DNA from: Candidatus Omnitrophota bacterium
GTDB taxonomy: Bacteria; Omnitrophota; Gorgyraeia; Zapsychrales; Fredricksoniimonadaceae
Length of the DNA: 64,000 bases
Assembly (NCBI GenBank): GCA_028870995.1
Contig: JAGWOI010000012.1
Coordinates: 1,501 to 65,500 of the forward strand
Direction: 5' to 3'
In this document: positions 1 to 64,000 of the stretch, one piece after another
Layout of the letters: every line of letters starts with the position of its first letter
Position numbering within the stretch: the stretch's first letter is position 1
Made by a program: the position numbers and the translations under genes
The notes under the pieces: model-generated
Database searches by the model: none
What the model was told of the DNA's origin: nothing
The model's input: only the letters and a program-made list of their open reading frames with translations

Positions 1-1589
1 TTGCCGAAATAGGTATCATAATTCTCCAGGACCAGCACCTTGACCTGCTTATAACTTCTGTTCAGCCGGTCCACATGCTCCATGATATTCTGGATATGGG
101 AGGCCCCGGCAGAGTCCATGGGGTGTGATTTGCCGGCGATGATGATCTGCAACGGGCCTGTTTGACCGACGATATGCAACAATTCCTCGACATGGTGAAA
201 CAGCAGCGAAGGCCTTTTATAATTAGTGATCCTCCTGGCCCAGCAGACGGTAAGAACATCCTCCTGCAGTTTCCAGGGTTTGACAAAATTCAATAAATGG
301 CGTTTGTTGACCTGGTGCGCATGAAAAACGTCCCGGCGGAATTCATCATTCTTGATAAGCTTGCCGGCCTCCTGCAGTCTGTTGGGGTCGGCGCGCCAGT
401 CGCCGAAGACACTCTCGTGTTTGTCGAACAACTGGGCAAACGGCTCCGACACCCAGGTGTGCGTGTGCACGCCGTTGGTGATGGCATCGATGCGCTTGGC
501 GAAATCAGGAAACTGAAGCCGCATGATCTCGCCGTGTTTCTGCGCCACAGCGTTCACATGGCGGCAATTGTCCAGGCAAAGATAGGTCAGGTTGACATCC
601 TTGGAATCCTCCGTCTCCTTGCCGAACTCTTCGGCCGCCTCAACATACTTTTCCGGGAAAATGGCTCTTAGCTCCGCGGTCTGGAAACGGTCGTGGCCGG
701 CAGCCACCGGCGTATGGCAGGTATAAACGAATTTTTTCTTTTCAAAGGCCATGCGGCTCTTGTCAGCCAGCTGCACGTACTTTTCCACCAGGGCAAAGGC
801 CGCGTGGCCTTCGTTTAAATGGTAACAATCGATGTTCAGCTTCAGGTCCTCGAGGGCTTTCATGCCGCCGATACCCAGGATCGAGCGCTGTAAAATGCGC
901 CAGAAAACCTCATCGCTGCGGTAGAGCTGGTCGGTCAGCTTGCGAAAATGCTCGCTGTTATCGCTCAAATTGGAGTCCATCAGGACCAATGGCACGACGT
1001 GTTTTTTGTCATGGCTGTATACATAATATTTCCATAGACGCAGGACCAGGTCGCCTTGTTTGGTGGTCATGCGTATCCTATTTTTCAAAGGGATCAGGCC
1101 CGGGTAGGAATGGGGGTCCCAGGAAAGCTCCTCAGGCACCTGGCCGTATTTATACCAAAAATTTTGCTTGAAATAGCCCTTGTTCCAAAGGATCCCCAAC
1201 GCCACGGCGGACAGCCCCTGGTCCGCGATACTTTTGACCGTGTCCCCGGCCAGCACACCCAGACCGCCGCTGTAAATGGGGATGTCGAGCATTTTATGGA
1301 TATTGATCTTGAATACGTAATCGGAGATCCAGTAATTGGAAAAGACCTGGTGCTTGAAGAACTTGTTCTTTTCCGTCATGGGACGGTTCAAATGGAAAAA
1401 ATTATAGATACTGGGTGCGAGCCCATATTCCATGGAAAAGTAGGCGATGGATTTTTCTGCGGCGGACAGCCTTGTTTCAGCATCCAGGACAGGCTGCATG
1501 GGAAATGAAAAATACGTGGACTCGCTGATGTCGCCGCAGTAATTGGCCTCAAAATTCTCGATTTGAGCTATAAATTCCTTGTATGTCAT
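1..1589 (-). CDS. glgP: alpha-1,4-glucan (glycogen/maltodextrin) phosphorylase, GT35 family; ATG at 1589-1587, C-terminus beyond the window edge
   Basis: Manual minus-strand translation from 1589 gives MTYKEFIAQIENFE...SGGLGVLAGD...HLNEGHAAF...CHTPVAAGHDRF...ITNGVHTHTW...AGKSHP... with no stop down to position 1. The frame is consistent at both ends. It is absent from the ORF track because its stop lies outside the window. Confidence 0.8.
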   Translation of the reverse strand, partial: MTYKEFIAQIENFEANYCGDISESTYFSFPMQPVLDAETRLSAAEKSIAYFSMEYGLAPSIYNFFHLNRPMTEKNKFFKHQVFSNYWISDYVFKINIHKMLDIPIYSGGLGVLAGDTVKSIADQGLSAVALGILWNKGYFKQNFWYKYGQVPEELSWDPHSYPGLIPLKNRIRMTTKQGDLVLRLWKYYVYSHDKKHVVPLVLMDSNLSDNSEHFRKLTDQLYRSDEVFWRILQRSILGIGGMKALEDLKLNIDCYHLNEGHAAFALVEKYVQLADKSRMAFEKKKFVYTCHTPVAAGHDRFQTAELRAIFPEKYVEAAEEFGKETEDSKDVNLTYLCLDNCRHVNAVAQKHGEIMRLQFPDFAKRIDAITNGVHTHTWVSEPFAQLFDKHESVFGDWRADPNRLQEAGKLIKNDEFRRDVFHAHQVNKRHLLNFVKPWKLQEDVLTVCWARRITNYKRPSLLFHHVEELLHIVGQTGPLQIIIAGKSHPMDSAGASHIQNIMEHVDRLNRSYKQVKVLVLENYDTYFG

Positions 1590-1626
1590 ACCAACTCTCT
1601 GATAGGGGTCACGCGAAAGATGCCGG

Positions 1627-3192
1627 CTATTTGTGCATTATAGCAGAGAAAATAGATTCCAAATCATATATCCTTATTTTTCCATACTGCCGCTTGCGGG
1701 CGACGGACAAAAATTTAAGGGAATCCAAAATTTGTTCATTATGGTCCAGAACAAGCCGGGTCAATAATATATTATCGTTAATGTGGTCAAAGACAGCCAA
1801 AGGCCGGACATGCCGCAGGGCGGTCTGGAGCACATCATCCAGGGGCGGTGAGAAACGGCGGCCGTCCGCCGTCCATGAGACATAGGCCTGCGGGTCAATG
1901 ATCAAATACCTGGCCCCCTGTTTATATAGATCCAGCAAAGCGTAGGCATCCTGCGGGCATGGAACGATCCTCTTGTCATCCGCCATGAAAAGACCTTCGA
2001 CCAGCGGCTGGGTGCTGACAATGACGGCTTTGGGATCGCGGCTGGTGATAAAACGCACCGCCTGTTCATAATCGGTACGGGCAAAGGTAATGGCGCCGGA
2101 AAGATAAACCATCACCACCAGGGAACAGGCCCCCGCCCCCAGGATCAATTTCCTTAAGGAAGGCCATCTCTCCCAAGCATCATCGATAACAATGGCGGCT
2201 GCCGTTGCCATAAACGGCAGGACCACGCATAAATATCTGGCCCCCTTTTCCGCGGCCAAAGAAAATCCCGCCATTTGTACCAGCACGATACCGAAAGGCA
2301 GCAATTTTTTGTATTCCTTATACTTGATCAAATACGGGTTGGCCCAGAAAAAACAGGCAAAGAAAAAACCTTCCAGGGCAAAGGTATCATAGGGGTAGGA
2401 CAAAAAGTTGATAAAATTGAAATTGCCGCTGGCATCCTTGGCCTGGTGGAACATCCAGGCAAAGCACACATAAAAATTAATCCCTCCGTAAAGCACGCCG
2501 ACTAAAATGACGACGGCGGCAAATGCGGCCAGGTAAACGGCCAGCTTTTGCCACGGCAGTTTTTGACCAGCGGTAAGAGCCTTATACCCTTCGATAAAAA
2601 CTATAAAAACAGGCCCTACGATCATCCGGTAATTGGTCAAGTACACGCAGGCCAGCAAAAAAGCCGAAACAAAAAGTTTCCAGTTCAGTCGATCCGGCAT
2701 CGTTGTATACAGATAAATCGCGCCCAAAAACAGCAAGGTGCTCAATGATTCCTGCATCCCCAGCCTTGAGTAAAAGACGTGACTTGGAAGGACAAGCAGG
2801 ATCAGAGCGCTTAATAAGGCTATGCGAGGAGAATTAAAATAACGCCGGGCCCAAAAGTAAAGCAACACAACAGTTCCCAGGCCGCAGGCCGCAGAAACCA
2901 ACCTGGCAAAAAACCAGGCCTCGGGGCCCAGCCCAAAGACCCTCATGCTCAAAATAAAAAACCACAAGGCCTTGGGCATGGAGAGGGCGGTCTTGAAAAT
3001 CAATGAGAAAATAATGCCCCATTCCGAAAGAGTGTGCCCGGGATTATGGGCAATGAGGTTTAAAAGGGTCCGGTTATACCCGATGTACAACGCTTCATCG
3101 TAAAACAGGAATTGGTTGGCGCTGATATGGTACAAACGCAGAAAAAGGCCGATCAGGACAATGGGTACGATGATTAAATAAGATAAACGCAT
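1627..3192 (-). CDS. polytopic membrane glycosyltransferase, ArnT/PMT_2-like (GT39/GT83 type, GT-C fold)
   Basis: 521 aa. The N-terminal ~400 aa have about 11 predicted TM helices (MRLSYLIIVPIVLIGLFLRLYHISANQFLFYDEALY...), followed by a soluble C-terminal domain. This is the typical architecture of undecaprenyl/dolichyl-phosphate-sugar transferases. Confidence 0.55.
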   Translation of the reverse strand: MRLSYLIIVPIVLIGLFLRLYHISANQFLFYDEALYIGYNRTLLNLIAHNPGHTLSEWGIIFSLIFKTALSMPKALWFFILSMRVFGLGPEAWFFARLVSAACGLGTVVLLYFWARRYFNSPRIALLSALILLVLPSHVFYSRLGMQESLSTLLFLGAIYLYTTMPDRLNWKLFVSAFLLACVYLTNYRMIVGPVFIVFIEGYKALTAGQKLPWQKLAVYLAAFAAVVILVGVLYGGINFYVCFAWMFHQAKDASGNFNFINFLSYPYDTFALEGFFFACFFWANPYLIKYKEYKKLLPFGIVLVQMAGFSLAAEKGARYLCVVLPFMATAAAIVIDDAWERWPSLRKLILGAGACSLVVMVYLSGAITFARTDYEQAVRFITSRDPKAVIVSTQPLVEGLFMADDKRIVPCPQDAYALLDLYKQGARYLIIDPQAYVSWTADGRRFSPPLDDVLQTALRHVRPLAVFDHINDNILLTRLVLDHNEQILDSLKFLSVARKRQYGKIRIYDLESIFSAIMHK

Positions 3193-3202
3193 GAATTCAA
3201 AT

Positions 3203-3499
3203 CTATTGTGGATACTGCTGGCTCTCTTGAGACCTCACCCACGCCTGGCGCTTGGCCCTGAATTTCGCCATTTCCGCCGTGTTGATGTCATTCAAACGCG
3301 TCTGGGTGCGCAGAGAATGCAGTTTCATCTTGGTCTTATTGGCCTGGGCAGGCGATTGCCCCAAGGTATGCATGGAATCCGTGAAATCGTTCCACATGGT
3401 CTGACGGTACGGATTAGGATAGGGGCTTTTGGTATAACCCCAAGCCTGCGGCATCATAAATATCATCGCCAAAAACGCCATCAATAATAATCTGTTCAT
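3203..3499 (-). CDS. small secreted hypothetical protein (signal peptide MNRLLLMAFLAMIFMMPQAWG)
   Basis: 98-aa ORF with a clear N-terminal signal peptide. Its start overlaps the moaC stop by 4 nt. No recognisable domain. Confidence 0.4.
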   Translation of the reverse strand: MNRLLLMAFLAMIFMMPQAWGYTKSPYPNPYRQTMWNDFTDSMHTLGQSPAQANKTKMKLHSLRTQTRLNDINTAEMAKFRAKRQAWVRSQESQQYPQ

Positions 3500-3945
3500 C
3501 TACCCTTCCTTTCGGATCGCTGGTAAATCCCGCTTCGTCCCCCGCTTTTATGCATCAGCCTGATGCCGCCCATCGCCATGTCCTGGCCGGTGAATTTCAT
3601 CATGTCGTAAATCGTAAGACAAGCAGCGGACACCGCGGCCAGGGCTTCCATTTCAACGCCGGTCTTGCCCGTGCATGTGACTTCAGCAATGACCTTCACC
3701 GTATTCTTGGATTTGAGCATTTCAAAGACCACAGACACTTTTTCCAGATCCAAAGGATGGCATAAAGGGATCAACAAAGGGGTATTCTTAGCCGCCATGA
3801 TACCAGCAATTTTGGCAGTTTCCAGCACATTGCCCTTCGGCGAACCTTGTTTCAAAAAAATTTTGAAGGCTTTAGGGGAAAAGGTGATCTGCCCTTCGGC
3901 GCGGGCCACCCGTTTGGTGGCCTGCTTGTCGCTGATATCGATCAT
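3496..3945 (-). CDS. moaC: cyclic pyranopterin monophosphate synthase accessory protein MoaC
   Basis: 149 aa. MIDISDKQATKRVARAEGQI...LLIPLCHPL...KTGVEMEALAAVSAACLTIYDM matches conserved MoaC motifs. Confidence 0.85.
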   Translation of the reverse strand: MIDISDKQATKRVARAEGQITFSPKAFKIFLKQGSPKGNVLETAKIAGIMAAKNTPLLIPLCHPLDLEKVSVVFEMLKSKNTVKVIAEVTCTGKTGVEMEALAAVSAACLTIYDMMKFTGQDMAMGGIRLMHKSGGRSGIYQRSERKGR

Positions 3946-4307
3946 TCGAGATCCTTCGGCTTCCTTCGGTTCTTTTTCTTTAAAGCGTTACGCTTTTTAT
4001 TCTGAAGCATGCGCTCCTTGGCCGGCAGGGAACGCTTGCGGTTCTGCCGCCGGACCTTCTCGCGCTGCGCCTTTCGAAAGAGGGTCTGCTGTTTTTCTCT
4101 ATCTTCCAAGGCCTGCCCAAGCAGCTCCCAGGCCCGTTGGCGGTTGGCGGACTGCGTGCGGAATTCCTGGCACTTGACGATGATGCCCGTGGGCTTATGG
4201 ATCAGTACCACACAAGTGGCCACCTTGTTGACATTCTGGCCGCCCGGCCCGGAAGATCTGACAAATGATTCTACTACATCTTCGCTTGATAAAGAAGCGC
4301 TGCCCAT
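3942..4307 (-). CDS. arfB: ArfB/YaeJ-like peptidyl-tRNA hydrolase (GGQ motif, ribosome rescue)
   Basis: SSGPGGQNVNKVATCVVLIHKPTGIIVKCQEFRTQSANRQRA followed by a Lys/Arg-rich C-terminal tail. The start is probably the MGSAS... Met at 4307; the ORF track starts at 4334. Either start overlaps the prmA 3' end. Confidence 0.65.
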   Translation of the reverse strand: MGSASLSSEDVVESFVRSSGPGGQNVNKVATCVVLIHKPTGIIVKCQEFRTQSANRQRAWELLGQALEDREKQQTLFRKAQREKVRRQNRKRSLPAKERMLQNKKRNALKKKNRRKPKDLE

Positions 4308-5164
4308 TGTTTTCCTTTTGAGACCTTTAAACATTTAAGAGGCAATGAGGCAAAGGCCTTGCGCAACCTTGCCAGATTGTCGAGGGAAATCCCCGACACT
4401 CCCAATAAACCGCCCTTTTTGACAAAGCCAACGATCTTAGGACCGTGCTTGATCAAGTCTTCCGTCACCAGATTCGCAGCCACAAAATCATAAACTTTTT
4501 TAGGACGGTATTTGCCGATGTCCGCCTGCCGCACTTGAAAAAACAGGTTGTTGGCTTTCATATTATCACGGGCGGCCGCCACACTCAATGCCCCTATGTC
4601 GATTCCAACAGCCTCCTGCGCACCGTTTTTAAGCGCCACCAGGGCCAGAATGCCTGTGCCGGTCCCTATGTCAAAAAACGATTTAAAGCTCCCCTGACTA
4701 TCTTCAATGAATTGGGCCAGTAATTGGGTGGTTTCATGCAAACCGGTACCGAACGACAGCAACGTGTCCATGAGAATAACATCGCGTCCCCGGCGCGGCT
4801 TGTATTTGTCCCGGTACCAAACAGGGACCACATCGATCTCGTGCGTCAGACGGGCCGGCCGCCAATGTTGTTTCCAGAGGGTCAGCCAATCCTTAGGGAG
4901 AAGTTTTTGCCGCCGGACCTTGATGCCGGCCAGTTTAAGACGTTTAAAAAGACCCTCTATCCGTTCAAGCCGCTCCCCCGCCTCATCAAACAACTCAATG
5001 GCGGCCCTGCCTTTGACTGAAGCGGCGATCAATTCCTCTTGTTGAAAACCCAGACTCAAAAGAACAGCCCTGGCCGTAACCAGGGCTGTTTCATTATCAG
5101 ATTCGATCCGGCATTGATAGACGGTCTTAGGGATACGCTCTTGAAAAACGGCTTGTAAGCTCAT
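4274..5164 (-). CDS. prmA: ribosomal protein L11 methyltransferase
   Basis: 296 aa with the SAM-binding motif FFDIGTGTGILALVALKNGA and overall PrmA layout. Confidence 0.8.
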   Translation of the reverse strand: MSLQAVFQERIPKTVYQCRIESDNETALVTARAVLLSLGFQQEELIAASVKGRAAIELFDEAGERLERIEGLFKRLKLAGIKVRRQKLLPKDWLTLWKQHWRPARLTHEIDVVPVWYRDKYKPRRGRDVILMDTLLSFGTGLHETTQLLAQFIEDSQGSFKSFFDIGTGTGILALVALKNGAQEAVGIDIGALSVAAARDNMKANNLFFQVRQADIGKYRPKKVYDFVAANLVTEDLIKHGPKIVGFVKKGGLLGVSGISLDNLARLRKAFASLPLKCLKVSKGKQWAALLYQAKM

Positions 5165-6795
5165 GATTTAAAACGGATCAAGGACGGCGCGTAATCTTTC
5201 GGGGCTTCATAGCCCAGCAGGTTTAAAAGTGTCGCCGCCACATTCGCCAGCCCCTGCCCGGGCAGATGGGCCATTTCATATTCATCCTGATAACCCGCAT
5301 CCACGATAATGCAGGGAACGGGATTCAGCGAATGGGCGGTACTGACCTGCTTTTTGCCGTTTTTGACCGTAAACATCTCATCAGCATTGCCGTGATCGGC
5401 CAGGACAAGAGCCACCCCGTTGAGTTCCTTGATGACACTCAAGAGTTTGGCCAGGTCTTCATCCACAGCCTCAACCGAGGCAATAATAGCCTCCGGAACG
5501 CCGGTATGGCCCACCATGTCACCGTTAGGATAATTCAAGCGGCCGAATTTATACTTGCCGCTTTGAAGCAGCTCGACGGTCTTGGCGGTGATCTCGTCGG
5601 CTTTCATCCTAGGAGCCTGGTCGAAACGGATCTTGTCTGATGGTATCTCCACATAGGTCTCGAGTTTTTCGTTGATATAACCGGAGCGGTTGCCGTTCCA
5701 AAAGTAAGTCACGTGGCCGTATTTTTGGGTCTCGGAAATGGCAAAAGATGTGATGCCGTTGGCGCACATATAGACCCCGACGGGATTATCAATCGCGGGC
5801 GGCGGCACCAGGTAATGCTTGGGGATATGCAGATCGCCGTCGTATTCCATCATGCCGGCAAACAGCACATCAGGCGTGCGCACGCGGTTGAATTTATCAA
5901 AATCCCTCTCTTCAAAGGCCCGGGATAATTCAATGGCCCTGTCCCCGCGGAAATTGAAGAACACCACAGAATCGCCGTCCTCGATGGTGCCCACCGGGCT
6001 GCCGTCGTCCTCGATCACAAAGGAATCCAGGTACTGGTCGGTGATCTTGGGGTCTTCTTTATAGTAAGTCTCCACCGCTTCCTTGGCTGACGCAAAACGC
6101 CTGGCGCGGCCCAGCACATGGGCTTTCCAGCCGCGCTCGACAATAGTCCAATCCGCGTTATAGCGGTCCATGGTGGTGACCATGCGGCCGCCGCCGGAAG
6201 CGATGCGGTACTCGTAATTCTTATGGGCGCTGTTTATCTCTTTGAGAACAGCCTCGGTCTTGTCGATATAGGTCAGGGCTGATTTCTCGTAGACATCGCG
6301 GCCGTCCAGCAGGACGTGGATACAAACACGGCGCACTCCCTCTTGGGCCAAATGACGCACCATGGCCAATAACTGGTCTATATGCGAGTGCACATTGCCG
6401 TCGGATAACAGGCCGATGAAATGGAATACCTTGTTCTCGGATTTGACCCGCTCGACCAGCTTCTTCCAAATTTCAGTCTGGTAAATGGCACCGCTGGAAA
6501 TGGATTTCGCCGCCAGCTTCGCCCCCTGGTCGAACACGCGCCCCGCGCCCAAGGCATTATGCCCCACCTCGGAATTGCCCATGTCCTCATCGCTGGGCAT
6601 GCCCACGGCCGTGCCGTGCGCCTTAAGCTGGGTGTACAACTTGGATTTCATCAATGTATCCAAGGTGGGCGTCTTGGCCAGGAATACGCCATCGCTGTCA
6701 TCATGCTTGCCTATGCCTACACCGTCCATGATCACCAAAAGCAACGGCCCCGGCCTTCCTGAAAAATTTGACAATTTCTTCAACTCTAACGACAT
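5161..6795 (-). CDS. gpmI: 2,3-bisphosphoglycerate-independent phosphoglycerate mutase
   Basis: 544 aa. LLLVIMDGVGIG...GNSEVGHNALGAGRV...ADHGNADEM are iPGM signatures. Confidence 0.9.
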   Translation of the reverse strand: MSLELKKLSNFSGRPGPLLLVIMDGVGIGKHDDSDGVFLAKTPTLDTLMKSKLYTQLKAHGTAVGMPSDEDMGNSEVGHNALGAGRVFDQGAKLAAKSISSGAIYQTEIWKKLVERVKSENKVFHFIGLLSDGNVHSHIDQLLAMVRHLAQEGVRRVCIHVLLDGRDVYEKSALTYIDKTEAVLKEINSAHKNYEYRIASGGGRMVTTMDRYNADWTIVERGWKAHVLGRARRFASAKEAVETYYKEDPKITDQYLDSFVIEDDGSPVGTIEDGDSVVFFNFRGDRAIELSRAFEERDFDKFNRVRTPDVLFAGMMEYDGDLHIPKHYLVPPPAIDNPVGVYMCANGITSFAISETQKYGHVTYFWNGNRSGYINEKLETYVEIPSDKIRFDQAPRMKADEITAKTVELLQSGKYKFGRLNYPNGDMVGHTGVPEAIIASVEAVDEDLAKLLSVIKELNGVALVLADHGNADEMFTVKNGKKQVSTAHSLNPVPCIIVDAGYQDEYEMAHLPGQGLANVAATLLNLLGYEAPKDYAPSLIRFKS

Positions 6796-6890
6796 ACTTT
6801 TCCTTTCGCTCGGACCGTTTCTAAATATCTTATTGATTCTAAAGGAGTTCTGATAGAACTGTCCCCATTACCGTCTTAACTTCAATAATG

Positions 6891-7457
6891 TTAAAAACTA
6901 ACCTTCGGCGCCTCTTGCGCCCCTTGCTCGGCTTTAAAATAGACCGCGGGCTGGGTTAGATGGGTTGCGGCTGCAAAAAAGGAACCGAACAAGCTTTGCT
7001 GGTAGGAATTAAAGGCCTGCACCGCCTCATTGTAGCGCATTCTCTCAACGGCAATGCGATTTTCAGTACCTTCCAGCTGGCTTTGTAATTCCAAGAAATT
7101 TTCATTGGCCTTCAAATTGGGATAATTCTCCGTGACCAACAGCAGGCGGCCCAAGGCACCGCTTAGAGAATTGGCCGCAGCCACCTTGTCAGGCACAGTG
7201 GCAGCCTTGCCCCATTGGCTTCTCAAACGCGTCACTTCTTCCAAAAGAGTCTTTTCATGGGTGGCGTAGCCCTTGACGGTGTTGACCAGATTAGGGATAA
7301 GATCGAAACGCCGCTGCAATTGGTTTTCCACCTGGGCCCAGCTGGACTTGACCTGCTGGTTAAGGCTGACGATCTGATTGTAACCGCTTTGATACCAGCC
7401 GAAAGCCATGAAAGCCAGGACAACGATAACACCTAACGCGATTAACCCTTTGTTCAT
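6891..7457 (-). CDS. lemA: LemA family protein
   Basis: N-terminal TM helix (MNKGLIALGVIVVLAF), then NQIVSLNQQVKSSWAQVENQLQRRFDLIPNLV...NYPNLKANENF, a typical LemA sequence. The start is taken at the internal Met at 7457. Confidence 0.75.
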   Translation of the reverse strand: MNKGLIALGVIVVLAFMAFGWYQSGYNQIVSLNQQVKSSWAQVENQLQRRFDLIPNLVNTVKGYATHEKTLLEEVTRLRSQWGKAATVPDKVAAANSLSGALGRLLLVTENYPNLKANENFLELQSQLEGTENRIAVERMRYNEAVQAFNSYQQSLFGSFFAAATHLTQPAVYFKAEQGAQEAPKVSF

Positions 7458-7470
7458 ACCATACCCTCCG

Positions 7471-8469
7471 TTAAGGACTGATGACCAAATTAGCGGGATC
7501 AATGGACCCCTTTTCAAAAGACTCTATATTGTTCATGGTCGTCTGCGCGATATTGCGCAGCGCCGTGTCGGTGAAAAACGCCTGATGCCCCGTGATGATG
7601 ACCCTCGGGAAAGCCATGATCCTGACAAAGGTGTCGTCATAAATAGGCTGGCTGGAAAGGTCCTCAAAAAACATCGTCTCTTCTTCTTCATAAACATCCA
7701 GCCCCAGGAAGCCGATCTTGCCTGACTTCAGGCCCTCCGAAAGGCAGGAAGAATCGATAAGCCCGCCGCGGCTGGTATTGATGAGCATGACGCCATTCTT
7801 CATTTTTTCCAAAGCACTCGCATCGATGATGTGGTGGGTCGCCTTATTTAAAGGAAGGTGCAAAGAAATGATATCGCTGTGAGCAAATATTTCATCCTTG
7901 GAAACGTACCTGACGCCCAGCGCTTCACATTCAGGATTAACATGAACATCATAAGCCAGGACCTTGCAGCCGAAACCGTTCTTCATGATGCCGGCAAAGA
8001 TGGCGCCTATCTTGCCTGTCCCCATCATCCCCACGGTTTTTCCGTACAGCTCAAAACCTAAGAGGCCCTCAATGGAAAAATTCCCTTCGCGCACGCGATT
8101 ATAGGCGCGGCAGATCCTGCGATTAAGGGCCAGGATCAGCGCCACGGCATGTTCTGCCACGCCATGGGGTGAGTAAGCCGGCACCCGCGCCACCGGAATG
8201 CCTGCTGCCTTGGCCTGGTTTAAATCCACATTATTAAACCCTGCGCAACGAAGAGCGATCAATTTGACGCCATTTTTGGATAGGGAAGCGATCACTTCCC
8301 TATCCAAATCATCATTGACAAACACGCACACCGCGTCAAAACCATTGGCCAGGCGGGCGGTGGCAGCGCTCAAATGAGTTTCAAAGAACACCAACTCATA
8401 GCGGCCCTTGTTGGCCTCTGTCAAGAATTCTTTATCGTAAGATTTGGTGCTGAAAACAGCTACTTTCAT
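7471..8469 (-). CDS. ldhA: D-lactate / D-2-hydroxyacid dehydrogenase (NAD-dependent)
   Basis: 332 aa. Rossmann motif GKTVGMMGTGKIGAIFAGI plus the catalytic region of the D-isomer 2-hydroxyacid dehydrogenase family. Confidence 0.8.
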   Translation of the reverse strand: MKVAVFSTKSYDKEFLTEANKGRYELVFFETHLSAATARLANGFDAVCVFVNDDLDREVIASLSKNGVKLIALRCAGFNNVDLNQAKAAGIPVARVPAYSPHGVAEHAVALILALNRRICRAYNRVREGNFSIEGLLGFELYGKTVGMMGTGKIGAIFAGIMKNGFGCKVLAYDVHVNPECEALGVRYVSKDEIFAHSDIISLHLPLNKATHHIIDASALEKMKNGVMLINTSRGGLIDSSCLSEGLKSGKIGFLGLDVYEEEETMFFEDLSSQPIYDDTFVRIMAFPRVIITGHQAFFTDTALRNIAQTTMNNIESFEKGSIDPANLVISP

Positions 8470-8484
8470 ATACCGCCCGGTTTG

Positions 8485-9270
8485 CTACCATCCCCCGCTG
8501 GCCCCGCCGCCGCCGCTTAAGCCGCCGCCGAACCCCCCAAAACCGCCGCCAAACCCACCGCCGCTGAAGCTTCCGCCGGAACCATACCCTCCGCCGCCGA
8601 ATCCGCCCAGGAGCATGGGGAAGAACATCCCGCCTCCGCCGCCGCGGCTAAGTAAAAAAGAGATGAAAATACAAAGAATGAACAGGAAGAGCCAGCCTGA
8701 GCCGCTGCTTTGCTGTTCCTGGTAGACCGGTTGAGGAACGCCGGTAAGTTTTACATTATACTCTTTGGCGATAAGTGACACAATAGCGGCAGTCGCATTC
8801 TTGATGCCGCCGGAGAAATCCCCCTGCCTGAAGGCCGGGGTCATGATGGCGCTGATGATCCGCTTGCTATAGGCGTCCGTAATGGCGCCTTCCAGGCCGT
8901 AACCCACCTCAATGCGGATATGGCGGTCTTTATAGGCCACCAGCAGCAAAACGCCGTTGTCCTTTCCTTTTTGGCCGATGCCGAAACGCTGAAATAAATT
9001 GACCGCATATTCTTCAATGGGCAGCGGCTCGGTCGTGTCAACGGTCACCACCGCCACTTCAGCGCCGGTCTTTTGTTTTAATTCAAGGATCCAGCCTTCC
9101 AGAAGGTTACGGGTATTCCCGTCAATGATGCCGCTTTGGTCGACCACATAACCGGTAGGCTGCGGGTAGGCAATTTTGCCCGGCGAAGGAAAAGTTTGAG
9201 CCAGAGATACGGGCACAGACCCCATAACGGCCAGCGACAACCAAAGGCAGAGTCTTACAAAAAATCTCAT
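8485..9270 (-). CDS. TPM-domain (TLP18.3/Psb32/MOLO-1, YgcG-like) protein with a C-terminal TM helix and Gly-rich tail
   Basis: Signal peptide; YVVDQSGII...GAEVAVVTVDT...NGVLLLVAYKDRHIRIEVGYGLEG; a TM helix; then a GGFGGG low-complexity tail. Confidence 0.7.
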   Translation of the reverse strand: MRFFVRLCLWLSLAVMGSVPVSLAQTFPSPGKIAYPQPTGYVVDQSGIIDGNTRNLLEGWILELKQKTGAEVAVVTVDTTEPLPIEEYAVNLFQRFGIGQKGKDNGVLLLVAYKDRHIRIEVGYGLEGAITDAYSKRIISAIMTPAFRQGDFSGGIKNATAAIVSLIAKEYNVKLTGVPQPVYQEQQSSGSGWLFLFILCIFISFLLSRGGGGGMFFPMLLGGFGGGGYGSGGSFSGGGFGGGFGGFGGGLSGGGGASGGW

Positions 9271-10016
9271 AGTGAATCCAGGTGACGGGACAGGGTTTCC
9301 AGTTGATCGAGGAAATTTTGCAAATGCGCTTTGACCTGACGGGAAGGGATCAGGGTCTTCTTATGCTTATCATGGTAGGCCGAAAGCAAAGCTTCCGGCT
9401 TCAAAGCATAAATGCCCGCCAATTGTTTGAGCATTTCTTCCTTGTGTTGGGCAGGCTGCTGGTCTTTTAAATGGATAAGCTGCTTAAAGACCGGGACCAG
9501 ATCCGTAAAGGCGGCCAGAAGGAAATTCTTTAAAACCCTGAGATTGGAACCGTTTTCCAGATAGGCTTGCCGCAAATGCAGCAGCTTGCCCTTGATCTGT
9601 TGTTCGCACAGCAAGGCTATGTCTTTACGGGGAATGTCCAGGTCCTTAAAAACATCTTCGCCGAAAACCACCTTGTGCTGCTGTTTGATGCCGCTAAACT
9701 CAATGGGAAAAACATCCAAAGAGTTTAAAATATATTCCTTAGTCAAAAAAAGCGGCAGAGCGATCTTGCGCTTGCGGCCCCATTGCACCACCTCCAGGAC
9801 CTCATCCAAAACATGGGAATCAAGGTTCCTGACAACCACCGCCACATTAACATTGGAAACACCGGGATGGTAATTGCCATTGACCGCAGAACCGTAGACC
9901 AGAATGGAGATCACATTGTCATCCAGGCTTTTCAAAAGTTTATGGGCAAACTCCGTCATCAGCGGTTGGATGGGCAAAGGCAATTCATTAATAGATTTTA
10001 ATTCGGGCAAGATCAC
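9267..10016 (-). CDS. nucleotidyltransferase-fold protein (KNTase-like: NT domain plus helical C-terminal domain); catalytic carboxylates apparently replaced by Asn
   Basis: ILVYGSAVNGNYHPGVSNVNVAVVV is the hG[GS] NT-fold signature, but NVN sits where D-x-D/E is expected. GTG start; GTGA overlap with the upstream small ORF. Confidence 0.55.
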   Translation of the reverse strand: MILPELKSINELPLPIQPLMTEFAHKLLKSLDDNVISILVYGSAVNGNYHPGVSNVNVAVVVRNLDSHVLDEVLEVVQWGRKRKIALPLFLTKEYILNSLDVFPIEFSGIKQQHKVVFGEDVFKDLDIPRKDIALLCEQQIKGKLLHLRQAYLENGSNLRVLKNFLLAAFTDLVPVFKQLIHLKDQQPAQHKEEMLKQLAGIYALKPEALLSAYHDKHKKTLIPSRQVKAHLQNFLDQLETLSRHLDSL

Positions 10017-10255
10017 TTGGGCGTATGTTTTTTCTTACGGCTGACGGCTTTGAGGCCGGCGGGTTTCTTGAGGCCATTATGATAAGCCACCCATACTGCC
10101 GCGTGTTTCTTGAGCCAGTCTTCAGCCGCCGCTTCGAAACCGATATCATAACCGGCGATTTCGCTTTCCAGCCATTTATGGCGATTGATCTCCTCAATCA
10201 CCTTTTTATTACGCAACAATTTTTTGGCGTCCAGGCTGCTCAAACGGGTCTTCAT
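10013..10255 (-). CDS. small basic hypothetical protein (80 aa, lysine-rich C-terminal tail)
   Basis: MKTRLSSLDAKKLLRNKKVIEEINRHKWLESEIAGYDIGFEAAAEDWLKKHAAVWVAYHNGLKKPAGLKAVSRKKKHTPK. Its stop overlaps the NTase GTG start by 4 nt (GTGA), suggesting translational coupling. Confidence 0.4.
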   Translation of the reverse strand: MKTRLSSLDAKKLLRNKKVIEEINRHKWLESEIAGYDIGFEAAAEDWLKKHAAVWVAYHNGLKKPAGLKAVSRKKKHTPK

Positions 10256-10318
10256 TTATTTTATTCTAGCGTCATGGTATTTTTTTTGCAAGAACTTACT
10301 GTTAAAGAAGTTATGCAG

Positions 10319-11245
10319 TTAAAAAACCTGCACATTAAAATGGGCTTCGTAAGGAAATGTCCCTTTATCCTTCAGGTGCAACGCATAGGAAGCCTGCAAA
10401 AACTGTGCCGCCTGCTGAGACTGCCCCAAACGACCATAAAGGGTTGCCATGTCATAATAAACATCCGGATTGCTTTTTTGTAAACTCAGGCTCTTTTCAA
10501 AAAACAGCAAGGCTTCCTGGGGCCGGCCCATATTGTCGCAGGCGATCCCCGCATCGGCATAAAAAACATCTTTGTAAGGCAAATCAGGATTGGACACCGC
10601 CACCTTAGACACGAGAAACATCTTTTCGTACTGCCCCAAATGCGCAAGGCTCGATAATAAGAGAACATACGCCCTGCCCTGGGCTTCATGCAGGTCCGCC
10701 TCCAGCGAAAACCTGAAAAAAGGACTGGCAAAAATCTGGCGGTAAACAGTCGAATTTTGCATCAGGAATCCGGTGAGTTTTGGGTTCGAGGCAATGGTTT
10801 TAAATAAATAATCCGCGGCTTGGGACCAATCCCCTTTTTTGTAATAGATCAAACCCAGATTGTAATTGGACCAGAAAAGGCCCTGACCTTTGATGTCGGA
10901 AGAATTTTTGAACAGATCGATGGCCCTGCCTTCATGGCCAAAATAATACTCCACAAATCCCAAAAGCTGTTTGGTCAACGCATCATCCGGCATGTAACTT
11001 AATACCAGCTTGAAATAATTCGCGTACCGCTGCCATTCAGTATCGTCCCGCAAGGCCTTGCCCCTTGAAAAAAGCACAAGGTCGGAAAAATCAGGAATGG
11101 AATCATTCAAATGCCTGATCTTGGTACGCTCATCCAGCGTCTTGAAGTCTACAAAAACCAGACAAAAAAGAAATGCGACGATGTAAATGAAGCCGACCCT
11201 GCTTAACAACCAGCGCAAGGAGATTATCAAGTTCCATCGAGGCAT
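10319..11245 (-). CDS. membrane-anchored TPR-repeat protein
   Basis: N-terminal TM helix (LLSRVGFIYIVAFLFCLVFV), then several TPR-like units (YNLGLIYYKKGDWSQAADYLFKTIASNP...). The start is taken at the internal Met at 11245, overlapping the upstream gene's end by 19 nt. Confidence 0.6.
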   Translation of the reverse strand: MPRWNLIISLRWLLSRVGFIYIVAFLFCLVFVDFKTLDERTKIRHLNDSIPDFSDLVLFSRGKALRDDTEWQRYANYFKLVLSYMPDDALTKQLLGFVEYYFGHEGRAIDLFKNSSDIKGQGLFWSNYNLGLIYYKKGDWSQAADYLFKTIASNPKLTGFLMQNSTVYRQIFASPFFRFSLEADLHEAQGRAYVLLLSSLAHLGQYEKMFLVSKVAVSNPDLPYKDVFYADAGIACDNMGRPQEALLFFEKSLSLQKSNPDVYYDMATLYGRLGQSQQAAQFLQASYALHLKDKGTFPYEAHFNVQVF

Positions 11246-13299
11246 GGTTTCTCCCTGGTTAACAGTGCCAACAGCGACAGAAACACAGCGGCAAAAATAA
11301 CAATCAAGGCCCAGCGGAATACATAATTCCAAGGATCGGCGAAACGCAGCAGGATATCGGATTGGCCTGCCGGGAGCCAAAGCCCCTTAAAGGCGACATT
11401 GGCCCTGTACAAATGCGCCGGCCGACCGTTGATCGTGGCATGCCAGCGGGTATCATAATTGTCATTGATGACCAAAAATTGCCTGTAAGGCAGCCGGGCC
11501 TTTAGCCTCCAGGTATTGGCGTCGGCATGCACCAGCAATAATTTTCCGGACTTTAAAGGATGAATGTCCGCCTCTGGCAAGACGCCAGGTTTGCTCTGCC
11601 AATCTTTGGCAGTGCTTTCAAATTTTGGCAGATAAGCCACATTGCCGCCGGCAGCGGCCGTTACATCAAAAGTTTTAAAGAACGGCATGTTTTCCTCATA
11701 AGGAAACACGTTGTCATAGAGAATGAATCGGTGTTCCAGATAGGTATGCAAAGATGCGGGATCCATAAAATCCACCAGGGCGCTGAACCAATGGGTGGCG
11801 TAATACAATTCCATTTTTGACGGCTTTTGGCTGATATGGGCTTTTTGGTACTCAAATTGCTCCTGAAGGCCGGCAAATAATTTTTTATCCATCTGGGCAT
11901 AGACCTGCGCGGATTGGATAAAAACTGCCGCCAGCAGAAGACAAAGGGCAAGCCTGGAAGCCCTGTTGCCCCAACGCCAATAAACAATGAAAAAAACAAG
12001 GCTCAAAGCCATTGCAGCCCAGGCCCCGGCCAGGACCCCCTGCCGTGTCAACAGGAACCCTGCAAACGCCAGGTGGGCGGTGATGATAACGGCAAGCCAG
12101 GCCGCTTTCCGGGATGATGCGCTGATAGCCTCCAATAAAGGTTTTAAAGCAGCTGCAGATAACAGGATGGCCATGGGCAATATACCCAGCCAAAAGAGAT
12201 AATAAATCTGCCGGATGAATTTCAAAAAAAACAGATGCCCATAAAGAAAGGCGTTGATCCTGGAAGCGGTCGTAATGGTGATGAGAAAAAGCATAAGGAT
12301 ATTGAAAAGCAGGAAGTAGATAAGTTTATTGATCCTTGCCGGAATGGAGATCAAAAGAACCAGGAAAAACACATAGGGAATAAAAATGTCCCCCATATCC
12401 AAATGCGCCTGGTCGTCAAACAGTCGGTCAAAATATCCATGGCTGACAAGATCTCCGCTTTCGGTCGCCTGTGCCCCTACGGTCACGGCCGATGATGCGC
12501 TGGCATTGCCGAAATGGCGGCCAGGCAGGACAAAACCGCCGCTTTTTGATTCCTTATAAAAAGCCAGACCCGGAATACAGGAAATTAAAAGGAAGGCGGC
12601 GCAAATAAAAGAAAAGAACTTATGCTTGGCGAAAAAAGATAAACTTTTCTTAAAGAAATCTGCCAAAGACCGGGGATAGAAAAAGATAAAGAAAAAAGTA
12701 AAGACAGTCAGGATGATCACAAAGAAAAACGGGATATAGGTTGTCGCGATAAGTCCTAAGCACAGGCTCAAACCAAGCAAAGAGCTGCGTTGAGGCTTTC
12801 GACCGAAGCATAAAAGGAAAAAAAAGGACCAGATGATGGGAACAAAAATGATAATTATGTAGTTATAGAATATTTCAGAACCCCAGGAAGAGAACAGGAA
12901 CAGGATATAGGCCGCAAAGGCAACCAAGCGGTCCGTGAACAGCAGCCTGGCGATCAGGTAAACGCCTAAGGCCGCCAAAAAATAATACAAGCCTATAAAG
13001 ACCAGATAGGCCGCTGCGGATGAAACCCCCGCCCATTTCAACAGGATGATCAGGAAAAAAAACGGATTAACCTCCCCCATCCGCCTTAAAAAAAATTCAT
13101 TCGGCGCCCCATAAAACCAGGTCGGGTCCCACAGAGGAAAAACACCCTTACTTAAACTATCAGTGTAAAAAAGAATATGGTCGCGGTATGAAATGGCATC
13201 GGCGAATAAAGGCAGACGCTGCGCAAAAAAATTCCAAAAACAGAAGATCCACAAAATAAAGGATACAGCCAACAGCAGTTTTTCAACCCACGGTTTCAT
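11227..13299 (-). CDS. large polytopic membrane protein, YfhO-like (putative GT-C type glycosyl/polymer transferase)
   Basis: 690 aa. About 14 TM helices in the N-terminal two-thirds, then a ~230-aa soluble C-terminal domain. Very hydrophobic and Phe-rich. Confidence 0.5.
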   Translation of the reverse strand: MKPWVEKLLLAVSFILWIFCFWNFFAQRLPLFADAISYRDHILFYTDSLSKGVFPLWDPTWFYGAPNEFFLRRMGEVNPFFFLIILLKWAGVSSAAAYLVFIGLYYFLAALGVYLIARLLFTDRLVAFAAYILFLFSSWGSEIFYNYIIIIFVPIIWSFFFLLCFGRKPQRSSLLGLSLCLGLIATTYIPFFFVIILTVFTFFFIFFYPRSLADFFKKSLSFFAKHKFFSFICAAFLLISCIPGLAFYKESKSGGFVLPGRHFGNASASSAVTVGAQATESGDLVSHGYFDRLFDDQAHLDMGDIFIPYVFFLVLLISIPARINKLIYFLLFNILMLFLITITTASRINAFLYGHLFFLKFIRQIYYLFWLGILPMAILLSAAALKPLLEAISASSRKAAWLAVIITAHLAFAGFLLTRQGVLAGAWAAMALSLVFFIVYWRWGNRASRLALCLLLAAVFIQSAQVYAQMDKKLFAGLQEQFEYQKAHISQKPSKMELYYATHWFSALVDFMDPASLHTYLEHRFILYDNVFPYEENMPFFKTFDVTAAAGGNVAYLPKFESTAKDWQSKPGVLPEADIHPLKSGKLLLVHADANTWRLKARLPYRQFLVINDNYDTRWHATINGRPAHLYRANVAFKGLWLPAGQSDILLRFADPWNYVFRWALIVIFAAVFLSLLALLTREKPCLDGT

Positions 13300-13850
13300 T
13301 CGATCCTCTTAAGCTTAAAGGCGCTGCGAAGCCGGTAGGCGGCAATGCCGAAAGCCACGGCCACATTCAAAGAATTCTTGATTCCGTCCATCTCTATCTC
13401 GATGGCGGCATCGCATAGATCCGGCAAAGCATCTGCCACCCCGCTGACCTCATTGCCGATCACCAAACACACAGGGAACCTGGGTTTAAATATATCGTGG
13501 TTGATGCTGCCCTTCATTTGTTCAAGCAGCACGATCTGATATCCCTGCTCCTTCAACTCTTGTACCAGACCGACAATGCTTTCCCTATATTCCCAAGGCA
13601 CATGGTTTTCCGCGCCCAAGGCGGTTTTGGCGATGCCGCCCTGCGGCGGGTAACCGGTGATGCCGCAAAGCCAGATTTTGGACACCCCCGCCCCGTCGGC
13701 GGTACGGAAAATAGTGCCCACGTTATGCAGACTGCGGATGTTATTAAGCACAACACACACCGGCAGCTTGCGGCCGTTGAGCTTACCAGCCTGACGGCTG
13801 ACGATCTCCTCATGGGTAAGCTTGCGCATGTTTAGGAAAGCATCTCCCAT
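13296..13850 (-). CDS. SpoU/TrmH-family RNA 2'-O-methyltransferase
   Basis: CVVLNNIRSLHNVGTIFRTADGAGV...LVIGNEVSGV...NSLNVAVAFGIAAY are SPOUT methyltransferase motifs. Confidence 0.75.
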   Translation of the reverse strand: MGDAFLNMRKLTHEEIVSRQAGKLNGRKLPVCVVLNNIRSLHNVGTIFRTADGAGVSKIWLCGITGYPPQGGIAKTALGAENHVPWEYRESIVGLVQELKEQGYQIVLLEQMKGSINHDIFKPRFPVCLVIGNEVSGVADALPDLCDAAIEIEMDGIKNSLNVAVAFGIAAYRLRSAFKLKRIE

Positions 13851-15553
13851 TCCTGAGTTGCCGTTTCAATCAAGGGCTTGATGATATCATCGGAGAAATC
13901 AAAAGAGATCCCTGCAGCCTGATACAGCTCCTTGACAGGCCTGGAACCCCCCAGGGAAAGCCCCCGCTTATAGTCGGCCAAAGCCTTGGCCGTCCCCATG
14001 CGCCTGGCGTTACGCCACACCTGCAGAGCGCCTAATTGTGCGATACCGTATTCAATATAATAAAACGGCAATTCAAAAATATGCAGCTGCCTATGCCATA
14101 AATAATTTTTAACCTCATCCAGCCCGCTGTAGTCGATAAACTTGCCGCCAAACCGGTCATAAAGCTCATTCCAGGCCGCCCGGCGCTCGTTGCGTGAATG
14201 CTGCGGGTGCTCATAAAGCCAGTGCTGAAATGCGTCGATATTGGCCACCCAGGCCAGGACATGAATGATCCCCTCCAAATGCTCGCGGTTCGAACGGCGC
14301 ACATCGGCATTGTCATAAAATTCACCGATATGCTCCCCTCCCAACAATTCCATGGCCATGGAAGCCACCTCGCAAAATTCCATGGGGCCGTGGCGGTAGT
14401 CGAGGATGGGGTCATGGGCGCAGGCCAGGGCATGAAAGGCATGGCCCGATTCGTGCAGCAGCGTGCGCACATCATCATCGATACCGACGGCATTCATAAA
14501 AATAAAGGGCTTGCGCGCCTCGCATAAGGTGTTCTGGTAGCCGCCCGGAGCCTTGCCCTTGCGGCTGGCCAAATCCAGAAGACCAAGCTTCTCCATCTCT
14601 TGGAATTGCCCGGCAAAATCAGGGTCCAATTTATTAAAAATAGCACCCGTGCCCCGGACCAAATCCCCGGCTTCTTTAAAAGGCGCCAACGGTTTTTGCC
14701 CCAATGGATCAACGGCCGTGTCCCATGGCCGCAAAGAAGTCAACTTCATCTGTTCTTTGCGTTTGCTTAATATCTTCCCGTTTAATGGCACCACCAGCTT
14801 TTCAACCGTCTGGTGGTATTTTTTGCAATCCGCCGGCGTATAATCAAAACGCTGGTAGGCTTTAAACTGGTAATCAGTAAAACAGGAAAACCCCGCATTA
14901 GAGCCAATCTCATTGCGTAATTCAAACATCTTATCAAAAAGCTCTTCCAGCTTGTCCCTGTCTTTCAGGCGGCGTTCGGCCGTAGCTTTCCAGGCCCGCT
15001 CGCGCAGGGAGCGGTCGGTTTCCAAAAGGTATTTGCCCATCTGCGGCAGGGTCTGCTCGCTTCCCTCAAAGTTCACCGTCATGCCACCGATAACCGTCTG
15101 ATATTCCTGGCTGAGCAAAGCCACCTTGGTCTGCAGGGGCACGTTTTTCTCGACAAAAAGCTCTATGCTGGTTCTGGCCGCCCGGTCGTAGACTTCATAA
15201 CGATGAGGGTTCAAGGGGAAAAGTTTACGGGCTTCCAAATATTTGCGGTTCAAACGGTCGTTGATCGGCTCGACCGCCGGTGGAATCGTTTGAACAAATT
15301 GGGCATAGGCCGCAGCCCGGGCAGGGTCATCGGTCTGACAGGTCATGCGGATATAAAGGATGGAGCCTGCCTGGGAGAGGGCCGCATCCAGCTCGGAACG
15401 CTGCAAAAGCCATTGTTCCAGCTCTTGGGCAGAGCCGATTTCTTTCTTTTCCAATTGCCCATAGAGCTCCAGGACCGTAGCCTGGTCGGTCAAATCCGCA
15501 CCGTCCGGCACAAAACTTCTTGTTTGATAAGGTGTCAATTGAGTTAAATCCAT
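13832..15553 (-). CDS. pepF: oligoendopeptidase F (M3 family zinc metallopeptidase)
   Basis: 573 aa with the HESGHAFH zinc motif (HExxH) and overall PepF-like layout. Confidence 0.85.
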   Translation of the reverse strand: MDLTQLTPYQTRSFVPDGADLTDQATVLELYGQLEKKEIGSAQELEQWLLQRSELDAALSQAGSILYIRMTCQTDDPARAAAYAQFVQTIPPAVEPINDRLNRKYLEARKLFPLNPHRYEVYDRAARTSIELFVEKNVPLQTKVALLSQEYQTVIGGMTVNFEGSEQTLPQMGKYLLETDRSLRERAWKATAERRLKDRDKLEELFDKMFELRNEIGSNAGFSCFTDYQFKAYQRFDYTPADCKKYHQTVEKLVVPLNGKILSKRKEQMKLTSLRPWDTAVDPLGQKPLAPFKEAGDLVRGTGAIFNKLDPDFAGQFQEMEKLGLLDLASRKGKAPGGYQNTLCEARKPFIFMNAVGIDDDVRTLLHESGHAFHALACAHDPILDYRHGPMEFCEVASMAMELLGGEHIGEFYDNADVRRSNREHLEGIIHVLAWVANIDAFQHWLYEHPQHSRNERRAAWNELYDRFGGKFIDYSGLDEVKNYLWHRQLHIFELPFYYIEYGIAQLGALQVWRNARRMGTAKALADYKRGLSLGGSRPVKELYQAAGISFDFSDDIIKPLIETATQEWEMLS

Positions 15554-15572
15554 AACGTCGTCCTTTTAAAGC

Positions 15573-15600
15573 TTGACAAATCCAGGCAATCAAGTATGCT
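15573..15600 (+). promoter_or_regulatory. sigma70-like promoter for rpmB: TTGACA, 16-nt spacer, TATGCT
   Basis: TTGACA at 15573-15578 and TATGCT at 15595-15600. The RBS aaagagg at 15625-15631 precedes the ATG at 15642. Confidence 0.35.
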
Positions 15601-15641
15601 TATTATTCAAATTTTGACCTATTAACCAAAGAGGCATTCTC

Positions 15642-15869
15642 ATGAGAACTTGCGTTATTTGTGACAAAACAATGGCTTCCGGCAGAAAATACAAGCGGCG
15701 CGGTATGGAAAAGAAAAAAGGCGGCGCCGGTTCCAAAATTGTCGGTAAATCTTTCCGCACGGTACTTCCCAACCTCCAGCGCATCAAGATCAAGTTAAAC
15801 GGCATCGTGCAGCGTGCTCTGGTATGCACCAGCTGCATCAAAGCCAACAAAGTCACGCGGGCAGCCTGA
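15642..15869 (+). CDS. rpmB: 50S ribosomal protein L28
   Basis: 75 aa. MRTCVICDKTMASGRKYKRRG...RTVLPNLQRIKIKLNG...TSCIKANKV; the CxxC...CxxC arrangement and layout are L28-like. Confidence 0.85.
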   Translation: MRTCVICDKTMASGRKYKRRGMEKKKGGAGSKIVGKSFRTVLPNLQRIKIKLNGIVQRALVCTSCIKANKVTRAA

Positions 15870-17535
15870 TATCTTTCAGCAATAATTGCGCGGCCGGAGC
15901 CTTGTTCCAATCATCGATGCTCAAGGTGTAGGCCGCGTCTATTTTACCGCCCAATCTCACTATCTCCCTGAAAGAACCCATCCCGAAACCCACGGCGCTG
16001 ATCGATTTGCTGCCGTCACTGACCCAGAATTTGATCGTATCCTTGCCCAATACCACCGGCTGACTTTTGACCAAAAGCCCCCTGGAGCAGAACACCGGGG
16101 CGGGATTACCCTCTCCATGCGGTTCCATGGAGGCGATAAGCTCAATCAACTTCAAATCTATTATACTCAAAGGCAGTTCACAGTCGATATCCAAGGTGGG
16201 AACGCATTTTTCCGCAGACAAAAATTGTTTGGCAAAATCATTCATGGCTTTGCGGAAGGTCGCGATATTGCCATGCTTTAACCGCAAACCGGCAGCCCGC
16301 TGGTGGCCGCCGTAATTCTCCAGGAATTCGGCGCAGCTGGTCAAGGCTTCGTGCAAGTGAAACCCGTTGATGGAACGGGCGGAACCCGTCCCGATGCCGT
16401 CCTCAACGGAGATTACGATGGTAGGCCGGTAATATTTATCCACGATACGGCTGGCCACGATCCCCAAAACTCCCTTGTGCCAGCCTTCCTTGTGCACGAT
16501 AATGACCCCTTCTTCCTTGTGCAGCCCCTCGGCTTCGATCATGGCCATGGCCTCTTCCACCACTTCATTTTGCATTTTCTGACGGGTGGAGTTATGGGCT
16601 TCCAGGTTGCAGGCCAGGGCATACGCATCGGCGGCATTGTCAGATAAAAGCAAATCCAAGGAAACTGCAGCGGAATCCATCCGGCCGGCCGCATTCAGGC
16701 GGGGGCCTAAAATAAAACCGATATAATACGGCCTCATTCTCTTGCCGGCGATCTTGGAGACTTCCAAGAGGGCTTTTAAGCCCGGCTTGCTGGTCCGTTC
16801 GATCGTGGGCAGGCCGTTTTTGACAAAAATGCGGTTCTCTCCGTGCAAGGGCACCACATCCGCCACGGTCCCTAACGCCACCAGGTCCAGATCTTCCGAA
16901 GGGATATTGCCCAGCACGGCCTGCGTCAGTTTGGCCACCAGACCAACGGCAGACAAATTCTTAAACGGGTACAGGCAGTCCAGGCGCTTGGGATTAATGA
17001 CACCCAGGGCCGCAGGAAGCTTATCCCCTTCCGGCTCATGATGGTCAATGATGATCACATCGATGCCGGCGGCTTTAATGGCATCCACCGGCCCAAAGGC
17101 ATTGATACCGCAATCAACCGTGATCACCAGGCTGATACCCCGCGATTTGGCGAATTGGGCGATCTCCTGGTTAAGGCCGTATCCTTCTTCCATCCGGTGG
17201 GGAATGTAATTGATCGTCGGAATGCCTAGATGGTCCATGAGCCGGCGCAGCAAGGCGCTGGAAGTGACCCCGTCCACATCATAGTCGCCGTAAATGAGCA
17301 CTTTTTCCCCCCGCTTCCTGGCCTCTTCGATGCGGGCAGTGACGCGGTCCATGTCCGAGAGCAAAAAAGGATTATGCAGGGTTTGCAGGTCAGCGGACAG
17401 GAATATCCTGGCCTGGGCAGCGGTGGTGATCTTACGGTTGACTAAAAGCTGCGCCATGATGGGGTGAAGGCCCAACGCTTCGCTAAGATGCTGGCAGGCT
17501 GACGGGTTTTGAGGTTGGATATTCCATTGTTTCAT
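15853..17535 (-). CDS. recJ: single-stranded-DNA-specific exonuclease RecJ
   Basis: 560 aa. DHH motifs (VLIYGDYDVDGVTS, VITVDCG, IIIDHHEP) and a DHHA1 region (GGHQRAAG). Confidence 0.9.
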   Translation of the reverse strand: MKQWNIQPQNPSACQHLSEALGLHPIMAQLLVNRKITTAAQARIFLSADLQTLHNPFLLSDMDRVTARIEEARKRGEKVLIYGDYDVDGVTSSALLRRLMDHLGIPTINYIPHRMEEGYGLNQEIAQFAKSRGISLVITVDCGINAFGPVDAIKAAGIDVIIIDHHEPEGDKLPAALGVINPKRLDCLYPFKNLSAVGLVAKLTQAVLGNIPSEDLDLVALGTVADVVPLHGENRIFVKNGLPTIERTSKPGLKALLEVSKIAGKRMRPYYIGFILGPRLNAAGRMDSAAVSLDLLLSDNAADAYALACNLEAHNSTRQKMQNEVVEEAMAMIEAEGLHKEEGVIIVHKEGWHKGVLGIVASRIVDKYYRPTIVISVEDGIGTGSARSINGFHLHEALTSCAEFLENYGGHQRAAGLRLKHGNIATFRKAMNDFAKQFLSAEKCVPTLDIDCELPLSIIDLKLIELIASMEPHGEGNPAPVFCSRGLLVKSQPVVLGKDTIKFWVSDGSKSISAVGFGMGSFREIVRLGGKIDAAYTLSIDDWNKAPAAQLLLKDIRLPA

Positions 17536-17538
17536 CTT

Positions 17539-19233
17539 TTACATTTTCTCGGGAGCGGAAACCCCCAGCAATTTCAGGCCGTTGCCAAGGACGGTACGGG
17601 CGGCTTCAATAAGGCTTAAACGTTCAGAAGATAACTCTTTGTTCTCATCCAGGACGCGGCAGGAATCATAAAATTTATGGAACGCCGCCGCCACCTCCTG
17701 CAAATACCGCACCAGGCTGAAAGGCTCCAGGGACTTGGCGCACCCGATCAGTATATCAGGCATAAGGCCCAATTTACGCATTAGATCGATCTCTTCAGGC
17801 TGCTGAAGGAGTTTGAAGTCCGTGGTCTTGAAAGAGCAATGACTCTCCTCCTGGGCCTTGCGGATGATACTGTGGATACGTGCGTAGGCGTACTGAATGT
17901 AATACACCGGATTTTCCGGAGTCTGCTTCTTCGCCAATTCCAGGTCGAATTCCAGGTGGGCGTTGGTCTGGCGCATTAAAAAGAAAAACCTGCCTGCATC
18001 GCGGCCCACTTCATCCATGACCTCACGCAGGCTGATAAACTCTCCCCGGCGGGTGGACATGGAAACTTCCTTACCGTTGCGGTAAATCGTGGCCAGCTGG
18101 ACGATTAATATATCGAGATCGTCTTTGGAATGCCCCAGGGCGGCGGCCGCGGCCTTGATCCTGGGGATATAGCCGTGATGGTCCGGGCCTAAAATATTGA
18201 CGATCCGTTCAAAGCCGCGGGCGAATTTGTCCTTATGGTAAACGATGTCCGGGGTCAAATAGGTGTATTGCCCGTCGCTTTTTCTGACCACCCGGTCCTT
18301 GTCATCGCCCCACAGGGTCGACTTAAACCACCAGGCCCCTTCGTTCTCATAGATGTAGCCTTTGCTTTTTAACTCCGCCAGCAGCGCCTCAATGGCTTTG
18401 ATGCCGGCAATTTTCGACTGGTAGGACCAGATGTCGAAATGCACCCCAAAATCTTCCAGGTCCTTTTCGATCAAATCCATTAAATATTTCACACCGAATT
18501 GGCGGAAGGCGCTGTCGGGCTGCTTGTCCAGGTCGGCGGCCGTCTTGATCCCTTGGGCGTCCATAAACGCCTGGGCCATGGTCCGGATGTAATCGCCTTG
18601 ATAGCCGTCCTCTGGAAAAGCGACTGTTATCCCAAGGATTTGCTGTGCCCTGGCCTTGATGGAACGGCCGAGGATATTGATCTGGTTTCCCTCATCATTG
18701 ACGTAATATTCCCTCTTGGCATCGAATCCCACGGCCAGCAGGATATTGACCAGGGTGTCGCCCACGGCGGCCTGGCGGCCATGGGCCACGGTCAAGGGGC
18801 CCGTGGGGTTGGCGCTGACAAATTCCAGGCAGAATTTTTTGTTGCCTCCGAAATTGGATCGGCCGTAATCTTCCTTTTGCCGGAAAACATCATCCAGCAC
18901 ACCGTAAAACCCTTGAGGTGAAAGATAAAAATTGATAAAGCCCGGGGCCTTGACATCGATACGGGCGATTTGGACACCAAGAGGATGTGTTTTTAAAAGC
19001 TCTTCCAGGCGGGGCTTGATCTCTCCGGCAATGGCCAGCGGGTTCTTTTTCAGCAGGCGGCTTAACTGCAAAGCAATATTGCAGGTAAACTCCCCGAACT
19101 GCTTGTCCGAGGGAAGATCGATCAAGACAGCGGGAGCATTGAGGCCCTCAAATATTTTCAGAGCCTCAACGATGAGATCTTGCAATTGGGCGCGGATATC
19201 AGCGAACATAGAAATAGAAAAGGGGACTGTCAC
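17539..19233 (-). CDS. argS: arginine--tRNA ligase
   Basis: 564 aa. EFVSANPTGPLTVAHGR (HIGH-class motif) and the C-terminal anticodon-binding domain. GTG start at 19233 with an AAGGGG Shine-Dalgarno 8 nt upstream; the ATG at 19209 is an alternative. Confidence 0.9.
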   Translation of the reverse strand: MTVPFSISMFADIRAQLQDLIVEALKIFEGLNAPAVLIDLPSDKQFGEFTCNIALQLSRLLKKNPLAIAGEIKPRLEELLKTHPLGVQIARIDVKAPGFINFYLSPQGFYGVLDDVFRQKEDYGRSNFGGNKKFCLEFVSANPTGPLTVAHGRQAAVGDTLVNILLAVGFDAKREYYVNDEGNQINILGRSIKARAQQILGITVAFPEDGYQGDYIRTMAQAFMDAQGIKTAADLDKQPDSAFRQFGVKYLMDLIEKDLEDFGVHFDIWSYQSKIAGIKAIEALLAELKSKGYIYENEGAWWFKSTLWGDDKDRVVRKSDGQYTYLTPDIVYHKDKFARGFERIVNILGPDHHGYIPRIKAAAAALGHSKDDLDILIVQLATIYRNGKEVSMSTRRGEFISLREVMDEVGRDAGRFFFLMRQTNAHLEFDLELAKKQTPENPVYYIQYAYARIHSIIRKAQEESHCSFKTTDFKLLQQPEEIDLMRKLGLMPDILIGCAKSLEPFSLVRYLQEVAAAFHKFYDSCRVLDENKELSSERLSLIEAARTVLGNGLKLLGVSAPEKM

Positions 19234-19254
19234 TTTTTTCAGTCCCCTTTTTTA
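19218..19254. terminator. intrinsic terminator hairpin (12-bp stem aaaaggggactg/cagtcccctttt, 10-nt loop) with U-tracts on both strands
   Basis: It lies directly after the rsfS stop. The stem contains the argS Shine-Dalgarno, and the loop contains the argS GTG start. Confidence 0.5.
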
Positions 19255-19267
19255 TGGGTCTACAACA

Positions 19268-19690
19268 TTATTTTCTTTTGACGCTGGTCTTGTGTTCGAA
19301 CTTAGGCGCATCCTGCCAAAGATGTTCAAGGGCATAAAACTCTCGAGCGGCGGGTTCAAAAATATGAGCAACCACATCACCCAAATCCAGCAAAATCCAC
19401 GCCCCGTTCTCCTGGGAGTACTGGATGCTGGAAAAAGACTTTAAGGTACGGGCAAGATTGACCTTAACGCCTTCTTTTTGAAGCCCTTCTTCGATACCCT
19501 CGGCAATGGCTTTGACCTGACGGTCGGACGTTCCGGTGGCGACGACAAAAAAATCGCAGAAATTCACCAACTCCCGCATGTCAAGAATGACAATGTCCTG
19601 CGCTTTGATACTGTCGGCAAATCCTGCTACCTTTTGGGCCAGCTGTAGCGAGCTTAAAACTTTCTTGACCGTAAAATTCTTCCTTGACAC
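19268..19690 (-). CDS. rsfS: ribosome silencing factor RsfS (Iojap)
   Basis: 140 aa. DIVILDMRELVNFCDFFVVATGTSDRQVKAIAEGIEEGL is RsfS-typical. Confidence 0.85.
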   Translation of the reverse strand: MSRKNFTVKKVLSSLQLAQKVAGFADSIKAQDIVILDMRELVNFCDFFVVATGTSDRQVKAIAEGIEEGLQKEGVKVNLARTLKSFSSIQYSQENGAWILLDLGDVVAHIFEPAAREFYALEHLWQDAPKFEHKTSVKRK

Positions 19691-19864
19691 TTACTTCTTT
19701 TTAAGTTTGGCGGCCTGATCCTTGCTCAAAACGCGCCAGCATTCATGCGAACCTTTGGGAGACTTGGTCACCGCAAAAAAACGACCTCCTTTTTCCTTCA
19801 CTTGATAATCATCGGAGTCGAATTTGCTCTTGGTCTTCACATCGTAGAACGATAATTTCTCCAT
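19691..19864 (-). CDS. unannotated 57-aa basic small protein (below the 60-aa cutoff of the ORF track)
   Basis: Manual translation: MEKLSFYDVKTKSKFDSDDYQVKEKGGRFFAVTKSPKGSHECWRVLSKDQAAKLKKK. The ATG is at 19864-19862 and the stop (19691-19693) abuts the rsfS start at 19690. Confidence 0.4.
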   Translation of the reverse strand: MEKLSFYDVKTKSKFDSDDYQVKEKGGRFFAVTKSPKGSHECWRVLSKDQAAKLKKK

Positions 19865-19933
19865 CCAGGCCTCCTTAAAACATAAGGGTTAAATTTACGT
19901 CAAAGTCTAATTGATATTCTTTTCTTTGTCAAT

Positions 19934-20959
19934 TCAATTTGATTCAGATTTAAGAGAACGATTCATTAAATCCTTCAAGGCACGGCGGGCAGGCTTGTTT
20001 TCATAAATGATCTTATAAACCTCGGTCACAATGGGCATGGCGATCCGTTTTTTACGGCTCAAGCGGTACACGGCCTTGGCGGTCACCACCCCTTCAGCCA
20101 CCGCGTTCATACCGCCCAGAACATCCTTGATCTTGCTTCCGCGGCCCAGGGCCTCTCCGACTGTACGGTTGCGGCTGCTGGGACTGAAACAAGTGGTCGC
20201 CAGGTCCCCCAAGCCCGCCAGGCCGTAAAAAGTTTCACGCCGGCCGCCCAGAGCGGTGCCTAGCCGGGTAATTTCCGCCAGCCCCCTTGTCAAAATTGCG
20301 GCCTTGGTGTTGGTGCCCAACCCCAGACCATCGCAGATCCCGCAGGCCAGTGCAATGACATTCTTGACGCTCCCCCCTATTTCCACGCCAACCACGTCGG
20401 TATTGGTATAAATGCGGAAGGTATCCGAGTTGAAGACCTTTTGGACGGTCTTGGCCAATTCTTCCCGCCGGCAGGCCGCCACTGCTGTCGTAGGAATGCC
20501 GCCGGCGACTTCGGGCGCGATGGTCGGGCCCGACAAAACCACCAGCGGCACCTGCAGATGTTCATGAACAATTTCGGACATGCGTTTAAAAGAATCCGGA
20601 TTGATGCCCTTGACAACACTGACAAAAACCTTGCCCTTATAAGCTGTCCGGCGGACTTTTTCCAGGGTGGATGCCAGATATTCCGAAGGCACGGCCAAAA
20701 CAACCATTTGGCCGAAGCCCACCGCCTCGTGGATATCGGAGGTCAACCGCACCTGGGAAGGGATTTTAAAACCGGGAAGGAATTTCTTGTTTTCACGGGC
20801 CCGGGCGCATTGGGCGATGTTTTCAGGAAAAGCACCCCACAGCGTGACAGAATAATTTTTACGGCTTAAATGGATGGCCAAGGTCGTCCCCCAGCCGCCG
20901 TCGCCGATGACACTGATCGTCTTGATAGGTTTTATCGCCAAATGAAGATCTCCCGCCAA
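19934..20959 (-). CDS. gpsA: NAD(P)H-dependent glycerol-3-phosphate dehydrogenase
   Basis: 341 aa. ISVIGDGGWGTTLA and GSVKNVIALACGICDGLGLGTNTKAA are GpsA signatures. Confidence 0.9.
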   Translation of the reverse strand: MAGDLHLAIKPIKTISVIGDGGWGTTLAIHLSRKNYSVTLWGAFPENIAQCARARENKKFLPGFKIPSQVRLTSDIHEAVGFGQMVVLAVPSEYLASTLEKVRRTAYKGKVFVSVVKGINPDSFKRMSEIVHEHLQVPLVVLSGPTIAPEVAGGIPTTAVAACRREELAKTVQKVFNSDTFRIYTNTDVVGVEIGGSVKNVIALACGICDGLGLGTNTKAAILTRGLAEITRLGTALGGRRETFYGLAGLGDLATTCFSPSSRNRTVGEALGRGSKIKDVLGGMNAVAEGVVTAKAVYRLSRKKRIAMPIVTEVYKIIYENKPARRALKDLMNRSLKSESN

Positions 20960-21636
20960 ATCTCAAACATATACGCCGCGCCCCATTTCAACACCTGCAG
21001 TTTGCGCTCCCCGCCTTCGCGGGCAGGCTCATCACCGGGGATTTCAGCCAGACGCAATTTGCGCTTGGCCGCCCGGATGGACAACAGCGGCTCCCAGCTG
21101 ATCTTGGTCTTGAATAATCTCTCTTCAAAAGAATAACTGGAATCTTTGTCCAGATCCAAATCATAGATCAATTTTTTATAATAAGCGCGATAAATCACCA
21201 TGGCATCGGTATACTTGGCGCCATGCAGCACATTGATGGAGCCTGTAAAGAGTTTATTGCCGAATCCGGTAACAGCGTCATCATCATAACTTTTTGCGCC
21301 CTGCGCATAGCGGGAGACGATGACCATGTCATAGCCTTCCTTCAGCTTGGCGATGCAGGCAGGGATGAGTTCAGGAATGGAATTCCCGTCCGGGCTGAAG
21401 GTCAGGATCACATCGCCTTTAATGGACGGCAAGGCATCCATATAAGCGCCACGGATGCCGGGCGATTGCTGGATCACAACATCGTAACCCATTTCACGGG
21501 CGATATCTGCAGTGCCATCCTTGGATTTTCCATCCACAATGAGGATCTGGTCCACCCACTCTTTTTTGACCTTGGGCATGACGGAACGCATCCCCACAGC
21601 TTCATTTAAAGTGGGCACCAAAAGGGTAACCTTCAT
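20932..21636 (-). CDS. family 2 glycosyltransferase (dolichyl/polyprenyl-phosphate sugar synthase-like)
   Basis: 234 aa. TLLVPTLNEA...LIVDGKSKDGT...IVSR is the GT-A family 2 signature. Confidence 0.75.
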   Translation of the reverse strand: MKVTLLVPTLNEAVGMRSVMPKVKKEWVDQILIVDGKSKDGTADIAREMGYDVVIQQSPGIRGAYMDALPSIKGDVILTFSPDGNSIPELIPACIAKLKEGYDMVIVSRYAQGAKSYDDDAVTGFGNKLFTGSINVLHGAKYTDAMVIYRAYYKKLIYDLDLDKDSSYSFEERLFKTKISWEPLLSIRAAKRKLRLAEIPGDEPAREGGERKLQVLKWGAAYMFEIWREIFIWR

Positions 21637-21671
21637 AGATCTCCTGGCTTTAGTAAAACGGCCTTTGAATT

Positions 21672-21745
21672 TGGAGCGGGAGAACGGAATCGAACCGTCG
21701 TTCTCAGCTTGGAAGGCTGGAGTTCTACCACTGAACTACTCCCGC
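21672..21745 (-). tRNA. tRNA-Gly (anticodon TCC), CCA encoded
   Basis: Sense strand gcgggagtagttcagtggtagaactccagccttccaagctgagaacgacggttcgattccgttctcccgctcca. It has the cloverleaf, the T-loop GGTTCGATTCC and the anticodon loop CTTCCAA. Confidence 0.85.
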
Positions 21746-21786
21746 ATTGGTTCTAAGTTACGGTTTTCGTATGATTTGCAATGCCC

Positions 21787-21825
21787 TTTTTTATACCAGA
21801 AAAAAACGGCTAAAGCAAAAGAATA
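21787..21825 (-). promoter_or_regulatory. extended -10 sigma70 promoter on the minus strand (TTGCTT, 17-nt spacer, TGgTATAAA), likely driving tRNA-Gly
   Basis: The minus strand reads ...TTGCTTtagccgtttttttcTGGTATAAAaaa. The 15-nt core ttttttataccagaa (+ strand, 21787-21801) is repeated exactly at 22197-22211. Confidence 0.4.
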
Positions 21826-21862
21826 AAAAGCTTTTAAGGGTTTCGAAAAACCCAAATGAAAT

Positions 21863-21896
21863 CCCCAGCTCCCCCATTGATCTAGGGAAGCTGGGG
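21863..21896 (-). terminator. hairpin (ccccagct/agctgggg, 8-bp stem) followed by a U-rich tract on the minus strand; candidate terminator of the tRNA-Thr/Tyr transcript
   Basis: It lies 7 nt downstream of the tRNA-Tyr 3' end. A second small hairpin gggtttcgaaaaaccc follows at 21839-21854. Confidence 0.3.
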
Positions 21897-21903
21897 CTAA
21901 TAA

Positions 21904-21984
21904 TGGGCAGGGAAGGATTCGAACCTCCGAAGCGTGTGCAGCAGATTTACAGTCTGCCCCCGTTGACCACTTGGGTACCTGCCC
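21904..21984 (-). tRNA. tRNA-Tyr (anticodon GTA), long variable arm, CCA not encoded
   Basis: Sense strand gggcaggtacccaagtggtcaacgggggcagactgtaaatctgctgcacacgcttcggaggttcgaatccttccctgccca. Anticodon loop CTGTAAA. Confidence 0.8.
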
Positions 21985-21997
21985 GTGAATCTCTATC

Positions 21998-22073
21998 TGG
22001 AGCTGGCTAGAGGCTTCGAACCCCCGACCTGCTGATTACAAATCAGCTGCTCTACCAACTGAGCTAAGCCAGC
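21998..22073 (-). tRNA. tRNA-Thr (anticodon TGT), CCA encoded
   Basis: Sense strand gctggcttagctcagttggtagagcagctgatttgtaatcagcaggtcgggggttcgaagcctctagccagctcca. Confidence 0.85.
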
Positions 22074-22196
22074 GCATTAAAGTCTGCTTATGCAGCTGCC
22101 GTTGATGCCCAACCGACACCCGCCTTCGCCTATAAATTTACACTATTCATCACGAAATGTGAAGCAAAAGCGTGCCGCAAATAGCGTTAGCGGAAG

Positions 22197-22235
22197 TTTT
22201 TTATACCAGAATTGCAGCAGGCTGTAAAGAAGGAT
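22197..22235 (-). promoter_or_regulatory. extended -10 sigma70 promoter on the minus strand (TTTACA, 17-nt spacer, TGgTATAAA), likely driving the tRNA-Thr-Tyr operon
   Basis: The minus strand reads ...TTTACAgcctgctgcaattcTGGTATAAAaaa. This is the same 15-nt core as the promoter at 21787-21801. Confidence 0.4.
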
Positions 22236-22446
22236 TTCGTAAATACACTTTAGGATGACCTGCTTACCCTGCCGGAATAATGAGATTCTTGAAAGGGAAC
22301 TAACAAAAGCAGCACAATCCCCAGGGGATCTGTATCCCACGGGGAGGCAATTGCTGAAAAAAAACCGCTTTTTAATCCTCTTTTCATTCTTACTTCATTT
22401 CCTGCGTGAAAGAATAACACGCGTTTTAGTTTAGAAAGGAGAGCTT

Positions 22447-23331
22447 ATGAACAGCAAACACATACTTGAAGAACCGGTAGCTTCAACGGTCATCAGCCAC
22501 CGTTTTAGCCATGCCGTGTGGGGCGCCATATTCGCAGGATCCTTTGTTATTGTCGTCAGTCAAATGGTACTGGCCTTTTTGGGGGCCAGCATCGGGTTAT
22601 CAACCCTCAACATCGTCCAAGGAAACAATATCAAAGCCTTGGGGGTGGGCGCCGCCATCTGGTGGATCATAAGCACCTGCATCGCCTGTTACGCCGGAGG
22701 AATGGTCGCGGGACGTTTATCAGGCATTCCCCGTCAACTGGACGGGATTTTGCACGCTCTTGTTGCCTTTTCGATGACCGTCCTATTTTCCTTCCTGTTT
22801 CTGTCATCCTCCCTGGGCGCCATTATTGCCGGCGGCATGGGCGTTTTCAAGGCGGGCATGCAGTCAGCGGCCGCGGTGGCCCCGCAGATAGCCGGCGGTG
22901 TCAGCAGCATGTTGCCGCAGGGAATGGTCAATAGCAGCGACGAAGCCACACGTAATGAAATAAACCAGGTTTTTTCACAGTTACAGAACCCTGCCCAGCG
23001 TCAAGAGCTCGCCGATGCGCTGGCTGCCATGGCCTCTACCAATAATGTCCAGGCCCAAAAGCAACAGGCTGTGAATATTTTAACCCAAAACGGCATCATG
23101 AGTCAGCCGCTGGCAACAGACACCGTCAATCGTTGGAGCCAAAACATCCAAAATATAAAACAGGATCTCCAGGGGGTGGCGCAAACGGCTGCCCAGTCTG
23201 CCCAAGGAGCATCAAGGGCAGCGGCAGGATTGGCCTTTGCTTCATTTATTATGCTGGTTTTAGGCGGTATCTTTGCAGGCTGGGGAGGTTCCGCAGGAGC
23301 TCCTCATTGGGCTGATCAGGAGATCGCATAA
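22447..23331 (+). CDS. hypothetical Gln-rich integral membrane protein (4 N-terminal TM helices, Q-rich helical middle, C-terminal TM helix)
   Basis: 294 aa. The RBS aaaggagag precedes the ATG at 22447. It is the only plus-strand CDS between rpmB and the oxidoreductase near the 3' end, and it is followed by a strong terminator. Confidence 0.55.
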   Translation: MNSKHILEEPVASTVISHRFSHAVWGAIFAGSFVIVVSQMVLAFLGASIGLSTLNIVQGNNIKALGVGAAIWWIISTCIACYAGGMVAGRLSGIPRQLDGILHALVAFSMTVLFSFLFLSSSLGAIIAGGMGVFKAGMQSAAAVAPQIAGGVSSMLPQGMVNSSDEATRNEINQVFSQLQNPAQRQELADALAAMASTNNVQAQKQQAVNILTQNGIMSQPLATDTVNRWSQNIQNIKQDLQGVAQTAAQSAQGASRAAAGLAFASFIMLVLGGIFAGWGGSAGAPHWADQEIA

Positions 23332-23361
23332 GATAAATTCACGTCATCAAAAAACACCTCT

Positions 23362-23396
23362 TAGAAAGCCCGCCATGGAGTGCGGCGGGCTTTCTA
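23362..23396. terminator. bidirectional intrinsic terminator (13-bp stem tagaaagcccgcc/ggcgggctttcta, 9-nt loop) between the convergent membrane-protein gene and nnr
   Basis: U-tracts follow the stem on both strands (aaatttattttctt on + and tgttttttgatg on -). Confidence 0.55.
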
Positions 23397-23400
23397 AAAT

Positions 23401-24066
23401 TTATTTTCTTAAAGGGATACCGATATCGATCACCTTCACACAGCCGGTGACAAACCGCCCCTCGTTTTTAAAAAATCCCTTTTTAGGGCAGCTAAAGGTC
23501 ACCGTCAGGTCTGCCTTAACGCAAATGCCGAATACTTTGCCAGCCGTTCCGTCCAAACCCGAAGGGATATCAACCGCAATCACATAGGATTTCGCGGCAT
23601 TAAGGGCTTCTATAATCCCGTAATAAGGTTCCCGGAGGGGACGATTTAACCCCACGCCGAACAAGGCATCGAGAATCACATCAGCCGACCGGATGGACTT
23701 TTGAAAAAGAGCCTCGGGGCCATGCATAGGCCTGACACCGATCTTTAGCCTCTTGAGGATATTGTAATTAGCCAAGGCATCCGGCTTGAGTTGAGCAACA
23801 CTTCCAGCCAGATAAACCTGTGGATTGAAGCCCATATTGGAGATGAACCTGGCCGCGACAAGCCCGTCGCCGCCGTTGTTACCCGTCCCACAGACAATGA
23901 CGATCCGGGATTTATTCCGCCGCTTTAAATAGGCAGCCGCTTCCATGGCAACACCCCGCCCCGCATTCTCCATGAGGCTTAAGGAGGGAATGCCGATACG
24001 GGTGATAGCCCAGCGGTCCAGCATCTGGGATTGTCGGACGGTTAATGCACCGCTAAAAGATCTCAT
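23401..24066 (-). CDS. nnrE: NAD(P)H-hydrate epimerase (YjeF N-terminal domain only)
   Basis: 221 aa. IVIVCGTGNNGGDGLVAARFI...DALFGVGLNRPL is YjeF-N typical. There is no fused C-terminal dehydratase domain. Confidence 0.75.
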   Translation of the reverse strand: MRSFSGALTVRQSQMLDRWAITRIGIPSLSLMENAGRGVAMEAAAYLKRRNKSRIVIVCGTGNNGGDGLVAARFISNMGFNPQVYLAGSVAQLKPDALANYNILKRLKIGVRPMHGPEALFQKSIRSADVILDALFGVGLNRPLREPYYGIIEALNAAKSYVIAVDIPSGLDGTAGKVFGICVKADLTVTFSCPKKGFFKNEGRFVTGCVKVIDIGIPLRK

Positions 24067-25072
24067 ATTGGCTGCTTTGACGGAACATCATCTCCACCAA
24101 TTCCAAAACCTCTTCCACCTTAATGGCCCCTGGTTGAAACGTGTTGTTCAATATGAAACTTTTGGGTCCCAAAGGCCGCCAGCGTTTGACGTTGACACCG
24201 GGGTTATCGCGCATAAACAAAGAAACCACACTGGTGCCGACTCCCGCAGCCACATGCACCGGCCCTGAATCATTGGAGATCAATAAACGCGCCCGCTTCA
24301 ATAAACTGGCCATTTGGGCCACGGAAGTATGGCCCGTCAAATTGACATATTGGGATGCCTTGGGACTCACCCGCAGGATTTCGGCGGCTATCGGTGCTGT
24401 GACAGGAGCCCCGATCAACACGATCTTTAAAGGATAGCGCTCGCTTAATGCATCCATCAATCGGGCAAAATGGACTGCCGGCCAACATTTGGCCGGATCG
24501 GAAGCGCCGGGATGAACGGCAATAAAATCATTGGATTTCAAATTGTTTTCCAGCATCCAGTTCCTTGCCCAATTTTCCGCCTCCGGCTGCAAAGGCACCA
24601 GCATGTCCAAATCATCATTTTCAACACCGATGGCTTTTAAAACGTCCTTACAATATTGGGCCTCATGTTTTTCTCCTAAAGCCCTGCCGTCCTTTATAGG
24701 ATGCGTCAGCAGAAAACCATATTTGTTATTTTTATAGCCCAGCCGGTAAGGGATACACGCCAAAGCGCAGGCCAGGTTGTATCGGCGTTTGGTATGATAA
24801 ATAACGGCCAGATCGAACCGCCTTGCCCTAAGCTCCCCGGCCAATCTGACGAACCCCCCTATTCCCCGGTGCTTGCCCTGACGATCATCGACAAGGATCT
24901 CATCCAGGTAGGGATTGCCGTTGACCAGATCCCGCGTGGCTGAAGCCACAAGGATGGAAATGCGTGATCCCGGATAGGCCTGGCGCAGCGCCTTAATGGA
25001 AGGCGTTGTCAACACGACGTCCCCGATACGGTCGGTGCGGATGATCAAGATATTACGGAATTGGTTTTTCAT
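24053..25072 (-). CDS. GT9 glycosyltransferase (LPS heptosyltransferase family, WaaC/WaaF/WaaQ-like)
   Basis: 339 aa. ILIIRTDRIGDVVLTTPSIKALRQAYPGSRISILV...ISNDSGPVHVAAGVGTSVVSLF are GT9 hallmarks. Confidence 0.8.
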   Translation of the reverse strand: MKNQFRNILIIRTDRIGDVVLTTPSIKALRQAYPGSRISILVASATRDLVNGNPYLDEILVDDRQGKHRGIGGFVRLAGELRARRFDLAVIYHTKRRYNLACALACIPYRLGYKNNKYGFLLTHPIKDGRALGEKHEAQYCKDVLKAIGVENDDLDMLVPLQPEAENWARNWMLENNLKSNDFIAVHPGASDPAKCWPAVHFARLMDALSERYPLKIVLIGAPVTAPIAAEILRVSPKASQYVNLTGHTSVAQMASLLKRARLLISNDSGPVHVAAGVGTSVVSLFMRDNPGVNVKRWRPLGPKSFILNNTFQPGAIKVEEVLELVEMMFRQSSQYEIF

Positions 25073-26039
25073 CTTTTAATGCTTCGATGGCTTTAATCAC
25101 ATCTTCAGGTTTAATAAAGGACATGCATTGATGCGGCGCTTTCATCTTTGGGTCGCGGCAACGCTCGCAGAGCTCATTGCGTTTGACCACCACCGACCGA
25201 TCAGACCAGGGGGCATACTTTTCCAAAGGCGTGGGGCCCCAAAGAACAACCAGAGGCACATTCAAATAGGAAGCCAGGTGCATGACACCGCTGTCATGCG
25301 TCAAGGCCAAGGCCGCCTTTTTAAGAACATAGGCCAATTGACGCAGACTGCTTTTGCCGGCCAGGGACAGCGAAGGGCTTTTCATCCGGTTTTGGATGGA
25401 CGTAATGACCGCCCTGTCCTTGGCATCACCGACAAAAATAACCTTGGTGGATCGGGAGAGATGATCTGCCACCGCCACAAACCCGTCGGGCGTCCAGCGT
25501 TTCTCGCTCGAAGCGGCGCCGGGAGCTACCACCACAAACGGTTGGGTGCGGACAAAAGGAGCCACCTCTTCATCGAAAAAGCGCTCATCCTGCGTCACTG
25601 TCACCACGGCATATTGCCTGGCGGCAGGAACTTCGAAAGGATACAGCCGCCGTAGATGGTTTAAATGCCCGTCCTTCTTATGACCATGATAAACATGAAA
25701 GGCGGCCACCGGTGTCGCATATTTAGGCATTAAGAAAACAGGCAGCATGGTTCGGCGCAGATCAATCACACAGTCATAATGTTGACGGCGGACCTCTAAG
25801 AACCAGGCCTGTTTTTCCTGCAGCGAAGAACGCTTGTCAAAAATCTTGACCTTAAAATGAGGATTGTCTTCAAAAAGTGAGACGGCCTTTGGTCCTATCA
25901 TCACGTCCATCCGCGCTTCGGGAAAATTTTCGCACAAGACGTCGATCACCGGGCAGGTCAGGACCACATCCCCGATATTCGTGAGGCTGAAGACCAGGAT
26001 ATGTTTAGGATCGCAATTTTTCGAAAGCTTGGGCCACAT
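25053..26039 (-). CDS. GT9 glycosyltransferase (heptosyltransferase family), second paralog
   Basis: 328 aa. ILVFSLTNIGDVVLTCPVIDVL...THDSGVMHLASYLNVPLVVLWGPT. Confidence 0.8.
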   Translation of the reverse strand: MWPKLSKNCDPKHILVFSLTNIGDVVLTCPVIDVLCENFPEARMDVMIGPKAVSLFEDNPHFKVKIFDKRSSLQEKQAWFLEVRRQHYDCVIDLRRTMLPVFLMPKYATPVAAFHVYHGHKKDGHLNHLRRLYPFEVPAARQYAVVTVTQDERFFDEEVAPFVRTQPFVVVAPGAASSEKRWTPDGFVAVADHLSRSTKVIFVGDAKDRAVITSIQNRMKSPSLSLAGKSSLRQLAYVLKKAALALTHDSGVMHLASYLNVPLVVLWGPTPLEKYAPWSDRSVVVKRNELCERCRDPKMKAPHQCMSFIKPEDVIKAIEALKDEKPIP

Positions 26040-27012
26040 CGCTCACCGTCACCGATTTCATGCAAACATTGCTGCCGCATGCCAAATGATAACAAGGCGC
26101 CTTGTTGCAACCGATTTCATTAAAAAGGATGATGGAACGCCCCCCGCCCCGCGGACCGGTGATCTCCGGGCGCGTCGATCCATAAATACCGATAATATTG
26201 CCCCCCACACTGTGGGCCAAATGCAAAGGACCGGAATCGGCGGAAATGACGCCCAAAGCCTGTTTATAAAGAGCCAGGGATTCGCCTAAAGCGGTTTCAC
26301 CGGCCATCACAACCCCTTTGACACCGGAGATCTTCATGATGTGTCGGCAAAGTTCCCTGTCGTGGTGGCCTCCTGAAAAAACGACCGGCAGATCAAACTG
26401 TTCGTTAAGACGTTTAGCCAGTTGGGCAAAAGCATCCGGCCCCCAGCGTTTAAGGTCCCAATTGCCGCCGGGGTTTAAAACGACATAATCTTTCATGGGT
26501 TTCAAACCTGCGTTGGCAAGTTTGGTTCTTAAGCTTTGAATGTCCTCCGCCTTCAAACGCAGTTCGCAGGTGCGGTCCTGGACCTTGATCCCAAAACCTT
26601 CCACCGCTTTCAAATAATAATCACAGCGGTGCATATCTTCCGCAGCCATGGCCACGGGATGCGTCAAAAGACCGGGCGTCTTGCTATAACCGATGCGCAA
26701 AGGCACTCCTGCCAAATACACCATGAGAGACCTCGTCAGGGAGCGGTGCAGTAAAAAGGCGGCATCGAATTTTTTCTTCCTTAATGAGGCGATCAATCCT
26801 AATTTCCGCCAAGGGTAACGGTGCCTGCCCCGTTCATCATAAACGATGATCTTGTCCACATAAGGGCAATACTGAAGGACTTCCTTGACCCGAGGCGCGC
26901 ACAAACAGGTCAGGCGCGCCTGCGGATAGGTTTTTTTGAGTGTTTTAAAGACCGGGATGGAAAATACAGCATCCCCCAGCCAGTTGATATTAACGACGAG
27001 AATATTGTTCAT
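26005..27012 (-). CDS. GT9 glycosyltransferase (heptosyltransferase family), third paralog
   Basis: 335 aa. ILVVNINWLGDAVFSIPVFKTLKKTYPQARLT...ISADSGPLHLAHSVGGNIIGIYGST. Confidence 0.8.
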   Translation of the reverse strand: MNNILVVNINWLGDAVFSIPVFKTLKKTYPQARLTCLCAPRVKEVLQYCPYVDKIIVYDERGRHRYPWRKLGLIASLRKKKFDAAFLLHRSLTRSLMVYLAGVPLRIGYSKTPGLLTHPVAMAAEDMHRCDYYLKAVEGFGIKVQDRTCELRLKAEDIQSLRTKLANAGLKPMKDYVVLNPGGNWDLKRWGPDAFAQLAKRLNEQFDLPVVFSGGHHDRELCRHIMKISGVKGVVMAGETALGESLALYKQALGVISADSGPLHLAHSVGGNIIGIYGSTRPEITGPRGGGRSIILFNEIGCNKAPCYHLACGSNVCMKSVTVSDVAQAFEKLRS

Positions 27013-28090
27013 ACACCTGTAGGGTCTTCTGGACCATGATATCGGCTGAAAAGTGTTCTTGGATATTCAAACGTGCCCTTTCAGCCATTGCCATCCCCTG
27101 TCCGGGATTTTTAAGCAAGGTGATGAGGCGGTCCGCCAGGACCGATTCATCGCGGCTTGGGACCAGAAAGCCGCTTTGGCCGTCTTCAATAAGATCAACC
27201 AATCCCCCTACAGCCGAGGCCACCACCGGGACGCCGCAGGCCTGAGCCTCCATGACCGACAACCCCAATCCCTCCATCAGGGAAGGCATGGCAAAAACAT
27301 CGAAAGCCGGCAGAATACGGTTGGTTTGATTGATCGTGTTCCTAAAAAAAACCTCCCCTGACAAGGACAAGTCAACAGCCAGTTTTTTTAAGTGCGCCTC
27401 TTCGGGGCCCTGCCCCACGATCATCAATCGGGCGCCGGGCATCTCTTTAAGAACACGGGGCATGGCCCTGATCAAAACATCGATGCCTTTGACATCTGAA
27501 AGCCTGGCGATAATCCCAATTAACGGTGTGTTCCCCGCAATCTTCCATTCTTGACGCACAAGGCGGCGCTGGACGTCATCGGCAGGCGCAAAACGTTTCA
27601 AATCGACACCGTTAACGATCCAGTGAATCCTATCCTGCGGCACATGAAAGTCCTCGCTCAAATGCCGGACAACGGGTTTGCTGATGGCAATGACGCCTTT
27701 GCCCCAGCAGGGAAAGGCCTTGCGAAACCAGCGCGGCCTAAAAAAACCGTGGCAGGTGGTGACCATAGGTATCCCCGTCAAACGGCTTAAGGCATGGCCC
27801 AGCACCTGGGTGACTCTCGTCTGGGAATGGATGATATTGATCTCGTTTTTCCAGGTCAAATCTTTTAATGCCCCCAAACTTAACCATAATTTCGGATGGA
27901 CTTCTGATTTGGTACGGATATTCAGCCGGACATGGCGCATCCCCAAAGCCTCCATCCGGGGAACAGCATCTCCGCCGCTGGAAACCACCCAGACATGATG
28001 CCCGGATGACACCAATCCCTCACCTAACGTCAAGATATAGCTTGTAATGCCCCCGGTATTGGCATGTGTAGTCAGGAAAAGGATGTTCAT
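26990..28090 (-). CDS. GT4 glycosyltransferase (GT-B fold, WaaG-like)
   Basis: Start taken at MNILFLTTHANTGGITSY (ATG at 28090, overlapping the upstream stop as ATGA). EGLGLSVMEAQACGVPVVASAVGG is the GT4 E-x7-E region. Confidence 0.8.
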   Translation of the reverse strand: MNILFLTTHANTGGITSYILTLGEGLVSSGHHVWVVSSGGDAVPRMEALGMRHVRLNIRTKSEVHPKLWLSLGALKDLTWKNEINIIHSQTRVTQVLGHALSRLTGIPMVTTCHGFFRPRWFRKAFPCWGKGVIAISKPVVRHLSEDFHVPQDRIHWIVNGVDLKRFAPADDVQRRLVRQEWKIAGNTPLIGIIARLSDVKGIDVLIRAMPRVLKEMPGARLMIVGQGPEEAHLKKLAVDLSLSGEVFFRNTINQTNRILPAFDVFAMPSLMEGLGLSVMEAQACGVPVVASAVGGLVDLIEDGQSGFLVPSRDESVLADRLITLLKNPGQGMAMAERARLNIQEHFSADIMVQKTLQVYEQYSRR

Positions 28091-30174
28091 TTGATTAAGT
28101 GCATCACTTTTTTTGCAACTTCTTCGGGCGAAATGTCCTTCATGCACGCATGCGTCCTGATCCTGCAAACGCCGGAGTAACATGGCGAACATTTCAAGGG
28201 TTTATGGAGCACCACGCTCTTTTCGGCGGGCGGCATATGACGGCGGTAATCCGTGGGGCCGAAAAAGGCAATCACAGGGATGTTCATTCCGGCCGCCACG
28301 TGCAAAGGCGCCGAATCGGGCGATATATAGACCTGACAGCGTTTGATGAGGGCGGCCAGCTGCAGGATGGTCGTCTTGCCGATAAAGCTGGCCGGCTTGG
28401 CCCGGGCCCGGGCGATCAATTGCCTGCCTAAAGGTTTGTCCTTTTCCTCGCCTGTCAAAACCACCCGGATGTTTTTCTGGCCCAACAGATCACACAATTT
28501 GACCATATGTTCGACGGGCCAATTTTTTGTGGGCCAGGCCGCGGATGCAGAGACGTTTAAACCCACAAAGACCTGAACACTGTTGAGCCACTCGCTGTCC
28601 AAAAGCTCCTGCACGTAAGCATCATCCTTGGGGGAAGGCCGCAGCTCCAGCCTTAGATCAGGGCTATAATCAATGCCAAGCATTTTTAAAATCCTGAACT
28701 GATGTTCCACCGGCGACAGGTTGCGGTGGGTATTCTTGATCTTTCTCGATAAGAGAAAACCAAATTTGCCGTTATTGTAACCATAAGATTCCTTGGGGCA
28801 GCTTAAAAAAGACAACAAATGACTGGCACGGTTGTTCTGCAGGTCCACGACCTTGTCAAAATGATAACCGCGCAATTCCATGGACTTGTGCCAAACGGCT
28901 CTAAAATCGTTCGACCTTGCGTCAAAGATCAGGGTCTCATCAACGGCACGCGAATTTTCCACCACAGGACCCGCCGGCGCCGAGGTCAGGCAGCAGATCC
29001 TGGCAGTCGGAAATTTGCGGCGGATGGCGTTAAAGGCGGCGGTGGACAAAACAACATCACCCACCGCCGTCATCTTAATGATCAAAATCTTGGTCGAAAG
29101 CATCAACTCTTCATAAACGGCGATTGTGGAGCGGGCCATCCGGCTTAAGGTGTACCGGCTTTCTATTTTCTTCTTGGCTTCCAAGACCAGGGCTGCAGCA
29201 AAATCCGGGTTGCTCAAGATGCGCACAACGGCATTGGCCATGGCCTCGTCGTCTTTAGGCAACACCAAAAGACCTGTTTTTTCGTGATCGATGATTTCCG
29301 TCACTCCGCCCACGCGTGTGGCCACCACAGGTACACCGGCAGCCTGGGCCTCGATGACCACACGGCCAAAAGCCTCCTGGGTCACCGTCGAGAGCACCAG
29401 ACAATCCGCCTTGCTCAATAATTGAGGAATATCCCGGCGGTTACCCATAAACTCAACCTGTGCCGAAATACCTAAGCGTTTGGTCAAAAGCAGCAATTCA
29501 TCCTTGTAGGCCTGTTTTTTAGCCGGAGCGTCTCCGATGATCTGCACCTTGACCGACGGCATCCGCCGGATCACGCGGGACATGGCTTTTAAAAAGTATG
29601 GGTGGCCTTTTAAAGGCGTGATACGTCCGATCATGACCACGTTATACGTCTTTTTATGGGATGGCAAGGGCCTGGCCGCATTGAACTTCTCCAAGTCCAC
29701 GCTGCGCGGGATGACCCTGATATTCTCTGCCGGCGTCTTAAAATCCTGGACCATGTGCCTGCCGACAACTTCACTGATGGCAATGACAAGCTTGCCCCAC
29801 CCCATCACCCGGCTGAAGAAGTGGGACGAATAATAACCATGACAGGTGGTGATAAAGTGGGCCTCAGTCCTGCGGCAGGCAAAAAAAGCGATCCAAGCCG
29901 GCACGCGGGAGCGGGCATGGACAATATCGATCTTTTCCTTTTTGATGATGGCCACGAGCTTGGACATGCAGCGCCAGGCGATGATGGGATTTTTGGCATG
30001 TACGGGCAGGGTATAATGCTTGGTGCCTTCAGATTGCAGCTGGGCCACCAGGGCACCGCCGTTGGAAACGACAACCGATTTATGGCCCTGGGCCACCAGG
30101 CAGCGGCTCAGATCCACAGTGCCGGTCTCGACCCCGCCGACATTAAGCTCAGGAAGGATTTGCAGGATATTCAT
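28087..30174 (-). CDS. bifunctional fusion: N-terminal GT4 glycosyltransferase plus C-terminal GT9 heptosyltransferase-like domain
   Basis: 695 aa. Residues 1-365 are GT4 (MNILQILPELNVGGVETG...QEAFGRVVIEAQAAGVPVVATRVGG). Residues 370-695 are GT9 (ILIIKMTAVGDVVLSTAAFNAIRRKFPTARICCLT...SPDSAPLHVAAGMNIPVIAFFGPT). Confidence 0.75.
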   Translation of the reverse strand: MNILQILPELNVGGVETGTVDLSRCLVAQGHKSVVVSNGGALVAQLQSEGTKHYTLPVHAKNPIIAWRCMSKLVAIIKKEKIDIVHARSRVPAWIAFFACRRTEAHFITTCHGYYSSHFFSRVMGWGKLVIAISEVVGRHMVQDFKTPAENIRVIPRSVDLEKFNAARPLPSHKKTYNVVMIGRITPLKGHPYFLKAMSRVIRRMPSVKVQIIGDAPAKKQAYKDELLLLTKRLGISAQVEFMGNRRDIPQLLSKADCLVLSTVTQEAFGRVVIEAQAAGVPVVATRVGGVTEIIDHEKTGLLVLPKDDEAMANAVVRILSNPDFAAALVLEAKKKIESRYTLSRMARSTIAVYEELMLSTKILIIKMTAVGDVVLSTAAFNAIRRKFPTARICCLTSAPAGPVVENSRAVDETLIFDARSNDFRAVWHKSMELRGYHFDKVVDLQNNRASHLLSFLSCPKESYGYNNGKFGFLLSRKIKNTHRNLSPVEHQFRILKMLGIDYSPDLRLELRPSPKDDAYVQELLDSEWLNSVQVFVGLNVSASAAWPTKNWPVEHMVKLCDLLGQKNIRVVLTGEEKDKPLGRQLIARARAKPASFIGKTTILQLAALIKRCQVYISPDSAPLHVAAGMNIPVIAFFGPTDYRRHMPPAEKSVVLHKPLKCSPCYSGVCRIRTHACMKDISPEEVAKKVMHLIK

Positions 30175-32141
30175 CAGGCTATTCGCTCCAAGCCTTTTTG
30201 GATGACGGTCTGGTCATCGACGGACTTTAAACTTATTTTACAGCTGAGCAGCTGGGTGATCTTCGCCTTGATATCTTCTACGGAACTTACCATTAAGTAC
30301 CCCTGATCATTTAATTTCAATACAAAATCCTCATATTTGTCCCTGGGCTTGTCCCGGTAGCGCCCATTGGGGGAAAACACCAGGGTGCGGCGCACCGAGC
30401 ATAGCGCCTCGGAGATCATGGAAATACTTTCACCGGAAACGATGATGAGGTCTGATAAGGACAAAATACCGCCAACGGCTTCCGGCACGTTGCGCTGATT
30501 GGCAATGATGCACAATGGACAACGTTCGAAACCTTTAAGCTCGCGGGCAATGAGCCCCTCGACCTCCGGAGGCGTTCGTCTGGATGTGGTCAACAGGATA
30601 TCAGCGTTGTAATGCAAGGCTGCTTTTTTAAGCTGGTCGATCAATTCGCGGATATGGTTTTCATCGAACTTGACCCCTTCGGCATCGCCGCCCAGCAGCA
30701 CACCGAATTTGGTGCGCACATTCCCCTTTAAATGGGAATAGCATCTCAGGAGCCCCTCCTCCTGCTCTTTTAAATAAGCAGCGCTGATCAAATTAGGAGA
30801 GACCTTCGGGATTATCAAACGGGCCCGTTTGAGATCCTTAGGGCCGTCATGCTCGGGCAAGACTACGATATCAAACCGTTCATGGGAAATAATGCCCGGC
30901 GATAAAACACAAATGGAACGGGCCAGGTGATTGCGGCTCAAGATAAAATTGGCGCCGGCAGCCTGGGAACCACAGGAGATCACATAGTCCGCCTTGTATT
31001 TCATGAGCTCCTTGTAGGAATCCTCCGTCAGAAAATATTTCAAGCACTCCTCTTTTTTCAAAAAACTGAAATATTGGGACAAAAAAACATACAGAGTGAG
31101 CATCGAGGGGCTAAGCTTGTTCTGCCATTGCAATGAGACAACCGCCTCTTGGGAGGACTTGCCATTTTTCTTTAAAACCTCGCTTAAATTTCTGGATAAG
31201 GCCTGGGATTGCCTTAGATGCCCTGTCCTGCCGTCATCCACGATCAACACTTGCGCTTGATTGGAATACTTAAAAACCTTGTAAAACCACAAGTATTCAT
31301 CCGGATGTTCTTTAAGCAGCTCTTCGAACTGCGCCACGCCTTTGCCTATATTGGCCCTGACGTCTTTTTCCATGTCTCCGGTTTGCGTTAATTCAAGAGG
31401 CGGAAAAACCTTCAGCAGGTGTTTGCCGTCCGGGCGCCTTTCTATCCACGCCGGGCACAGGGCGCAGCCGTACTTCAACGCCAGGCGCAGGGCGCCGGTG
31501 GACATGGAAGCGGTCTTGCCCATAAAAGGAACAACCAGTCCTGTTTTGCCTCCCTGGTCAAGGACAAGGGAGACGACCTCGTTGTTCTGGAGGGCCTTGA
31601 TGATCTCCTTGCCTCCACCGCCGGTGGTGATCACGCGAGCGCCGGCGATGGTACGGTATTCATTAAGCATCTTGTCGAGTTGGGGGAATCTGGGCTGTTC
31701 ATTGACCACAACGTGGTAGGAACCCTGGGTGACCCCGCCGATGATGCTGGCCAGTTCCCAGCTTCCGGAATGAATGGCCAAAAAGATAACACCCTTGCCT
31801 CGGGCCAACGCCTCATCAATGTTCTTCTGGCCTTCCAGGTCGACAAACCGGTCAAGGCCCAAACTCTTGATCTTAGGCAGGCATAAGAGCTCAACGACAC
31901 TTTGGATAAAATTGATAAAAACTCTTTTGCCTAAAAGGCGCAATTGGGCCGGCTCAAGCTTGCCGGCGAACACGGTCTTCAGGTTGGCGTAAACCACCTT
32001 TCTTTTCTTGGACAAACAGGTATAACCGATACGGCCCAGGAGGCGCCCCAGCCAAAGGCTCGTCCTCATAGGCAACAGCATAAAAAGAAAAGCTGCCGTC
32101 TTAACGCAGGCAAATAGAACTGATTTTTTCAAAAAATTCAT
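30174..32141 (-). CDS. fusion: N-terminal LpxL/HtrB-family lipid A late acyltransferase plus C-terminal ELM1/GtrOC1-like (Mito_fiss_Elm1, PF06258-type) domain
   Basis: The N-terminus has a TM helix and FLAIHSGSWELASIIGG (the HxxxWE acyltransferase motif). The C-terminal ~330 aa contain ISCGSQAAGANFI...GVLLGGDAEG...ILLTTSRRTPPEV, typical of ELM1-like predicted glycosyltransferases. The start is uncertain (32141 or 32177). Confidence 0.6.
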   Translation of the reverse strand: MNFLKKSVLFACVKTAAFLFMLLPMRTSLWLGRLLGRIGYTCLSKKRKVVYANLKTVFAGKLEPAQLRLLGKRVFINFIQSVVELLCLPKIKSLGLDRFVDLEGQKNIDEALARGKGVIFLAIHSGSWELASIIGGVTQGSYHVVVNEQPRFPQLDKMLNEYRTIAGARVITTGGGGKEIIKALQNNEVVSLVLDQGGKTGLVVPFMGKTASMSTGALRLALKYGCALCPAWIERRPDGKHLLKVFPPLELTQTGDMEKDVRANIGKGVAQFEELLKEHPDEYLWFYKVFKYSNQAQVLIVDDGRTGHLRQSQALSRNLSEVLKKNGKSSQEAVVSLQWQNKLSPSMLTLYVFLSQYFSFLKKEECLKYFLTEDSYKELMKYKADYVISCGSQAAGANFILSRNHLARSICVLSPGIISHERFDIVVLPEHDGPKDLKRARLIIPKVSPNLISAAYLKEQEEGLLRCYSHLKGNVRTKFGVLLGGDAEGVKFDENHIRELIDQLKKAALHYNADILLTTSRRTPPEVEGLIARELKGFERCPLCIIANQRNVPEAVGGILSLSDLIIVSGESISMISEALCSVRRTLVFSPNGRYRDKPRDKYEDFVLKLNDQGYLMVSSVEDIKAKITQLLSCKISLKSVDDQTVIQKGLERIA

Positions 32142-33144
32142 CGGCTCCTTTGGTGATTTCCAGCTGTACCGGCACATAGACCAGGCGCAGGCCCGTAAAC
32201 AAACTCTTGAATGAACGTAATTTCACCGTATCCTTATGGGTGGTGACCAAAACTTCGATCTGCTGCGAACGGCAATACGCCGTCATGTGCCGTATATCAC
32301 CGGCGTTATAGGCATGATGGTCCATGTAGGTAAAGAATTTAACGGCCTGGACCGACGAATTCTTCAAGGTCAATTCGAAAGAAAGCGGATCGCCGATGGC
32401 ACAAAACCCCACCACCCGCTTCTGGTTCAGGAAATCCGGGGGCATGATCGTCCCGTCAAAAGCATCAATGGTGGCCCCGCTCTTATAAATACTTTCCATG
32501 ATCAAGGCTTTCGGGTTTAACTTCTGAAGCCGCGATGTCAAAGCAGTTATATTTTTAGAAGCGCTGGTCTTGGTCAATATAAAAACATCCGCGCGTCTCA
32601 AGGCTGATAAAGGTTCCCGCAGGACGCCTGCCGGCAGCAAATAGCCGTTGCCGAAAGGATTGACGGCATCGATGGTCACGATGTTCAGATCACGGTGCAG
32701 GGGCCAGTGCTGGAAGGCATCATCGCAGATGTAGACATCTGCCGGGAGCGTCGATTCAGCCTCGCGGATATTGGCAGAGCGGTCCCCCCCTGCCAGCACC
32801 GGAATATAGGGGATCTGTTCATTAAGCATGTCCACTTCGTCGCTAATTTTCGAAATTTGGGGTTTATAACCGCGGATAAGCACGATCGATTTGAATCCCT
32901 TGTTTTGTAAATTTTTAGCAAGCCAAATAACCAAGGGAGTCTTCCCTGTCCCTCCCACCGTAATGTTGCCGATGCTGATCACGGGTTTGGGGGCCTTGTA
33001 TATGCCCTTCAGACGGCAAAGGTTGCGATGGCAAACAACACCCCATTCATACACCATAGAGAAAGGCACCAGCAAATACATGATCAATTGGCCTATAAAG
33101 CTGGTGTTTTGCCCCTTCATGATGGAAAGCAAATAGGCCTTCAT
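32101..33144 (-). CDS. lpxK: tetraacyldisaccharide 4'-kinase
   Basis: 347 aa. P-loop PVISIGNITVGGTGKTPLVIWLA and overall LpxK layout. Confidence 0.85.
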   Translation of the reverse strand: MKAYLLSIMKGQNTSFIGQLIMYLLVPFSMVYEWGVVCHRNLCRLKGIYKAPKPVISIGNITVGGTGKTPLVIWLAKNLQNKGFKSIVLIRGYKPQISKISDEVDMLNEQIPYIPVLAGGDRSANIREAESTLPADVYICDDAFQHWPLHRDLNIVTIDAVNPFGNGYLLPAGVLREPLSALRRADVFILTKTSASKNITALTSRLQKLNPKALIMESIYKSGATIDAFDGTIMPPDFLNQKRVVGFCAIGDPLSFELTLKNSSVQAVKFFTYMDHHAYNAGDIRHMTAYCRSQQIEVLVTTHKDTVKLRSFKSLFTGLRLVYVPVQLEITKGADEFFEKISSICLR

Positions 33145-34421
33145 TGTAAAAATCCCGCCAGGTATTCCAGGCAGCGCTCAGTGGCGCCCTGATTAACGGC
33201 AACAACTTCTTTGGCCGCATCCCCTAACGCCCGGCGCCTTTCTTCATCCGCGCCCAAGGAAAGGACCGCCTTCTCAAAACTTTCCGGGTCCGCCACCTGG
33301 ACAAGGGCCTCGCGTTCTTTAAAGCAGGCAACGATGTCCCTGAAATTCTGCACATGAGGACCGATGATGACGGCCTTGCCATAGGAAGCAGGCTCAATGA
33401 TATTTTGCCCCCCGCCCTTGACCAGGCTTTTGCCTACGAAAACGAGCGAGGCCACGGAATACAAAGAGCGCAGCTGACCGATGGTATCCACAATGACAAC
33501 AGTGTCCCTGGCTAAAGCTTTCTTGTCCCATTGGGAGAATTTAACGGATTTCATGGCGCGCCCTGCAATAAGCTGCATGATCTTATCCGTTCTTTCCACG
33601 TGCCGGGGGGCGATGATCAAACGCCATTGGGGGTAATGTTCAATAAGCTTGATATAAGCATCAAGCACCATGTCTTCTTCGCCCGGATGGGTGGAACCCG
33701 CCACCCACCAATTGCGTCCCTGTTCCCAAGACCAGACGGATGATTGCGCAGGCTTGACCGGCTCGTCAAATTTAATATTGCCGACAACAACCACCTTCGA
33801 GGCTTCAGCGCCCAGATCGATGACCCTGTCAGCATCAGTCTTGCTTTGCATGCACCAAACCCGGATTTGATTTAAAACATTTCTTAGCAGAAGGCGGACC
33901 CATTTGTAACGGCTGAAAGACGCATCCGAAATACGGCCATTAATGACAACCGCCGGGATATTCTTTAAATGAAGTCTCCTGAAAAGATTCGGCCATATTT
34001 CAGTCTCCACGGCTATGTATAATTTGGGAGCGATCAGTTTGACAAAACGGCTGGTCACCCAGCTGAAATCCACGGGTGAAGGCACAACCAAAGCCTTCCC
34101 CCTCAAGCGTTCGCAGGCAAGCGCATATCCGGTTTTGGTTGTAACGGTGACAACAAACTGGTAGGCCGGATAAAGCTGTCTTAAACGGGACAAAAAATTA
34201 TCAATGACCATCACCTCGCCGACGCTGACGCCGTGCAGCCATATATTGGTATTTTGCTTTATCTGACGTTCGATCTCTGGGTCAAAACGCCCTGTCCTCA
34301 TGGAAAATCCTGTATATCCCCGGCCGGTCAGCAGCAAATACGGCAGGTACAGCAACGCATAAAATAATAAAATAAAATTATACAGGACGAGCATGTACTT
34401 ATTATAACTTTTCATTTTCAA
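33141..34421 (-). CDS. waaA: 3-deoxy-D-manno-octulosonic acid (Kdo) transferase
   Basis: 426 aa. IWLHGVSVGEV...RLIIAPRHVER...GGQNIIEPASYGKAVIIGPH are KdtA/WaaA signatures. Confidence 0.85.
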   Translation of the reverse strand: MKMKSYNKYMLVLYNFILLFYALLYLPYLLLTGRGYTGFSMRTGRFDPEIERQIKQNTNIWLHGVSVGEVMVIDNFLSRLRQLYPAYQFVVTVTTKTGYALACERLRGKALVVPSPVDFSWVTSRFVKLIAPKLYIAVETEIWPNLFRRLHLKNIPAVVINGRISDASFSRYKWVRLLLRNVLNQIRVWCMQSKTDADRVIDLGAEASKVVVVGNIKFDEPVKPAQSSVWSWEQGRNWWVAGSTHPGEEDMVLDAYIKLIEHYPQWRLIIAPRHVERTDKIMQLIAGRAMKSVKFSQWDKKALARDTVVIVDTIGQLRSLYSVASLVFVGKSLVKGGGQNIIEPASYGKAVIIGPHVQNFRDIVACFKEREALVQVADPESFEKAVLSLGADEERRRALGDAAKEVVAVNQGATERCLEYLAGFLQ

Positions 34422-34445
34422 AAAACATTAAGATTTATATCTATA

Positions 34446-35306
34446 TTAAGCGCGCGGGTGGGCCTTATCGTAAATTCTTTTGAGCTTGTCCGTGGTCAGG
34501 TGGGTGTAGATCTGTGTCGTGGAAAGGTTCACATGCCCTAAAAGCTCCTGCACACTGCGCAGGTCGGCCCCATGGTCCAAGAGATGGGTGGCAAAGGAAT
34601 GGCGGAACATGTGCGGCGTGACATGCTGGGCCGCGGCCTGTTCGAGGATGTATTTATTGATGATATTGCGCACACTGCGGTCAGTCAAGGGGGTGCCGTT
34701 CTTGTTGAGAAAAACAGCCTGGGCTTTGACCTTGCGTTTGTCCAAATAGTCCTTTAGAGCATACAACGCCTTATCGCCGATGGGCACGATGCGCTCCTTC
34801 TTGCCCTTGCCCATGACCTTGATGACGTTGCTGATAAAATCCACGTCGTCCGTCTTGAGGCCCACCAGCTCACTCACCCGGATGCCTGTTGAATAAAGCA
34901 CCTCGAAAATGGCCCTGTCCCGGAAAGAACTAATTTTGTCGCTGCGGGGCGCCTCGAGGATCTTAACGGTCTCCTCCTCCGTCATAAAATGCGGCAGGGG
35001 CTTGTCGAGCTTTGGGGTCACTAAAAGCTTGGCCGGGTTGGAAGACAGCACGCCTTCCCGTTGAAGAAATTTAAAAAATGAACGCAGGGCCGAAAGCTTG
35101 CGGCTGACGCTGCGCGGCTTTAAATTCCGCGCCTTAAGCAGGGCTAAAAACCGCCGCAGGTCGGGATACCCCGCCTTCTTGACAGGGGTATTGCCCAAAA
35201 ATGCGGCGAATTCCTGAAGATCGATCCGGTAATTAAGCGTGGTATGGCTGGAATAATTCTTTTCGACTTCTAGGTAGGTGAAAAATTTATCCAGATATTC
35301 GATCAT
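34446..35306 (-). CDS. xerC: tyrosine recombinase XerC/XerD
   Basis: 286 aa. N-terminal SAM-like domain; C-terminal catalytic residues (R..HxxR..Y in HMFRHSFATHLL...LGHVNLSTTQIYTH). The smf-topA-xerC gene order supports the call. Confidence 0.8.
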   Translation of the reverse strand: MIEYLDKFFTYLEVEKNYSSHTTLNYRIDLQEFAAFLGNTPVKKAGYPDLRRFLALLKARNLKPRSVSRKLSALRSFFKFLQREGVLSSNPAKLLVTPKLDKPLPHFMTEEETVKILEAPRSDKISSFRDRAIFEVLYSTGIRVSELVGLKTDDVDFISNVIKVMGKGKKERIVPIGDKALYALKDYLDKRKVKAQAVFLNKNGTPLTDRSVRNIINKYILEQAAAQHVTPHMFRHSFATHLLDHGADLRSVQELLGHVNLSTTQIYTHLTTDKLKRIYDKAHPRA

Positions 35307-37264
35307 GGATTGGCAGCCGGAAGCTTATTGGCAATGAACTTGCATTCTGGGTAACGGCTGCACCCGTAGAAAACCGCACCGCGGTGCGAACGGCGTTCGA
35401 CCAATTCCCCGGTACAGCCGGGCGAAGGGCATTTGACTCCGGTGGTAAAAGGTTCCGCATGTTTGCAGGCAGGGAAACCCGTACAACTGATAAAACGGCC
35501 ACGGCGTCCCCACTTGACCGCCAGGGGCTTGCCGCATTCAGGGCAATTTTTATCAATGAAGGTTTGTGTCTTTTGGATATTGGCTTGGGCAAAATCGAGG
35601 TCTTCCTTAAAAGGACCCCAAAAGTCACCCAGGACCTTGGCATACGCGTTGACCCCTTCTTCAATGGAATCCAGTTCCTCTTCCATCGTCGCGGTAAAAC
35701 CGATATCCATGATCTTCTTAAAATATTCCATGAGCAAATGACAGATCTTGATCCCCAATTCCGTGGCAGTGAAGTAACCGCGCTCGCGCACCACATAATT
35801 ACGGTAAACCAGGGTCTGGATGATGGAAGCATAGGTGGATGGCCGGCCGATCCCCTGTTCTTCCAGGGCCTTGACCAGGCTCGCTTCCGAATACCTCGCC
35901 GGAGGTTTGGTGAAATGCTGGGTCGGTTTAACCTCCAGCAAGTCAAGCGCATCTCCTTCGGCATACAGGGAAGGATCCAATTTAATGTCCTGGTCCTCAT
36001 TGTCCCTGTACATGGTCAAATAACCGGGAAACGCCAGGATCGACCCCGAAGCCCCAAATTGAAACCGCCCGGCTGCGATCTCGATCTTGGTCTGCTCGAA
36101 AACAGCAGGCATCATCTGGCAGCTGATAAATCTCTTCCAGATAAGGTCATATAAGCGGTATTGATCATCGGTCAGGTACTGTTTAAGGCTCTCCGGTTTT
36201 CGGGAAATCACGCTGGGACGGATGGCCTCATGGGCTTCCTGGGCACTTTTCTTGGATTTGAATTTATTGGGCTGCTCAGGCAGGTATGGGGCGCCGTGGT
36301 CCTTTTTGATCAACTCCCTGACCTTCTCAATGGCCTCGGCCGCGATATTGACGGAATCCGTACGCATATAGGTAATAAGCCCTTCAGGCTCTTCTTCGCC
36401 GATGGCGATACCTTCGTACAACTCCTGGGCAATGGACATGGTTTTTGAGGTATTGAAACCTAATTTGCTGAAAGCCTCCTGCTGCAGGGTGCTGGTGATG
36501 AACGGGGCCGGCGCATTGCGCTTGACCTGTTTGGTGTTGATGGCGGAGATCTTAAAGGGGGACTTTCTGATCTCATCGACAATGCTTTCAGTCTGCGGCT
36601 GGTTCTTGAGGTCTATTTTCTCCCCATCGATCTTTTCCAAATTAGCCGTCAAGATGTCTTTAACGCCCTTCTTTTGCAGGTCAACGGCGATCTGCCAATA
36701 TTCCTGGGGCACAAAACTTTTGATAGCCTCTTCACGCTCCACTATGAGGCGCAGGGCAACGGACTGCACGCGCCCGGCGCTCAAGCGGGAGCCGACCTTC
36801 TCCCACAACAAGGGGCTGATCTGATAACCCACCATGCGGTCTAAAACACGGCGGGCGTTCTGGGCGTCGACTAGCTTCCGGTTAAATTCGCGGGGGTGCT
36901 CAAAAGCCTTCTTGACCGCCTCACGGGTGATCTCATGGAAAACCACCCTCTGGACCTTCTTGCCCTTGGCGATGTGTTCGATCAGGTTCCAGCCGATGGC
37001 TTCCCCTTCACGGTCAGGGTCGGTGGCGATATAAATTTCCTCGACCTCTTTGGCTTCCTTTTTTAATTTGGCCATGGTCTTTTGCTTGTCACGCACAACG
37101 ATAAACCTGGCCTCAAAATCCTTGTCCACGTCCACGCCAAGCGTGGACTTGGGCAGATCGATCAAGTGCCCCATGGAAGCGGTGACCTTGTATTTGGATC
37201 CTAAAATTTTATTGATCGTCTTGACCTTAGCCGGCGATTCGACGATGACTAATGCTTTTGACAT
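35303..37264 (-). CDS. topA: DNA topoisomerase I
   Basis: 653 aa. TOPRIM region (LVIVESPAKVKTI...ATDPDREGEAIGW), the catalytic Tyr region, and C-terminal zinc ribbons (CPECGKP...CTGFPAC). Confidence 0.9.
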   Translation of the reverse strand: MSKALVIVESPAKVKTINKILGSKYKVTASMGHLIDLPKSTLGVDVDKDFEARFIVVRDKQKTMAKLKKEAKEVEEIYIATDPDREGEAIGWNLIEHIAKGKKVQRVVFHEITREAVKKAFEHPREFNRKLVDAQNARRVLDRMVGYQISPLLWEKVGSRLSAGRVQSVALRLIVEREEAIKSFVPQEYWQIAVDLQKKGVKDILTANLEKIDGEKIDLKNQPQTESIVDEIRKSPFKISAINTKQVKRNAPAPFITSTLQQEAFSKLGFNTSKTMSIAQELYEGIAIGEEEPEGLITYMRTDSVNIAAEAIEKVRELIKKDHGAPYLPEQPNKFKSKKSAQEAHEAIRPSVISRKPESLKQYLTDDQYRLYDLIWKRFISCQMMPAVFEQTKIEIAAGRFQFGASGSILAFPGYLTMYRDNEDQDIKLDPSLYAEGDALDLLEVKPTQHFTKPPARYSEASLVKALEEQGIGRPSTYASIIQTLVYRNYVVRERGYFTATELGIKICHLLMEYFKKIMDIGFTATMEEELDSIEEGVNAYAKVLGDFWGPFKEDLDFAQANIQKTQTFIDKNCPECGKPLAVKWGRRGRFISCTGFPACKHAEPFTTGVKCPSPGCTGELVERRSHRGAVFYGCSRYPECKFIANKLPAANP

Positions 37265-37267
37265 GAT

Positions 37268-38353
37268 CTATTTCCTAACGTAATATTGACCGGGCAGCTG
37301 CCTGATCAGATGCTTTAATTCAAGACTTAAAGCAATATTGATAAGACGGCTGATATCAAATCCTGTTTCCTGGACCAGCTCATCTAAATGCACCGGCGCA
37401 GAGCCGATGCAGGGATAAACTCTGGATTGCTCATCACTGAGCAGGACAACCTTCTGGTCCTGCCCCCCGGAGAATGGCCTGTGCTCTCCCATAATGCGCG
37501 CCAGCACATCATCGGGAGTCAGCGCCATACAGGCTCCGTCGCGGATCAACTGGTTGCTGCCCAGGCCATGCTCATTATCGATATTCGACGGCAAAACAAA
37601 CACATCCTTGTGTTGCGCCTGCGCATAATCGGCGGTGATCAACGCTCCGCTTCTAAGCCCCGCTTCGATGACTACCGTGGCACGGGACAGGCCGCTGATG
37701 ATGCGGTTACGCCACGGGAAATTATGCTTCAACGGCGGCATCGAAAAAGCAAACTCTGAAACAACGCACCCCTGGGAACTGATCCTTTCCATAAGAGGAA
37801 TGTTTTCCTTAGGGTACATATGGTTAAATCCGCAGCCGATGACAGCCACGGTGGTACCGTCCGCCTCCAAGGCACCCTGATGGGAGGCGGTATCAATGCC
37901 GCGCGCCAGGCCGGAGACAACCGTCAGGCCGGCTTCGACAAAGGTCCGGGCAAAAAATTTAGCCGATCGGCAGCCGTAAAAACTGGCCGCCCTCGAACCA
38001 ACCAGGGCCACGGACGGCTGGTGCAAGACCTCCATGCGCCCTTTAAGATAGAGCACCACCGGCGCATCATCAAAACCATTCAAAGAACCGGGAAAGTTCT
38101 CTTCAACTGCCGTAAGAGCAACAATTCCTTTGCGTTGCATCAGATTATATTCGTCTTGCAGGAATTTGTCTTTAGAAAAATTTAATATGTTTGTAACAAG
38201 CTCTAATGAAAGCAATTTAGATAAGGCCAATTGCTCCCGGCCGGCCCCTAAAACCGCCTGAGCGCCGCCAAAGAGCGCCATCAGTTTGCGGATGCGCACA
38301 GCGCCCAGGTCAGGCACGGCGTTCAAGACCAGCAAAGCCTCCCGCTCTGTCAT
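37268..38353 (-). CDS. dprA: DNA processing protein DprA (Smf)
   Basis: 361 aa. VALVGSRAASFYG...VSGLARGIDTASHQGAL...VIEAGLRSGALITA. Confidence 0.85.
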   Translation of the reverse strand: MTEREALLVLNAVPDLGAVRIRKLMALFGGAQAVLGAGREQLALSKLLSLELVTNILNFSKDKFLQDEYNLMQRKGIVALTAVEENFPGSLNGFDDAPVVLYLKGRMEVLHQPSVALVGSRAASFYGCRSAKFFARTFVEAGLTVVSGLARGIDTASHQGALEADGTTVAVIGCGFNHMYPKENIPLMERISSQGCVVSEFAFSMPPLKHNFPWRNRIISGLSRATVVIEAGLRSGALITADYAQAQHKDVFVLPSNIDNEHGLGSNQLIRDGACMALTPDDVLARIMGEHRPFSGGQDQKVVLLSDEQSRVYPCIGSAPVHLDELVQETGFDISRLINIALSLELKHLIRQLPGQYYVRK

Positions 38354-38381
38354 AATTCCTCCTCAGGGATAAGGGACAATA

Positions 38382-38888
38382 TTATCCCTTATACTTTTTG
38401 ATGATTTCGGCAACCGGGCCTTCGATGGAGGCGTCATTGGCATCAATGACGAAGTCAGCCTGGTTGTACAGGGGGAGTCGTTGATTGTATAACTCTTTAA
38501 TGCACCCGAGGGGGTCGGGGCCTTTCAACAAGGGCCGGTGGCCCTCATGTTTCACGCGCTCATAAATGACTTCAGGGGCGGCCTGCAGATAAAATACGAT
38601 ACCATTGCTCTTGAGGTTTGCCAAGTTTTCTTTGCGTAAGACCACCCCTCCGCCGCAATCGATGATGATGCCGCGGCGCTGGGATATTTCTTCAATGACT
38701 TTCTGTTCGAGGTCACGGAAATAAGCCTCGCCCTTGGTTTTAAAAATATCGAGGATGCGCCGGCCTTCTTTGGCTTCGATAAGTTCGTCGGCAGCCACCA
38801 CCTCCAGGCCGAGGCGACGTCCCAGTTCACAGGCGATCATGGATTTTCCGGAACCCATAAATCCGATTAAACAAATATTCTTTTCCAT
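38382..38888 (-). CDS. aroK: shikimate kinase
   Basis: 168 aa. Walker A motif ICLIGFMGSGKS and overall AroK layout. Confidence 0.85.
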   Translation of the reverse strand: MEKNICLIGFMGSGKSMIACELGRRLGLEVVAADELIEAKEGRRILDIFKTKGEAYFRDLEQKVIEEISQRRGIIIDCGGGVVLRKENLANLKSNGIVFYLQAAPEVIYERVKHEGHRPLLKGPDPLGCIKELYNQRLPLYNQADFVIDANDASIEGPVAEIIKKYKG

Positions 38889-38894
38889 GGCAAT

Positions 38895-39584
38895 TTATCC
38901 TCGCGGCTGAAGGCCTGGATATAATTGGGAGGTCGGGTCCGACTGCCAATATTGCTTGCTTTGCACATCCATGACACTCAATCGCCCTCCCCATCCGGCT
39001 CCGGTATCCAAGTCCCAAACATTGCACAATTTTAATGGTTTTGTCGAACCCAAATGGGTGACAGGAGTATGGCCTATATAGATCTCTTTAAAGCCGCCGA
39101 ATAGATGATCCGGATTGGTCCGGCTCATACCCGAAGCATACTCGATCAGGGTTCTGTCCCAGGCCAGTTCTTGCTCTGGCTGGGATTGGATCGGCCGCCG
39201 GTGATCGAACCCTCCGTGCACAAAGATCCTGTCCTCACAAGCAAACCAAAAAGAGGCGGTCCTTAAGAAATCGACATGAGGCTTAGGCATGGGATTACCG
39301 CCGTAAGAGGCGATGGTCCCTTTACCGCCCTGGGAGAGCCAGACATCTTCCTTCCACCCAGTTTGCGCCCATTTCAAGGCCCACAGGTCATGATTGCCCA
39401 AGATATACCGGCAATGCTTGACCCCTAGAAGAGCGTCGATACAGGCATTGACATGCGGGTAGCCGTCGCATACATCACCCAGGACGATCAAAAGATCCCT
39501 GGCGGCATCAAAACCGCACCGCTCGAAACACTGAAGCATGGCTTTATAGGCGCCATGGATATCACCCATCACCAGGGTCTTCAT
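38895..39584 (-). CDS. calcineurin-like metallophosphoesterase (Ser/Thr phosphatase / ApaH-like)
   Basis: 229 aa. MGDIHG...VLGDVCDGYP...GNHD...VHGG are the metallophosphatase motifs. Confidence 0.7.
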   Translation of the reverse strand: MKTLVMGDIHGAYKAMLQCFERCGFDAARDLLIVLGDVCDGYPHVNACIDALLGVKHCRYILGNHDLWALKWAQTGWKEDVWLSQGGKGTIASYGGNPMPKPHVDFLRTASFWFACEDRIFVHGGFDHRRPIQSQPEQELAWDRTLIEYASGMSRTNPDHLFGGFKEIYIGHTPVTHLGSTKPLKLCNVWDLDTGAGWGGRLSVMDVQSKQYWQSDPTSQLYPGLQPRG

Positions 39585-39587
39585 GGC

Positions 39588-39914
39588 TCACTTGATCAAA
39601 GAAACCGTAAATATTAAATTTCTTTTGCTGATATGGTATTTGATGCCGACCAAACCGTGGTATCCTGCTTCTTCATAAATTTTGCTTAATTGCTGCAAGA
39701 CAGCGTCCACATCACCAGTGGATAGACGCTTGTTGCGGTATGGCCTGAAAAGCCTGGTAAATTGTGCCCTGTCATCAAGGACAAAGCCCTGAATAGAAAT
39801 ACTGCGGATCAAGACGCGCTGGGACGGTGCCGCTGCAGCCTGCGCCGGCATGGTCTCCTGAGCCAGGACCGGCACTGCTGTAAACAGCAAAAACGATAAA
39901 AGGATAAAGCGCAT
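39588..39914 (-). CDS. standalone secreted POTRA-like domain protein (108 aa)
   Basis: Signal peptide (MRFILLSFLLFTAVPVLAQE), then VLIRSISIQGFVLDDRAQFTRLFRPYRNKRLSTGDVDAVLQQLSKIYEEAGYHGLVGIKY...LIFTV. This matches the beta-alpha-alpha-beta-beta POTRA pattern seen in TpsB/BamA/FtsQ. Confidence 0.45.
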   Translation of the reverse strand: MRFILLSFLLFTAVPVLAQETMPAQAAAAPSQRVLIRSISIQGFVLDDRAQFTRLFRPYRNKRLSTGDVDAVLQQLSKIYEEAGYHGLVGIKYHISKRNLIFTVSLIK

Positions 39915-39917
39915 ATG

Positions 39918-40319
39918 TCATTCCCCTCCGGTGCTGTCTGCCGTTGAATTATCCTGCTCTTGCTGGGTCTGTGAAACCCCCTGACTGGTCACCTTCAATT
40001 CCTTGGCATTCACGCCGCCAAGAGCACAAAACAACTCAACCTTGATCACATCGCCCACCTTGGCAGGCAAGGCCACATCGTCACTGAACTTATCATAGGC
40101 GTCCTGACGGAAAAAATTAGAGGTCGAAATCAACTTGCCGTTGACGTAAACATTCATCAGGCGTATATACATCTTTTGCAGGTTAAAGGACTGGTGATGC
40201 GCCTCCACATGCAAATTTTTATGCCCCATGTCGTAAGACAAGCTGATATCCGTGGGGGCATGGGCCCAAGCGATGGAAGCAGGCAAAAAACATATACACA
40301 ACAAGACAAATTTCTTCAT
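39918..40319 (-). CDS. small secreted hypothetical protein (133 aa)
   Basis: MKKFVLLCICFLPASIAWAHAPTDISLSYDMGHKNLHVEAHH... The ATG at 40319 overlaps the prepilin peptidase stop as ATGA. The upstream Arg/Gly-rich extension in the ORF track is rejected. Confidence 0.45.
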   Translation of the reverse strand: MKKFVLLCICFLPASIAWAHAPTDISLSYDMGHKNLHVEAHHQSFNLQKMYIRLMNVYVNGKLISTSNFFRQDAYDKFSDDVALPAKVGDVIKVELFCALGGVNAKELKVTSQGVSQTQQEQDNSTADSTGGE

Positions 40320-41122
40320 AAGTGATAAATGCCCCCGGTCACCACGTAGTTGATGATCAGGTCGCCCCAAAATAGACTGGCCAACGCAGCGAGGATAATA
40401 AAAGGGCCGTAGGCGATGGCGCTGTCCTTGGTGCGGATCTTTTCCACGATACCGTAAACCGCGCCGAAAAAAGGCGCCAGGAAAAAGGTCAGCAGCGCCA
40501 GCTTCCAGCCCATGAAGGCGCCGATCATCGCCATCAATTTCACGTCCCCGCCGCCCATGGTCTCCTTTTTGAAAACAAAATCGCCGATCATCCCCATAAG
40601 ATAAATGATCCCCCCGCCCACCAAAATCCCAAGCAGGGACAGGCCCAGGCCCCAAAAAGGCGAAGTCACCCCATGCAATTGGGGGACGATCAGGCTGAAA
40701 ACCAGGCCGGCGATCATCCCGCCGACGGAAACCTCGTCGGGAATGATACGGTGCTCAAAATCCACGAAAGTAGCCACGATAAAACCGCTGACCATGACCA
40801 GATACGGCCACAACACCGGCCGCATCCCGTAATAAGTCCAAAAAAGAAAGAACACCACCCCTGTTAAAAGCTCAACGAACAAATAACGAAAGGATATTTT
40901 GGCCTTGCACGCGCGGCAGCGGCCGCCTAAGACAAGCCAGCTGACCAGGGGGATATTATCGTACCAGGCGATCGGAGCCTTGCAGGAAACGCAATGAGAT
41001 CCCGGGAAAACCACGGATTTCTCATGAGGAAGGCGCACGATGCACACGTTAAGAAAACTGCCGACCATCGTCCCCATAATAAAAACAAAGAAACCAAAGA
41101 CATTATTAAGATCCATGAACAC
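40316..41122 (-). CDS. pilD: type IV prepilin leader peptidase (A24 family)
   Basis: 268 aa. N-terminal Cys-rich zinc motif (CVSCKAPIAWYDNIPLVSWLVLGGRCRACK), the catalytic Asp regions (IIPDEVSV...GGGDVKLMA), and a polytopic membrane layout. Confidence 0.8.
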   Translation of the reverse strand: MFMDLNNVFGFFVFIMGTMVGSFLNVCIVRLPHEKSVVFPGSHCVSCKAPIAWYDNIPLVSWLVLGGRCRACKAKISFRYLFVELLTGVVFFLFWTYYGMRPVLWPYLVMVSGFIVATFVDFEHRIIPDEVSVGGMIAGLVFSLIVPQLHGVTSPFWGLGLSLLGILVGGGIIYLMGMIGDFVFKKETMGGGDVKLMAMIGAFMGWKLALLTFFLAPFFGAVYGIVEKIRTKDSAIAYGPFIILAALASLFWGDLIINYVVTGGIYHL

Positions 41123-41984
41123 TTGCCACCTCCAGAGATTTTCTCATGATTTTTTTGGTCTTTTCATCAAGTTCCATATCCGCCCAATGTCCGAAGGCCA
41201 GGGCCCCCTGATAAAAAAGCATGCCCAACCCGTTGGAGACCTGCGCCCCTTTCCGGCGGGCCTGGGCCAAAAGCTCAGTCTCTGCGGGATTATAAATGAC
41301 GTCATAAACCAGCATGTCCTTATGCAAGGCCTCGGGGTCGACTAAAATATCATCGGCATTTCTTAATCCCACACTGGTGGTGTTGATCAAAATGTCTGCC
41401 AATTCGACATTCAAATCCTCGACCTCATCGACAACTTCCACCCTGTCCACGGCAATTTTCTGACCGATGTCTTTGAGCAGGATATCGGCATTACACCGGG
41501 TGCGGTTATAAAGGGCAATGCGCTCCGGGCCTTGCGGCAGCAGGCACAGGACGCTGATGATGGCACGCGCCGTCCCGCCCGCACCCAGCAGGGCCACCCG
41601 TTTGTCCTTAAGGTCACATTTCAATTCCGCCAGGTGACTGATAAAGCCAGGACCGTCAGTGTTGAACCCGCGGATCTTGCGCTGATGGTCAATGACAAGA
41701 GTGTTGACCGCGCCGATCTTGTCAGCCAAAGGATCAACGCTGTCCAGAAAGGCAAGCACATCTTCCTTGTAAGGCACGGTCACATTAAGGCCGAAAATGG
41801 GATTGTCCTCCTCCTTGAGGTCTTCCATAAAGAGCTTAAGCTCCTGCGTATCCTCCAGAGGGAACAACTTGTAAACCGCATTGACCTTCAAGGCCTTAAA
41901 AGCAGCGTTATGCATGACCGGCGAAAGGCTATGAGAAACCGGATTACCGATGATCCCATAGATGGCCGGCGGTTCATAATTCAT
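41106..41984 (-). CDS. aroE: shikimate dehydrogenase
   Basis: 292 aa. YGIIGNPVSHSLSPVMHNAAF...LNVTVPYK...GAGGTARA. Confidence 0.85.
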   Translation of the reverse strand: MNYEPPAIYGIIGNPVSHSLSPVMHNAAFKALKVNAVYKLFPLEDTQELKLFMEDLKEEDNPIFGLNVTVPYKEDVLAFLDSVDPLADKIGAVNTLVIDHQRKIRGFNTDGPGFISHLAELKCDLKDKRVALLGAGGTARAIISVLCLLPQGPERIALYNRTRCNADILLKDIGQKIAVDRVEVVDEVEDLNVELADILINTTSVGLRNADDILVDPEALHKDMLVYDVIYNPAETELLAQARRKGAQVSNGLGMLFYQGALAFGHWADMELDEKTKKIMRKSLEVASVHGS

Positions 41985-43507
41985 GGCTTTAATCTTTGCT
42001 GGGCGACGAATTTATTGATCGCATTTATATAAGCTTTGGCAGACGCCTCGATGATGTCCGTACTGGCTGCGCGGCCGATCACGGTCTCGCCTTCAAAGGC
42101 CACCTTAACCGTCACTTCGCCCAAAGCGTCCTTGCCCTGAGTGACGGATTTGATGCCGTAATCCAACAAGTTGGCCTTCAATTTGGTCAGGGATTCAATG
42201 GCCTTATAGCAGGCATCCACAGGACCATCACCGGTGGACTTTTGGGCATACTTTTTCCCCTTATATAAAACAGTAACCACCACTTCAGGAGATATATTTG
42301 TCCCGCTGGTTGATATCAAATCCACTAACGTGTAAGCGACACTTGTTTGGTGGCCCTCATCCTCCACAATAGCCGCCAAGTCTTCATCATAAATTTCCTT
42401 TTTCTTGTCCGCCAGGTGTTTAAAACGGGCAAAAGCCTTGTCCAAATCAACTTCAGACAGCTCGATCCCCAACCCTTTTAAACGGTCCTTGAAGGCATGA
42501 CGGCCGGAATGCTTGCCCAGAACCAGACCTTCGGTCGCCGGCACGCCCACATCTTCAGGGTTCATGATCTCGTAGGTGCGCCGCTCTTTCAACACACCGT
42601 CCTGATGGATGCCGGATTCATGACGGAAGGCATTGGCCCCCACGATCGCCTTATTGGGCGGCACAATAAATCCAGTGGCTTTGGAGACCATGCGGGAGAT
42701 CCGGTAAAATTCTTTTGCATTGATCCCGGTCGTCAAATGATACAAATCGGAACGGGTCCTGATGGCCATGACAATCTCTTCCATGGAGGCATTGCCCGCC
42801 CGTTCGCCGATGCCGTTGATGGTGCATTCCACCTGACGGGCGCCGTTGCTAACCCCGGCCAGAGAATTGGCCACCGCCAACCCCAAATCATCATGACAAT
42901 GGGTGGAAACCACCGCCTTGTTGATATTAGGCACACTATTGCAAATACCTTGGATAACCGAACCGTATTCTTCCGGAGCGCTGTAGCCTACGGTATCTGG
43001 AATATTGACCGTCGTGGCACCGGCTTTAATGACCTCTTCCAGGATGCGGTACAAAAACGCCTTTTCCGTGCGCGAGGCATCTTCAGGGGAGAATTCGATA
43101 TTGTCCATCCGTTTGCGGGCGTATTTGACAGCCTCGACCGCCATGGCCACGATCTCATCCTGGCTCTTTTTCAATTTATAGTCCAGGTGTATCTTGGAGG
43201 TGGCCAAAAAGATATGGACCCGCTTGTGCTTGGCCGGCTTGACAGCCTCGATGACTGCGTCGATGTCCTTGACCATGCAGCGGGCCAGGCCGCAGACACA
43301 GGACTCTTTGATATGTCGCGCCACATTCTGGACGGAGGCAAAATCCCCCGGCGAAGAAACCGGAAAACCGGCTTCAATGATATCCACCCCCAAACGCTCC
43401 AAAGACAAGGCGATTTCCAGCTTATCTTCCGGACTCATGGTGGCCCCGGGCGCCTGCTCCCCGTCGCGCAGGGTGGTATCAAAAATAGTAACCTTTTCGT
43501 TTTTCAT
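41981..43507 (-). CDS. leuA: 2-isopropylmalate synthase (LeuA family; citramalate synthase cannot be excluded)
   Basis: 508 aa. IFDTTLRDGEQAPGA...HCHDDLGLAVANSLAGV and the C-terminal regulatory domain. Confidence 0.8.
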   Translation of the reverse strand: MKNEKVTIFDTTLRDGEQAPGATMSPEDKLEIALSLERLGVDIIEAGFPVSSPGDFASVQNVARHIKESCVCGLARCMVKDIDAVIEAVKPAKHKRVHIFLATSKIHLDYKLKKSQDEIVAMAVEAVKYARKRMDNIEFSPEDASRTEKAFLYRILEEVIKAGATTVNIPDTVGYSAPEEYGSVIQGICNSVPNINKAVVSTHCHDDLGLAVANSLAGVSNGARQVECTINGIGERAGNASMEEIVMAIRTRSDLYHLTTGINAKEFYRISRMVSKATGFIVPPNKAIVGANAFRHESGIHQDGVLKERRTYEIMNPEDVGVPATEGLVLGKHSGRHAFKDRLKGLGIELSEVDLDKAFARFKHLADKKKEIYDEDLAAIVEDEGHQTSVAYTLVDLISTSGTNISPEVVVTVLYKGKKYAQKSTGDGPVDACYKAIESLTKLKANLLDYGIKSVTQGKDALGEVTVKVAFEGETVIGRAASTDIIEASAKAYINAINKFVAQQRLKP

Positions 43508-43594
43508 AGGATAACCCTCAATTTAAAAATTAAGGGCGGCTGTTGAAGCCGCCCTTAGTATATACCAATTTTTTCAACGGTGTAATCAACAGTT

Positions 43595-44587
43595 TTACTT
43601 TTTCATCCAGCTCATCATGCCCCTAAGTCGTTTACCGACCTTTTCAACCGGATGCTTCTCGCCTTGCTGGCGCATCTTAAGGAAATTTTTACGGCCCTTT
43701 TTGTTCTCCTCCATCCATTCCTTGGCAAATTTGCCGGTCTGGATCTCTTTTAATATCTTTTTCATTTCCTGGCGGGTGCGGGCATTCACAATGCGTTTGC
43801 CGCGCGTCATGTCGCCGTATTCGGCGGTGTCGGAAACGCGTTTGCGCATGCCCTGGATACCGTCTTCATAGATCAAATCCACGATCAATTTCAATTCATG
43901 CAGGCATTCAAAATACGCAATTTCCGGTTGATACCCGGCAGCCGTCAGGGTCTCAAAACCGGCCTTGACCAGCTCACTGGCCCCGCCGCACAACACCGCC
44001 TGCTCACCGAAAAGATCCGTCTCGGTCTCTTCCTTGAAAGTCGTCTGAATTATCCCGGCGCGGGAACCGCCAATGCCCTTGGCATAAGCCAGCGCCACCT
44101 TCAAAGCCTTTCCCGTAGCGTTCTGGTGCACAGCCACCAGGCAAGGGACGCCACGGCCTTCCTCGTACTGCCGGCGGACCAGGGCCCCGGGACCTTTGGG
44201 TGCGATCATAAAGACATCCACATTTTTAGGCGGGACAATAAACTTAAAATGGATATTAAACCCATGGGAAAAAGCCAAGGCCTTGCCCTTTGTCAAATAC
44301 GGTTTGATGGAATTCTTATAAATATCCGCCTGCAAATGGTCCTGGGTCAGGATGATGATCACATCGGCTTTTTGAGCCGCCTCCTCAACGGAGACAGGAT
44401 TGAAACCATCCTCAAGGGCCTTATCATAGTTAGGACCGCCGGGACGCTGGGCCACGATGACCTTCAAGCCGCTGTCACGCAAATTCAACGCCTGGCCGCG
44501 GCCCTGGATTCCGTAACCCACCACGGCGATGGTTTTATTTTTAATGTCATTGATGTTGCAGTCTTTGTCGTAGAAGATCTTAGCCAT
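43595..44587 (-). CDS. ilvC: ketol-acid reductoisomerase
   Basis: Start taken at [12 protein letters not shown] (44587). [21 protein letters not shown] and the rest are IlvC-typical. Confidence 0.9.
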
Positions 44588-44606
44588 TTTTTCCTTTTCC
44601 TGATAA

Positions 44607-44861
44607 TTAATGTCTAACACTTAACGCGGCAATGATTCCGGCCGCAGCCATGATAAAAGGCACTGCCATGCCGCCAATCATGGTCAGCAAACCGAATTTA
44701 TGACCAAAATTGATGGTCCATCCCAACGCCGGGTTGCTTTTGGGGACCCATAAACGCGTGTCTCTTTTGCTCCAATAGCAGCGGCAATACGCAGGACCGG
44801 ACCAATTGTTTGGATCGTTCCACTCCTGCTCGTTGACGCCTTGCTGGCCTGGATTAATCAT
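44607..44861 (-). CDS. small hypothetical membrane protein (84 aa, one C-terminal TM helix)
   Basis: ATG at 44861 with gaagggg immediately upstream. The start overlaps the fbaA stop by 8 nt. C-terminal TM helix [23 protein letters not shown]. Confidence 0.35.
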
Positions 44862-46176
44862 CCCCTTCGCCGTCCAAATGAGCCTGGGTATGACGCAAAC
44901 CGATGGTGGTGTTCACCGGCTTGATGATGGAGGTCACAAAATCCTTGGTGTCATTGACCTCAAGCTGCTTAAAAAGAAATTCGAAGCTCTTTTCAATTTC
45001 AGCAGCGATCCCTTCCTTGACACTTTCAGGAAGACCGTAAATCTCCTTCTTAAACTGTCCAAGCGCGCGTTTGCGGGCCTTGTAAAGGAACTGTTCTTCG
45101 GTGTCCTTGGGCTTGCGCTCACTCTGACAGTTCGCCTTGGTCCAATCCATCATTTTGGCATACAAATCTTTCGGGAACAGCTTGCTGTCCAGGGTCTTGT
45201 TCTGAAAATTGGTGGCCAGATGGATTTCAATGGTCCCCACGGAAGGGAATTTATTGAATTGATCATCCGTCAGGGTGGAAGCGCCGTGCTGCACCGCACC
45301 GCCCATGCCGAACTTGGATTTGGCTGCGGCCGAGAGATCTTTCAAAGTGTTAAAATCGACATTAGCCTTGGCAATGGTGCCGTCAGGCAGGACCGTCCCG
45401 CCATGGGAAGTCCCGGTCTGCACGGAAATCTTGCTTAAACCCGTCACGCCTTTGGGCAAGCTTTGATTGTAGCCTTCAGTGAAAGCCACCAGCTCCTCGA
45501 CGGTGGAATTCTTATGGCCGACCTCGCCGATCTCGCCGCCGATCGAAACCTGGACGCCTTGAGGCTGGATCTTACGGATAAAGGCGGTCATGTCCGCGCA
45601 GACTTCAAAATTATCACGCTGCTGCTCAGTTAAGGTCTGACGGTCCAATTTAACCGTGGTCGATGAATCCACATCAATATTATAGAAGCCGGCAGCCACG
45701 CAATCCGCAACCATATCCTTAAGAGCAGCAACCTCCTTGGCCTTGTTCTCAAAATAGGAAGCCGCCTTGATCTGGCAATGGTCGCCCTGCACGAACACCG
45801 GACCGCTATAACCCTCTCTGATCGCGGCAGCCAGGATAACGGCGGCATACTCGATGGGCGGCTGGTTGGTATAACCCATTTCTGATTTGGCGATTTCAAA
45901 GATAAAGGCACCGGCATTCAAACGCTTGGCCACGCGAAATATGGCGCGGGCCAGATGATAGGTCAGCGAGCGCAAGTTCATGGCCGGTGTAGTGAAGCTC
46001 TTGCCCTGCCCCTTGCCGCGGGCGATATAAACGTCATGGATGGAGGCCAAAAAGATGCCTTTGGCGCGCGCCTCGGCCTGGATCTCACGGGCCAATGCCT
46101 CCTTCTCCTTGATATTATCGGTCATGACCAGCTTTTGAATTACTGCATCCACATTAAAACCCGTATTGACTGCCAT
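44854..46176 (-). CDS. fbaA: class II fructose-1,6-bisphosphate aldolase (long form)
   Basis: 440 aa. GPVFVQGDHCQ...GGEIGEVGHKNSTVEE...HGASTL are class II aldolase metal-binding and catalytic regions. Confidence 0.85.
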   Translation of the reverse strand: MAVNTGFNVDAVIQKLVMTDNIKEKEALAREIQAEARAKGIFLASIHDVYIARGKGQGKSFTTPAMNLRSLTYHLARAIFRVAKRLNAGAFIFEIAKSEMGYTNQPPIEYAAVILAAAIREGYSGPVFVQGDHCQIKAASYFENKAKEVAALKDMVADCVAAGFYNIDVDSSTTVKLDRQTLTEQQRDNFEVCADMTAFIRKIQPQGVQVSIGGEIGEVGHKNSTVEELVAFTEGYNQSLPKGVTGLSKISVQTGTSHGGTVLPDGTIAKANVDFNTLKDLSAAAKSKFGMGGAVQHGASTLTDDQFNKFPSVGTIEIHLATNFQNKTLDSKLFPKDLYAKMMDWTKANCQSERKPKDTEEQFLYKARKRALGQFKKEIYGLPESVKEGIAAEIEKSFEFLFKQLEVNDTKDFVTSIIKPVNTTIGLRHTQAHLDGEGDD

Positions 46177-46207
46177 TTGACTCCCTCTCCTTCTTTAAGG
46201 TAACGTT

Positions 46208-47179
46208 TTAAGTTAAAATTTTCAATAATTGATAACGCCGGTCCATATCCTCATGAGCCCGGCGGGTAGCATCTTTGAGATCGATAACGTTGATTTTATC
46301 CTGCAAGACGCCGACCGCTTTGCCGTAAATGCCGTTGAGCAAAAGATCGACCGCCGCGGCCCCCAACCTGGTGGACAAAATCCTGTCCTGACCGCTGGGG
46401 GTGCCGCCGCGCTGCACATGCCCTAACACTGCGTAACGGGTTTCAAGGCCTATGGCCTTGGTGATATTCTCAGCCACCACCTGAGCTTTGGCGGCGCCTT
46501 CGGCCACAATAATGATCCAGCTTATCTTGCCTTTGGCATTGCCTTCCCTGGCCTCATCGTACATGGCCTCATAATCAAAAGCGCGTTCGGGTATTATAAC
46601 ATCTTCCGCACCGGCCGCAAGCGCAACTTCCATGGCGATGTAACCGGATTTATTGCCCATGACTTCCACCACGAAGATGCGTTCCATGCTTTGAGCCGTG
46701 TCTCGGATCTTGTCAATGGACTCCAAGGCGGTATTGATGGCAGTCGAGCAGCCGATGGTCTGGTCCGTACCGATCAAATCATTGTCGATGGTGCCAGGCA
46801 ATCCCACTGTGGGAATGCCGGACAATTCGTAAAGACGGCTGGCACCCCGGTAGGAACCATCCCCGCCGACCACGATCAAAGCATCGATGGTATTGCGCCG
46901 CAGGACTTCGGCAGCCTTGAGCTTGCCCTCATCCGTAGAAAACTCCTTGGAACGGGCGGTTTTCAGGATGGTCCCGCCTTTATTGATGATATTGGAGACC
47001 GAGCGGTGGTTCATGGGCACTATATCGTCCTCCAAAATCCCCTGATACCCGCGCATGATGCCCGCCACTTCAAGGTCGTAATGCAGCGCATAGCGCACCA
47101 CCGAACGGATGGCCGCATTCATCCCCGGACCATCACCACCTGAGGTTAAAATCCCGATTTTCTTGATTTTATTCGCCAT
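46208..47179 (-). CDS. pfkA: ATP-dependent 6-phosphofructokinase
   Basis: MANKIKKIGILTSGGDGPGMNAAIR... The ATG at 47179 has a ggcgggag RBS. The ORF track begins at the TTG at 47200. Confidence 0.9.
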   Translation of the reverse strand: MANKIKKIGILTSGGDGPGMNAAIRSVVRYALHYDLEVAGIMRGYQGILEDDIVPMNHRSVSNIINKGGTILKTARSKEFSTDEGKLKAAEVLRRNTIDALIVVGGDGSYRGASRLYELSGIPTVGLPGTIDNDLIGTDQTIGCSTAINTALESIDKIRDTAQSMERIFVVEVMGNKSGYIAMEVALAAGAEDVIIPERAFDYEAMYDEAREGNAKGKISWIIIVAEGAAKAQVVAENITKAIGLETRYAVLGHVQRGGTPSGQDRILSTRLGAAAVDLLLNGIYGKAVGVLQDKINVIDLKDATRRAHEDMDRRYQLLKILT

Positions 47180-47250
47180 AAGAAAGACTCCCGCCTTCAA
47201 AGACCGCTTTTTCCGGCCTTAAAGTTGTTTAATATTCAAGGAATTTGGGT

Positions 47251-47259
47251 ATTATACCA
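47251..47259 (-). promoter_or_regulatory. extended -10 element TGgTATAAT on the minus strand upstream of pfkA
   Basis: The reverse complement of attatacca is tggtataat. It sits between the ahcY terminator and the pfkA RBS. No good -35 is present. Confidence 0.35.
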
Positions 47260-47264
47260 CCATA

Positions 47265-47325
47265 AAAACTGGGACACATTGACTTTTTTAAAAAATAAAT
47301 ATAAAAGTCAATGTGTCCCAGTTTT
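47265..47325. terminator. strong bidirectional intrinsic terminator: perfect 23-bp inverted repeat (aaaactgggacacattgactttt / aaaagtcaatgtgtcccagtttt) with a 15-nt A/T loop
   Basis: It starts 16 nt after the ahcY stop. A/U-rich flanks are present on both strands. Confidence 0.6.
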
Positions 47326-47341
47326 TATAAAAAAGATGCCG

Positions 47342-48667
47342 TCAATACCGGTAGTGGTCCGGCTTAAAAGGCCCCTCAACCTTGACACCCAGGTATTTCG
47401 CCTGTTGGGAGGTCAAGACATCCAGTTTGGCGCCCACCTTGGCCAAATGCAGGCTGGCCACCTTCTCGTCCAGGTGCTTGGGCAGTGTGTAGACCTTATG
47501 TTCATACTTATGCCCGTTTTGCCAAAGTTCGATCTGAGCCAGCACCTGGTTGGTGAATGAATTGCTCATGACAAAGGAAGGATGCCCCATGGCGCAGCCC
47601 AAATTGACCAGCCGCCCTTCAGCCAGGACAATGACCTTTTTGCCGTCCAGATACGTATACTCATCCACTTGCGGCTTGATCTGGTCCTTCTTAATATCCT
47701 TACGGTTATTCAAGTAGGCGATATCAATTTCAGCATCGAAGTGGCCGATATTGCAAACAATGGCCCCCGATTTCATGACATCCAGGTGTTTACCGGTGAT
47801 GACATCGATGCAGCCGGTGGCGGTGACAAAGATATCGCCCAGCTTGGCCGCTTCATTCATGGGCAGGACCTGGTAGCCTTCCATGGAAGCCTGCAAAGCG
47901 CAAATAGGGTCTACTTCCGTAACGATGATGCGGCCACCCAACCCCTTAAAGGATTGAACACAGCCCTTACCCACATCCCCGTAACCCGCCACCACACACA
48001 CCTTACCCGCGATCATGCGGTCCGTGGCGCGCTTGATGCCGTCGATCAAGGACTCACGGCAGCCGTACAGATTATCAAACTTGGATTTGGTCACCGAATC
48101 ATTGACGTTGATGGCCGGCACCTTTAGGGTCCCCTTTTTCATCATTTCGTATAAACGGTGAACACCGGTGGTCGTCTCTTCGGAAAGTCCGCGGATATCC
48201 TTTAAATATTGCGGATACTTATCATGGACCATCAAGGTCAAATCCCCGCCGTCATCCAGGAGCATGTTAGGGCCCTGGCCGTCAGGCCAATGGATGGTCT
48301 GTTCAACGCACCAGTCATATTCTTCCAGGCTCTCGCCCTTCCAGGCAAAGACAGGAATCCCCGCCGCAGCGATGGCCGCAGCCGCATGGTCCTGGGTGGA
48401 AAAAATATTGCAGGATGACCAGCGCACCTGCGCGCCCAACTTGATCAAGGTCTCGATCAACACCGCAGTTTCAATGGTCATATGGATGCAGCCGGCAATG
48501 CGGGCACCCTTCAACGGCTGTTTGGCCTCGTATTCCTGACGAGTCGCCATCAGGCCGGGCATCTCGGTTTCGGCAATCTGGATCTCCTTGCGCCCCCAAG
48601 AAGCCAAAGAAATATCCTTCACTTTATAATCGTTTTTAGCTGCAGGCTTGTTCATAAGTTTGGTCAT
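47342..48667 (-). CDS. ahcY: adenosylhomocysteinase
   Basis: 441 aa. [13 protein letters not shown]...NAD-binding [17 protein letters not shown]. Confidence 0.9.
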
Positions 48668-48670
48668 TTT

Positions 48671-49831
48671 TTAACAATCTCTTCTTAAAGCCGAAGCCTT
48701 GTCTGTTTTTTCCCAGGAGAATTCGGAACGCCCGAAATGACCGTAGGAAGCGGTCTTCAGATAGAACGGACGGCGCAAGTCCAAGGTGTTGATGATCCCG
48801 CGCGGGGAAAGATCAAAGTGCTTGCGGACCAGGGCCGCCAGGTGCTGCTCGGAGACCTTGCCCGTCCCATAAGTTTCCACCATCAGGGAAACCGGTTGAG
48901 GATGGCCGATGGCATACCCTACCTGCAGCATGCATTTTTGGGCCAGACCTGCGGCCACAATGTTCTTGCAAATGTAACGGGCCATATAGGCAGCGGAACG
49001 GTCAACCTTGGTGGGGTCCTTGCCGGAGAAAGCGCCGCCTCCGTGAGGCACGACACCGCCGTAGGTGTCCACAATGATCTTGCGGCCGGTCACACCGGTG
49101 TCTGATTGGGGGCCGCCGACCACGAATTTACCGGTTTCATTCACATAAAATTTGGTATTCTTGTCGATCAACTTGCCGACAATAGGATGAGCCACGTTCT
49201 TGATGATCTCCTGCTTGGCTTTTTCCGTGATGCGCTTGCCGGTCTTGTCCAGGATCTCCTCGGTATGCTGGCAGGCCAGGACGACAGCGTCAACGCGCAG
49301 CGGTTCATCATCCTCGTATTCAATGGTGACCTGCGATTTACAATCAGGCCCCAGGTATTTCAAAATGCCTTTTTTACGCACCTCTTCGACGCGTTTGACC
49401 AGCCGGTGCGCCAGGGTGATGGCCAGCGGCATCATTTCCGGCGTCTCGTTGCAGGCATAGCCGAACATAATGCCCTGGTCCCCTGCACCGCCTGTATCAA
49501 CCCCCTGGGAAATATCGGGAGACTGCTTGTTGATGGCGTTCAAAATGGAGCAGGTATTGGCATCAAAACCATATTTCGGATGGTTATAGCCGATGTCAAA
49601 AAGGACTTCACGGACCAGTTTATGCACGTCCACATAGGTAGTGGTGCTGATTTCGCCGCCCACAATAACCAGGCCCGTGGAACAAAAAGTTTCGCATGCA
49701 ACGCGGCCTTTGGGATCATCCTTGAACACCGCATCCAACACCGCATCTGAAATTTGATCACACACCTTATCCGGATGCCCCTTGCCGACGGATTCCGAAG
49801 TAAAAAGATAACGCCCTTTCACTAAAACCAC
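48671..49831 (-). CDS. metK: S-adenosylmethionine synthase
   Basis: 386 aa. [25 protein letters not shown]...[12 protein letters not shown]...[19 protein letters not shown]. Confidence 0.9.
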
Positions 49832-49902
49832 CTTTCCTTAAAATAGGGCCAACACCCTATTTTGTTGTATACATATTGTTTGTCAAAACAGGGCCGCTTC
49901 CC

Positions 49903-50637
49903 CTATTTTGAGAACGCCCGCCTGGCTTCTTCGAGAGATTCAATACTTCCGATATCATACCATTTTCCTAAAAATTCGAAACCATAAACCGTTTTCTTTT
50001 CAGAAAGCCATTTGATATAACTTCCGGCCGCATCCACAGCCTTGGATTCTTTTAAATATTCCTGCAGGTATTTCAATGCGGCCTTGGGAAAATAATACAG
50101 ACACATGGTGATCAAACTCGACGCGGGTTTTTCCGGTTTTTCCTGAAAACTGACGACTTTTTTGCCGGCATCAATACCCAGAACACCGAATTTCGTGGCG
50201 GCCTTGATATCATGGATATCAAAAATACCGATGGTAACCGCCGGATTTTTGCCGGCTGCAAAATTGACAAACGGCCCCAGATCGCCGTCAAACAGATTGT
50301 CCCCGCCAATGACCATCCAGTCTTGAGGCGCCGCCTCTTTTTGCCAGACAAAATTCATGTCTCCCACCGAACCCAGGCGCTCTTCCGGGGTGTTGGTGCC
50401 GTCATTGACAACGCGGATGGGCAGGCCGCGGCGACTGGCGGCCCATTCCTGGAAATGGGGGGTGAATTTATTGTTGCTGACCACCACGATCTCATCCAAG
50501 GCCTTTATGCCCTGCAATTTATCCACAACATAATCAATGAGGGGTCTGTCCCCTACGGGTATCAAGGGCTTGGGCGTATCTTTTATGACCGAGGCCAGTC
50601 GTGTCCCATACCCGGCTGCTAAAATCAAGGCTTTCAT
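49903..50637 (-). CDS. sugar-phosphate nucleotidyltransferase (NTP_transferase family)
   Basis: Start taken at MKALILAAGYGTRLASV...KPLIPVGDRPLIDY, the G-x-G-T-R-L nucleotidyltransferase motif. Confidence 0.65.
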   Translation of the reverse strand: MKALILAAGYGTRLASVIKDTPKPLIPVGDRPLIDYVVDKLQGIKALDEIVVVSNNKFTPHFQEWAASRRGLPIRVVNDGTNTPEERLGSVGDMNFVWQKEAAPQDWMVIGGDNLFDGDLGPFVNFAAGKNPAVTIGIFDIHDIKAATKFGVLGIDAGKKVVSFQEKPEKPASSLITMCLYYFPKAALKYLQEYLKESKAVDAAGSYIKWLSEKKTVYGFEFLGKWYDIGSIESLEEARRAFSK

Positions 50638-50644
50638 AAACCTC

Positions 50645-52387
50645 CTATACAGGTAAGAATTTACGCAATTGCACGTCGATATACTCTTCCACTTCCTGGC
50701 CTGTGAACAGTTGCATGGCTTCATAGGCGGTGCGCTGGGCGTCCTGCAGCTTCACGCTGCGGATCATGCGCTTGACCCCCAGGATGCTTGCCGCGGACAT
50801 GCTCAACTCATCAATACCCATCCCCACCAGCAAAAAAGCCAGCAAAGGATCGGAGGCCATCTCCCCGCACAAAGCCACATGGATCCCTTCATTATGCCCC
50901 GCATCGATGGTTTTCTGGATCATTTTTAAGACCGCCGGGTGCGTAGGCTCATATAAATGGGCCGTCTTTTCGTTAACGCGGTCGACCGCCAGGGTGTACT
51001 GGATCAGATCATTGGTACCGATCGAAAAAAAGTCGGACTCACGGGCCAGGGCTTCGGCGGTCATCACGGCGGAAGGCACCTCAATCATGATGCCCACCTT
51101 CATCTGCTTGTCAAAGGGAACCTTTTCGTCCCTTAAAGCGGTCTTAACCTCATTAAGGATGCCGTTCGCCTGGCGCAATTCCCCCAAACCACAGATCATG
51201 GGATACATCATCTGTATGCGGCCGTGAACGGAAGCGCGTAGAATGGCCCTCAATTGCGTCTTGAAAATGTCCGGCCGCTCGAGGCAGAAACGGATGGCGC
51301 GGCATCCCAAAAAAGGCGTCATATCATGAGGGATCTGCACGCTGGAAATAAATTTATCGCCTCCCAGATCAAGGGTCCTTATGGTGACCGGGAACGGCGC
51401 CATGGCGCGCGCCACCTCGCTGTAGGCCTTGTACTGTTCCTCTTCGGAAGGCAGGTCCAAACGGTTCATGTATAAAAACTCCGTGCGGTAAAGACCCACC
51501 CCTTCGGCGCCGTACTTGCGCACCACAGGGACTTCGGCGGCCAATTCCAGATTGGCCACGATGCAAACACTCTTACCGTCCAGCGTCTGGGCAGGCAGGT
51601 TCTTCAAATCATCAAGCTTTTCTAAGTTCGCGGTGATCTTGTGCTGTTCCTTGATGTATTGGTCCCTGGTCTCGACCGAAGGGTCGATGATGACCAGACC
51701 CTTTTGGCCGTCCACAATGACCGTGTCCTGATTGTTGATCTTTAAGGTGGCGTCTTTGAGACCAACCACGGCGGGAACCCCTAAGGATTTGGCGATGATG
51801 GCGGTATGGGATGTCCTGCCGCCGATATCCGTCAAAAAGCCCTTGATCTTTTTATTATACATGCTGACGGCATCCGATGGGGACAACTCGTGCGCAACTA
51901 CGATGAGGTCGTCCTGCAGACTGTCCAGATCGTGCAGCTTGCTCTCATCCATCAGGTATTTCAAGACCCGGCGGCTGATGTCGCTGACGTCCGCGGCACG
52001 TTCGCGCAAATATTCGTCCGGAAGTTTGGTAAAGGCTTCGACGAATTTCTTGATGATCTTGACAAAAATGTATTCGGCGGCCAGCTTGTTCTTCTTGATC
52101 CCTGCGGTCACCTCATCGATAAGCGTGGCATCCTGCAGGACAAGCAGGTGAGCATCGAAAATCTTCGCGTGGGCCACACCCATATCCTTGGTGATCTTGG
52201 TTTTCAGCGCCTGGATCTCATGGCGGGCATTATTGACAGCCTCTTCGAAGCGGGCGATTTCCGAATTGATTTCAGAATGAGCGATGGCGCGCTTGGGTAC
52301 AATGAATTCACCCTTGTCCAGGATGAAGGACGGACCGTAAGCAATGCCGGGTGCGGCAGGGACGCCTTTTAAAACGATTTCACTCAT
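50645..52387 (-). CDS. ptsI: phosphoenolpyruvate-protein phosphotransferase (PTS Enzyme I)
   Basis: 580 aa. GGRTSHTAIIAKSLGVPAVVG (active-site His region) and the C-terminal PEP-utilising domain. Confidence 0.9.
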   Translation of the reverse strand: MSEIVLKGVPAAPGIAYGPSFILDKGEFIVPKRAIAHSEINSEIARFEEAVNNARHEIQALKTKITKDMGVAHAKIFDAHLLVLQDATLIDEVTAGIKKNKLAAEYIFVKIIKKFVEAFTKLPDEYLRERAADVSDISRRVLKYLMDESKLHDLDSLQDDLIVVAHELSPSDAVSMYNKKIKGFLTDIGGRTSHTAIIAKSLGVPAVVGLKDATLKINNQDTVIVDGQKGLVIIDPSVETRDQYIKEQHKITANLEKLDDLKNLPAQTLDGKSVCIVANLELAAEVPVVRKYGAEGVGLYRTEFLYMNRLDLPSEEEQYKAYSEVARAMAPFPVTIRTLDLGGDKFISSVQIPHDMTPFLGCRAIRFCLERPDIFKTQLRAILRASVHGRIQMMYPMICGLGELRQANGILNEVKTALRDEKVPFDKQMKVGIMIEVPSAVMTAEALARESDFFSIGTNDLIQYTLAVDRVNEKTAHLYEPTHPAVLKMIQKTIDAGHNEGIHVALCGEMASDPLLAFLLVGMGIDELSMSAASILGVKRMIRSVKLQDAQRTAYEAMQLFTGQEVEEYIDVQLRKFLPV

Positions 52388-52671
52388 GTGGGCAAATCTT
52401 CGTCTTGTTTTTTAAAGAATTCTTCAAACTCGCGCATGGCCTCAAAAGCCTTGTCCCCTTCCAGCGACAGCTTTAAAACCGTCCCTTCGACCGCGCCCAG
52501 CATCAAAAGGTTCATGATCGACTTGCCGTTGACGGTTTCGGCCCCCTTGGACACCGTCACGGCGACGCCAAACTTATCGGCCAGGCTGACGAATACCGCC
52601 GCCGGACGGGCATGCAGCCCCTTCTTATTGATCACCGTTAATTCTTTTTCGATTTTCTCCATATAAATCAT
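52384..52671 (-). CDS. ptsH: phosphocarrier protein HPr
   Basis: GLHARPAAVFV contains the active-site His; a regulatory-Ser region (VNGKSIMNLL) follows. The ATG at 52671 overlaps the yvcK stop (ATGA); the ATG at 52662 is an alternative. Confidence 0.8.
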   Translation of the reverse strand: MIYMEKIEKELTVINKKGLHARPAAVFVSLADKFGVAVTVSKGAETVNGKSIMNLLMLGAVEGTVLKLSLEGDKAFEAMREFEEFFKKQDEDLPT

Positions 52672-53912
52672 CTTTTGATGACCCTTTGGGTCTCGATCAA
52701 CCGGATAAGTGCCTGGGTGAGCTTTTTCGAATCATGGCGTACGTAATCGGCAACACTTAAAAGGTCTGTCGCCACCACCTTGATGCCCATGGCCTTGATG
52801 CGTTCGCTGTCGGCAGCTACCGGATAGGCATTCTCCTGACGGTAACGGTTCAAGGCCTCTTCATTACTGACCACCGCGTCGTTGATCAGGCAGGCATCCA
52901 CGATCTTGGGGTTACTATGCTCCAGCAGGACGCGCAGATGGTCCGAAGCGGAAAAATTATCCGTCTCCCCCTGTTGAGTCATCACATTGCAGACATAGAT
53001 CTTATAGGCTTTCGAAGCTGCCAGCGCCTCGCCCATGCCTCTGATGATCAGGTTGGGCAGGATGCTGGTATATAAGCTTCCCGGCCCCATGACGATAATG
53101 TCCGCCTGGTCAATGGCGGTCAATGCATCATCGGTGGGCTTGGCATCATCCGGTGTCAAGAATAAGCGCTTGATCACCGCATTGACCTGGGGGATCTTGG
53201 CTTCGCCCTTGGTAATGCTGCCGTCCATATATTCGGCCACCAAATGCACATTGTGCACGGTGGAAGGGATGACCTTACCACGCACCGCCAGGACCTTGCT
53301 GGACTCCTCCACCGCCCTTTTAAAATCGCCGTTGGTGATCTGCACCATGGCGGTCAAAAATAAATTCCCGAAGCTATGGCCTTTAAGGCCGGCGCCCTCC
53401 TCAAATCGGTACTGAAAAAGCTCCCCCATCAACGCCGGGGTGTCGGCCAGGGCCACCAGGCAGTTGCGGATGTCGCCGGGTGCCACGATGTTGAACTGTT
53501 GGCGCAAAAGGCCTGAAGAGCCGCCGCTGTCGGCCACCGTCACAATGGCGGTCAAATTGGCGGTATATTCCTTCAAGCCCAAAAGCAAATGCGATAAGCC
53601 ATGGCCTCCGCCAATGGCCACCACCTTGGGCCCGCGCTCCAAATAACGGCGCTGATAAAGGATGTCAACGATGTCACGCTCCCGCTGGGGCAAAAACAGC
53701 GTCAGGAGCGAAATGATCAATTTTCCAATGCTCAGCACAATGAACATGATACCGCAAAGTATCATGACAACGCCCATCGCGCTGACAAAGGCGTATGGAG
53801 AAGAGGCGAAAGCCGACCCTACACCAACGATGATGACGCCAAATAACAGGGAAAAAACCCAGCGTTTGACCTTAATGCCCGGGTAAAGCCATTTGAAAAA
53901 ATTTTGAGACAT
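52668..53912 (-). CDS. yvcK: gluconeogenesis factor YvcK (UPF0052/CofD-like) with two N-terminal TM helices
   Basis: 414 aa. VVAIGGGHGLSHLLLGLK...TVADSGGSSGLLR...MGPGSLYTSILPNL. Confidence 0.85.
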   Translation of the reverse strand: MSQNFFKWLYPGIKVKRWVFSLLFGVIIVGVGSAFASSPYAFVSAMGVVMILCGIMFIVLSIGKLIISLLTLFLPQRERDIVDILYQRRYLERGPKVVAIGGGHGLSHLLLGLKEYTANLTAIVTVADSGGSSGLLRQQFNIVAPGDIRNCLVALADTPALMGELFQYRFEEGAGLKGHSFGNLFLTAMVQITNGDFKRAVEESSKVLAVRGKVIPSTVHNVHLVAEYMDGSITKGEAKIPQVNAVIKRLFLTPDDAKPTDDALTAIDQADIIVMGPGSLYTSILPNLIIRGMGEALAASKAYKIYVCNVMTQQGETDNFSASDHLRVLLEHSNPKIVDACLINDAVVSNEEALNRYRQENAYPVAADSERIKAMGIKVVATDLLSVADYVRHDSKKLTQALIRLIETQRVIKR

Positions 53913-53924
53913 GACGAACGTCTG

Positions 53925-54395
53925 TCAGCCAATGCGAGAATCTTCCTGCGCAACCAGGTCCATGACTTCTTTGGCTGTCTTGGTGTTTTTGAGGCTGTCG
54001 CGGAAAAATTTGTCCTTCAACAGGCGTGAGACCCTTGCCAGAGCCTTTAAATGAGGGCCGGCGGAATCGGCGGGTGCTATCAAAAGAAAGAAGATGTGCG
54101 CCGGTTCTCCGTCGAGCGAATCGAAATTGACGCCTTTTTTGCTTATCCCCAAGGCTGAGGTCAACTCGCCGACCGTATCTGATTTGGTGTGAGGGATGGC
54201 GATCCCCTGGCCGATGGCCGTGGATCCAAGGGCCTCGCGGGCCATCAAACCCTCAACTATTTTGTTCTTATGCTTTTTTTCAATGATCCCGTTATCGACC
54301 AGGATCCCTACCATTTCCAAAATGACATCAGCCTTTGTTTCGGACTTCAAGTCGGTGCACACTGCTTCCTTACGTAAAAAATCGCTGATTTTCAT
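53925..54395 (-). CDS. ptsN: PTS EIIA (nitrogen-regulatory PtsN/EIIA-Ntr type)
   Basis: Start taken at MKISDFLRKE (54395), downstream of the tRNA. GIAIPHTK contains the active-site His. Confidence 0.75.
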   Translation of the reverse strand: MKISDFLRKEAVCTDLKSETKADVILEMVGILVDNGIIEKKHKNKIVEGLMAREALGSTAIGQGIAIPHTKSDTVGELTSALGISKKGVNFDSLDGEPAHIFFLLIAPADSAGPHLKALARVSRLLKDKFFRDSLKNTKTAKEVMDLVAQEDSRIG

Positions 54396-54419
54396 GCTGT
54401 CTCCGAACTTTAGAAAAAT

Positions 54420-54495
54420 TGGAGCGGCGGACCGGGTTTGAACCGGTGACATCCACCTTGGCAAGGTGGCATTCTACCAACTGAATTACCGCCGC
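54420..54495 (-). tRNA. tRNA-Gly (anticodon GCC), CCA encoded
   Basis: Sense strand gcggcggtaattcagttggtagaatgccaccttgccaaggtggatgtcaccggttcaaacccggtccgccgctcca. Confidence 0.85.
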
Positions 54496-54527
54496 ATATT
54501 ATTTCAATTATAACAGAACTTCTAAAG

Positions 54528-54608
54528 TGGGCGGGAGAGGACTTGAACCTCCACGGGTTTCCCCACATGCTCCTAAGGCATGCGCGTCTGCCATTCCGCC
54601 ACCCGCCC
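54528..54608 (-). tRNA. tRNA-Leu (anticodon TAG), long variable arm
   Basis: Sense strand gggcgggtggcggaatggcagacgcgcatgccttaggagcatgtggggaaacccgtggaggttcaagtcctctcccgccca. The D-arm resembles E. coli tRNA-Leu. Confidence 0.8.
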
Positions 54609-54638
54609 ATTAACGGGCGGTTGTCACTCTTTTAAAAA

Positions 54639-54714
54639 TGGTGACCCACCCGCGACTCGAACGCGGTACCCCAACATTAAAAGTGTTGTGCTCTGCCAGA
54701 TGAGCTAGTGGGTC
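54639..54714 (-). tRNA. tRNA-Lys (anticodon TTT), CCA encoded
   Basis: Sense strand gacccactagctcatctggcagagcacaacacttttaatgttggggtaccgcgttcgagtcgcgggtgggtcacca. Confidence 0.85.
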
Positions 54715-54733
54715 TTCCCTCAAAAGGGAAATT

Positions 54734-55294
54734 TTAGACTTCTCGTAATTCTTTGCTTTTGCGCTCCAGCAAAGCATCTATCTCTTTGATGAAGCGATCG
54801 GTCATCTTCTGCACTTCTTCCTCGCCCTTGAACTTGTCGTCCTCGCTGACATGACCTTCGCTTAACATCTTTTTGATCTTATCGTTGGCATCGCGGCGGA
54901 TGGTACGCAGCGTAACGCGCCCGCGCTCTGCCATGTCCTTGCATACTTTAATAAATTCTTCCCGGCGTTCCGTAGACAACGGCGGAAAAACCAGGCGGAT
55001 CAACTTGCCGTCATTGGAGGGCGTTATCCCCAGCCTGGAGTTTTGAATAGCCTCTTCAATATCCTTGATGGCGTTGGCGTCCCACGGCTGGATCAATATC
55101 TGACGCGGATCCGGCGATGACACCGCCGCCAGCTGCTTGATGGGGGTCGATGTTTCATAATAATTGATATGCATGTCTTCGATCAATGCCGGCTGGGCCC
55201 TCCCGGTGCGCACTTCGGAAAATTCGCGCAGGGTGGTCTCCATCGTCTTCTTCATCTTGCCTTCGGTCTCTCTTAAAATTTCTTTGGCGGTCAT
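54734..55294 (-). CDS. frr: ribosome recycling factor
   Basis: 186 aa with the typical RRF sequence (...RTGRAQPALIEDMHINYYETSTPIKQLA...). Confidence 0.9.
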   Translation of the reverse strand: MTAKEILRETEGKMKKTMETTLREFSEVRTGRAQPALIEDMHINYYETSTPIKQLAAVSSPDPRQILIQPWDANAIKDIEEAIQNSRLGITPSNDGKLIRLVFPPLSTERREEFIKVCKDMAERGRVTLRTIRRDANDKIKKMLSEGHVSEDDKFKGEEEVQKMTDRFIKEIDALLERKSKELREV

Positions 55295-55303
55295 ATGAGC
55301 CTC

Positions 55304-56023
55304 CTACCGGACGATCGTGCCTATCTCTTCTCCGAAAATGACTTTCTTGATGTTCCCCTTTTGCAAAAGATCAAATACGATAATGGGGAGACTGTTGTCC
55401 ATGCACATGCTGATGGCGGTGGCATCCATCACCTTCAAATCTTTCTTCAAGACATCGATAAATTTGAGGCTCTTGAACTTCTTGGCGTCCTTGTGCTTGA
55501 CCGGGTCCGCCGAATAAACACCATCGACCTTGGTGGCCTTCATGATCACATCGCAGCCGATCTCTGTGGCCCGCAAGGACGCGGCTGTGTCCGTGGTGAA
55601 ATAAGGATTGCCCGTCCCAGCCACAAAAATGATCACGCGCCTTTTTTCAAGATGGCGGATGGCACGGCGCAAAATATAGGGTTCGGCAATGGCATGCATT
55701 TGGATGGCCGTCATCACCCTGGTCTGGACCCCGATCTGCTCCAGGGCGTTCTGCAAGGCTAGGCCGTTCATGACCGTGGCCAACATGCCCATGTAATCCG
55801 CCACCGAACGGTCGAGCCCAAAACGCTCGGTTTCCAGGCGCCCCCGAAAAATATTGCCGCCGCCGACAACCAGGGCCATTTGAACGCCGGCCTCATGCAC
55901 TTCCTTGATCTGGCCCGCCAGAGAAGCGCACATGTCCGCGTCGATGCCGTGCTGCTGGCGCCCCAATAAAGCCTCGCCGCTTATTTTAAGCAATACTCTT
56001 TTATAAACAGGCCCTTTTTTCAA
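55304..56023 (-). CDS. pyrH: UMP kinase
   Basis: 239 aa. [13 protein letters not shown]...[11 protein letters not shown]...[12 protein letters not shown]. Confidence 0.9.
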
Positions 56024-56025
56024 AA

Positions 56026-56553
56026 CTATTCCCCGACTTTAAAACGCACAAAGCGGCCAACCACGATATTTTCACCGATCTTGGCCACCAGTTCGTTCAA
56101 CAAATCCTGAATACTCTTACCCGGGTCTTTGACATAAGCCTGGGACAAAAGGCAATGGGCTTTGATGTAAGCATCCTTATCGTGCTCCTTGCCCAAGATC
56201 TCCGCCGGCACGTCTTCCTTCCTAATATATTTAGGGTTCATGGCCGCGATGTGCAGGGCCAGATCTCGGGTAAATTGGCAAAAGTCCTCGTTACGGGCCA
56301 CGAAATCGGTCTCGCAATTGACTTCGATAACGACACCGATCTTATTGCCGTTATGGATATACGCTTCAACCCGGCCTTCCTTCGCCGCACGGTCACCCTT
56401 TTTGGCCGCCATCTCAAGGCCGCGTTTACGTAACAGCTCCTTGGCCTTGGCAAAATCACCCTTGGCCTCTTCCAGGGCCTTTTTACAATCGATAACGCCG
56501 CAGGAAGTCTCTTCCCTCAAGCGCTTAATATCGTCCGCTGTTGTCATCATCAT
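56026..56553 (-). CDS. tsf: elongation factor Ts (short form)
   Basis: 175 aa. [34 protein letters not shown] (UBA-like N-terminal domain) and the [20 protein letters not shown] core. Confidence 0.8.
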
Positions 56554-57287
56554 TATACCGTCACTTCCTGTTTTTGAGCTTCCTGTTGGACCTTTTTGCC
56601 TGCTGCATATTCTTTCTGGCCTTCCATCACGCTGTCCACCATCAGGCTGGTGATGAATTTGATGGATTTAACGGCATCATCGTTGCCGGGTATAGGATAT
56701 TGGACCAAATCAGGATCGGAATTGGTGTCGATCAGGCCGAACACCGGGATACCCAAACGGTTGGCCTCGGCCACCGCGATCTCTTCCTTCTTGGTATCCA
56801 CAATAAAAATACCTTGAGGGATGACACCCATCTCGCGGATACCGCCCAAATCGCGGATCAGGCGCTCTTTTTCTTTCATTAATAAAGAAGCTTCCTTCTT
56901 GGTAAGACGGTCGATGGTTCCGTTGACTTCCATTTTCTCGATATCGACCAGCTTACGCACGGATCTTTTAACGGTCTCCAGATTGGTCAACAGACCGCCC
57001 ATCCAGCGGTTCTTCACATAGAACATGCCGCAGCGCTGGGCCTCTTCTTCAATGACCTGCTGGGCCTGTTTCTTGGTGCCTACAAAAAGGATTTTGCCGC
57101 CCTTGGAGGCGATATCGCGGATGGCGTCGCGGGCCGCGTTCAAGCGCTCCACGGTCTTTTCCAGGTCAATGATGTAAATGCCGCCCCGTTCACCGAAAAT
57201 GAACCTTTTCATCTTGGGGTTCCAACGGCGGCTCTGGTGGCCGAAATGGACACCGGCTTCCAACAATTTCTTGATCAATTCTGTTGC
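56553..57287 (-). CDS. rpsB: 30S ribosomal protein S2
   Basis: Start taken at MATELIKKLLEAGVHFGHQSRRWNPKM (57287). Classic rpsB-tsf-pyrH-frr order. Confidence 0.9.
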   Translation of the reverse strand, partial: ATELIKKLLEAGVHFGHQSRRWNPKMKRFIFGERGGIYIIDLEKTVERLNAARDAIRDIASKGGKILFVGTKKQAQQVIEEEAQRCGMFYVKNRWMGGLLTNLETVKRSVRKLVDIEKMEVNGTIDRLTKKEASLLMKEKERLIRDLGGIREMGVIPQGIFIVDTKKEEIAVAEANRLGIPVFGLIDTNSDPDLVQYPIPGNDDAVKSIKFITSLMVDSVMEGQKEYAAGKKVQQEAQKQEVTV

Positions 57288-57465
57288 CATAAGTGATGCA
57301 TCCTCTCTTGTTGTTTCCGCCGGCAGACTATGGAACAATCAGGTCAAGGCGGAACTTTTGGGTTAAAGCCTGCCTTTGGGTTTAGCCTCATGCCCCCCAA
57401 AGGCGGCCAAAATTGAACCTCTACTATAAACAAAGACAACTACTTTTGCAATAGATTTTTAAGAC

Positions 57466-59262
57466 TTAAACCGTGCGGAATTGGGTTTCGTAAAGCCTGC
57501 GGTACAAGGGGCAGGAGAACAACAAATCATCGTGTTTGCCGATCCCTACGATCTTGCCGTGTTCCAATACCACAATTTTATCCGCCTTCATGATGGTGGA
57601 CAGCCGGTGCGCGATGGCAATGACCGTTCGCCCCACCATCAATTTATCCAGGGCTTCCTGGACATATTTTTCCGATTCCGAATCCAGCTGGGAGGTGGCT
57701 TCGTCCAGGATGAGGATCGGAGGGTTCTTCAAAATGGCCCGCGCGATGGTCAGGCGCTGCTTCTCCCCTCCGGAAAGCCTGAAGCCGCGGTCACCGATGA
57801 CCGTATCAAAACCTTTGGGCATTTTCGCGATAAACGGGGCGGCGAAAGCCATTTCCGCAGCCTGCTCGACCCTTTCCGGGGGCACATCAAAGGTACCGTA
57901 GGCGATATTGTTTTTGACCGAATCATTGAAAAGAATGGCTTCCTGGGTCACGATCCCCACCTGGCCCCGCAACGATTTAAAAGAGATATCCTTGACATCA
58001 ACGCCGTCAAATAAAATACGGCCCTTGGTCACATCATAAAAACGGGGAATCAGATTGACAAGGGTTGACTTGCCTGAACCGGTTGGGCCAACGACAGCCA
58101 CCAGCTCCCCCTTTTTAATGTTCAAATTGATCTCCTGCAGCACTTCGCCCGAGGCCGCCTCGTAATGAAAATTAATATTTTCAATACTGATCTTGTCTTT
58201 AAAGATGTCCGCCTCAACAGCATCCTGTTTCTCAACCACCGTAGGTTTGGTCTCCAGCACATCATAAATACGAATATTGGCGACCAGGGCCGCTTGAATA
58301 ATGGTCACCACGTTGGCTATGCGTTTGACCGGCCGTATGACCTGGGTGATCGCGACCAGCGAAAGAGCAAAGATACCGAAGGACAATTGGCCGCGCAGCA
58401 CATCGATCCCCAGGATCCAAAGAGCTATCACCGTACAGATCGCCCCCGCTTCCTCGGTAATGGGCCCCATCATGTTCTGGTTGATGAAATTCTTCATGCG
58501 AAGGCGGTAATAGTCGAGGCTCTGTTGACGAAAACGCTGGATCTCATATTTTTCCGTGCAGAAAGCCTTGAGGATGCGCACACCCGATATGGTCTCCAGC
58601 AGGTGAGAATTGATGTCCGCCATTTTTTCCTGAGTGTTCCTGGCGATCTTCCGCAGCTTTTTATTGATCAAGGCCATAGGAATGCCGATCAGGGGGAATA
58701 ATATAAAAACGATCAGGGTCCCTTTGGTATTCACGACAAGGGACATGCCCAAAAAGACTATCATCAGGATGGGCTGCTTGACGATATCAGTCACCGCATA
58801 GGAGACGGCGTTTTCAATGGTGCCGACATCATTGGTGATGCGGGAAACCAGCTCGCCGGTGCGTTTGCGGCTGAAAAAATCCAAAGACAAGGTCTGCATG
58901 CGTTCGAAAAGCTTGGTGCGCACATCCCGCATGACGCCCTGGGCGATATCATTCATGAAATAATCGCTAAAAAACAAAACCACCTGTTTAAGGGTAAAGA
59001 GCCCCAGGAAAATCGCCGGTATCATCCAGAACAAGGTATAGTTGTCGGTGTTGTTTAGATTTTGAATGATCTGTGTCAGAAAATGCGGAATTTTATTATG
59101 GATAACGATGGGCTTATTTTCAAAAATACGGTCGATGACAGGAGCAATGAACGAAAATTGAATCCCTTCAAACAGCGAAGAAAGGATAATGAAGAAAATC
59201 GCAACACCCAAACGCTTTTCGAAGCCTTTAAGGAACCTCAGTAATTTCAAATAATTTTGCAT
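57466..59262 (-). CDS. msbA: ABC transporter, fused permease/ATPase (MsbA-like lipid A/lipid exporter)
   Basis: Start taken at MQNYLKLLRFL (59262). Six TM helices, then an NBD with Walker A GPTGSGKST, the signature LSGGEKQR and Walker B ILILDEAT. The ORF-track N-terminal extension to 59445 is rejected. Confidence 0.8.
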   Translation of the reverse strand: MQNYLKLLRFLKGFEKRLGVAIFFIILSSLFEGIQFSFIAPVIDRIFENKPIVIHNKIPHFLTQIIQNLNNTDNYTLFWMIPAIFLGLFTLKQVVLFFSDYFMNDIAQGVMRDVRTKLFERMQTLSLDFFSRKRTGELVSRITNDVGTIENAVSYAVTDIVKQPILMIVFLGMSLVVNTKGTLIVFILFPLIGIPMALINKKLRKIARNTQEKMADINSHLLETISGVRILKAFCTEKYEIQRFRQQSLDYYRLRMKNFINQNMMGPITEEAGAICTVIALWILGIDVLRGQLSFGIFALSLVAITQVIRPVKRIANVVTIIQAALVANIRIYDVLETKPTVVEKQDAVEADIFKDKISIENINFHYEAASGEVLQEINLNIKKGELVAVVGPTGSGKSTLVNLIPRFYDVTKGRILFDGVDVKDISFKSLRGQVGIVTQEAILFNDSVKNNIAYGTFDVPPERVEQAAEMAFAAPFIAKMPKGFDTVIGDRGFRLSGGEKQRLTIARAILKNPPILILDEATSQLDSESEKYVQEALDKLMVGRTVIAIAHRLSTIMKADKIVVLEHGKIVGIGKHDDLLFSCPLYRRLYETQFRTV

Positions 59263-59287
59263 AGGATTTCGTAATTTAGCATGGGGT

Positions 59288-59316
59288 TTGACAATTTGCA
59301 ACGGCTTTGTTATTGT
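59288..59316 (+). promoter_or_regulatory. sigma70-like promoter TTGACA, 17-nt spacer, TATTGT; the predicted transcript start is at or next to the ATG at 59323 (possibly leaderless)
   Basis: ttgacaatttgcaacggctttgttattgt, followed by tgtgacATGcgt with no Shine-Dalgarno. Confidence 0.3.
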
Positions 59317-59322
59317 TGTGAC

Positions 59323-60255
59323 ATGCGTAAAATAAATATGGCGCTTGTCGGCTGCGGCTTCCTGGGGCAGCGCCATCTCAAATGCCTTCATACCCTTAAG
59401 AACAAGGCCAATATCACGGCCATCTGCGACCATAACGTGGAACACGGCAGATCACTGGGCAAACAATACCGCCTGCCGGTAGTGCAGGATTACCGTGACA
59501 TAGGAGCTGTGGACGCGGTCAGCATATGCACGCCCACGGTCACCCATGCCGAGATCGCCACTCATTTCCTTAATAAAGGCATTCATACCTTTGTTGAAAA
59601 ACCCATCACCTACAGCTTGGAAGAAGCCGATCAACTGATCCGTTTAGCCCGGCAAAACAACCTTAAATTACAAGTGGGCCACGTGGAACGCTTTAACAGC
59701 GCCTTTACAACCATTGAACCCATTGCCCAGAACCCCCTGTTTGTGGAATGTCACCGCCTTAATCTGTTCCCCAACCGTTCCCTGGATATCGGCGTTGTCA
59801 TGGACTTGATGATCCATGACATTGACATCATCCTGGGCCTGGTCAAATCCCCTTTAAAAGACATCCAGGCGGTCGGCATCAATGTCCTGACCGACAAAGA
59901 AGACATCGCCAATTGTCGTCTCACCTTTGCCAACGGCTGTGTCTGCAATGTTACGGCCAGCCGGATCTCCCCTGAGGTGACCCGTAAAATCCGCATGTTC
60001 ACCCAGAACGCCTACATCTCCCTTGACTATGCCAAGCAGGAAGCCAGCATCTACATGAAGGATGCGCGCGGCATTCACAAACGCAACATACCCATCGAAA
60101 AGGAAGAACCTCTCAAGAAAGAGCTTGAGCATTTCCTTGACTGCGTGCGTGAAGACAATTCCCCCAAGGTCTCCGGGGCTGAAGGCCGTGAAGCCCTTAA
60201 AGTAGCCCTGGACATCACCCAAAAAATATGGGAACACCGTCAAAGCATATTATGA
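59323..60255 (+). CDS. Gfo/Idh/MocA-family NAD(P)-dependent oxidoreductase (GnnA-like candidate; see findings)
   Basis: MRKINMALVGCGFLGQRHLK (Rossmann)...FVEKPITYSLEEADQL...VGHVERF are the family hallmarks. Its stop overlaps the lpxB start (ATGA). Confidence 0.7.
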   Translation: MRKINMALVGCGFLGQRHLKCLHTLKNKANITAICDHNVEHGRSLGKQYRLPVVQDYRDIGAVDAVSICTPTVTHAEIATHFLNKGIHTFVEKPITYSLEEADQLIRLARQNNLKLQVGHVERFNSAFTTIEPIAQNPLFVECHRLNLFPNRSLDIGVVMDLMIHDIDIILGLVKSPLKDIQAVGINVLTDKEDIANCRLTFANGCVCNVTASRISPEVTRKIRMFTQNAYISLDYAKQEASIYMKDARGIHKRNIPIEKEEPLKKELEHFLDCVREDNSPKVSGAEGREALKVALDITQKIWEHRQSIL

Positions 60256-61436
60256 TCGTGGCCGGGGAAGCCTCCGGCGATATGCGCGCGGCGGGTGTCG
60301 CCCGTGCCTTAAAACAGCTTGATCCTGCCCTGCGCCTCAGCGGTATCGGCGGGGAGCACATGCGCAGGGCCGGTGTGGAATGTTTTTGCGACATCACCGA
60401 ACTGGCCGTTATCGGCATCGCCGAAGTCGTCAAAAATTTCAGCCGGATAAAAAAAGTATTTCGACAGACCCTCAAACGGATCGATGCCCAGCCTCTTGAT
60501 GCCGTGGTTCTGGTCGATTACCCGGGATTCAATCTCCGCCTGGCCAAGGAAATAAAAAAAAGGGGCATCAAGGTCATTTACTATGTTTCTCCCCAGGTCT
60601 GGGCCTGGCGGGAAAAAAGGATATGGAAGATAAAAAACCTGGTTGACCGGATGATCGTCTTATTTCCTTTTGAGAAGGACTTGTACGGGAAATACGGCAT
60701 GGCTGTCGATTATACAGGCCATCCCCTGGTAGACGAGATCAACGTGGGCCATGACCAGACCGAGGTTTTAAAGACCCTCGGTCTTTCCGTCAGCAAGACC
60801 ACGATAGGCCTTATGCCCGGATCGAGGATCAAGGAAGTGGAACGCCACCTGCCCTGCATGCTGGAAGCGGCCAAGATCCTTTTTAGCCGTAATCAGGAGC
60901 GGCAATTCATCCTGCTTAAGGCCGGCTCCATCCCCCTTGAACTCATCAACCCCATCCTCCGATCCGCCGACATGGACGCGGCCATGACCCTGCCCCATGT
61001 TCCCGCTCACGAAGCCAAAAGATTACTGGGCTCATTTGAAGAAACAGAACAATTCCCGCTTAAAATTTATGACGGCCCCACCTATGACGGCATCAACGCC
61101 ATGGATGCCTGTATGGTTGCCTCCGGCACGGCCACACTTGAATGCGCTCTGCTTAAAAAACCCATGGTCATCATTTACAAAACCTCATGGCTGACCTACA
61201 GCATTGCCAAAGCCGTCATTAAAATTCCTTATATCGGGTTGGTTAATGTGGTGGCAGGCAGGAAGATCGTTGATGAATTGATCCAGGAGGATGCCACCCC
61301 TGTCAACATCGCAAATAAGCTGGAGAAAGCTGTCTACGATCACCACCTTGTCGACGCACTGGCCGCCGTCAAAGACGCACTGGGAGAACCCGGCGCCAGC
61401 CTGCGGGCGGCGAAGGCCGTTCTGGGATCCCTCTAA
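60252..61436 (+). CDS. lpxB: lipid-A-disaccharide synthase
   Basis: Start taken at MIVAGEASGDMRAAGVARALK... with DYPGFNLRLAKEIKKRGIKVIYYVSPQVWAWR and LMPGSR, all LpxB-typical. Confidence 0.85.
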   Translation: MIVAGEASGDMRAAGVARALKQLDPALRLSGIGGEHMRRAGVECFCDITELAVIGIAEVVKNFSRIKKVFRQTLKRIDAQPLDAVVLVDYPGFNLRLAKEIKKRGIKVIYYVSPQVWAWREKRIWKIKNLVDRMIVLFPFEKDLYGKYGMAVDYTGHPLVDEINVGHDQTEVLKTLGLSVSKTTIGLMPGSRIKEVERHLPCMLEAAKILFSRNQERQFILLKAGSIPLELINPILRSADMDAAMTLPHVPAHEAKRLLGSFEETEQFPLKIYDGPTYDGINAMDACMVASGTATLECALLKKPMVIIYKTSWLTYSIAKAVIKIPYIGLVNVVAGRKIVDELIQEDATPVNIANKLEKAVYDHHLVDALAAVKDALGEPGASLRAAKAVLGSL

Positions 61437-64000
61437 TGTGCATTGCTGATCCCTAAAAAATCCTGCAGATTCCCCAAGGGTTGAATATCGATGATCTCCG
61501 GCATAAAGCCGGCGGAGTTGCGCAGCCGCTCCAGTTGTGATGAAGCAAGCTTGAATTTTATCGACAGTCCCGCGCTGCGCACTTGTAAACCCGCTGCGAC
61601 AGGAGTCAGATCAATACCGCCGGTCTTCTTTTGCGATGCTGACATGGCGCGGTCCGGGACTTCGTAAGAGACCGTCAGGCTGGGCAGGCGCTTATTGACA
61701 ATGATAAAGGAGTCCCCGTTCCTGACCCCAATGACCATCGGGCTTTCCGGATCGCCCAATTGAAAGGAGCCGTTGACGGGTTTCACATAACCTTGATTCT
61801 TTTCGTCCCGCAGAATAAAGCTCCCATCCGGCCGTCTTTCTATAACAACAGAGACACTGCCGTTGCCGGTCAACACAATGTCCCCATGCCGCCAATCGAC
61901 CCTCTGGCGGCCGTCAGTTGCCAAAACAATGGATTTAGAAATAAAATAGGAAGACGTCATTGCGCGATCATCCATGGCCGAGGGGCCGCCTATAAGCGTG
62001 TGCGTCTCCCTGCGCATCACGGCAAAGACATCTCTCCAGGGAGCGAGGCCGTCAATATCAATATGAAAGGGGGCATGGAACAAAATCATTCCTTGCGCCG
62101 TTTCGTATTCCCATACGATCACAGGAGAACTTGACGTTTCATAATCTATGCCTGTCAGCTTGCTGCCGTCCGTAAAGGTAAATTCTCTATATCTTCCCTT
62201 GGGAGAAACCAAATCTTTTATGCCCGAATCCCCATTGGTGGACAACTGGTCGGGCCAAACAATCATGGCCTGATCGGGCGGTGAAATCAGCAAGTCTCTT
62301 AATTCCCGGCCGGTGCCGATCACCTCCAAACCAAATTCTTCGGCCCGTAATCTCACTTGGGTCCGGTAGTCATTCACCACTTCCAAACCATGCCGGCCCA
62401 TTTGAGTCGACACCTTTGGATCAGCCATCAGCCTCAGGAAATTTTTAAAATTAAAAACTTCGGCGGCCCCTCCATTGGACAAGGCCTCCTTGCCTTCCTT
62501 GTTATAGGTCCAATCACCTTCAAAATACAGCACCGCAGCTCCCTGGCTGGCTGGTTCGAAAATGTTCCTGTCATCGCCGATGACCGCCACATCAGCCAGG
62601 CCGTACATTTCCCGCAGTTCCCCGTTGGTGTTAAGGATAAGCACATTATGATCCGCCAAACGGGGCATCGGCGCCGCATCGTCACTGCGCACCACGATGG
62701 ACTGGCCGGAGAGGCTGCCTAATAATTTCAACTCCCCCTGGTCACGCCTTTGCCTGAAACCAATGATCAGCAACGGCCTCTGGGAATAAGGAAGGTTCCC
62801 GTAAAGCGTATTATAAGTGTCCATAAATTCGCCGAATTCCTCATCTGAGGGAGAGCCGATGACAATGACTTTTCTTGAAGCCGTACCCAATTCTTCCTTT
62901 AATTCCCCCATTCTTGCCGAAATCTTGGCTGGAAGATTGAATTTAAAAGGAACGTAGGGCAAATCCACAAAAACCCCTTCTCCGGCACGCGTTACGGTGA
63001 TCCCTTCAAAATCATGAAAATCCAAGTGAATGACATCTGGCCGATAAAATCCTTTAAAGGCACGGATCTCATAACCGGGAAAAAGTTTGGCAGCCTGACG
63101 GGCATCGATCTCATCGCTGTACAAAATAATGATTTTCTGTTTATCGAGACCCATGGCCTGAATGAGGCCCCGCGTAGCATTAACAGCAGCCATTTCATAG
63201 ACCCTTACGGCGAACTTGAACGGTGAGTTATTCAAGGTCCAGGCAACCCTTCTTTTCAAAGCAGCCAAGAAAGCCGAAGGATTATTCATCAGGCCGGCAT
63301 AATTACCGACCAATTCCTTTTCCAGAGAATATACGGATTTATGTTGCAAAGAAAATTCTGCATCGGCCATGCTCCCCCTGATCAGTGAAGCAAATATTTG
63401 AAACAATTCTCTTAATTCACCCAATTTCCACTCTGACACCTGATAAGCCGCCGTTGGTTTATCCTTCAACAAGAGAAGCAGTTTTAAGTAATAGGCAAAA
63501 GCACCATCAGGAAGTAAATCCTTTCCATAAGCCGTCCTGAAAAGGGACTTAATATCATCATCGGTAAAACTCTCTTGCCGGGTTACAAATCCGGATTTTA
63601 TCAAGGCATCAAATAGGCTGATGACTGCCTCATGTGCCGGCCATTCGGGAGTCCTATTAAGGGTAAGAAGGAGCGCTATAAAACCCTTCTCCTTGATCTG
63701 CTGCGCAGTGATAAGCCTGGCCTTAATTAAGGAGCTCAAAACCTCTGCTATATCCCTGCGTAAGAAAACATGCGGCGATTGCATAAGCTCATCCGACAGA
63801 ATTTCCCACAAGTTATTATCCTCAACCTGCTGTCGATCAAGGTACCCGGCATTGATCAGCGAATTAAGCGTCTCGAGATTAACTTTGCGCAGAATGGCCT
63901 CCGGGCTGGTAAGGAAATTCTCTATAAGAGTCTGCAGCAGCTTATTTTTCATCAACTGTTGCTTATCGATGAGCCTGGACTTGATCAATTCATTCAGGAT
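61433..64000 (-). CDS. large multidomain hypothetical protein, N-terminus beyond the window: tandem ~40-aa helical repeats, central Kdo-transferase-C-terminal-like (GT-B half) domain, beta-rich C-terminal domain
   Basis: At least 851 aa; the frame stays open to position 64000. Repeats LNELIKSRLIDKQQLM / LNSLINAGYLDRQQVE / LSSLIKARLITAQQIKE / FDALIKSGFVTRQESF. The central NIFEPASQGAAVLYFEGDW parallels NIIEPASYGKAVIIGPH of the waaA product at 33141-34421. Confidence 0.5.
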   Translation of the reverse strand: MLNELIKSRLIDKQQLMKNKLLQTLIENFLTSPEAILRKVNLETLNSLINAGYLDRQQVEDNNLWEILSDELMQSPHVFLRRDIAEVLSSLIKARLITAQQIKEKGFIALLLTLNRTPEWPAHEAVISLFDALIKSGFVTRQESFTDDDIKSLFRTAYGKDLLPDGAFAYYLKLLLLLKDKPTAAYQVSEWKLGELRELFQIFASLIRGSMADAEFSLQHKSVYSLEKELVGNYAGLMNNPSAFLAALKRRVAWTLNNSPFKFAVRVYEMAAVNATRGLIQAMGLDKQKIIILYSDEIDARQAAKLFPGYEIRAFKGFYRPDVIHLDFHDFEGITVTRAGEGVFVDLPYVPFKFNLPAKISARMGELKEELGTASRKVIVIGSPSDEEFGEFMDTYNTLYGNLPYSQRPLLIIGFRQRRDQGELKLLGSLSGQSIVVRSDDAAPMPRLADHNVLILNTNGELREMYGLADVAVIGDDRNIFEPASQGAAVLYFEGDWTYNKEGKEALSNGGAAEVFNFKNFLRLMADPKVSTQMGRHGLEVVNDYRTQVRLRAEEFGLEVIGTGRELRDLLISPPDQAMIVWPDQLSTNGDSGIKDLVSPKGRYREFTFTDGSKLTGIDYETSSSPVIVWEYETAQGMILFHAPFHIDIDGLAPWRDVFAVMRRETHTLIGGPSAMDDRAMTSSYFISKSIVLATDGRQRVDWRHGDIVLTGNGSVSVVIERRPDGSFILRDEKNQGYVKPVNGSFQLGDPESPMVIGVRNGDSFIIVNKRLPSLTVSYEVPDRAMSASQKKTGGIDLTPVAAGLQVRSAGLSIKFKLASSQLERLRNSAGFMPEIIDIQPLGNLQDFLGISNAH

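Follow-up and report, generated by a model that had tools for sequence, protein, structure and literature searches.

The locus raises the question of why a gene for a lipid A late acyltransferase continues, in the same reading frame, into a domain of the ELM1 family, and what the resulting protein does. We believe, with fair confidence, that the product is a membrane-anchored bifunctional enzyme of LPS inner-core assembly, in which an LpxL-type and a KdoT-like domain act on Kdo2-lipid IVA; one gene would then unite two successive steps in the assembly of the outer-membrane lipopolysaccharide. The window is the whole stretch of 64,000 nucleotides that was analysed, and the gene contains the following features.

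30174..32141, minus strand: coding sequence of the LpxL::ELM1/KdoT-like fusion, 655 aa plus stop (maximal ORF to 32177)
32067..32123, minus strand: N-terminal hydrophobic helix, predicted single membrane anchor, aa 7-25 (about aa 6-26)
31269..32096, minus strand: LpxL/LpxM-type lipid A late acyltransferase domain (PF03279), aa 16-291
31755..31772, minus strand: HSGSWE, catalytic H-x4-E dyad (H124, E129), aa 124-129
31248..31271, minus strand: domain junction KYS-NQA-QV, aa 291-298; linker of ~3-5 residues, essentially none
30177..31259, minus strand: ELM1/GtrOC1/KdoT-like GT-B glycosyltransferase domain, aa 295-655 (PF06258 match at aa 307-616)
31218..31238, minus strand: DDGRTGH, N-terminal GT-B motif, equivalent to SDGKAGH of KdoT (D8 to H13)
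30570..30596, minus strand: LLTTSRRTP with the SRRT donor-site motif, aa 516-524 (S520, R521, R522, T523)
30402..30437, minus strand: SGESISMISEAL, second family motif in the C-terminal Rossmann half, aligned with TEDSVSMVFEAL of KdoT

The initial annotation described both domains as one uninterrupted ORF starting at 32177. The continuity holds: 30174..32177 on the minus strand comprises 667 codons with neither a stop nor a frameshift between the halves. The start is probably the ATG at 32141 instead, because an AAGGAG ribosome-binding site stands 6 nt before it, the resulting length of 655 aa is that of the ~655-aa homologues aligned at 100% coverage, and the NCBI call (631 aa, from a later start) leaves the invariant L23 and P24 upstream of its first codon.

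An assembly or frameshift artefact merging two separate genes into a single ORF has a practically negligible chance. It could draw on the split, adjacent lpxL and ELM1 genes of a related lineage (L084) and on some 90% clusters that mix half-length and full-length members; however, the same uninterrupted ORF is found in 80 independent species-level genomes, more than 100 full-length cluster representatives have ~655 aa, and the junction shows no compositional break and is confidently modelled by AF2. Since all of the related genome loci (80/80) have the same single ORF, the fusion is no product of faulty sequencing; it is confirmed as genuine and phylum-wide in Omnitrophota. The protein is intact in every one of the Omnitrophota species genomes examined, at 31-71% identity, with both catalytic motif sets kept.

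A Pfam search found both of the families to which the halves had been assigned, far above the curated cut-offs. PF03279 matches with E 3.8e-39 (135.1 bits vs a cut-off of 22.3, profile positions 22-294 of 295). The helix is the only strongly hydrophobic 19-residue stretch of the protein (Kyte-Doolittle maximum 1.93); the AF2 model places it at residues 2-22. HSGSWE is in register with HFGTWE of A. baumannii LpxM (PDB 5KN7) in a sequence alignment with E 8.6e-13, and an LpxM E127A variant has been deposited as a catalytic-residue substitution; the anchor and the H-x4-E motif reported initially are thus both borne out. The 54 fusions that were aligned all keep H124, G126, W128 and E129, and HxGxWE is present in 77/80 genomes, the remaining 3 presumably being N-terminally truncated loci. 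No NCBIfam equivalog model for LpxL, LpxM or LpxP reaches its curated cut-off on this domain (the best, NF006270, scores 136 bits vs 248, and TIGR02207 scores 75 vs 298), so that the PF03279 family is supported and no specific subtype.

The C-terminal half matches PF06258 with E 5.7e-37 (127.9 bits vs a cut-off of 27, profile positions 2-275 of 304), and the sequence strings initially quoted from it, LLTTSRRTP included, are present in the protein. Structure prediction gives an LpxM/PatA fold for the N-terminal half and a GT-B fold with two Rossmann-like halves for the C-terminal one, whose model has a pLDDT of 92.9 and a high-confidence GT-B cleft. Foldseek finds PatA and LpxM for the former (E 1e-14, TM about 0.66-0.82 on the target) and MGD1, MurG, GT1 enzymes and UDP-GlcNAc 2-epimerases for the latter (E 1e-9 to 1e-7). 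The full-length model (pLDDT 90, pTM 0.85), taken with the almost absent linker, suggests a fixed arrangement of the two domains.

The closest functional guide is A. baumannii A1S_2903 (GtrOC1/KdoT), a PF06258 protein that in vitro is a CMP-Kdo:Kdo2-lipid IVA transferase of a third Kdo, KdoIII (PMC10936431, PMC12856342). It prefers Kdo2-lipid IVA, and its SRRT motif is essential, R179 and R180 being functionally required (PMC12856342). The initial annotation considered the ELM1 family uncharacterised and expected the fusion to give it a lipid A-linked role; the family is by now characterised, and the lipid A link is not new, having been published since 2024 in the KdoT work of 2024-25 (PMC10936431, PMC12856342). 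Judged by sequence, our domain is homologous to KdoT: BLASTP gives E 7e-12 with 24% identity over 294 columns, and hhalign a probability of 99.0% with E 3e-18. Both proteins have DGxxGH, PEHDG, LGG, (I/L)LTTSRRTP and SxSMxxEAL; relative to KdoT, our domain has two insertions of about 19 and 16 residues. LLTTSRRTP and ILTTSRRTP of KdoT are identical in 9/10 residues, and S-R-R is invariant in the 54 fusions and present in 80/80 genomes. The same alignment of fusions shows D303, G307 and H308 of DDGRTGH to be invariant, together with S569, S572, S574, M575, S577 and E578 of the second family motif. SRRT is the sole functionally validated motif of KdoT, which does not imply that it is specific for CMP-Kdo. 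As a separate observation, KdoT and E. coli LpxL share the same lipid, Kdo2-lipid IVA. The action of E. coli LpxL on it is Kdo-dependent.

The neighbouring genes belong to the same pathway.

33141..34421, minus strand: waaA, Kdo transferase (PF04413 E 3.5e-54; NF004388 E 7e-100)
32101..33144, minus strand: lpxK, tetraacyldisaccharide 4'-kinase, upstream of the fusion (PF02606 E 1e-76; TIGR00682 above cut-off)
29095..30174, minus strand: GT4 half (GnaT/LpsB-like) of the downstream GT4::GT9 fusion gene (28087-30174)
28087..29094, minus strand: GT9 (heptosyltransferase-family) half of the same gene (PF01075 E 1e-30)
24053..28192, minus strand: rest of the conserved core-assembly operon (GT4 at 26990-28192; GT9 at 26005-27012, 25053-26039 and 24053-25072)

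As first noted, our gene lies between the GT4-GT9 fusion gene and lpxK and overlaps the lpxK stop, which is inside its first codons (41 nt of overlap, or 77 nt with the maximal ORF); at its other end it overlaps the GT4::GT9 gene by 1 nt (TGATG). Over the full length, the GT4 domain of that gene shares 36% identity with A. baumannii LpsB (E 3e-79), as against just 25% (E 5e-27) for the paralogous GT4 at 26990-28192. On the GT9 half, TIGR02195 (heptosyltransferase II) scores 136.1 bits vs a cut-off of 134.6. GnaT/LpsB is the in vivo co-dependent partner of KdoT and extends the Kdo that KdoT adds; in A. baumannii, lpxL is followed immediately by lpsB. By genomic context, a GnaT/LpsB-like GT4 adjoins the ELM1-type domain in all arrangements seen. 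The order waaA, lpxK, fusion, GT4::GT9, GT4, GT9 and onwards is kept across the 80 species genomes. No second PF03279 gene was found in the cluster or in the 64-kb window, so that without the fusion lipid A would be left with no late acyltransferase encoded here.

A survey of other lineages for adjacency or fusion of LpxL and ELM1-like genes showed that the architecture is recurrent and not singular. In the split relative L084 the adjacent lpxL and ELM1 genes overlap by 4 nt (TTGA, with the lpxL stop TGA and the ELM1 start TTG) in the same synteny. Other relatives have LpxK-ELM1 fusions (P0189, 701 aa; P0162, 718 aa). The ELM1 domains of all three are of the same subfamily as our C-terminal domain, to which they are 30-38% identical, and the GT4::GT9 gene again follows in the same operon; the partner is the 4'-kinase in the LpxK fusions, whereas the split pair has no fused partner. 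The association of the ELM1 domain is therefore with the lipid A/Kdo stage generally and not with LpxL alone, and coupling to acylation is not obligatory, since the cluster of the LpxK-ELM1 lineages contains no lpxL. The fusion probably derives from neighbouring lpxL and ELM1 genes, coupled in translation, in which the overlapping stop codon was lost.

The same N-LpxL/C-PF06258 architecture is found in a cultured gammaproteobacterium, on plasmid pWTT2411 of Methylophaga pinxianii (WP_226069883.1, annotated as "ELM1/GtrOC1 family putative glycosyltransferase"). Its C-terminal domain is 35% identical to KdoT (E 8e-59), and the gene is followed by an LpsB-like GT4 gene (46% identical to LpsB) and a GT9 gene; it differs from the Omnitrophota fusions in its linker (~75 aa vs ~3-5) and in being plasmid-borne, next to the EptA and PAP2 lipid A-modification genes. 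BLAST detects no similarity between the Methylophaga and Omnitrophota C-terminal domains, and the Methylophaga fusion is for this reason probably of independent origin. Many LpxL-WaaA fusions (~730 aa, PF03279 plus PF04413; e.g., P0297 and P0315) occur in uncultured Gammaproteobacteria; we found no paper on them, and they are known as database entries only. The recurrence stated above rests on these LpxL-KdoT, LpxK-ELM1 and LpxL-WaaA fusions.

The best-supported reading is the one proposed in the initial annotation, in which the fusion links late acylation with another modification of Kdo2-lipid A. We infer which substrates the domains use, which sugar is transferred, which reaction comes first and whether there is channelling from one domain to the other. 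LpxK and then WaaA, the enzymes of the upstream genes, would supply Kdo2-lipid IVA to both domains. The N-terminal domain would place a secondary acyl chain on it, dependent on acyl-ACP, through the His124/Glu129 dyad; the C-terminal one would most likely use a CMP-activated donor to attach one more Kdo (or a Kdo-like acidic sugar) to the Kdo2 disaccharide of that lipid, the invariant SRRT arginines holding the carboxylate of the donor. The glycosyltransferase, by itself soluble, may be kept at the inner membrane, on its cytoplasmic face, by the single LpxL helix. The product would then pass to the GnaT/LpsB-like GT4 domain of the next gene and on to the GT9 heptosyltransferase-type enzymes.

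It is tempting to go further and regard the nearly linkerless protein as a true substrate-channelling machine, which binds the lipid once and modifies it at both ends; we consider this unlikely, though worth stating for its consequences. If true, the attachment of the secondary acyl chain and that of the extra Kdo-like sugar would be mechanistically coupled, and an ancient fused-enzyme assembly line would provide Omnitrophota with an under-acylated lipid A-core that is obligatorily Kdo3-bearing or branched in another way. WaaA-independent Kdo transfer by PF06258 proteins would then be ancestral and phylum-spanning in diderms, and not a peculiarity of Acinetobacter and Rickettsia.

The bifunctional reading is questioned most directly at the sugar. 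The C-terminal domain may belong to the KdoT family by descent and not by function, adding a hexuronic acid, a hexose or an amino sugar to Kdo or to the backbone or phosphate of lipid A; we think this possible, if rather less than an even chance. Our domain shares just 24% identity with KdoT and differs from it by insertions, the Methylophaga domain being far nearer to KdoT than ours, and the Foldseek matches are to generic GT-B proteins only. Further A. baumannii PF06258 members (GtrOC14, 19a, 19b and 22) lie in variable outer-core loci (PMC10327509) and presumably use other donors or acceptors, so that membership in PF06258 alone cannot reveal the donor sugar. On the other hand, SRR, the proposed binder of the Kdo carboxylate, is invariant, the GnaT-like partner is directly downstream in every arrangement seen, and the location right after waaA and lpxK, with the parallel LpxL-WaaA fusions, points to Kdo-stage chemistry. 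A third Kdo is not strictly necessary for the GnaT-like neighbour, because LpsB-like GT4 enzymes of other bacteria (Rhizobium LpcC) can glycosylate Kdo2-lipid IVA directly.

Two other readings deny the role of one domain or the other. That the ELM1-like domain is inert, a scaffold or adaptor recruiting the downstream core glycosyltransferases to LpxL, seems to us very improbable: plant ELM1 is an adaptor for dynamin-related proteins and not a known enzyme (as cited in PMC10936431), and mutagenesis of KdoT revealed no catalytic base (PMC12856342), but KdoT is enzymatic in vitro (PMC12856342), the model of the GT-B cleft is of high confidence, and the GG loop, SRRT and ESxSMxSEA are invariant or nearly so across 31-100% identity, as one would expect of an active site. 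It is similarly hard to credit that the PF03279 domain acylates an acceptor other than lipid A, such as a hydroxyl of a core sugar (possibly the one added by the C-terminal domain), in the manner of PatA, which acts on phosphatidylinositol mannosides. The Foldseek TM-score is better for PatA (0.80) than for LpxM (0.66), the PIM acyltransferase model NF005919 also scores (83 bits), and the LpxL/LpxM equivalog models all stay under their cut-offs; the top NCBIfam and PDB sequence matches are nevertheless lipid A lauroyl acyltransferases, and the gene sits after lpxK and waaA.

We return to the bifunctional LpxL/KdoT-like enzyme and compare it with the known systems. Plant ELM1 (Arabidopsis ELONGATED MITOCHONDRIA1), from which PF06258 takes its name, is a eukaryotic protein that serves mitochondrial fission as an adaptor for DRP3A and is not known to act as an enzyme, whereas the context of the fusion is LPS synthesis. 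An identity as a plant-type fission adaptor was considered and rejected, the gene lying in a bacterial chromosomal LPS operon; the shared Pfam name denotes fold and family only. The NCBI name of the gene product, "mitochondrial fission ELM1 family protein", is misleading.

With LpxL and LpxM (E. coli LpxL; A. baumannii LpxM, PDB 5KN7/5KNK) the protein has in common PF03279, the N-terminal helix, H-x4-E and the fold; it differs in its identity of ~23-26% and in the added C-terminal glycosyltransferase. With KdoT it shares PF06258, the GT-B fold, homology over nearly the whole KdoT length and an adjacent GnaT/LpsB-like GT4 partner. KdoT is a standalone 296-aa peripheral protein encoded in an outer-core locus, whereas the Omnitrophota domain has 360 aa, is encoded in the lpxK/waaA operon, would act at the Kdo2-lipid IVA stage, as we read its sequence, and is covalently joined to LpxL and thereby membrane-anchored. 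That ELM1-like proteins are usually standalone, as was initially assumed, is correct for Acinetobacter and not for Omnitrophota, where fusion is the norm. The LpxL-WaaA proteins resemble ours in plan: an N-terminal LpxL and a C-terminal GT-B Kdo transferase bring acylation and Kdo transfer onto one membrane-anchored polypeptide, although their glycosyltransferase is a canonical GT30 WaaA and not a PF06258 protein.

The minus-strand gene at 30174..32141 joins an N-terminal LpxL-type acyltransferase domain to a C-terminal domain of the family PF06258 (ELM1/GtrOC1/KdoT-like), and comparison with its relatives shows the fusion to be genuine and of ancient origin. Among 5.8 billion proteins searched, 403 match at E<=1e-10; the best 120 of them are nearly all of about 655 aa and carry both domains at 42-100% identity, and the named entries among these 120 are Candidatus Omnitrophota. 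In GTDB (one genome per species) a relative is encoded on at least 527 genome stretches. Residues 1-654 are matched, with 31-71% identity, by the best 80 of these loci; nearly all carry the label Omnitrophota, while some third-party assemblies among the 80 carry the labels "uncultured Planctomycetales" or "bacterium". The HxGxWE motif is found in 77/80 genomes (the three without it are taken to be the loci cut by contig ends, L021, L068 and L069, an identity that we assume), SRR(T/S) in 80/80 and (E/D)SxSMxSEA in 77/80; both active sites are therefore under purifying selection. Apart from a partial second match of the N-terminal domain in L077, the window and the 80 loci contain no second copy of LpxL or ELM1.

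The initial annotation described the two domains as one uninterrupted reading frame, and this description holds: the minus-strand ORF 30174..32177 runs through 667 codons without interruption. An assembly artefact or a frameshift joining two separate genes was considered and is ruled out by the same intact ORF in the related genomes, where both halves lie in one frame with no internal stop, and no stop or frameshift separates two genes, in 80/80 loci; the apparent in-frame stops in L052 and L067 are the natural stop and a pre-start codon.

The first ATG of this ORF is probably not the true start. The ATG at 32141 has AAGGAG 6 nt upstream and gives a product of 655 aa, the same length as that of more than 100 homologues covering 100% of the query. 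The NCBI version of the protein (P0001, 631 aa, entitled [quoted passage not shown]) begins at Met25, window position 32069. Such a start would remove a conserved membrane helix, since residues 6-26 are the sole strongly hydrophobic 19-residue stretch of the protein, and L23 and P24, both preceding Met25, are invariant among 54 homologues; the public gene model is thus probably too short.

The domain search suggested with the initial annotation (PF03279 plus PF06258) finds both families far over their curated Pfam cut-offs. PF03279 (Lip_A_acyltrans) covers aa 16-291 with E 3.8e-39, and in the alignment with A. baumannii LpxM (5KN7; E 8.6e-13) the HSGSWE of our protein falls on HFGTWE. The full-length AF2 model (pLDDT 90.2, pTM 0.85) matches PatA and LpxM in Foldseek at E ~1e-14. 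None of the NCBIfam LpxL/LpxM/LpxP models reaches its cut-off (the best score is 136 vs 248 bits). By these similarities the N-terminal half is an LpxL/LpxM-type enzyme; the family is clear, the subtype, the acyl chain and its position are not.

PF06258 (Mito_fiss_Elm1) covers aa 307-616 with E 5.7e-37, and the junction, ...WFYKVFKYS-NQA-QVLIVDDGRTGH, is essentially linkerless. The C-terminal half modelled separately (pLDDT 92.9) matches generic GT-B proteins in Foldseek (MGD1, MurG, GT1 enzymes and UDP-GlcNAc 2-epimerases; E 1e-9 to 1e-7, TM ~0.5), and a PDB sequence search revealed no relative of solved structure. The model and the Pfam match bear out the proposed GT-B-like domain: the C-terminal half is by its fold a GT-B glycosyltransferase. 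Several standalone ELM1 relatives (P0150, P0158, P0257, P0268) contain a Cys-rich stretch (for example CQGCLRCLK, CDGCDRC, CNGCNRC) in an insertion of the N-terminal Rossmann half, a possible metal site; cysteines are absent from this position in the window protein.

The ELM1 family was initially considered uncharacterised, which is not so, considering that the function of its member KdoT was settled in two papers from one laboratory (PMC10936431, PMC12856342). The third Kdo of the A. baumannii inner core depends on the "ELM1-like" A1S_2903 (GtrOC1/KdoT; PMC10936431). [quoted passage not shown] KdoT favours Kdo2-lipid IVA relative to Kdo2-lipid A bearing six acyl chains and is inactive on lipid IVA; its function needs the conserved SRRT motif (R179/R180), and a Rickettsia homologue complements the kdoT mutant (PMC12856342). 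In vivo KdoT and GnaT (LpsB), a GT4 enzyme responsible for adding GlcNAcA to KdoIII, depend on each other, and the pair makes up the non-canonical route of inner-core assembly described in late 2025 for Acinetobacter and Rickettsia (PMC12856342). The enzyme has no transmembrane helix, yet is partly found in membrane fractions (PMC12856342). GtrOC1 is the single PF06258 gene found in every A. baumannii outer-core locus; four more PF06258 proteins, GtrOC14, 19a, 19b and 22, lie in variable outer-core regions (PMC10327509), which argues that the family is not restricted to one sugar.

We took our KdoT reference sequence from a fragment of an A. baumannii chromosome that PLSDB lists as a "plasmid", where its gene (296 aa) is the first after ilvE and is followed by glycosyltransferase, deacetylase and GT2 genes; its D8 and H13 fit the published numbering. 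Five A. baumannii "plasmids" in PLSDB (CP040041.1, CP035931.1, NZ_CP064203.1, NZ_CP077849.1 and NZ_CP104448.1) measure 0.56-4.1 Mb and carry chromosomal genes (the ilvE-OC locus, lpxL-lpsB, purM); these records are evidently chromosomes or chromosome fragments and a trap for plasmid statistics.

The window C domain has 24% identity to KdoT (E 7e-12), and hhalign of a profile of 19 Omnitrophota domains against KdoT gives 99.0% at E 3e-18. The two share the blocks DG(K/R)xGH, PEHDG, the LGG loop, (I/L)LTTSRRTP (9/10 residues identical) and SxSMxxEAL; the Omnitrophota domain is longer by two insertions of ~19 and ~16 residues.

The neighbouring genes are as follows, and the coordinates agree with the initial placement of the gene between the GT4-GT9 fusion and lpxK, overlapping the stop of the latter:

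32101-33144, minus strand: lpxK, upstream; its stop lies 41 nt inside the fusion coding sequence
33141-34421, minus strand: waaA, upstream of lpxK
28087-30174, minus strand: conserved GT4+GT9 fusion (GT4::GT9), 695 aa, downstream; its ATG overlaps the fusion TGA by one base
29095-30174, minus strand: GT4 half of GT4::GT9; 36% identity, along its whole length, to LpsB/GnaT of A. baumannii, E 3e-79

The order topA-xerC/D-waaA-lpxK-fusion-GT4::GT9-GT4-GT9-GT9-GT9 is kept in almost every one of the 80 loci long enough to show it. The two fused genes are consecutive; therefore, four inner-core activities are encoded by them. The other GT4 of the operon has 25% identity to LpsB/GnaT (E 5e-27), and the GT9 half of GT4::GT9 barely passes the heptosyltransferase II model TIGR02195 (136.1 vs the cut-off of 134.6 bits). 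In A. baumannii, lpsB directly follows lpxL.

The operon contains four paralogous GT9 (heptosyltransferase-family) domains (24053-27012 and 28087-29094, both on the minus strand), which suggests an inner core that is rich in heptose or unusual in some other respect. Directly upstream of waaA lie dprA, topA and xerC/D (34446-38353, minus strand), where the topA product is a type IA topoisomerase of 653 aa that has Zn ribbons. Throughout the phylum these genes stay linked to waaA, a conserved juxtaposition of DNA-processing genes with an LPS operon. The ORFs 22447-23331 (plus strand, 294 aa) and 39918-40655 (minus strand, 245 aa) have no Pfam match at E<=1e-4.

Other arrangements occur among the relatives, where the split and LpxK-fused forms are assigned to taxa by synteny only. 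In the locus L084 (6129-8068) lpxL encodes 291 aa and a separate ELM1 gene, which starts with TTG, encodes 355 aa; the two share 4 nt (TTGA), and their synteny is that of the fusion (dprA-topA-xerC-waaA-lpxK...GT4::GT9); it is plausible that this pair represents the precursor state. Two LpxK-ELM1 fusions (PF02606 + PF06258), P0189 (701 aa, L086 3438-5543) and P0162 (718 aa, L087 1784-3940), are found on related metagenomic contigs with the same GT4::GT9 gene next and with lpxL absent from both clusters; the existence of such lineages implies that coupling to acylation is dispensable. In one more variant a standalone ELM1 gene is placed between a GT9 gene and GT4::GT9. In a rough NJ tree of ELM1 domains, built without support values, the split and standalone forms are basal and the LpxK fusions fall inside the fused clade; these placements, the basal one of the split form included, are only suggestive. 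Wherever an ELM1 gene or domain lies in a core cluster (fusions, split pair, GT9-flanked gene), the GnaT-like GT4::GT9 comes immediately after it. The standalone ELM1/GtrOC1 paralogue P0268 (357 aa; L081 4058-7074, Omnitrophota MAG GCA_030698625.1) is an exception: its gene overlaps an MsbA-like ABC transporter gene at the 3' end of the latter, a methyltransferase gene is next, and the cluster includes Wzy_C, GT2 and several methyltransferase genes; the family may have a second, separate role in Omnitrophota. In the protein P0130 (501 aa) a He_PIG Ig-like domain stands with the last ~70 residues of an LpxL domain and a complete ELM1 domain, the result of either chimeric assembly or one more rearrangement.

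A further case of fusion lies outside the phylum. The best match of the LpxL half in the plasmid database is a protein of Methylophaga pinxianii:

WP_226069883.1, 674 aa, plasmid pWTT2411: PF03279 at 11-296, PF06258 at 374-660, linker of ~75 aa
L088 7917-12969, pWTT2411 (NZ_CP095734.1): LPS module of LpxL-KdoT fusion, LpsB-like GT4, second GT4, GT9 and O-antigen ligase

Its C domain has 35% identity to KdoT (E 8e-59), whereas BLAST detects no similarity to the Omnitrophota C domain; this fusion is thus most likely independent. The next gene encodes a GT4 with 46% identity to LpsB, and a GT9 gene also follows. The module adjoins genes for a phosphoethanolamine-lipid A transferase, a PAP2 phosphatase, a DAG kinase and a two-component system; the host is a cultured gammaproteobacterium. 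Relatives of the Methylophaga LpxL domain are very often fused C-terminally to canonical WaaA (PF03279 + PF04413, ~730 aa), in dozens of clusters from gammaproteobacterial MAGs (among P0284-P0395, P0285, P0397, P0279), and are occasionally joined to GT9, EptA (885 aa) or a second LpxL.

What the locus establishes is a polypeptide with a predicted membrane anchor in which the LpxL active site and the KdoT-type donor site are both intact, in an operon whose predicted enzymes make lipid IVA (LpxK) and Kdo2-lipid IVA (WaaA) and then supply a GnaT-like GT4 and several GT9 enzymes. We consider it very probable that the fusion is a bifunctional acyltransferase and glycosyltransferase acting at the Kdo-lipid A stage. 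In the proposed mechanism Kdo2-lipid IVA, on the cytoplasmic side of the inner membrane, would be the substrate of both domains. Acyl-ACP would supply the secondary acyl chain that the N domain attaches; the C domain would attach a third Kdo, or an acidic sugar related to it, and the GnaT-like GT4 domain would then extend this sugar. Through the fusion a glycosyltransferase that is otherwise soluble would be tethered, and the order or the stoichiometry of both reactions may be fixed as well. This mechanism as a whole, acylation together with Kdo-type transfer, is in our opinion somewhat favoured; its weak link is the sugar transferred. Identity to KdoT is low, and PF06258 has non-KdoT members. 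The locus context speaks for a KdoT/GnaT-like module, with the caveat that LpsB-like GT4 enzymes in other bacteria (Rhizobium LpcC) can act directly on Kdo2-lipid IVA.

Both domains come from characterised families, and the papers linking PF06258 to lipid A date from 2024-25; automated annotation already shows the two-domain architecture (a JGI example is [quoted passage not shown]). Literature on the ELM1 family, on Omnitrophota LPS and on LpxL/LpxK/WaaA fusions was sought, and only the Acinetobacter work came up; no paper turned up on the fusions above, those with GT9, EptA or a second LpxL included. Within the searchable literature the new points are that the fusion is phylum-wide and syntenic in Omnitrophota, that it is paired with a GnaT-like GT4, and that LpxL or LpxK is repeatedly fused to Kdo-stage glycosyltransferases. 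We see their use in annotation, where hundreds of entries named "mitochondrial fission ELM1 family protein" need correction, and in comparative support of the KdoT model; they present no new class of biology and would not surprise a specialist. They carry the KdoT/GnaT pair into an uncultured, deep-branching phylum, in whose lipid A operon it appears universally conserved. A membrane-anchored fusion partner is one way in which KdoT-type enzymes can be kept at the membrane, a possible explanation of the partial membrane association of KdoT. The recurrent LpxL-ELM1, LpxK-ELM1, LpxL-KdoT and LpxL-WaaA fusions are Rosetta-stone evidence that PF06258 proteins act on Kdo2-lipid IVA beside a late acyltransferase, and they back the published KdoT biochemistry from a different direction.

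What the first reader, a model, noticed from the sequence alone, without database searches (positions are those of the whole stretch)
61433..64000. Edge-truncated giant repeat protein next to lpxB, carrying a Kdo-transferase C-terminal-like domain
The minus-strand ORF is at least 851 aa and its N-terminus runs off the window. It begins, in the middle of a repeat, with at least four tandem ~38-40-aa units sharing L-x-x-L-I-[KN]-[SA]-[GR]-[LYF]-[ILV]-[DT]-x-Q-[QE], which looks like HEAT/armadillo-like helical repeats.

A central ~150-aa segment (LLIIGFRQRRDQGELKLLGSLSGQSIVVRSDD...NTNGELREMYGLADVAVIGDDRNIFEPASQGAAVLYFEGDW) closely parallels the C-terminal half of the bona fide Kdo transferase at 33141-34421 (VVIVDTIGQLRSLYSVASLVFVG...GGQNIIEPASYGKAVIIGPH). 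The C-terminal ~290 aa are beta-rich, with a loosely FHA-like stretch (GDIVLTGNGSVSVVIERRPDGSFILRDEKNQGYV).

The gene converges on lpxB with a 4-nt overlap. A repeat scaffold joined to half a Kdo-transferase fold, inside a lipid A neighbourhood, does not match any standard LPS enzyme. It could be a regulatory or scaffolding component of the Kdo-lipid A machinery, or a new envelope glycosyltransferase.
Basis: partly seen in the sequence, partly recalled or inferred. Interest (0 to 1): 0.7.

Follow-up and report, generated by a model that had tools for sequence, protein, structure and literature searches.

The report
Omnitrophota modular protein with WaaA-like domain
The edge-cut gene encodes the last 855 residues of a roughly 1,650-residue, apparently exported Omnitrophota protein that carries helical repeats and a slimmed-down relative of the Kdo transferase WaaA; it belongs to a large uncharacterised protein class, and its position next to lipid A genes looks accidental.

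Summary

A 60-nt exact overlap with another contig rebuilds a 1,651-aa protein:
- signal peptide
- a conserved ~320-aa N-domain, found in at least 2,223 mostly unnamed proteins (all but one of the named ones Omnitrophota)
- at least 10 repeats
- a helical bundle
- a reduced GT-B domain
- two orphan ~100-aa modules
- a C-terminal ~60-aa "GGIDL" tag

The WaaA-like module keeps the residues that contact CMP in WaaA, plus the Lys162 equivalent. It lacks the Glu31 base and half of the acceptor lobe.

None of 13 relatives' loci has lpxB, msbA or waaA within 10 kb. The gene converges on lpxB, and a canonical waaA lies elsewhere in the window.

Best reading: a modular exported or surface protein with a nucleotide-sugar-binding, possibly transferring, WaaA-derived module, unrelated to lipid A assembly. 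This is a new variant of a known fold in an undescribed architecture; moderate interest.

The parts
61433..64000 (-). Edge-truncated ORF: the C-terminal 855 aa of a reconstructed 1,651-aa protein, plus the stop codon.
   Evidence: It is 100% identical to P0001 (Omnitrophota MAG). The N-terminal 816 aa (P0017, on contig L007) end in the same 60 nt as the window edge, and this 60-mer is unique in both sequences.
63557..64000 (-). HEAT/ARM-like helical repeats: one partial unit (residues 1-19) and three full 42-43-aa units (residues 22-63, 65-106, 107-148).
   Evidence: Repeat HMM domain E-values are 5e-7 for the partial copy and 7e-18 to 7e-17 for the three full ones. Ten copies occur in the full protein, against 1 hit in 100 shuffles. 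Pfam HEAT, HEAT_2 and Arm hits on the upstream repeats are weak.
63230..63553 (-). Helical bundle (residues 150-257), conserved together with the GT module in the closest subfamily.
   Evidence: Alignment A2. The AF2 model shows helices at model residues 2-108 (numbering starts at ORF residue 150), with 10-residue block pLDDT means of 70-90.
62951..63229 (-). Reduced GT-B N-lobe (residues 258-350, about 95 aa against about 200 in WaaA). The acidic residues E269, E297 and D330 are moderately conserved. The WaaA motif S-x-G-E reads A-A-V-N-A here.
62276..62950 (-). GT-B C-lobe (residues 351-575), homologous to the CMP-Kdo-binding domain of WaaA (GT30). K353, R416, G460, L462, N479 and E482 correspond to K162, R212, G248, L250, N273 and E276 of A. 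aeolicus WaaA.
   Evidence: WaaA residue roles are taken from review PMC6286764. Conservation across 90 domain instances is K 97%, R 88%, G 98%, N 92% and E 96%. Codons were verified.
62264..62275 (-). D-Q-A-M boundary motif, directly after the GT module.
61970..62263 (-). Orphan module A (residues 580-677), lineage-specific.
   Evidence: Absent from all homologues in alignment A1. phmmer finds nothing among 279 related proteins. No Pfam hit.
61958..61969 (-). D-R-A-M boundary motif between the two orphan modules.
61655..61957 (-). Orphan module B (residues 682-782).
   Evidence: No FHA or other Pfam hit at E<=10. The only PDB hit is an SH3 domain at E=0.36.
61643..61654 (-). D-R-A-M boundary motif, a few residues before the C-terminal tag.
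61442..61633 (-). Conserved C-terminal tag (residues 790-853): GGIDLTP...F.P.I..IQP...L..FLG.
   Evidence: Tag HMM E=4e-31. It lies at the extreme C-terminus of the proteins that carry it, in 25 of the 120 top N-domain proteins and at least 25 representatives bearing the GT core.

Best explanation
The ORF is the C-terminal half of a roughly 1,650-aa modular protein of a Candidatus Omnitrophota bacterium.

Architecture, in order:
- a Sec-type signal peptide
- a conserved ~320-aa N-terminal domain (NDOM)
- at least 10 HEAT/ARM-like 42-43-aa repeats
- a helical bundle
- a reduced GT-B domain derived from the Kdo transferase family (GT30/WaaA)
- two lineage-specific ~100-aa modules
- a ~60-aa C-terminal 'GGIDL' tag (CTAG)

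Shown:
- the architecture
- true homology of the C-lobe to the CMP-Kdo-binding domain of WaaA
- retention of all the residues that contact CMP, plus the Lys162 equivalent
- loss of the WaaA catalytic Glu31 motif and of the Glu98/Trp102 segment
- no conserved linkage to lipid A genes

Inferred mechanism:
- NDOM and CTAG form a family-specific frame that exports, targets or anchors variable enzyme-like cargo.
- The repeat array is a spacer or binding scaffold.
- The WaaA-like module binds a nucleotide-activated sugar, most parsimoniously a CMP-linked ulosonic acid.
- It either transfers that sugar to an acceptor that is not lipid IVA, or merely binds it.

The module is not a component of the cell's own Kdo-lipid A pathway. 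Its place next to lpxB is coincidental.
For: Architecture and the join:
- a 60-nt exact and unique overlap; NDOM E=2e-183, GT core E=5e-191, CTAG E=4e-31 in the joined protein.

Repeats:
-.

Fold and homology:
- AF2 model with pLDDT 84.8 and pTM 0.82.
- Foldseek gives the same ranking.
- HHalign against a WaaA alignment: prob 99.8%, E=2e-28.
- NCBIfam hits are to WaaA models only.

Ligand residues:
- Mapping comes, with roles from PMC6286764.
- They are 88-98% conserved in 90 diverged domain copies.

Family breadth:
- 143 representatives at E<1e-10. Among the best 150 listed, about 120 are family members: proteins of up to 5,094 aa and stand-alone 315-345-aa proteins. The rest are true WaaAs of about 425 aa at E~1e-11 to 1e-13.
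- Three of four stand-alone homologues examined lie in GT-rich clusters. This argues that the module descends from a working transferase.

Export:
- The alignment consensus shows R, a hydrophobic core, G-P-x-P, then A-Q just before NDOM.
- The 1,651-aa protein has a single hydrophobic segment, at its N-terminus.
- HEAT repeats are reported as the commonest domains in predicted extracellular parts of Omnitrophota giant proteins (bioRxiv 10.1101/2023.11.21.568195).

No lipid A linkage:
-.
- A canonical waaA is present in the window.
Against: - A nucleotide-sugar-dependent GT-B domain outside the cytoplasm has no obvious donor supply.
- Export is inferred from sequence rules only; no SignalP-type tool or experiment was available.
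- The catalytic base of WaaA is not conserved. N-lobe acidic residues are only about 65% conserved, so the module may not be catalytic.
- Cytosine is read by backbone atoms in WaaA, so the nucleotide type cannot be deduced from sequence.
- The join to the N-terminal half rests on 60 nt inside a repeat region.
- The two orphan modules have no model.
Confidence: 0.6

Rival explanations
1. One reading: a regulatory or scaffolding subunit of the Kdo-lipid A assembly machinery. It would use its half-WaaA domain and repeats to organise LpxB, WaaA and MsbA.
For: - lpxB, a Gfo/Idh/MocA sugar dehydrogenase gene and msbA lie immediately beside it.
- The domain is specifically WaaA-like.
Against: - The gene is convergent with lpxB, with overlapping stop codons.
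- None of 13 relatives' loci has lpxB, msbA or waaA within 10 kb.
- A signal peptide is predicted.
- The same module occurs in dozens of proteins of 1 to 5 kaa with unrelated cargo.
Confidence: 0.05
2. A membrane-anchored, cytoplasm-facing active glycosyltransferase of the cell's own envelope or exopolysaccharide. The N-terminal hydrophobic segment would be an uncleaved anchor and the cargo would work with cytoplasmic nucleotide sugars.
For: - The nucleotide-binding residues are almost invariant.
- Stand-alone homologues without any signal sit in GT2/GT4/deacetylase/acetyltransferase clusters.
- Other NDOM proteins carry cofactor-dependent cytoplasmic-type enzymes: kinase, HAD, methyltransferase and HATPase.
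- A 2026 preprint assigns many long Omnitrophota proteins a membrane-anchored cytoplasmic topology (10.64898/2026.06.07.730766).
Against: - The N-terminus has the n-h-c layout of a cleaved signal, with a conserved A-Q site just before NDOM. A positive charge precedes the hydrophobic core, which favours an N-in/C-out orientation.
- There is no conserved polysaccharide gene context for the multi-domain members.
Confidence: 0.2
3. A catalytically dead, lectin-like module. The WaaA-derived domain would only bind a Kdo-, phosphate- or nucleotide-bearing ligand (for example LPS of a partner or prey cell) on a surface-exposed HEAT scaffold.
For: - The Glu31 base and the Glu98/Trp102 segment are lost, and the N-lobe is halved.
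- An extracytoplasmic location is predicted.
- Omnitrophota large proteins have been proposed to act in attachment to other cells (PMC10066038).
Against: - The full set of CMP-contacting residues plus K353 is 88-98% conserved. This is what a donor site needs, and more than a glycan-binding site would.
- Acidic residues remain at cleft-facing strand ends (E269, E297, D330).
Confidence: 0.15

Closest known systems
WaaA/KdtA, lipid IVA Kdo transferase (CAZy GT30; PDB 2XCI/2XCU of Aquifex aeolicus, 4BFC of Acinetobacter baumannii)
   Same: - GT-B fold.
- The motifs P-R (R212), T-x-G-x-L (G248, L250) and N-x-x-E-P (N273, E276) are retained, as is the linker Lys (K162).
   Different: - The N-lobe is about half the size.
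- S-x-G-E (Gly30-Glu31) is replaced by A-[SA]-x-N-A.
- There is no E-T-E-x-W-P-N segment.
- The module is embedded in a 1,651-aa protein with a signal peptide.
- It scores 34 bits against a 438-bit family cut-off.
- It is not linked to lipid A genes in relatives.
- The genome has its own canonical waaA.
Long and giant multi-enzyme proteins of Omnitrophota with HEAT scaffolding ('Archaeovorins' and related; bioRxiv 10.1101/2023.11.21.568195 and 10.64898/2026.06.07.730766)
   Same: - Same phylum.
- HEAT repeats lie in parts predicted to be outside the cytoplasm.
- Enzyme-like domains that normally work in the cytoplasm are strung along one polypeptide.
- The same WaaA-like module occurs in proteins of 4,000-5,000 aa.
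   Different: - At about 1.65 kaa, this protein is far below the size classes those papers treat.
- In term searches of the two papers, 'Kdo' was absent from both and 'WaaA' from the 2026 one. 'Glycosyltransferase' was absent from the first and occurs twice in the second, in both cases about LPS/capsule genes carried as mobile cargo.
- The frame's sequence motifs were absent from the whole held library.
Stand-alone 315-345-aa homologues (for example P0083, P0095, P0071)
   Same: Same reduced GT-B core, matching profile positions about 100-410, with the same conserved residues.
   Different: - No signal peptide, no repeats, no NDOM and no CTAG.
- They are encoded in a recurrent cluster: PqqD, GT2, GNAT, polysaccharide deacetylase, GT2, then the core.

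Membership tests
WaaA/KdtA Kdo transferase (GT30) | Whole-protein match to a curated WaaA model above its cut-off | tested here: not met
   The best NCBIfam hit, PRK05749.1-4, scores 34.4 bits against a cut-off of 438 and covers only profile positions 210-410. There is no Pfam hit.
WaaA/KdtA Kdo transferase (GT30) | C-terminal Rossmann-like lobe homologous to the CMP-Kdo-binding domain | tested here: met
WaaA/KdtA Kdo transferase (GT30) | CMP-contacting residues Arg212, Gly248, Leu250, Asn273 and Glu276 (A. aeolicus numbering; PMC6286764) | tested here: met
   R416, G460, L462, N479 and E482 are the equivalents, by the alignments. They are 88-98% conserved in 90 family copies.
WaaA/KdtA Kdo transferase (GT30) | Lys162 at the lobe junction (G-N-x-K-F-D) | tested here: met
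   K353, within P-F-K-F-N-L-P, aligns with the K of I-K-F-D. It is 97% conserved.
WaaA/KdtA Kdo transferase (GT30) | Gly30-Glu31 (the proposed catalytic base) in the S-x-G-E motif after strand 1 | tested here: not met
   S-V-G-E is invariant in 18 WaaAs. The family has A271 and A/S272 at the aligned positions; this N-lobe HHalign is weak, at prob 37%. A Glu (E269) lies three residues upstream in 66% of copies.
WaaA/KdtA Kdo transferase (GT30) | Full-size acceptor lobe with the E-T-E-x-W-P-N segment (Glu98, Trp102) | tested here: not met
   The N-lobe is about 95 aa, against about 200 in WaaA. F-H-D sits at the aligned position and no W-P-N is present.
WaaA/KdtA Kdo transferase (GT30) | Acts at the cytoplasmic face of the inner membrane | tested here: inconclusive
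   The N-terminus of the joined protein looks like a cleavable Sec signal. No dedicated predictor or experiment was available.
WaaA/KdtA Kdo transferase (GT30) | Transfers Kdo from CMP-Kdo to lipid IVA | not testable with these tools
   This needs an enzyme assay.
Lipid A / Kdo gene-neighbourhood component | Conserved linkage to lpxB, waaA or msbA in related genomes | tested here: not met
   tblastn with the window's LpxB, MsbA, WaaA and Gfo-like proteins found none of them in 13 relatives' loci with flanks of up to 10 kb. There are no recurrent neighbours (gene tables).
HEAT/ARM repeat proteins | Tandem two-helix units of about 40-47 aa, beyond chance | tested here: met
   Ten copies at iE<1e-13 with a usual spacing of about 43 aa, against 1 hit in 100 shuffles. 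Three full copies and one partial copy lie in the window.
HEAT/ARM repeat proteins | Match to Pfam HEAT/Arm models at the gathering score | tested here: inconclusive
   HEAT scores 22.5 bits against 23.5, and Arm 19.4 against 20.6, on the upstream repeats. Homologues carry precomputed HEAT/HEAT_2 hits. No structure model of the repeats was made.
FHA domain | Match to an FHA profile | tested here: not met
   No Pfam family at E<=10 for residues 586-855 or for its sub-segments.
Omnitrophota NDOM-cargo-CTAG proteins (unnamed class defined here) | Signal peptide plus the conserved ~320-aa N-domain at the start, and the GGIDL tag as the last ~60 residues | tested here: met
   NDOM at 32-346 (E=2e-183) and CTAG at 1588-1649 (E=4e-31) in the joined protein. 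NDOM depends on the 60-nt join.

The most novel reading that the evidence does not exclude
NDOM-cargo-CTAG proteins may be an Omnitrophota-specific system for exporting or displaying enzyme cargo, possibly processed at D-x-A-M boundary motifs. In that case the WaaA-derived module would be an effector acting on, or with the nucleotide-sugar pool of, a partner or prey cell. For example, it could add or capture a Kdo-like sugar on a foreign envelope. It would then be a GT30-derived enzyme working outside its producer's cytoplasm.
Probability: 0.2. Interest if true: 0.8.

Novelty: new variant of a known kind. Interest (0 to 1): 0.5.

Why it matters
GT30 is known essentially as one enzyme, WaaA. 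This work shows a sizeable sister family: about 120 of the 150 best-scoring 50%-identity representatives, with no Pfam or NCBIfam model. It keeps the CMP-sugar pocket but has a different, halved acceptor lobe. It occurs both as a small cytoplasmic protein in glycan clusters and as cargo in signal-peptide-bearing proteins of 1 to 5 kaa, in a phylum suspected of parasitism or predation.

The finding also exposes a frame shared by more than 2,000 unannotated proteins: a conserved N-domain, a C-terminal tag and D-x-A-M boundaries. If the frame is a targeting or processing device, it would give a handle on how Omnitrophota deploy their enigmatic large proteins.

For genome annotation, the practical message is that this gene should not be called waaA, and should not be tied to lipid A synthesis.

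Tried and rejected
- Homologue search with the last 270 aa alone returned nothing, not even the 100%-identical P0001. I treat this as a tool miss, not as evidence. A local phmmer against 279 relatives confirmed that the insert is an orphan.
- The FHA reading was rejected. The SH3-like hit at E=0.36 is too weak to use.
- The afdb50 fold library was unavailable.
- The primary WaaA structure paper (PNAS 2012) is not held. Residue roles were taken from review PMC6286764 instead.
- The PDB sequence search with the family profile found only WaaA, at E=0.099. This is weak alone, but agrees with the other evidence.
- The synteny search for recurrent neighbours found only a thioredoxin-like ORF, in 2 of 13 loci. 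This is too few to interpret.
- D-x-A-M follows the GT core within 30 aa in only 6 of 110 cores, so it is not a universal core boundary.
- I considered T1SS/RTX-adhesin, T9SS and sortase-type tags for CTAG. I found no supporting motif or profile and dropped them.
- I considered a lipoprotein signal. No conserved lipobox is present.


Full report
**What is in the window**

The minus-strand frame from 64000 down to 61436 is open for 855 codons and ends with TAG at 61433-61435. It converges on lpxB (60228-61436, TIGR00215 E=3e-88). The two stop codons share the tetranucleotide CTAA.

Upstream of lpxB lie a Gfo/Idh/MocA sugar dehydrogenase gene and msbA. A canonical waaA sits at 33141-34421 (E=7e-100).

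The translated fragment is 100% identical to a partial protein of a Candidatus Omnitrophica MAG. It has 16 further homologues in the 5.8-billion-protein collection. Every one that carries a name is from Omnitrophota, and all are called hypothetical.

**Completing the protein**

One hit, P0017 (816 aa, partial, same MAG), ends with the 20 residues that begin the window ORF. Its contig (L007) ends with exactly the 60 nt found at the window edge, and that 60-mer is unique in both sequences. Joining them gives a protein of 1,651 aa. Because the junction lies in a repeat region, the join is likely but not proven.

**Anatomy**

Local HMMs built from homologues give the following layout:
- a hydrophobic N-terminus with an A-x-A-like site
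- a conserved ~320-aa N-domain (NDOM, 32-346)
- an array of 42-43-aa helical repeats
- a helical bundle (window residues 150-257)
- a ~320-aa alpha/beta domain (258-575)
- two ~100-aa segments without any homologue (580-677 and 682-782)
- a ~60-aa C-terminal tag (CTAG, 790-853: GGIDLTP...IQP...FLG)

On the repeats:
- Ten copies score iE<1e-13, with 1 hit in 100 shuffles.
- One partial and three full copies lie in the window.
- Pfam HEAT and Arm hits are just below threshold.

**The WaaA-like domain**

Several independent lines tie it to WaaA:
- BLASTP against the window's own WaaA gives E=1e-8, 29% identity over 203 aa.
- NCBIfam hits are to WaaA models only, far below their cut-offs (34 bits against 438).
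- Pfam finds nothing.
- A 15-sequence alignment of the conserved core (A2) gave an AlphaFold model with pLDDT 84.8 and pTM 0.82.
- Foldseek gives the same order.
- Profile-profile comparison with 18 bona fide WaaAs gives 99.8% probability and E=2e-28, but only for the C-terminal lobe.

The similarity is therefore true homology, and it is specific to GT30. The domain is a complete but shrunken GT-B, not half a fold.

**Functional residues**

According to review PMC6286764, the residues of A. aeolicus WaaA have these roles:
- CMP is held by Arg212, Asn273, Glu276, Gly248, Leu250, Phe247 and Pro211.
- Gly30, Glu31 (the proposed base), Glu98 and Lys162 line the acceptor side.

Mapping these through the alignments gives K353=K162, R416=R212, G460=G248, L462=L250, N479=N273 and E482=E276. 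In 90 diverged copies of the domain these residues are 88-98% conserved.

The N-lobe differs:
- It is about 95 aa instead of about 200.
- The invariant WaaA S-V-G-E motif is replaced. A weak N-lobe alignment puts A271 and A272 opposite Gly30 and Glu31.
- The E-T-E-x-W-P-N segment is absent.
- Acidic residues at strand ends (E269, E297, D330) are conserved in only about two thirds of copies.

The donor pocket is therefore under strong selection. The acceptor side is different and variable.

**Breadth of the family**

An exhaustive profile search of 1.84 billion representatives found 143 proteins at E<1e-10. Among the 150 best-scoring representatives listed, about 120 carry this reduced core:
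- proteins of up to 5,094 aa
- some with two copies, such as P0018 (2,148 aa)
- stand-alone proteins of 315-345 aa without any signal

True WaaAs appear only at about 1e-11 to 1e-13, and only over the C-lobe.

Three of four stand-alone members examined lie in a recurrent cluster: PqqD, GT2, GNAT, polysaccharide deacetylase, GT2, then the core. This fits a descent from a working transferase.

**The frame**

- NDOM finds at least 2,223 proteins at E<1e-5 among the 8,000 candidates scored. Of the 120 best listed, most carry no name. Those with an organism name are Omnitrophota, apart from one annotated as Minisyncoccia.
- The listed hits are 56-98% identical to the query (mostly 60-80%) and have no Pfam or NCBIfam model.
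- NDOM is fused to very different cargo: HAD hydrolase, protein kinase, methyltransferases, HATPase, HD and a sugar transferase.
- CTAG closes the protein in 25 of the 120 best hits. Many of the rest are cut by contig ends.
- One protein, P0249 (438 aa), consists of signal peptide, NDOM and CTAG alone.

NDOM and CTAG thus look like a frame into which cargo is inserted.

The N-termini share the layout of cleaved Sec signals: a basic residue, a hydrophobic core, G-P-x-P, then A|Q just before NDOM. The 1,651-aa protein has no other hydrophobic segment.

Published work on Omnitrophota giant proteins reports HEAT repeats as the commonest domains of predicted extracellular parts, and enzyme arrays with HEAT scaffolding. 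In term searches of those two papers, 'Kdo' was absent from both and 'WaaA' from the 2026 one. 'Glycosyltransferase' was absent from the first and occurs twice in the second, in both cases about LPS/capsule genes carried as mobile cargo. The frame's sequence motifs were absent from the whole held library.

**Genomic context**

- The four relatives whose annotated loci were inspected have unrelated neighbours.
- A scan of species-representative genomes added ten more loci.
- tblastn with the window's LpxB, MsbA, WaaA and Gfo-like proteins found none of them near any relative.
- All-against-all comparison of flanking ORFs found no recurrent neighbour.

Together with the convergent orientation, this makes the lipid A neighbourhood coincidental.

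**The C-terminal 270 residues**

- Apart from CTAG, they have no homologue, even among 279 related proteins.
- They have no Pfam match at E<=10, so the FHA suggestion is not supported.
- The only PDB sequence hit is an SH3 domain at E=0.36.

**Conclusion**

The best-supported reading is a modular, probably exported or surface-exposed Omnitrophota protein.
- Its WaaA-derived module still binds a nucleotide-activated sugar, most simply a CMP-linked ulosonic acid.
- It acts on something other than lipid IVA, or it only binds its ligand.
- The main difficulty is the absence of nucleotide sugars outside the cytoplasm. This leaves three options: action in another cell, an uncleaved anchor with a cytoplasmic orientation, or a non-catalytic binding role.
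- The protein is not a WaaA and not part of the Kdo-lipid A machinery.

Noticed in passing
window 62264-62275, 61958-61969 and 61643-61654 (- strand); also positions 349 and 378 of the joined protein (L007): A short motif [DN]-x-A-M (here DQAM, DRAM, DRAM) sits at every module boundary of this protein. There are 5 copies against 0.27 expected, and 0 of 2,000 shuffles reach 5. The motif is about 10-fold enriched in 151 NDOM proteins (209 observed against 20.7 +/- 4.6). Its density is 2.4 per 1,000 aa outside the defined domains and 1.0 inside them. It could be a linker or a processing site.
   Followed up: partly
L007 2641-5088 (the N-terminal half of the same protein) and proteins P0160-P0279: The ~320-aa N-domain (LPAPGV..LSP..PP.LKGIKV.P.NPFRFDFILDKGD...RKYFSGG) defines a very large paralogous class. 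It has at least 2,223 hits, mostly unnamed; the named ones are Omnitrophota apart from one Minisyncoccia. Several copies can occur per MAG. It has no Pfam or NCBIfam model and no fold match. It is fused to many different enzyme-like cargoes. P0249 is signal peptide, N-domain and C-terminal tag alone.
   Followed up: partly
L005 4405-8996, L025 3606-8753, L027 60-5421: Stand-alone 315-331-aa homologues of the WaaA-like core lie in a recurrent gene cluster: PqqD-like protein, GT2, large GNAT acetyltransferase, polysaccharide deacetylase, GT2, then the core. GT4, an ABC transporter and a methyltransferase lie nearby. The PqqD-like gene hints at a peptide-directed or otherwise unusual glycan pathway.
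   Followed up: partly
proteins P0018, P0020, P0030, P0047 and P0092: Some relatives carry two copies of the WaaA-like core in one polypeptide. P0018 (2,148 aa), for example, has two repeat-array-plus-core units between the same N-domain and C-terminal tag.
   Followed up: no
window 59281-60255 (+): The gene just upstream of lpxB overlaps it by 28 nt. It is a Gfo/Idh/MocA oxidoreductase whose best match is UDP-N-acetylglucosamine 3-dehydrogenase (E=6e-68, below cut-off). It may be a GnnA-like enzyme, which would point to a GlcN3N-type lipid A in this organism.
   Followed up: no
L007 2015-2509 and L001 13718-14149: A thioredoxin/redoxin-family gene lies directly next to the gene in two of 13 loci: upstream in this organism, and downstream (followed by msrB and msrA) in the P0008 locus. 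This is too few cases to judge.
   Followed up: no
window 61436-62245 (- strand), used as a query: The word-indexed homologue search returned no hit at all for the last 270 residues. Yet P0001 in the same collection contains them at 99-100% identity. Negative results from that tool with short or low-complexity-poor queries should not be over-read.
   Followed up: yes
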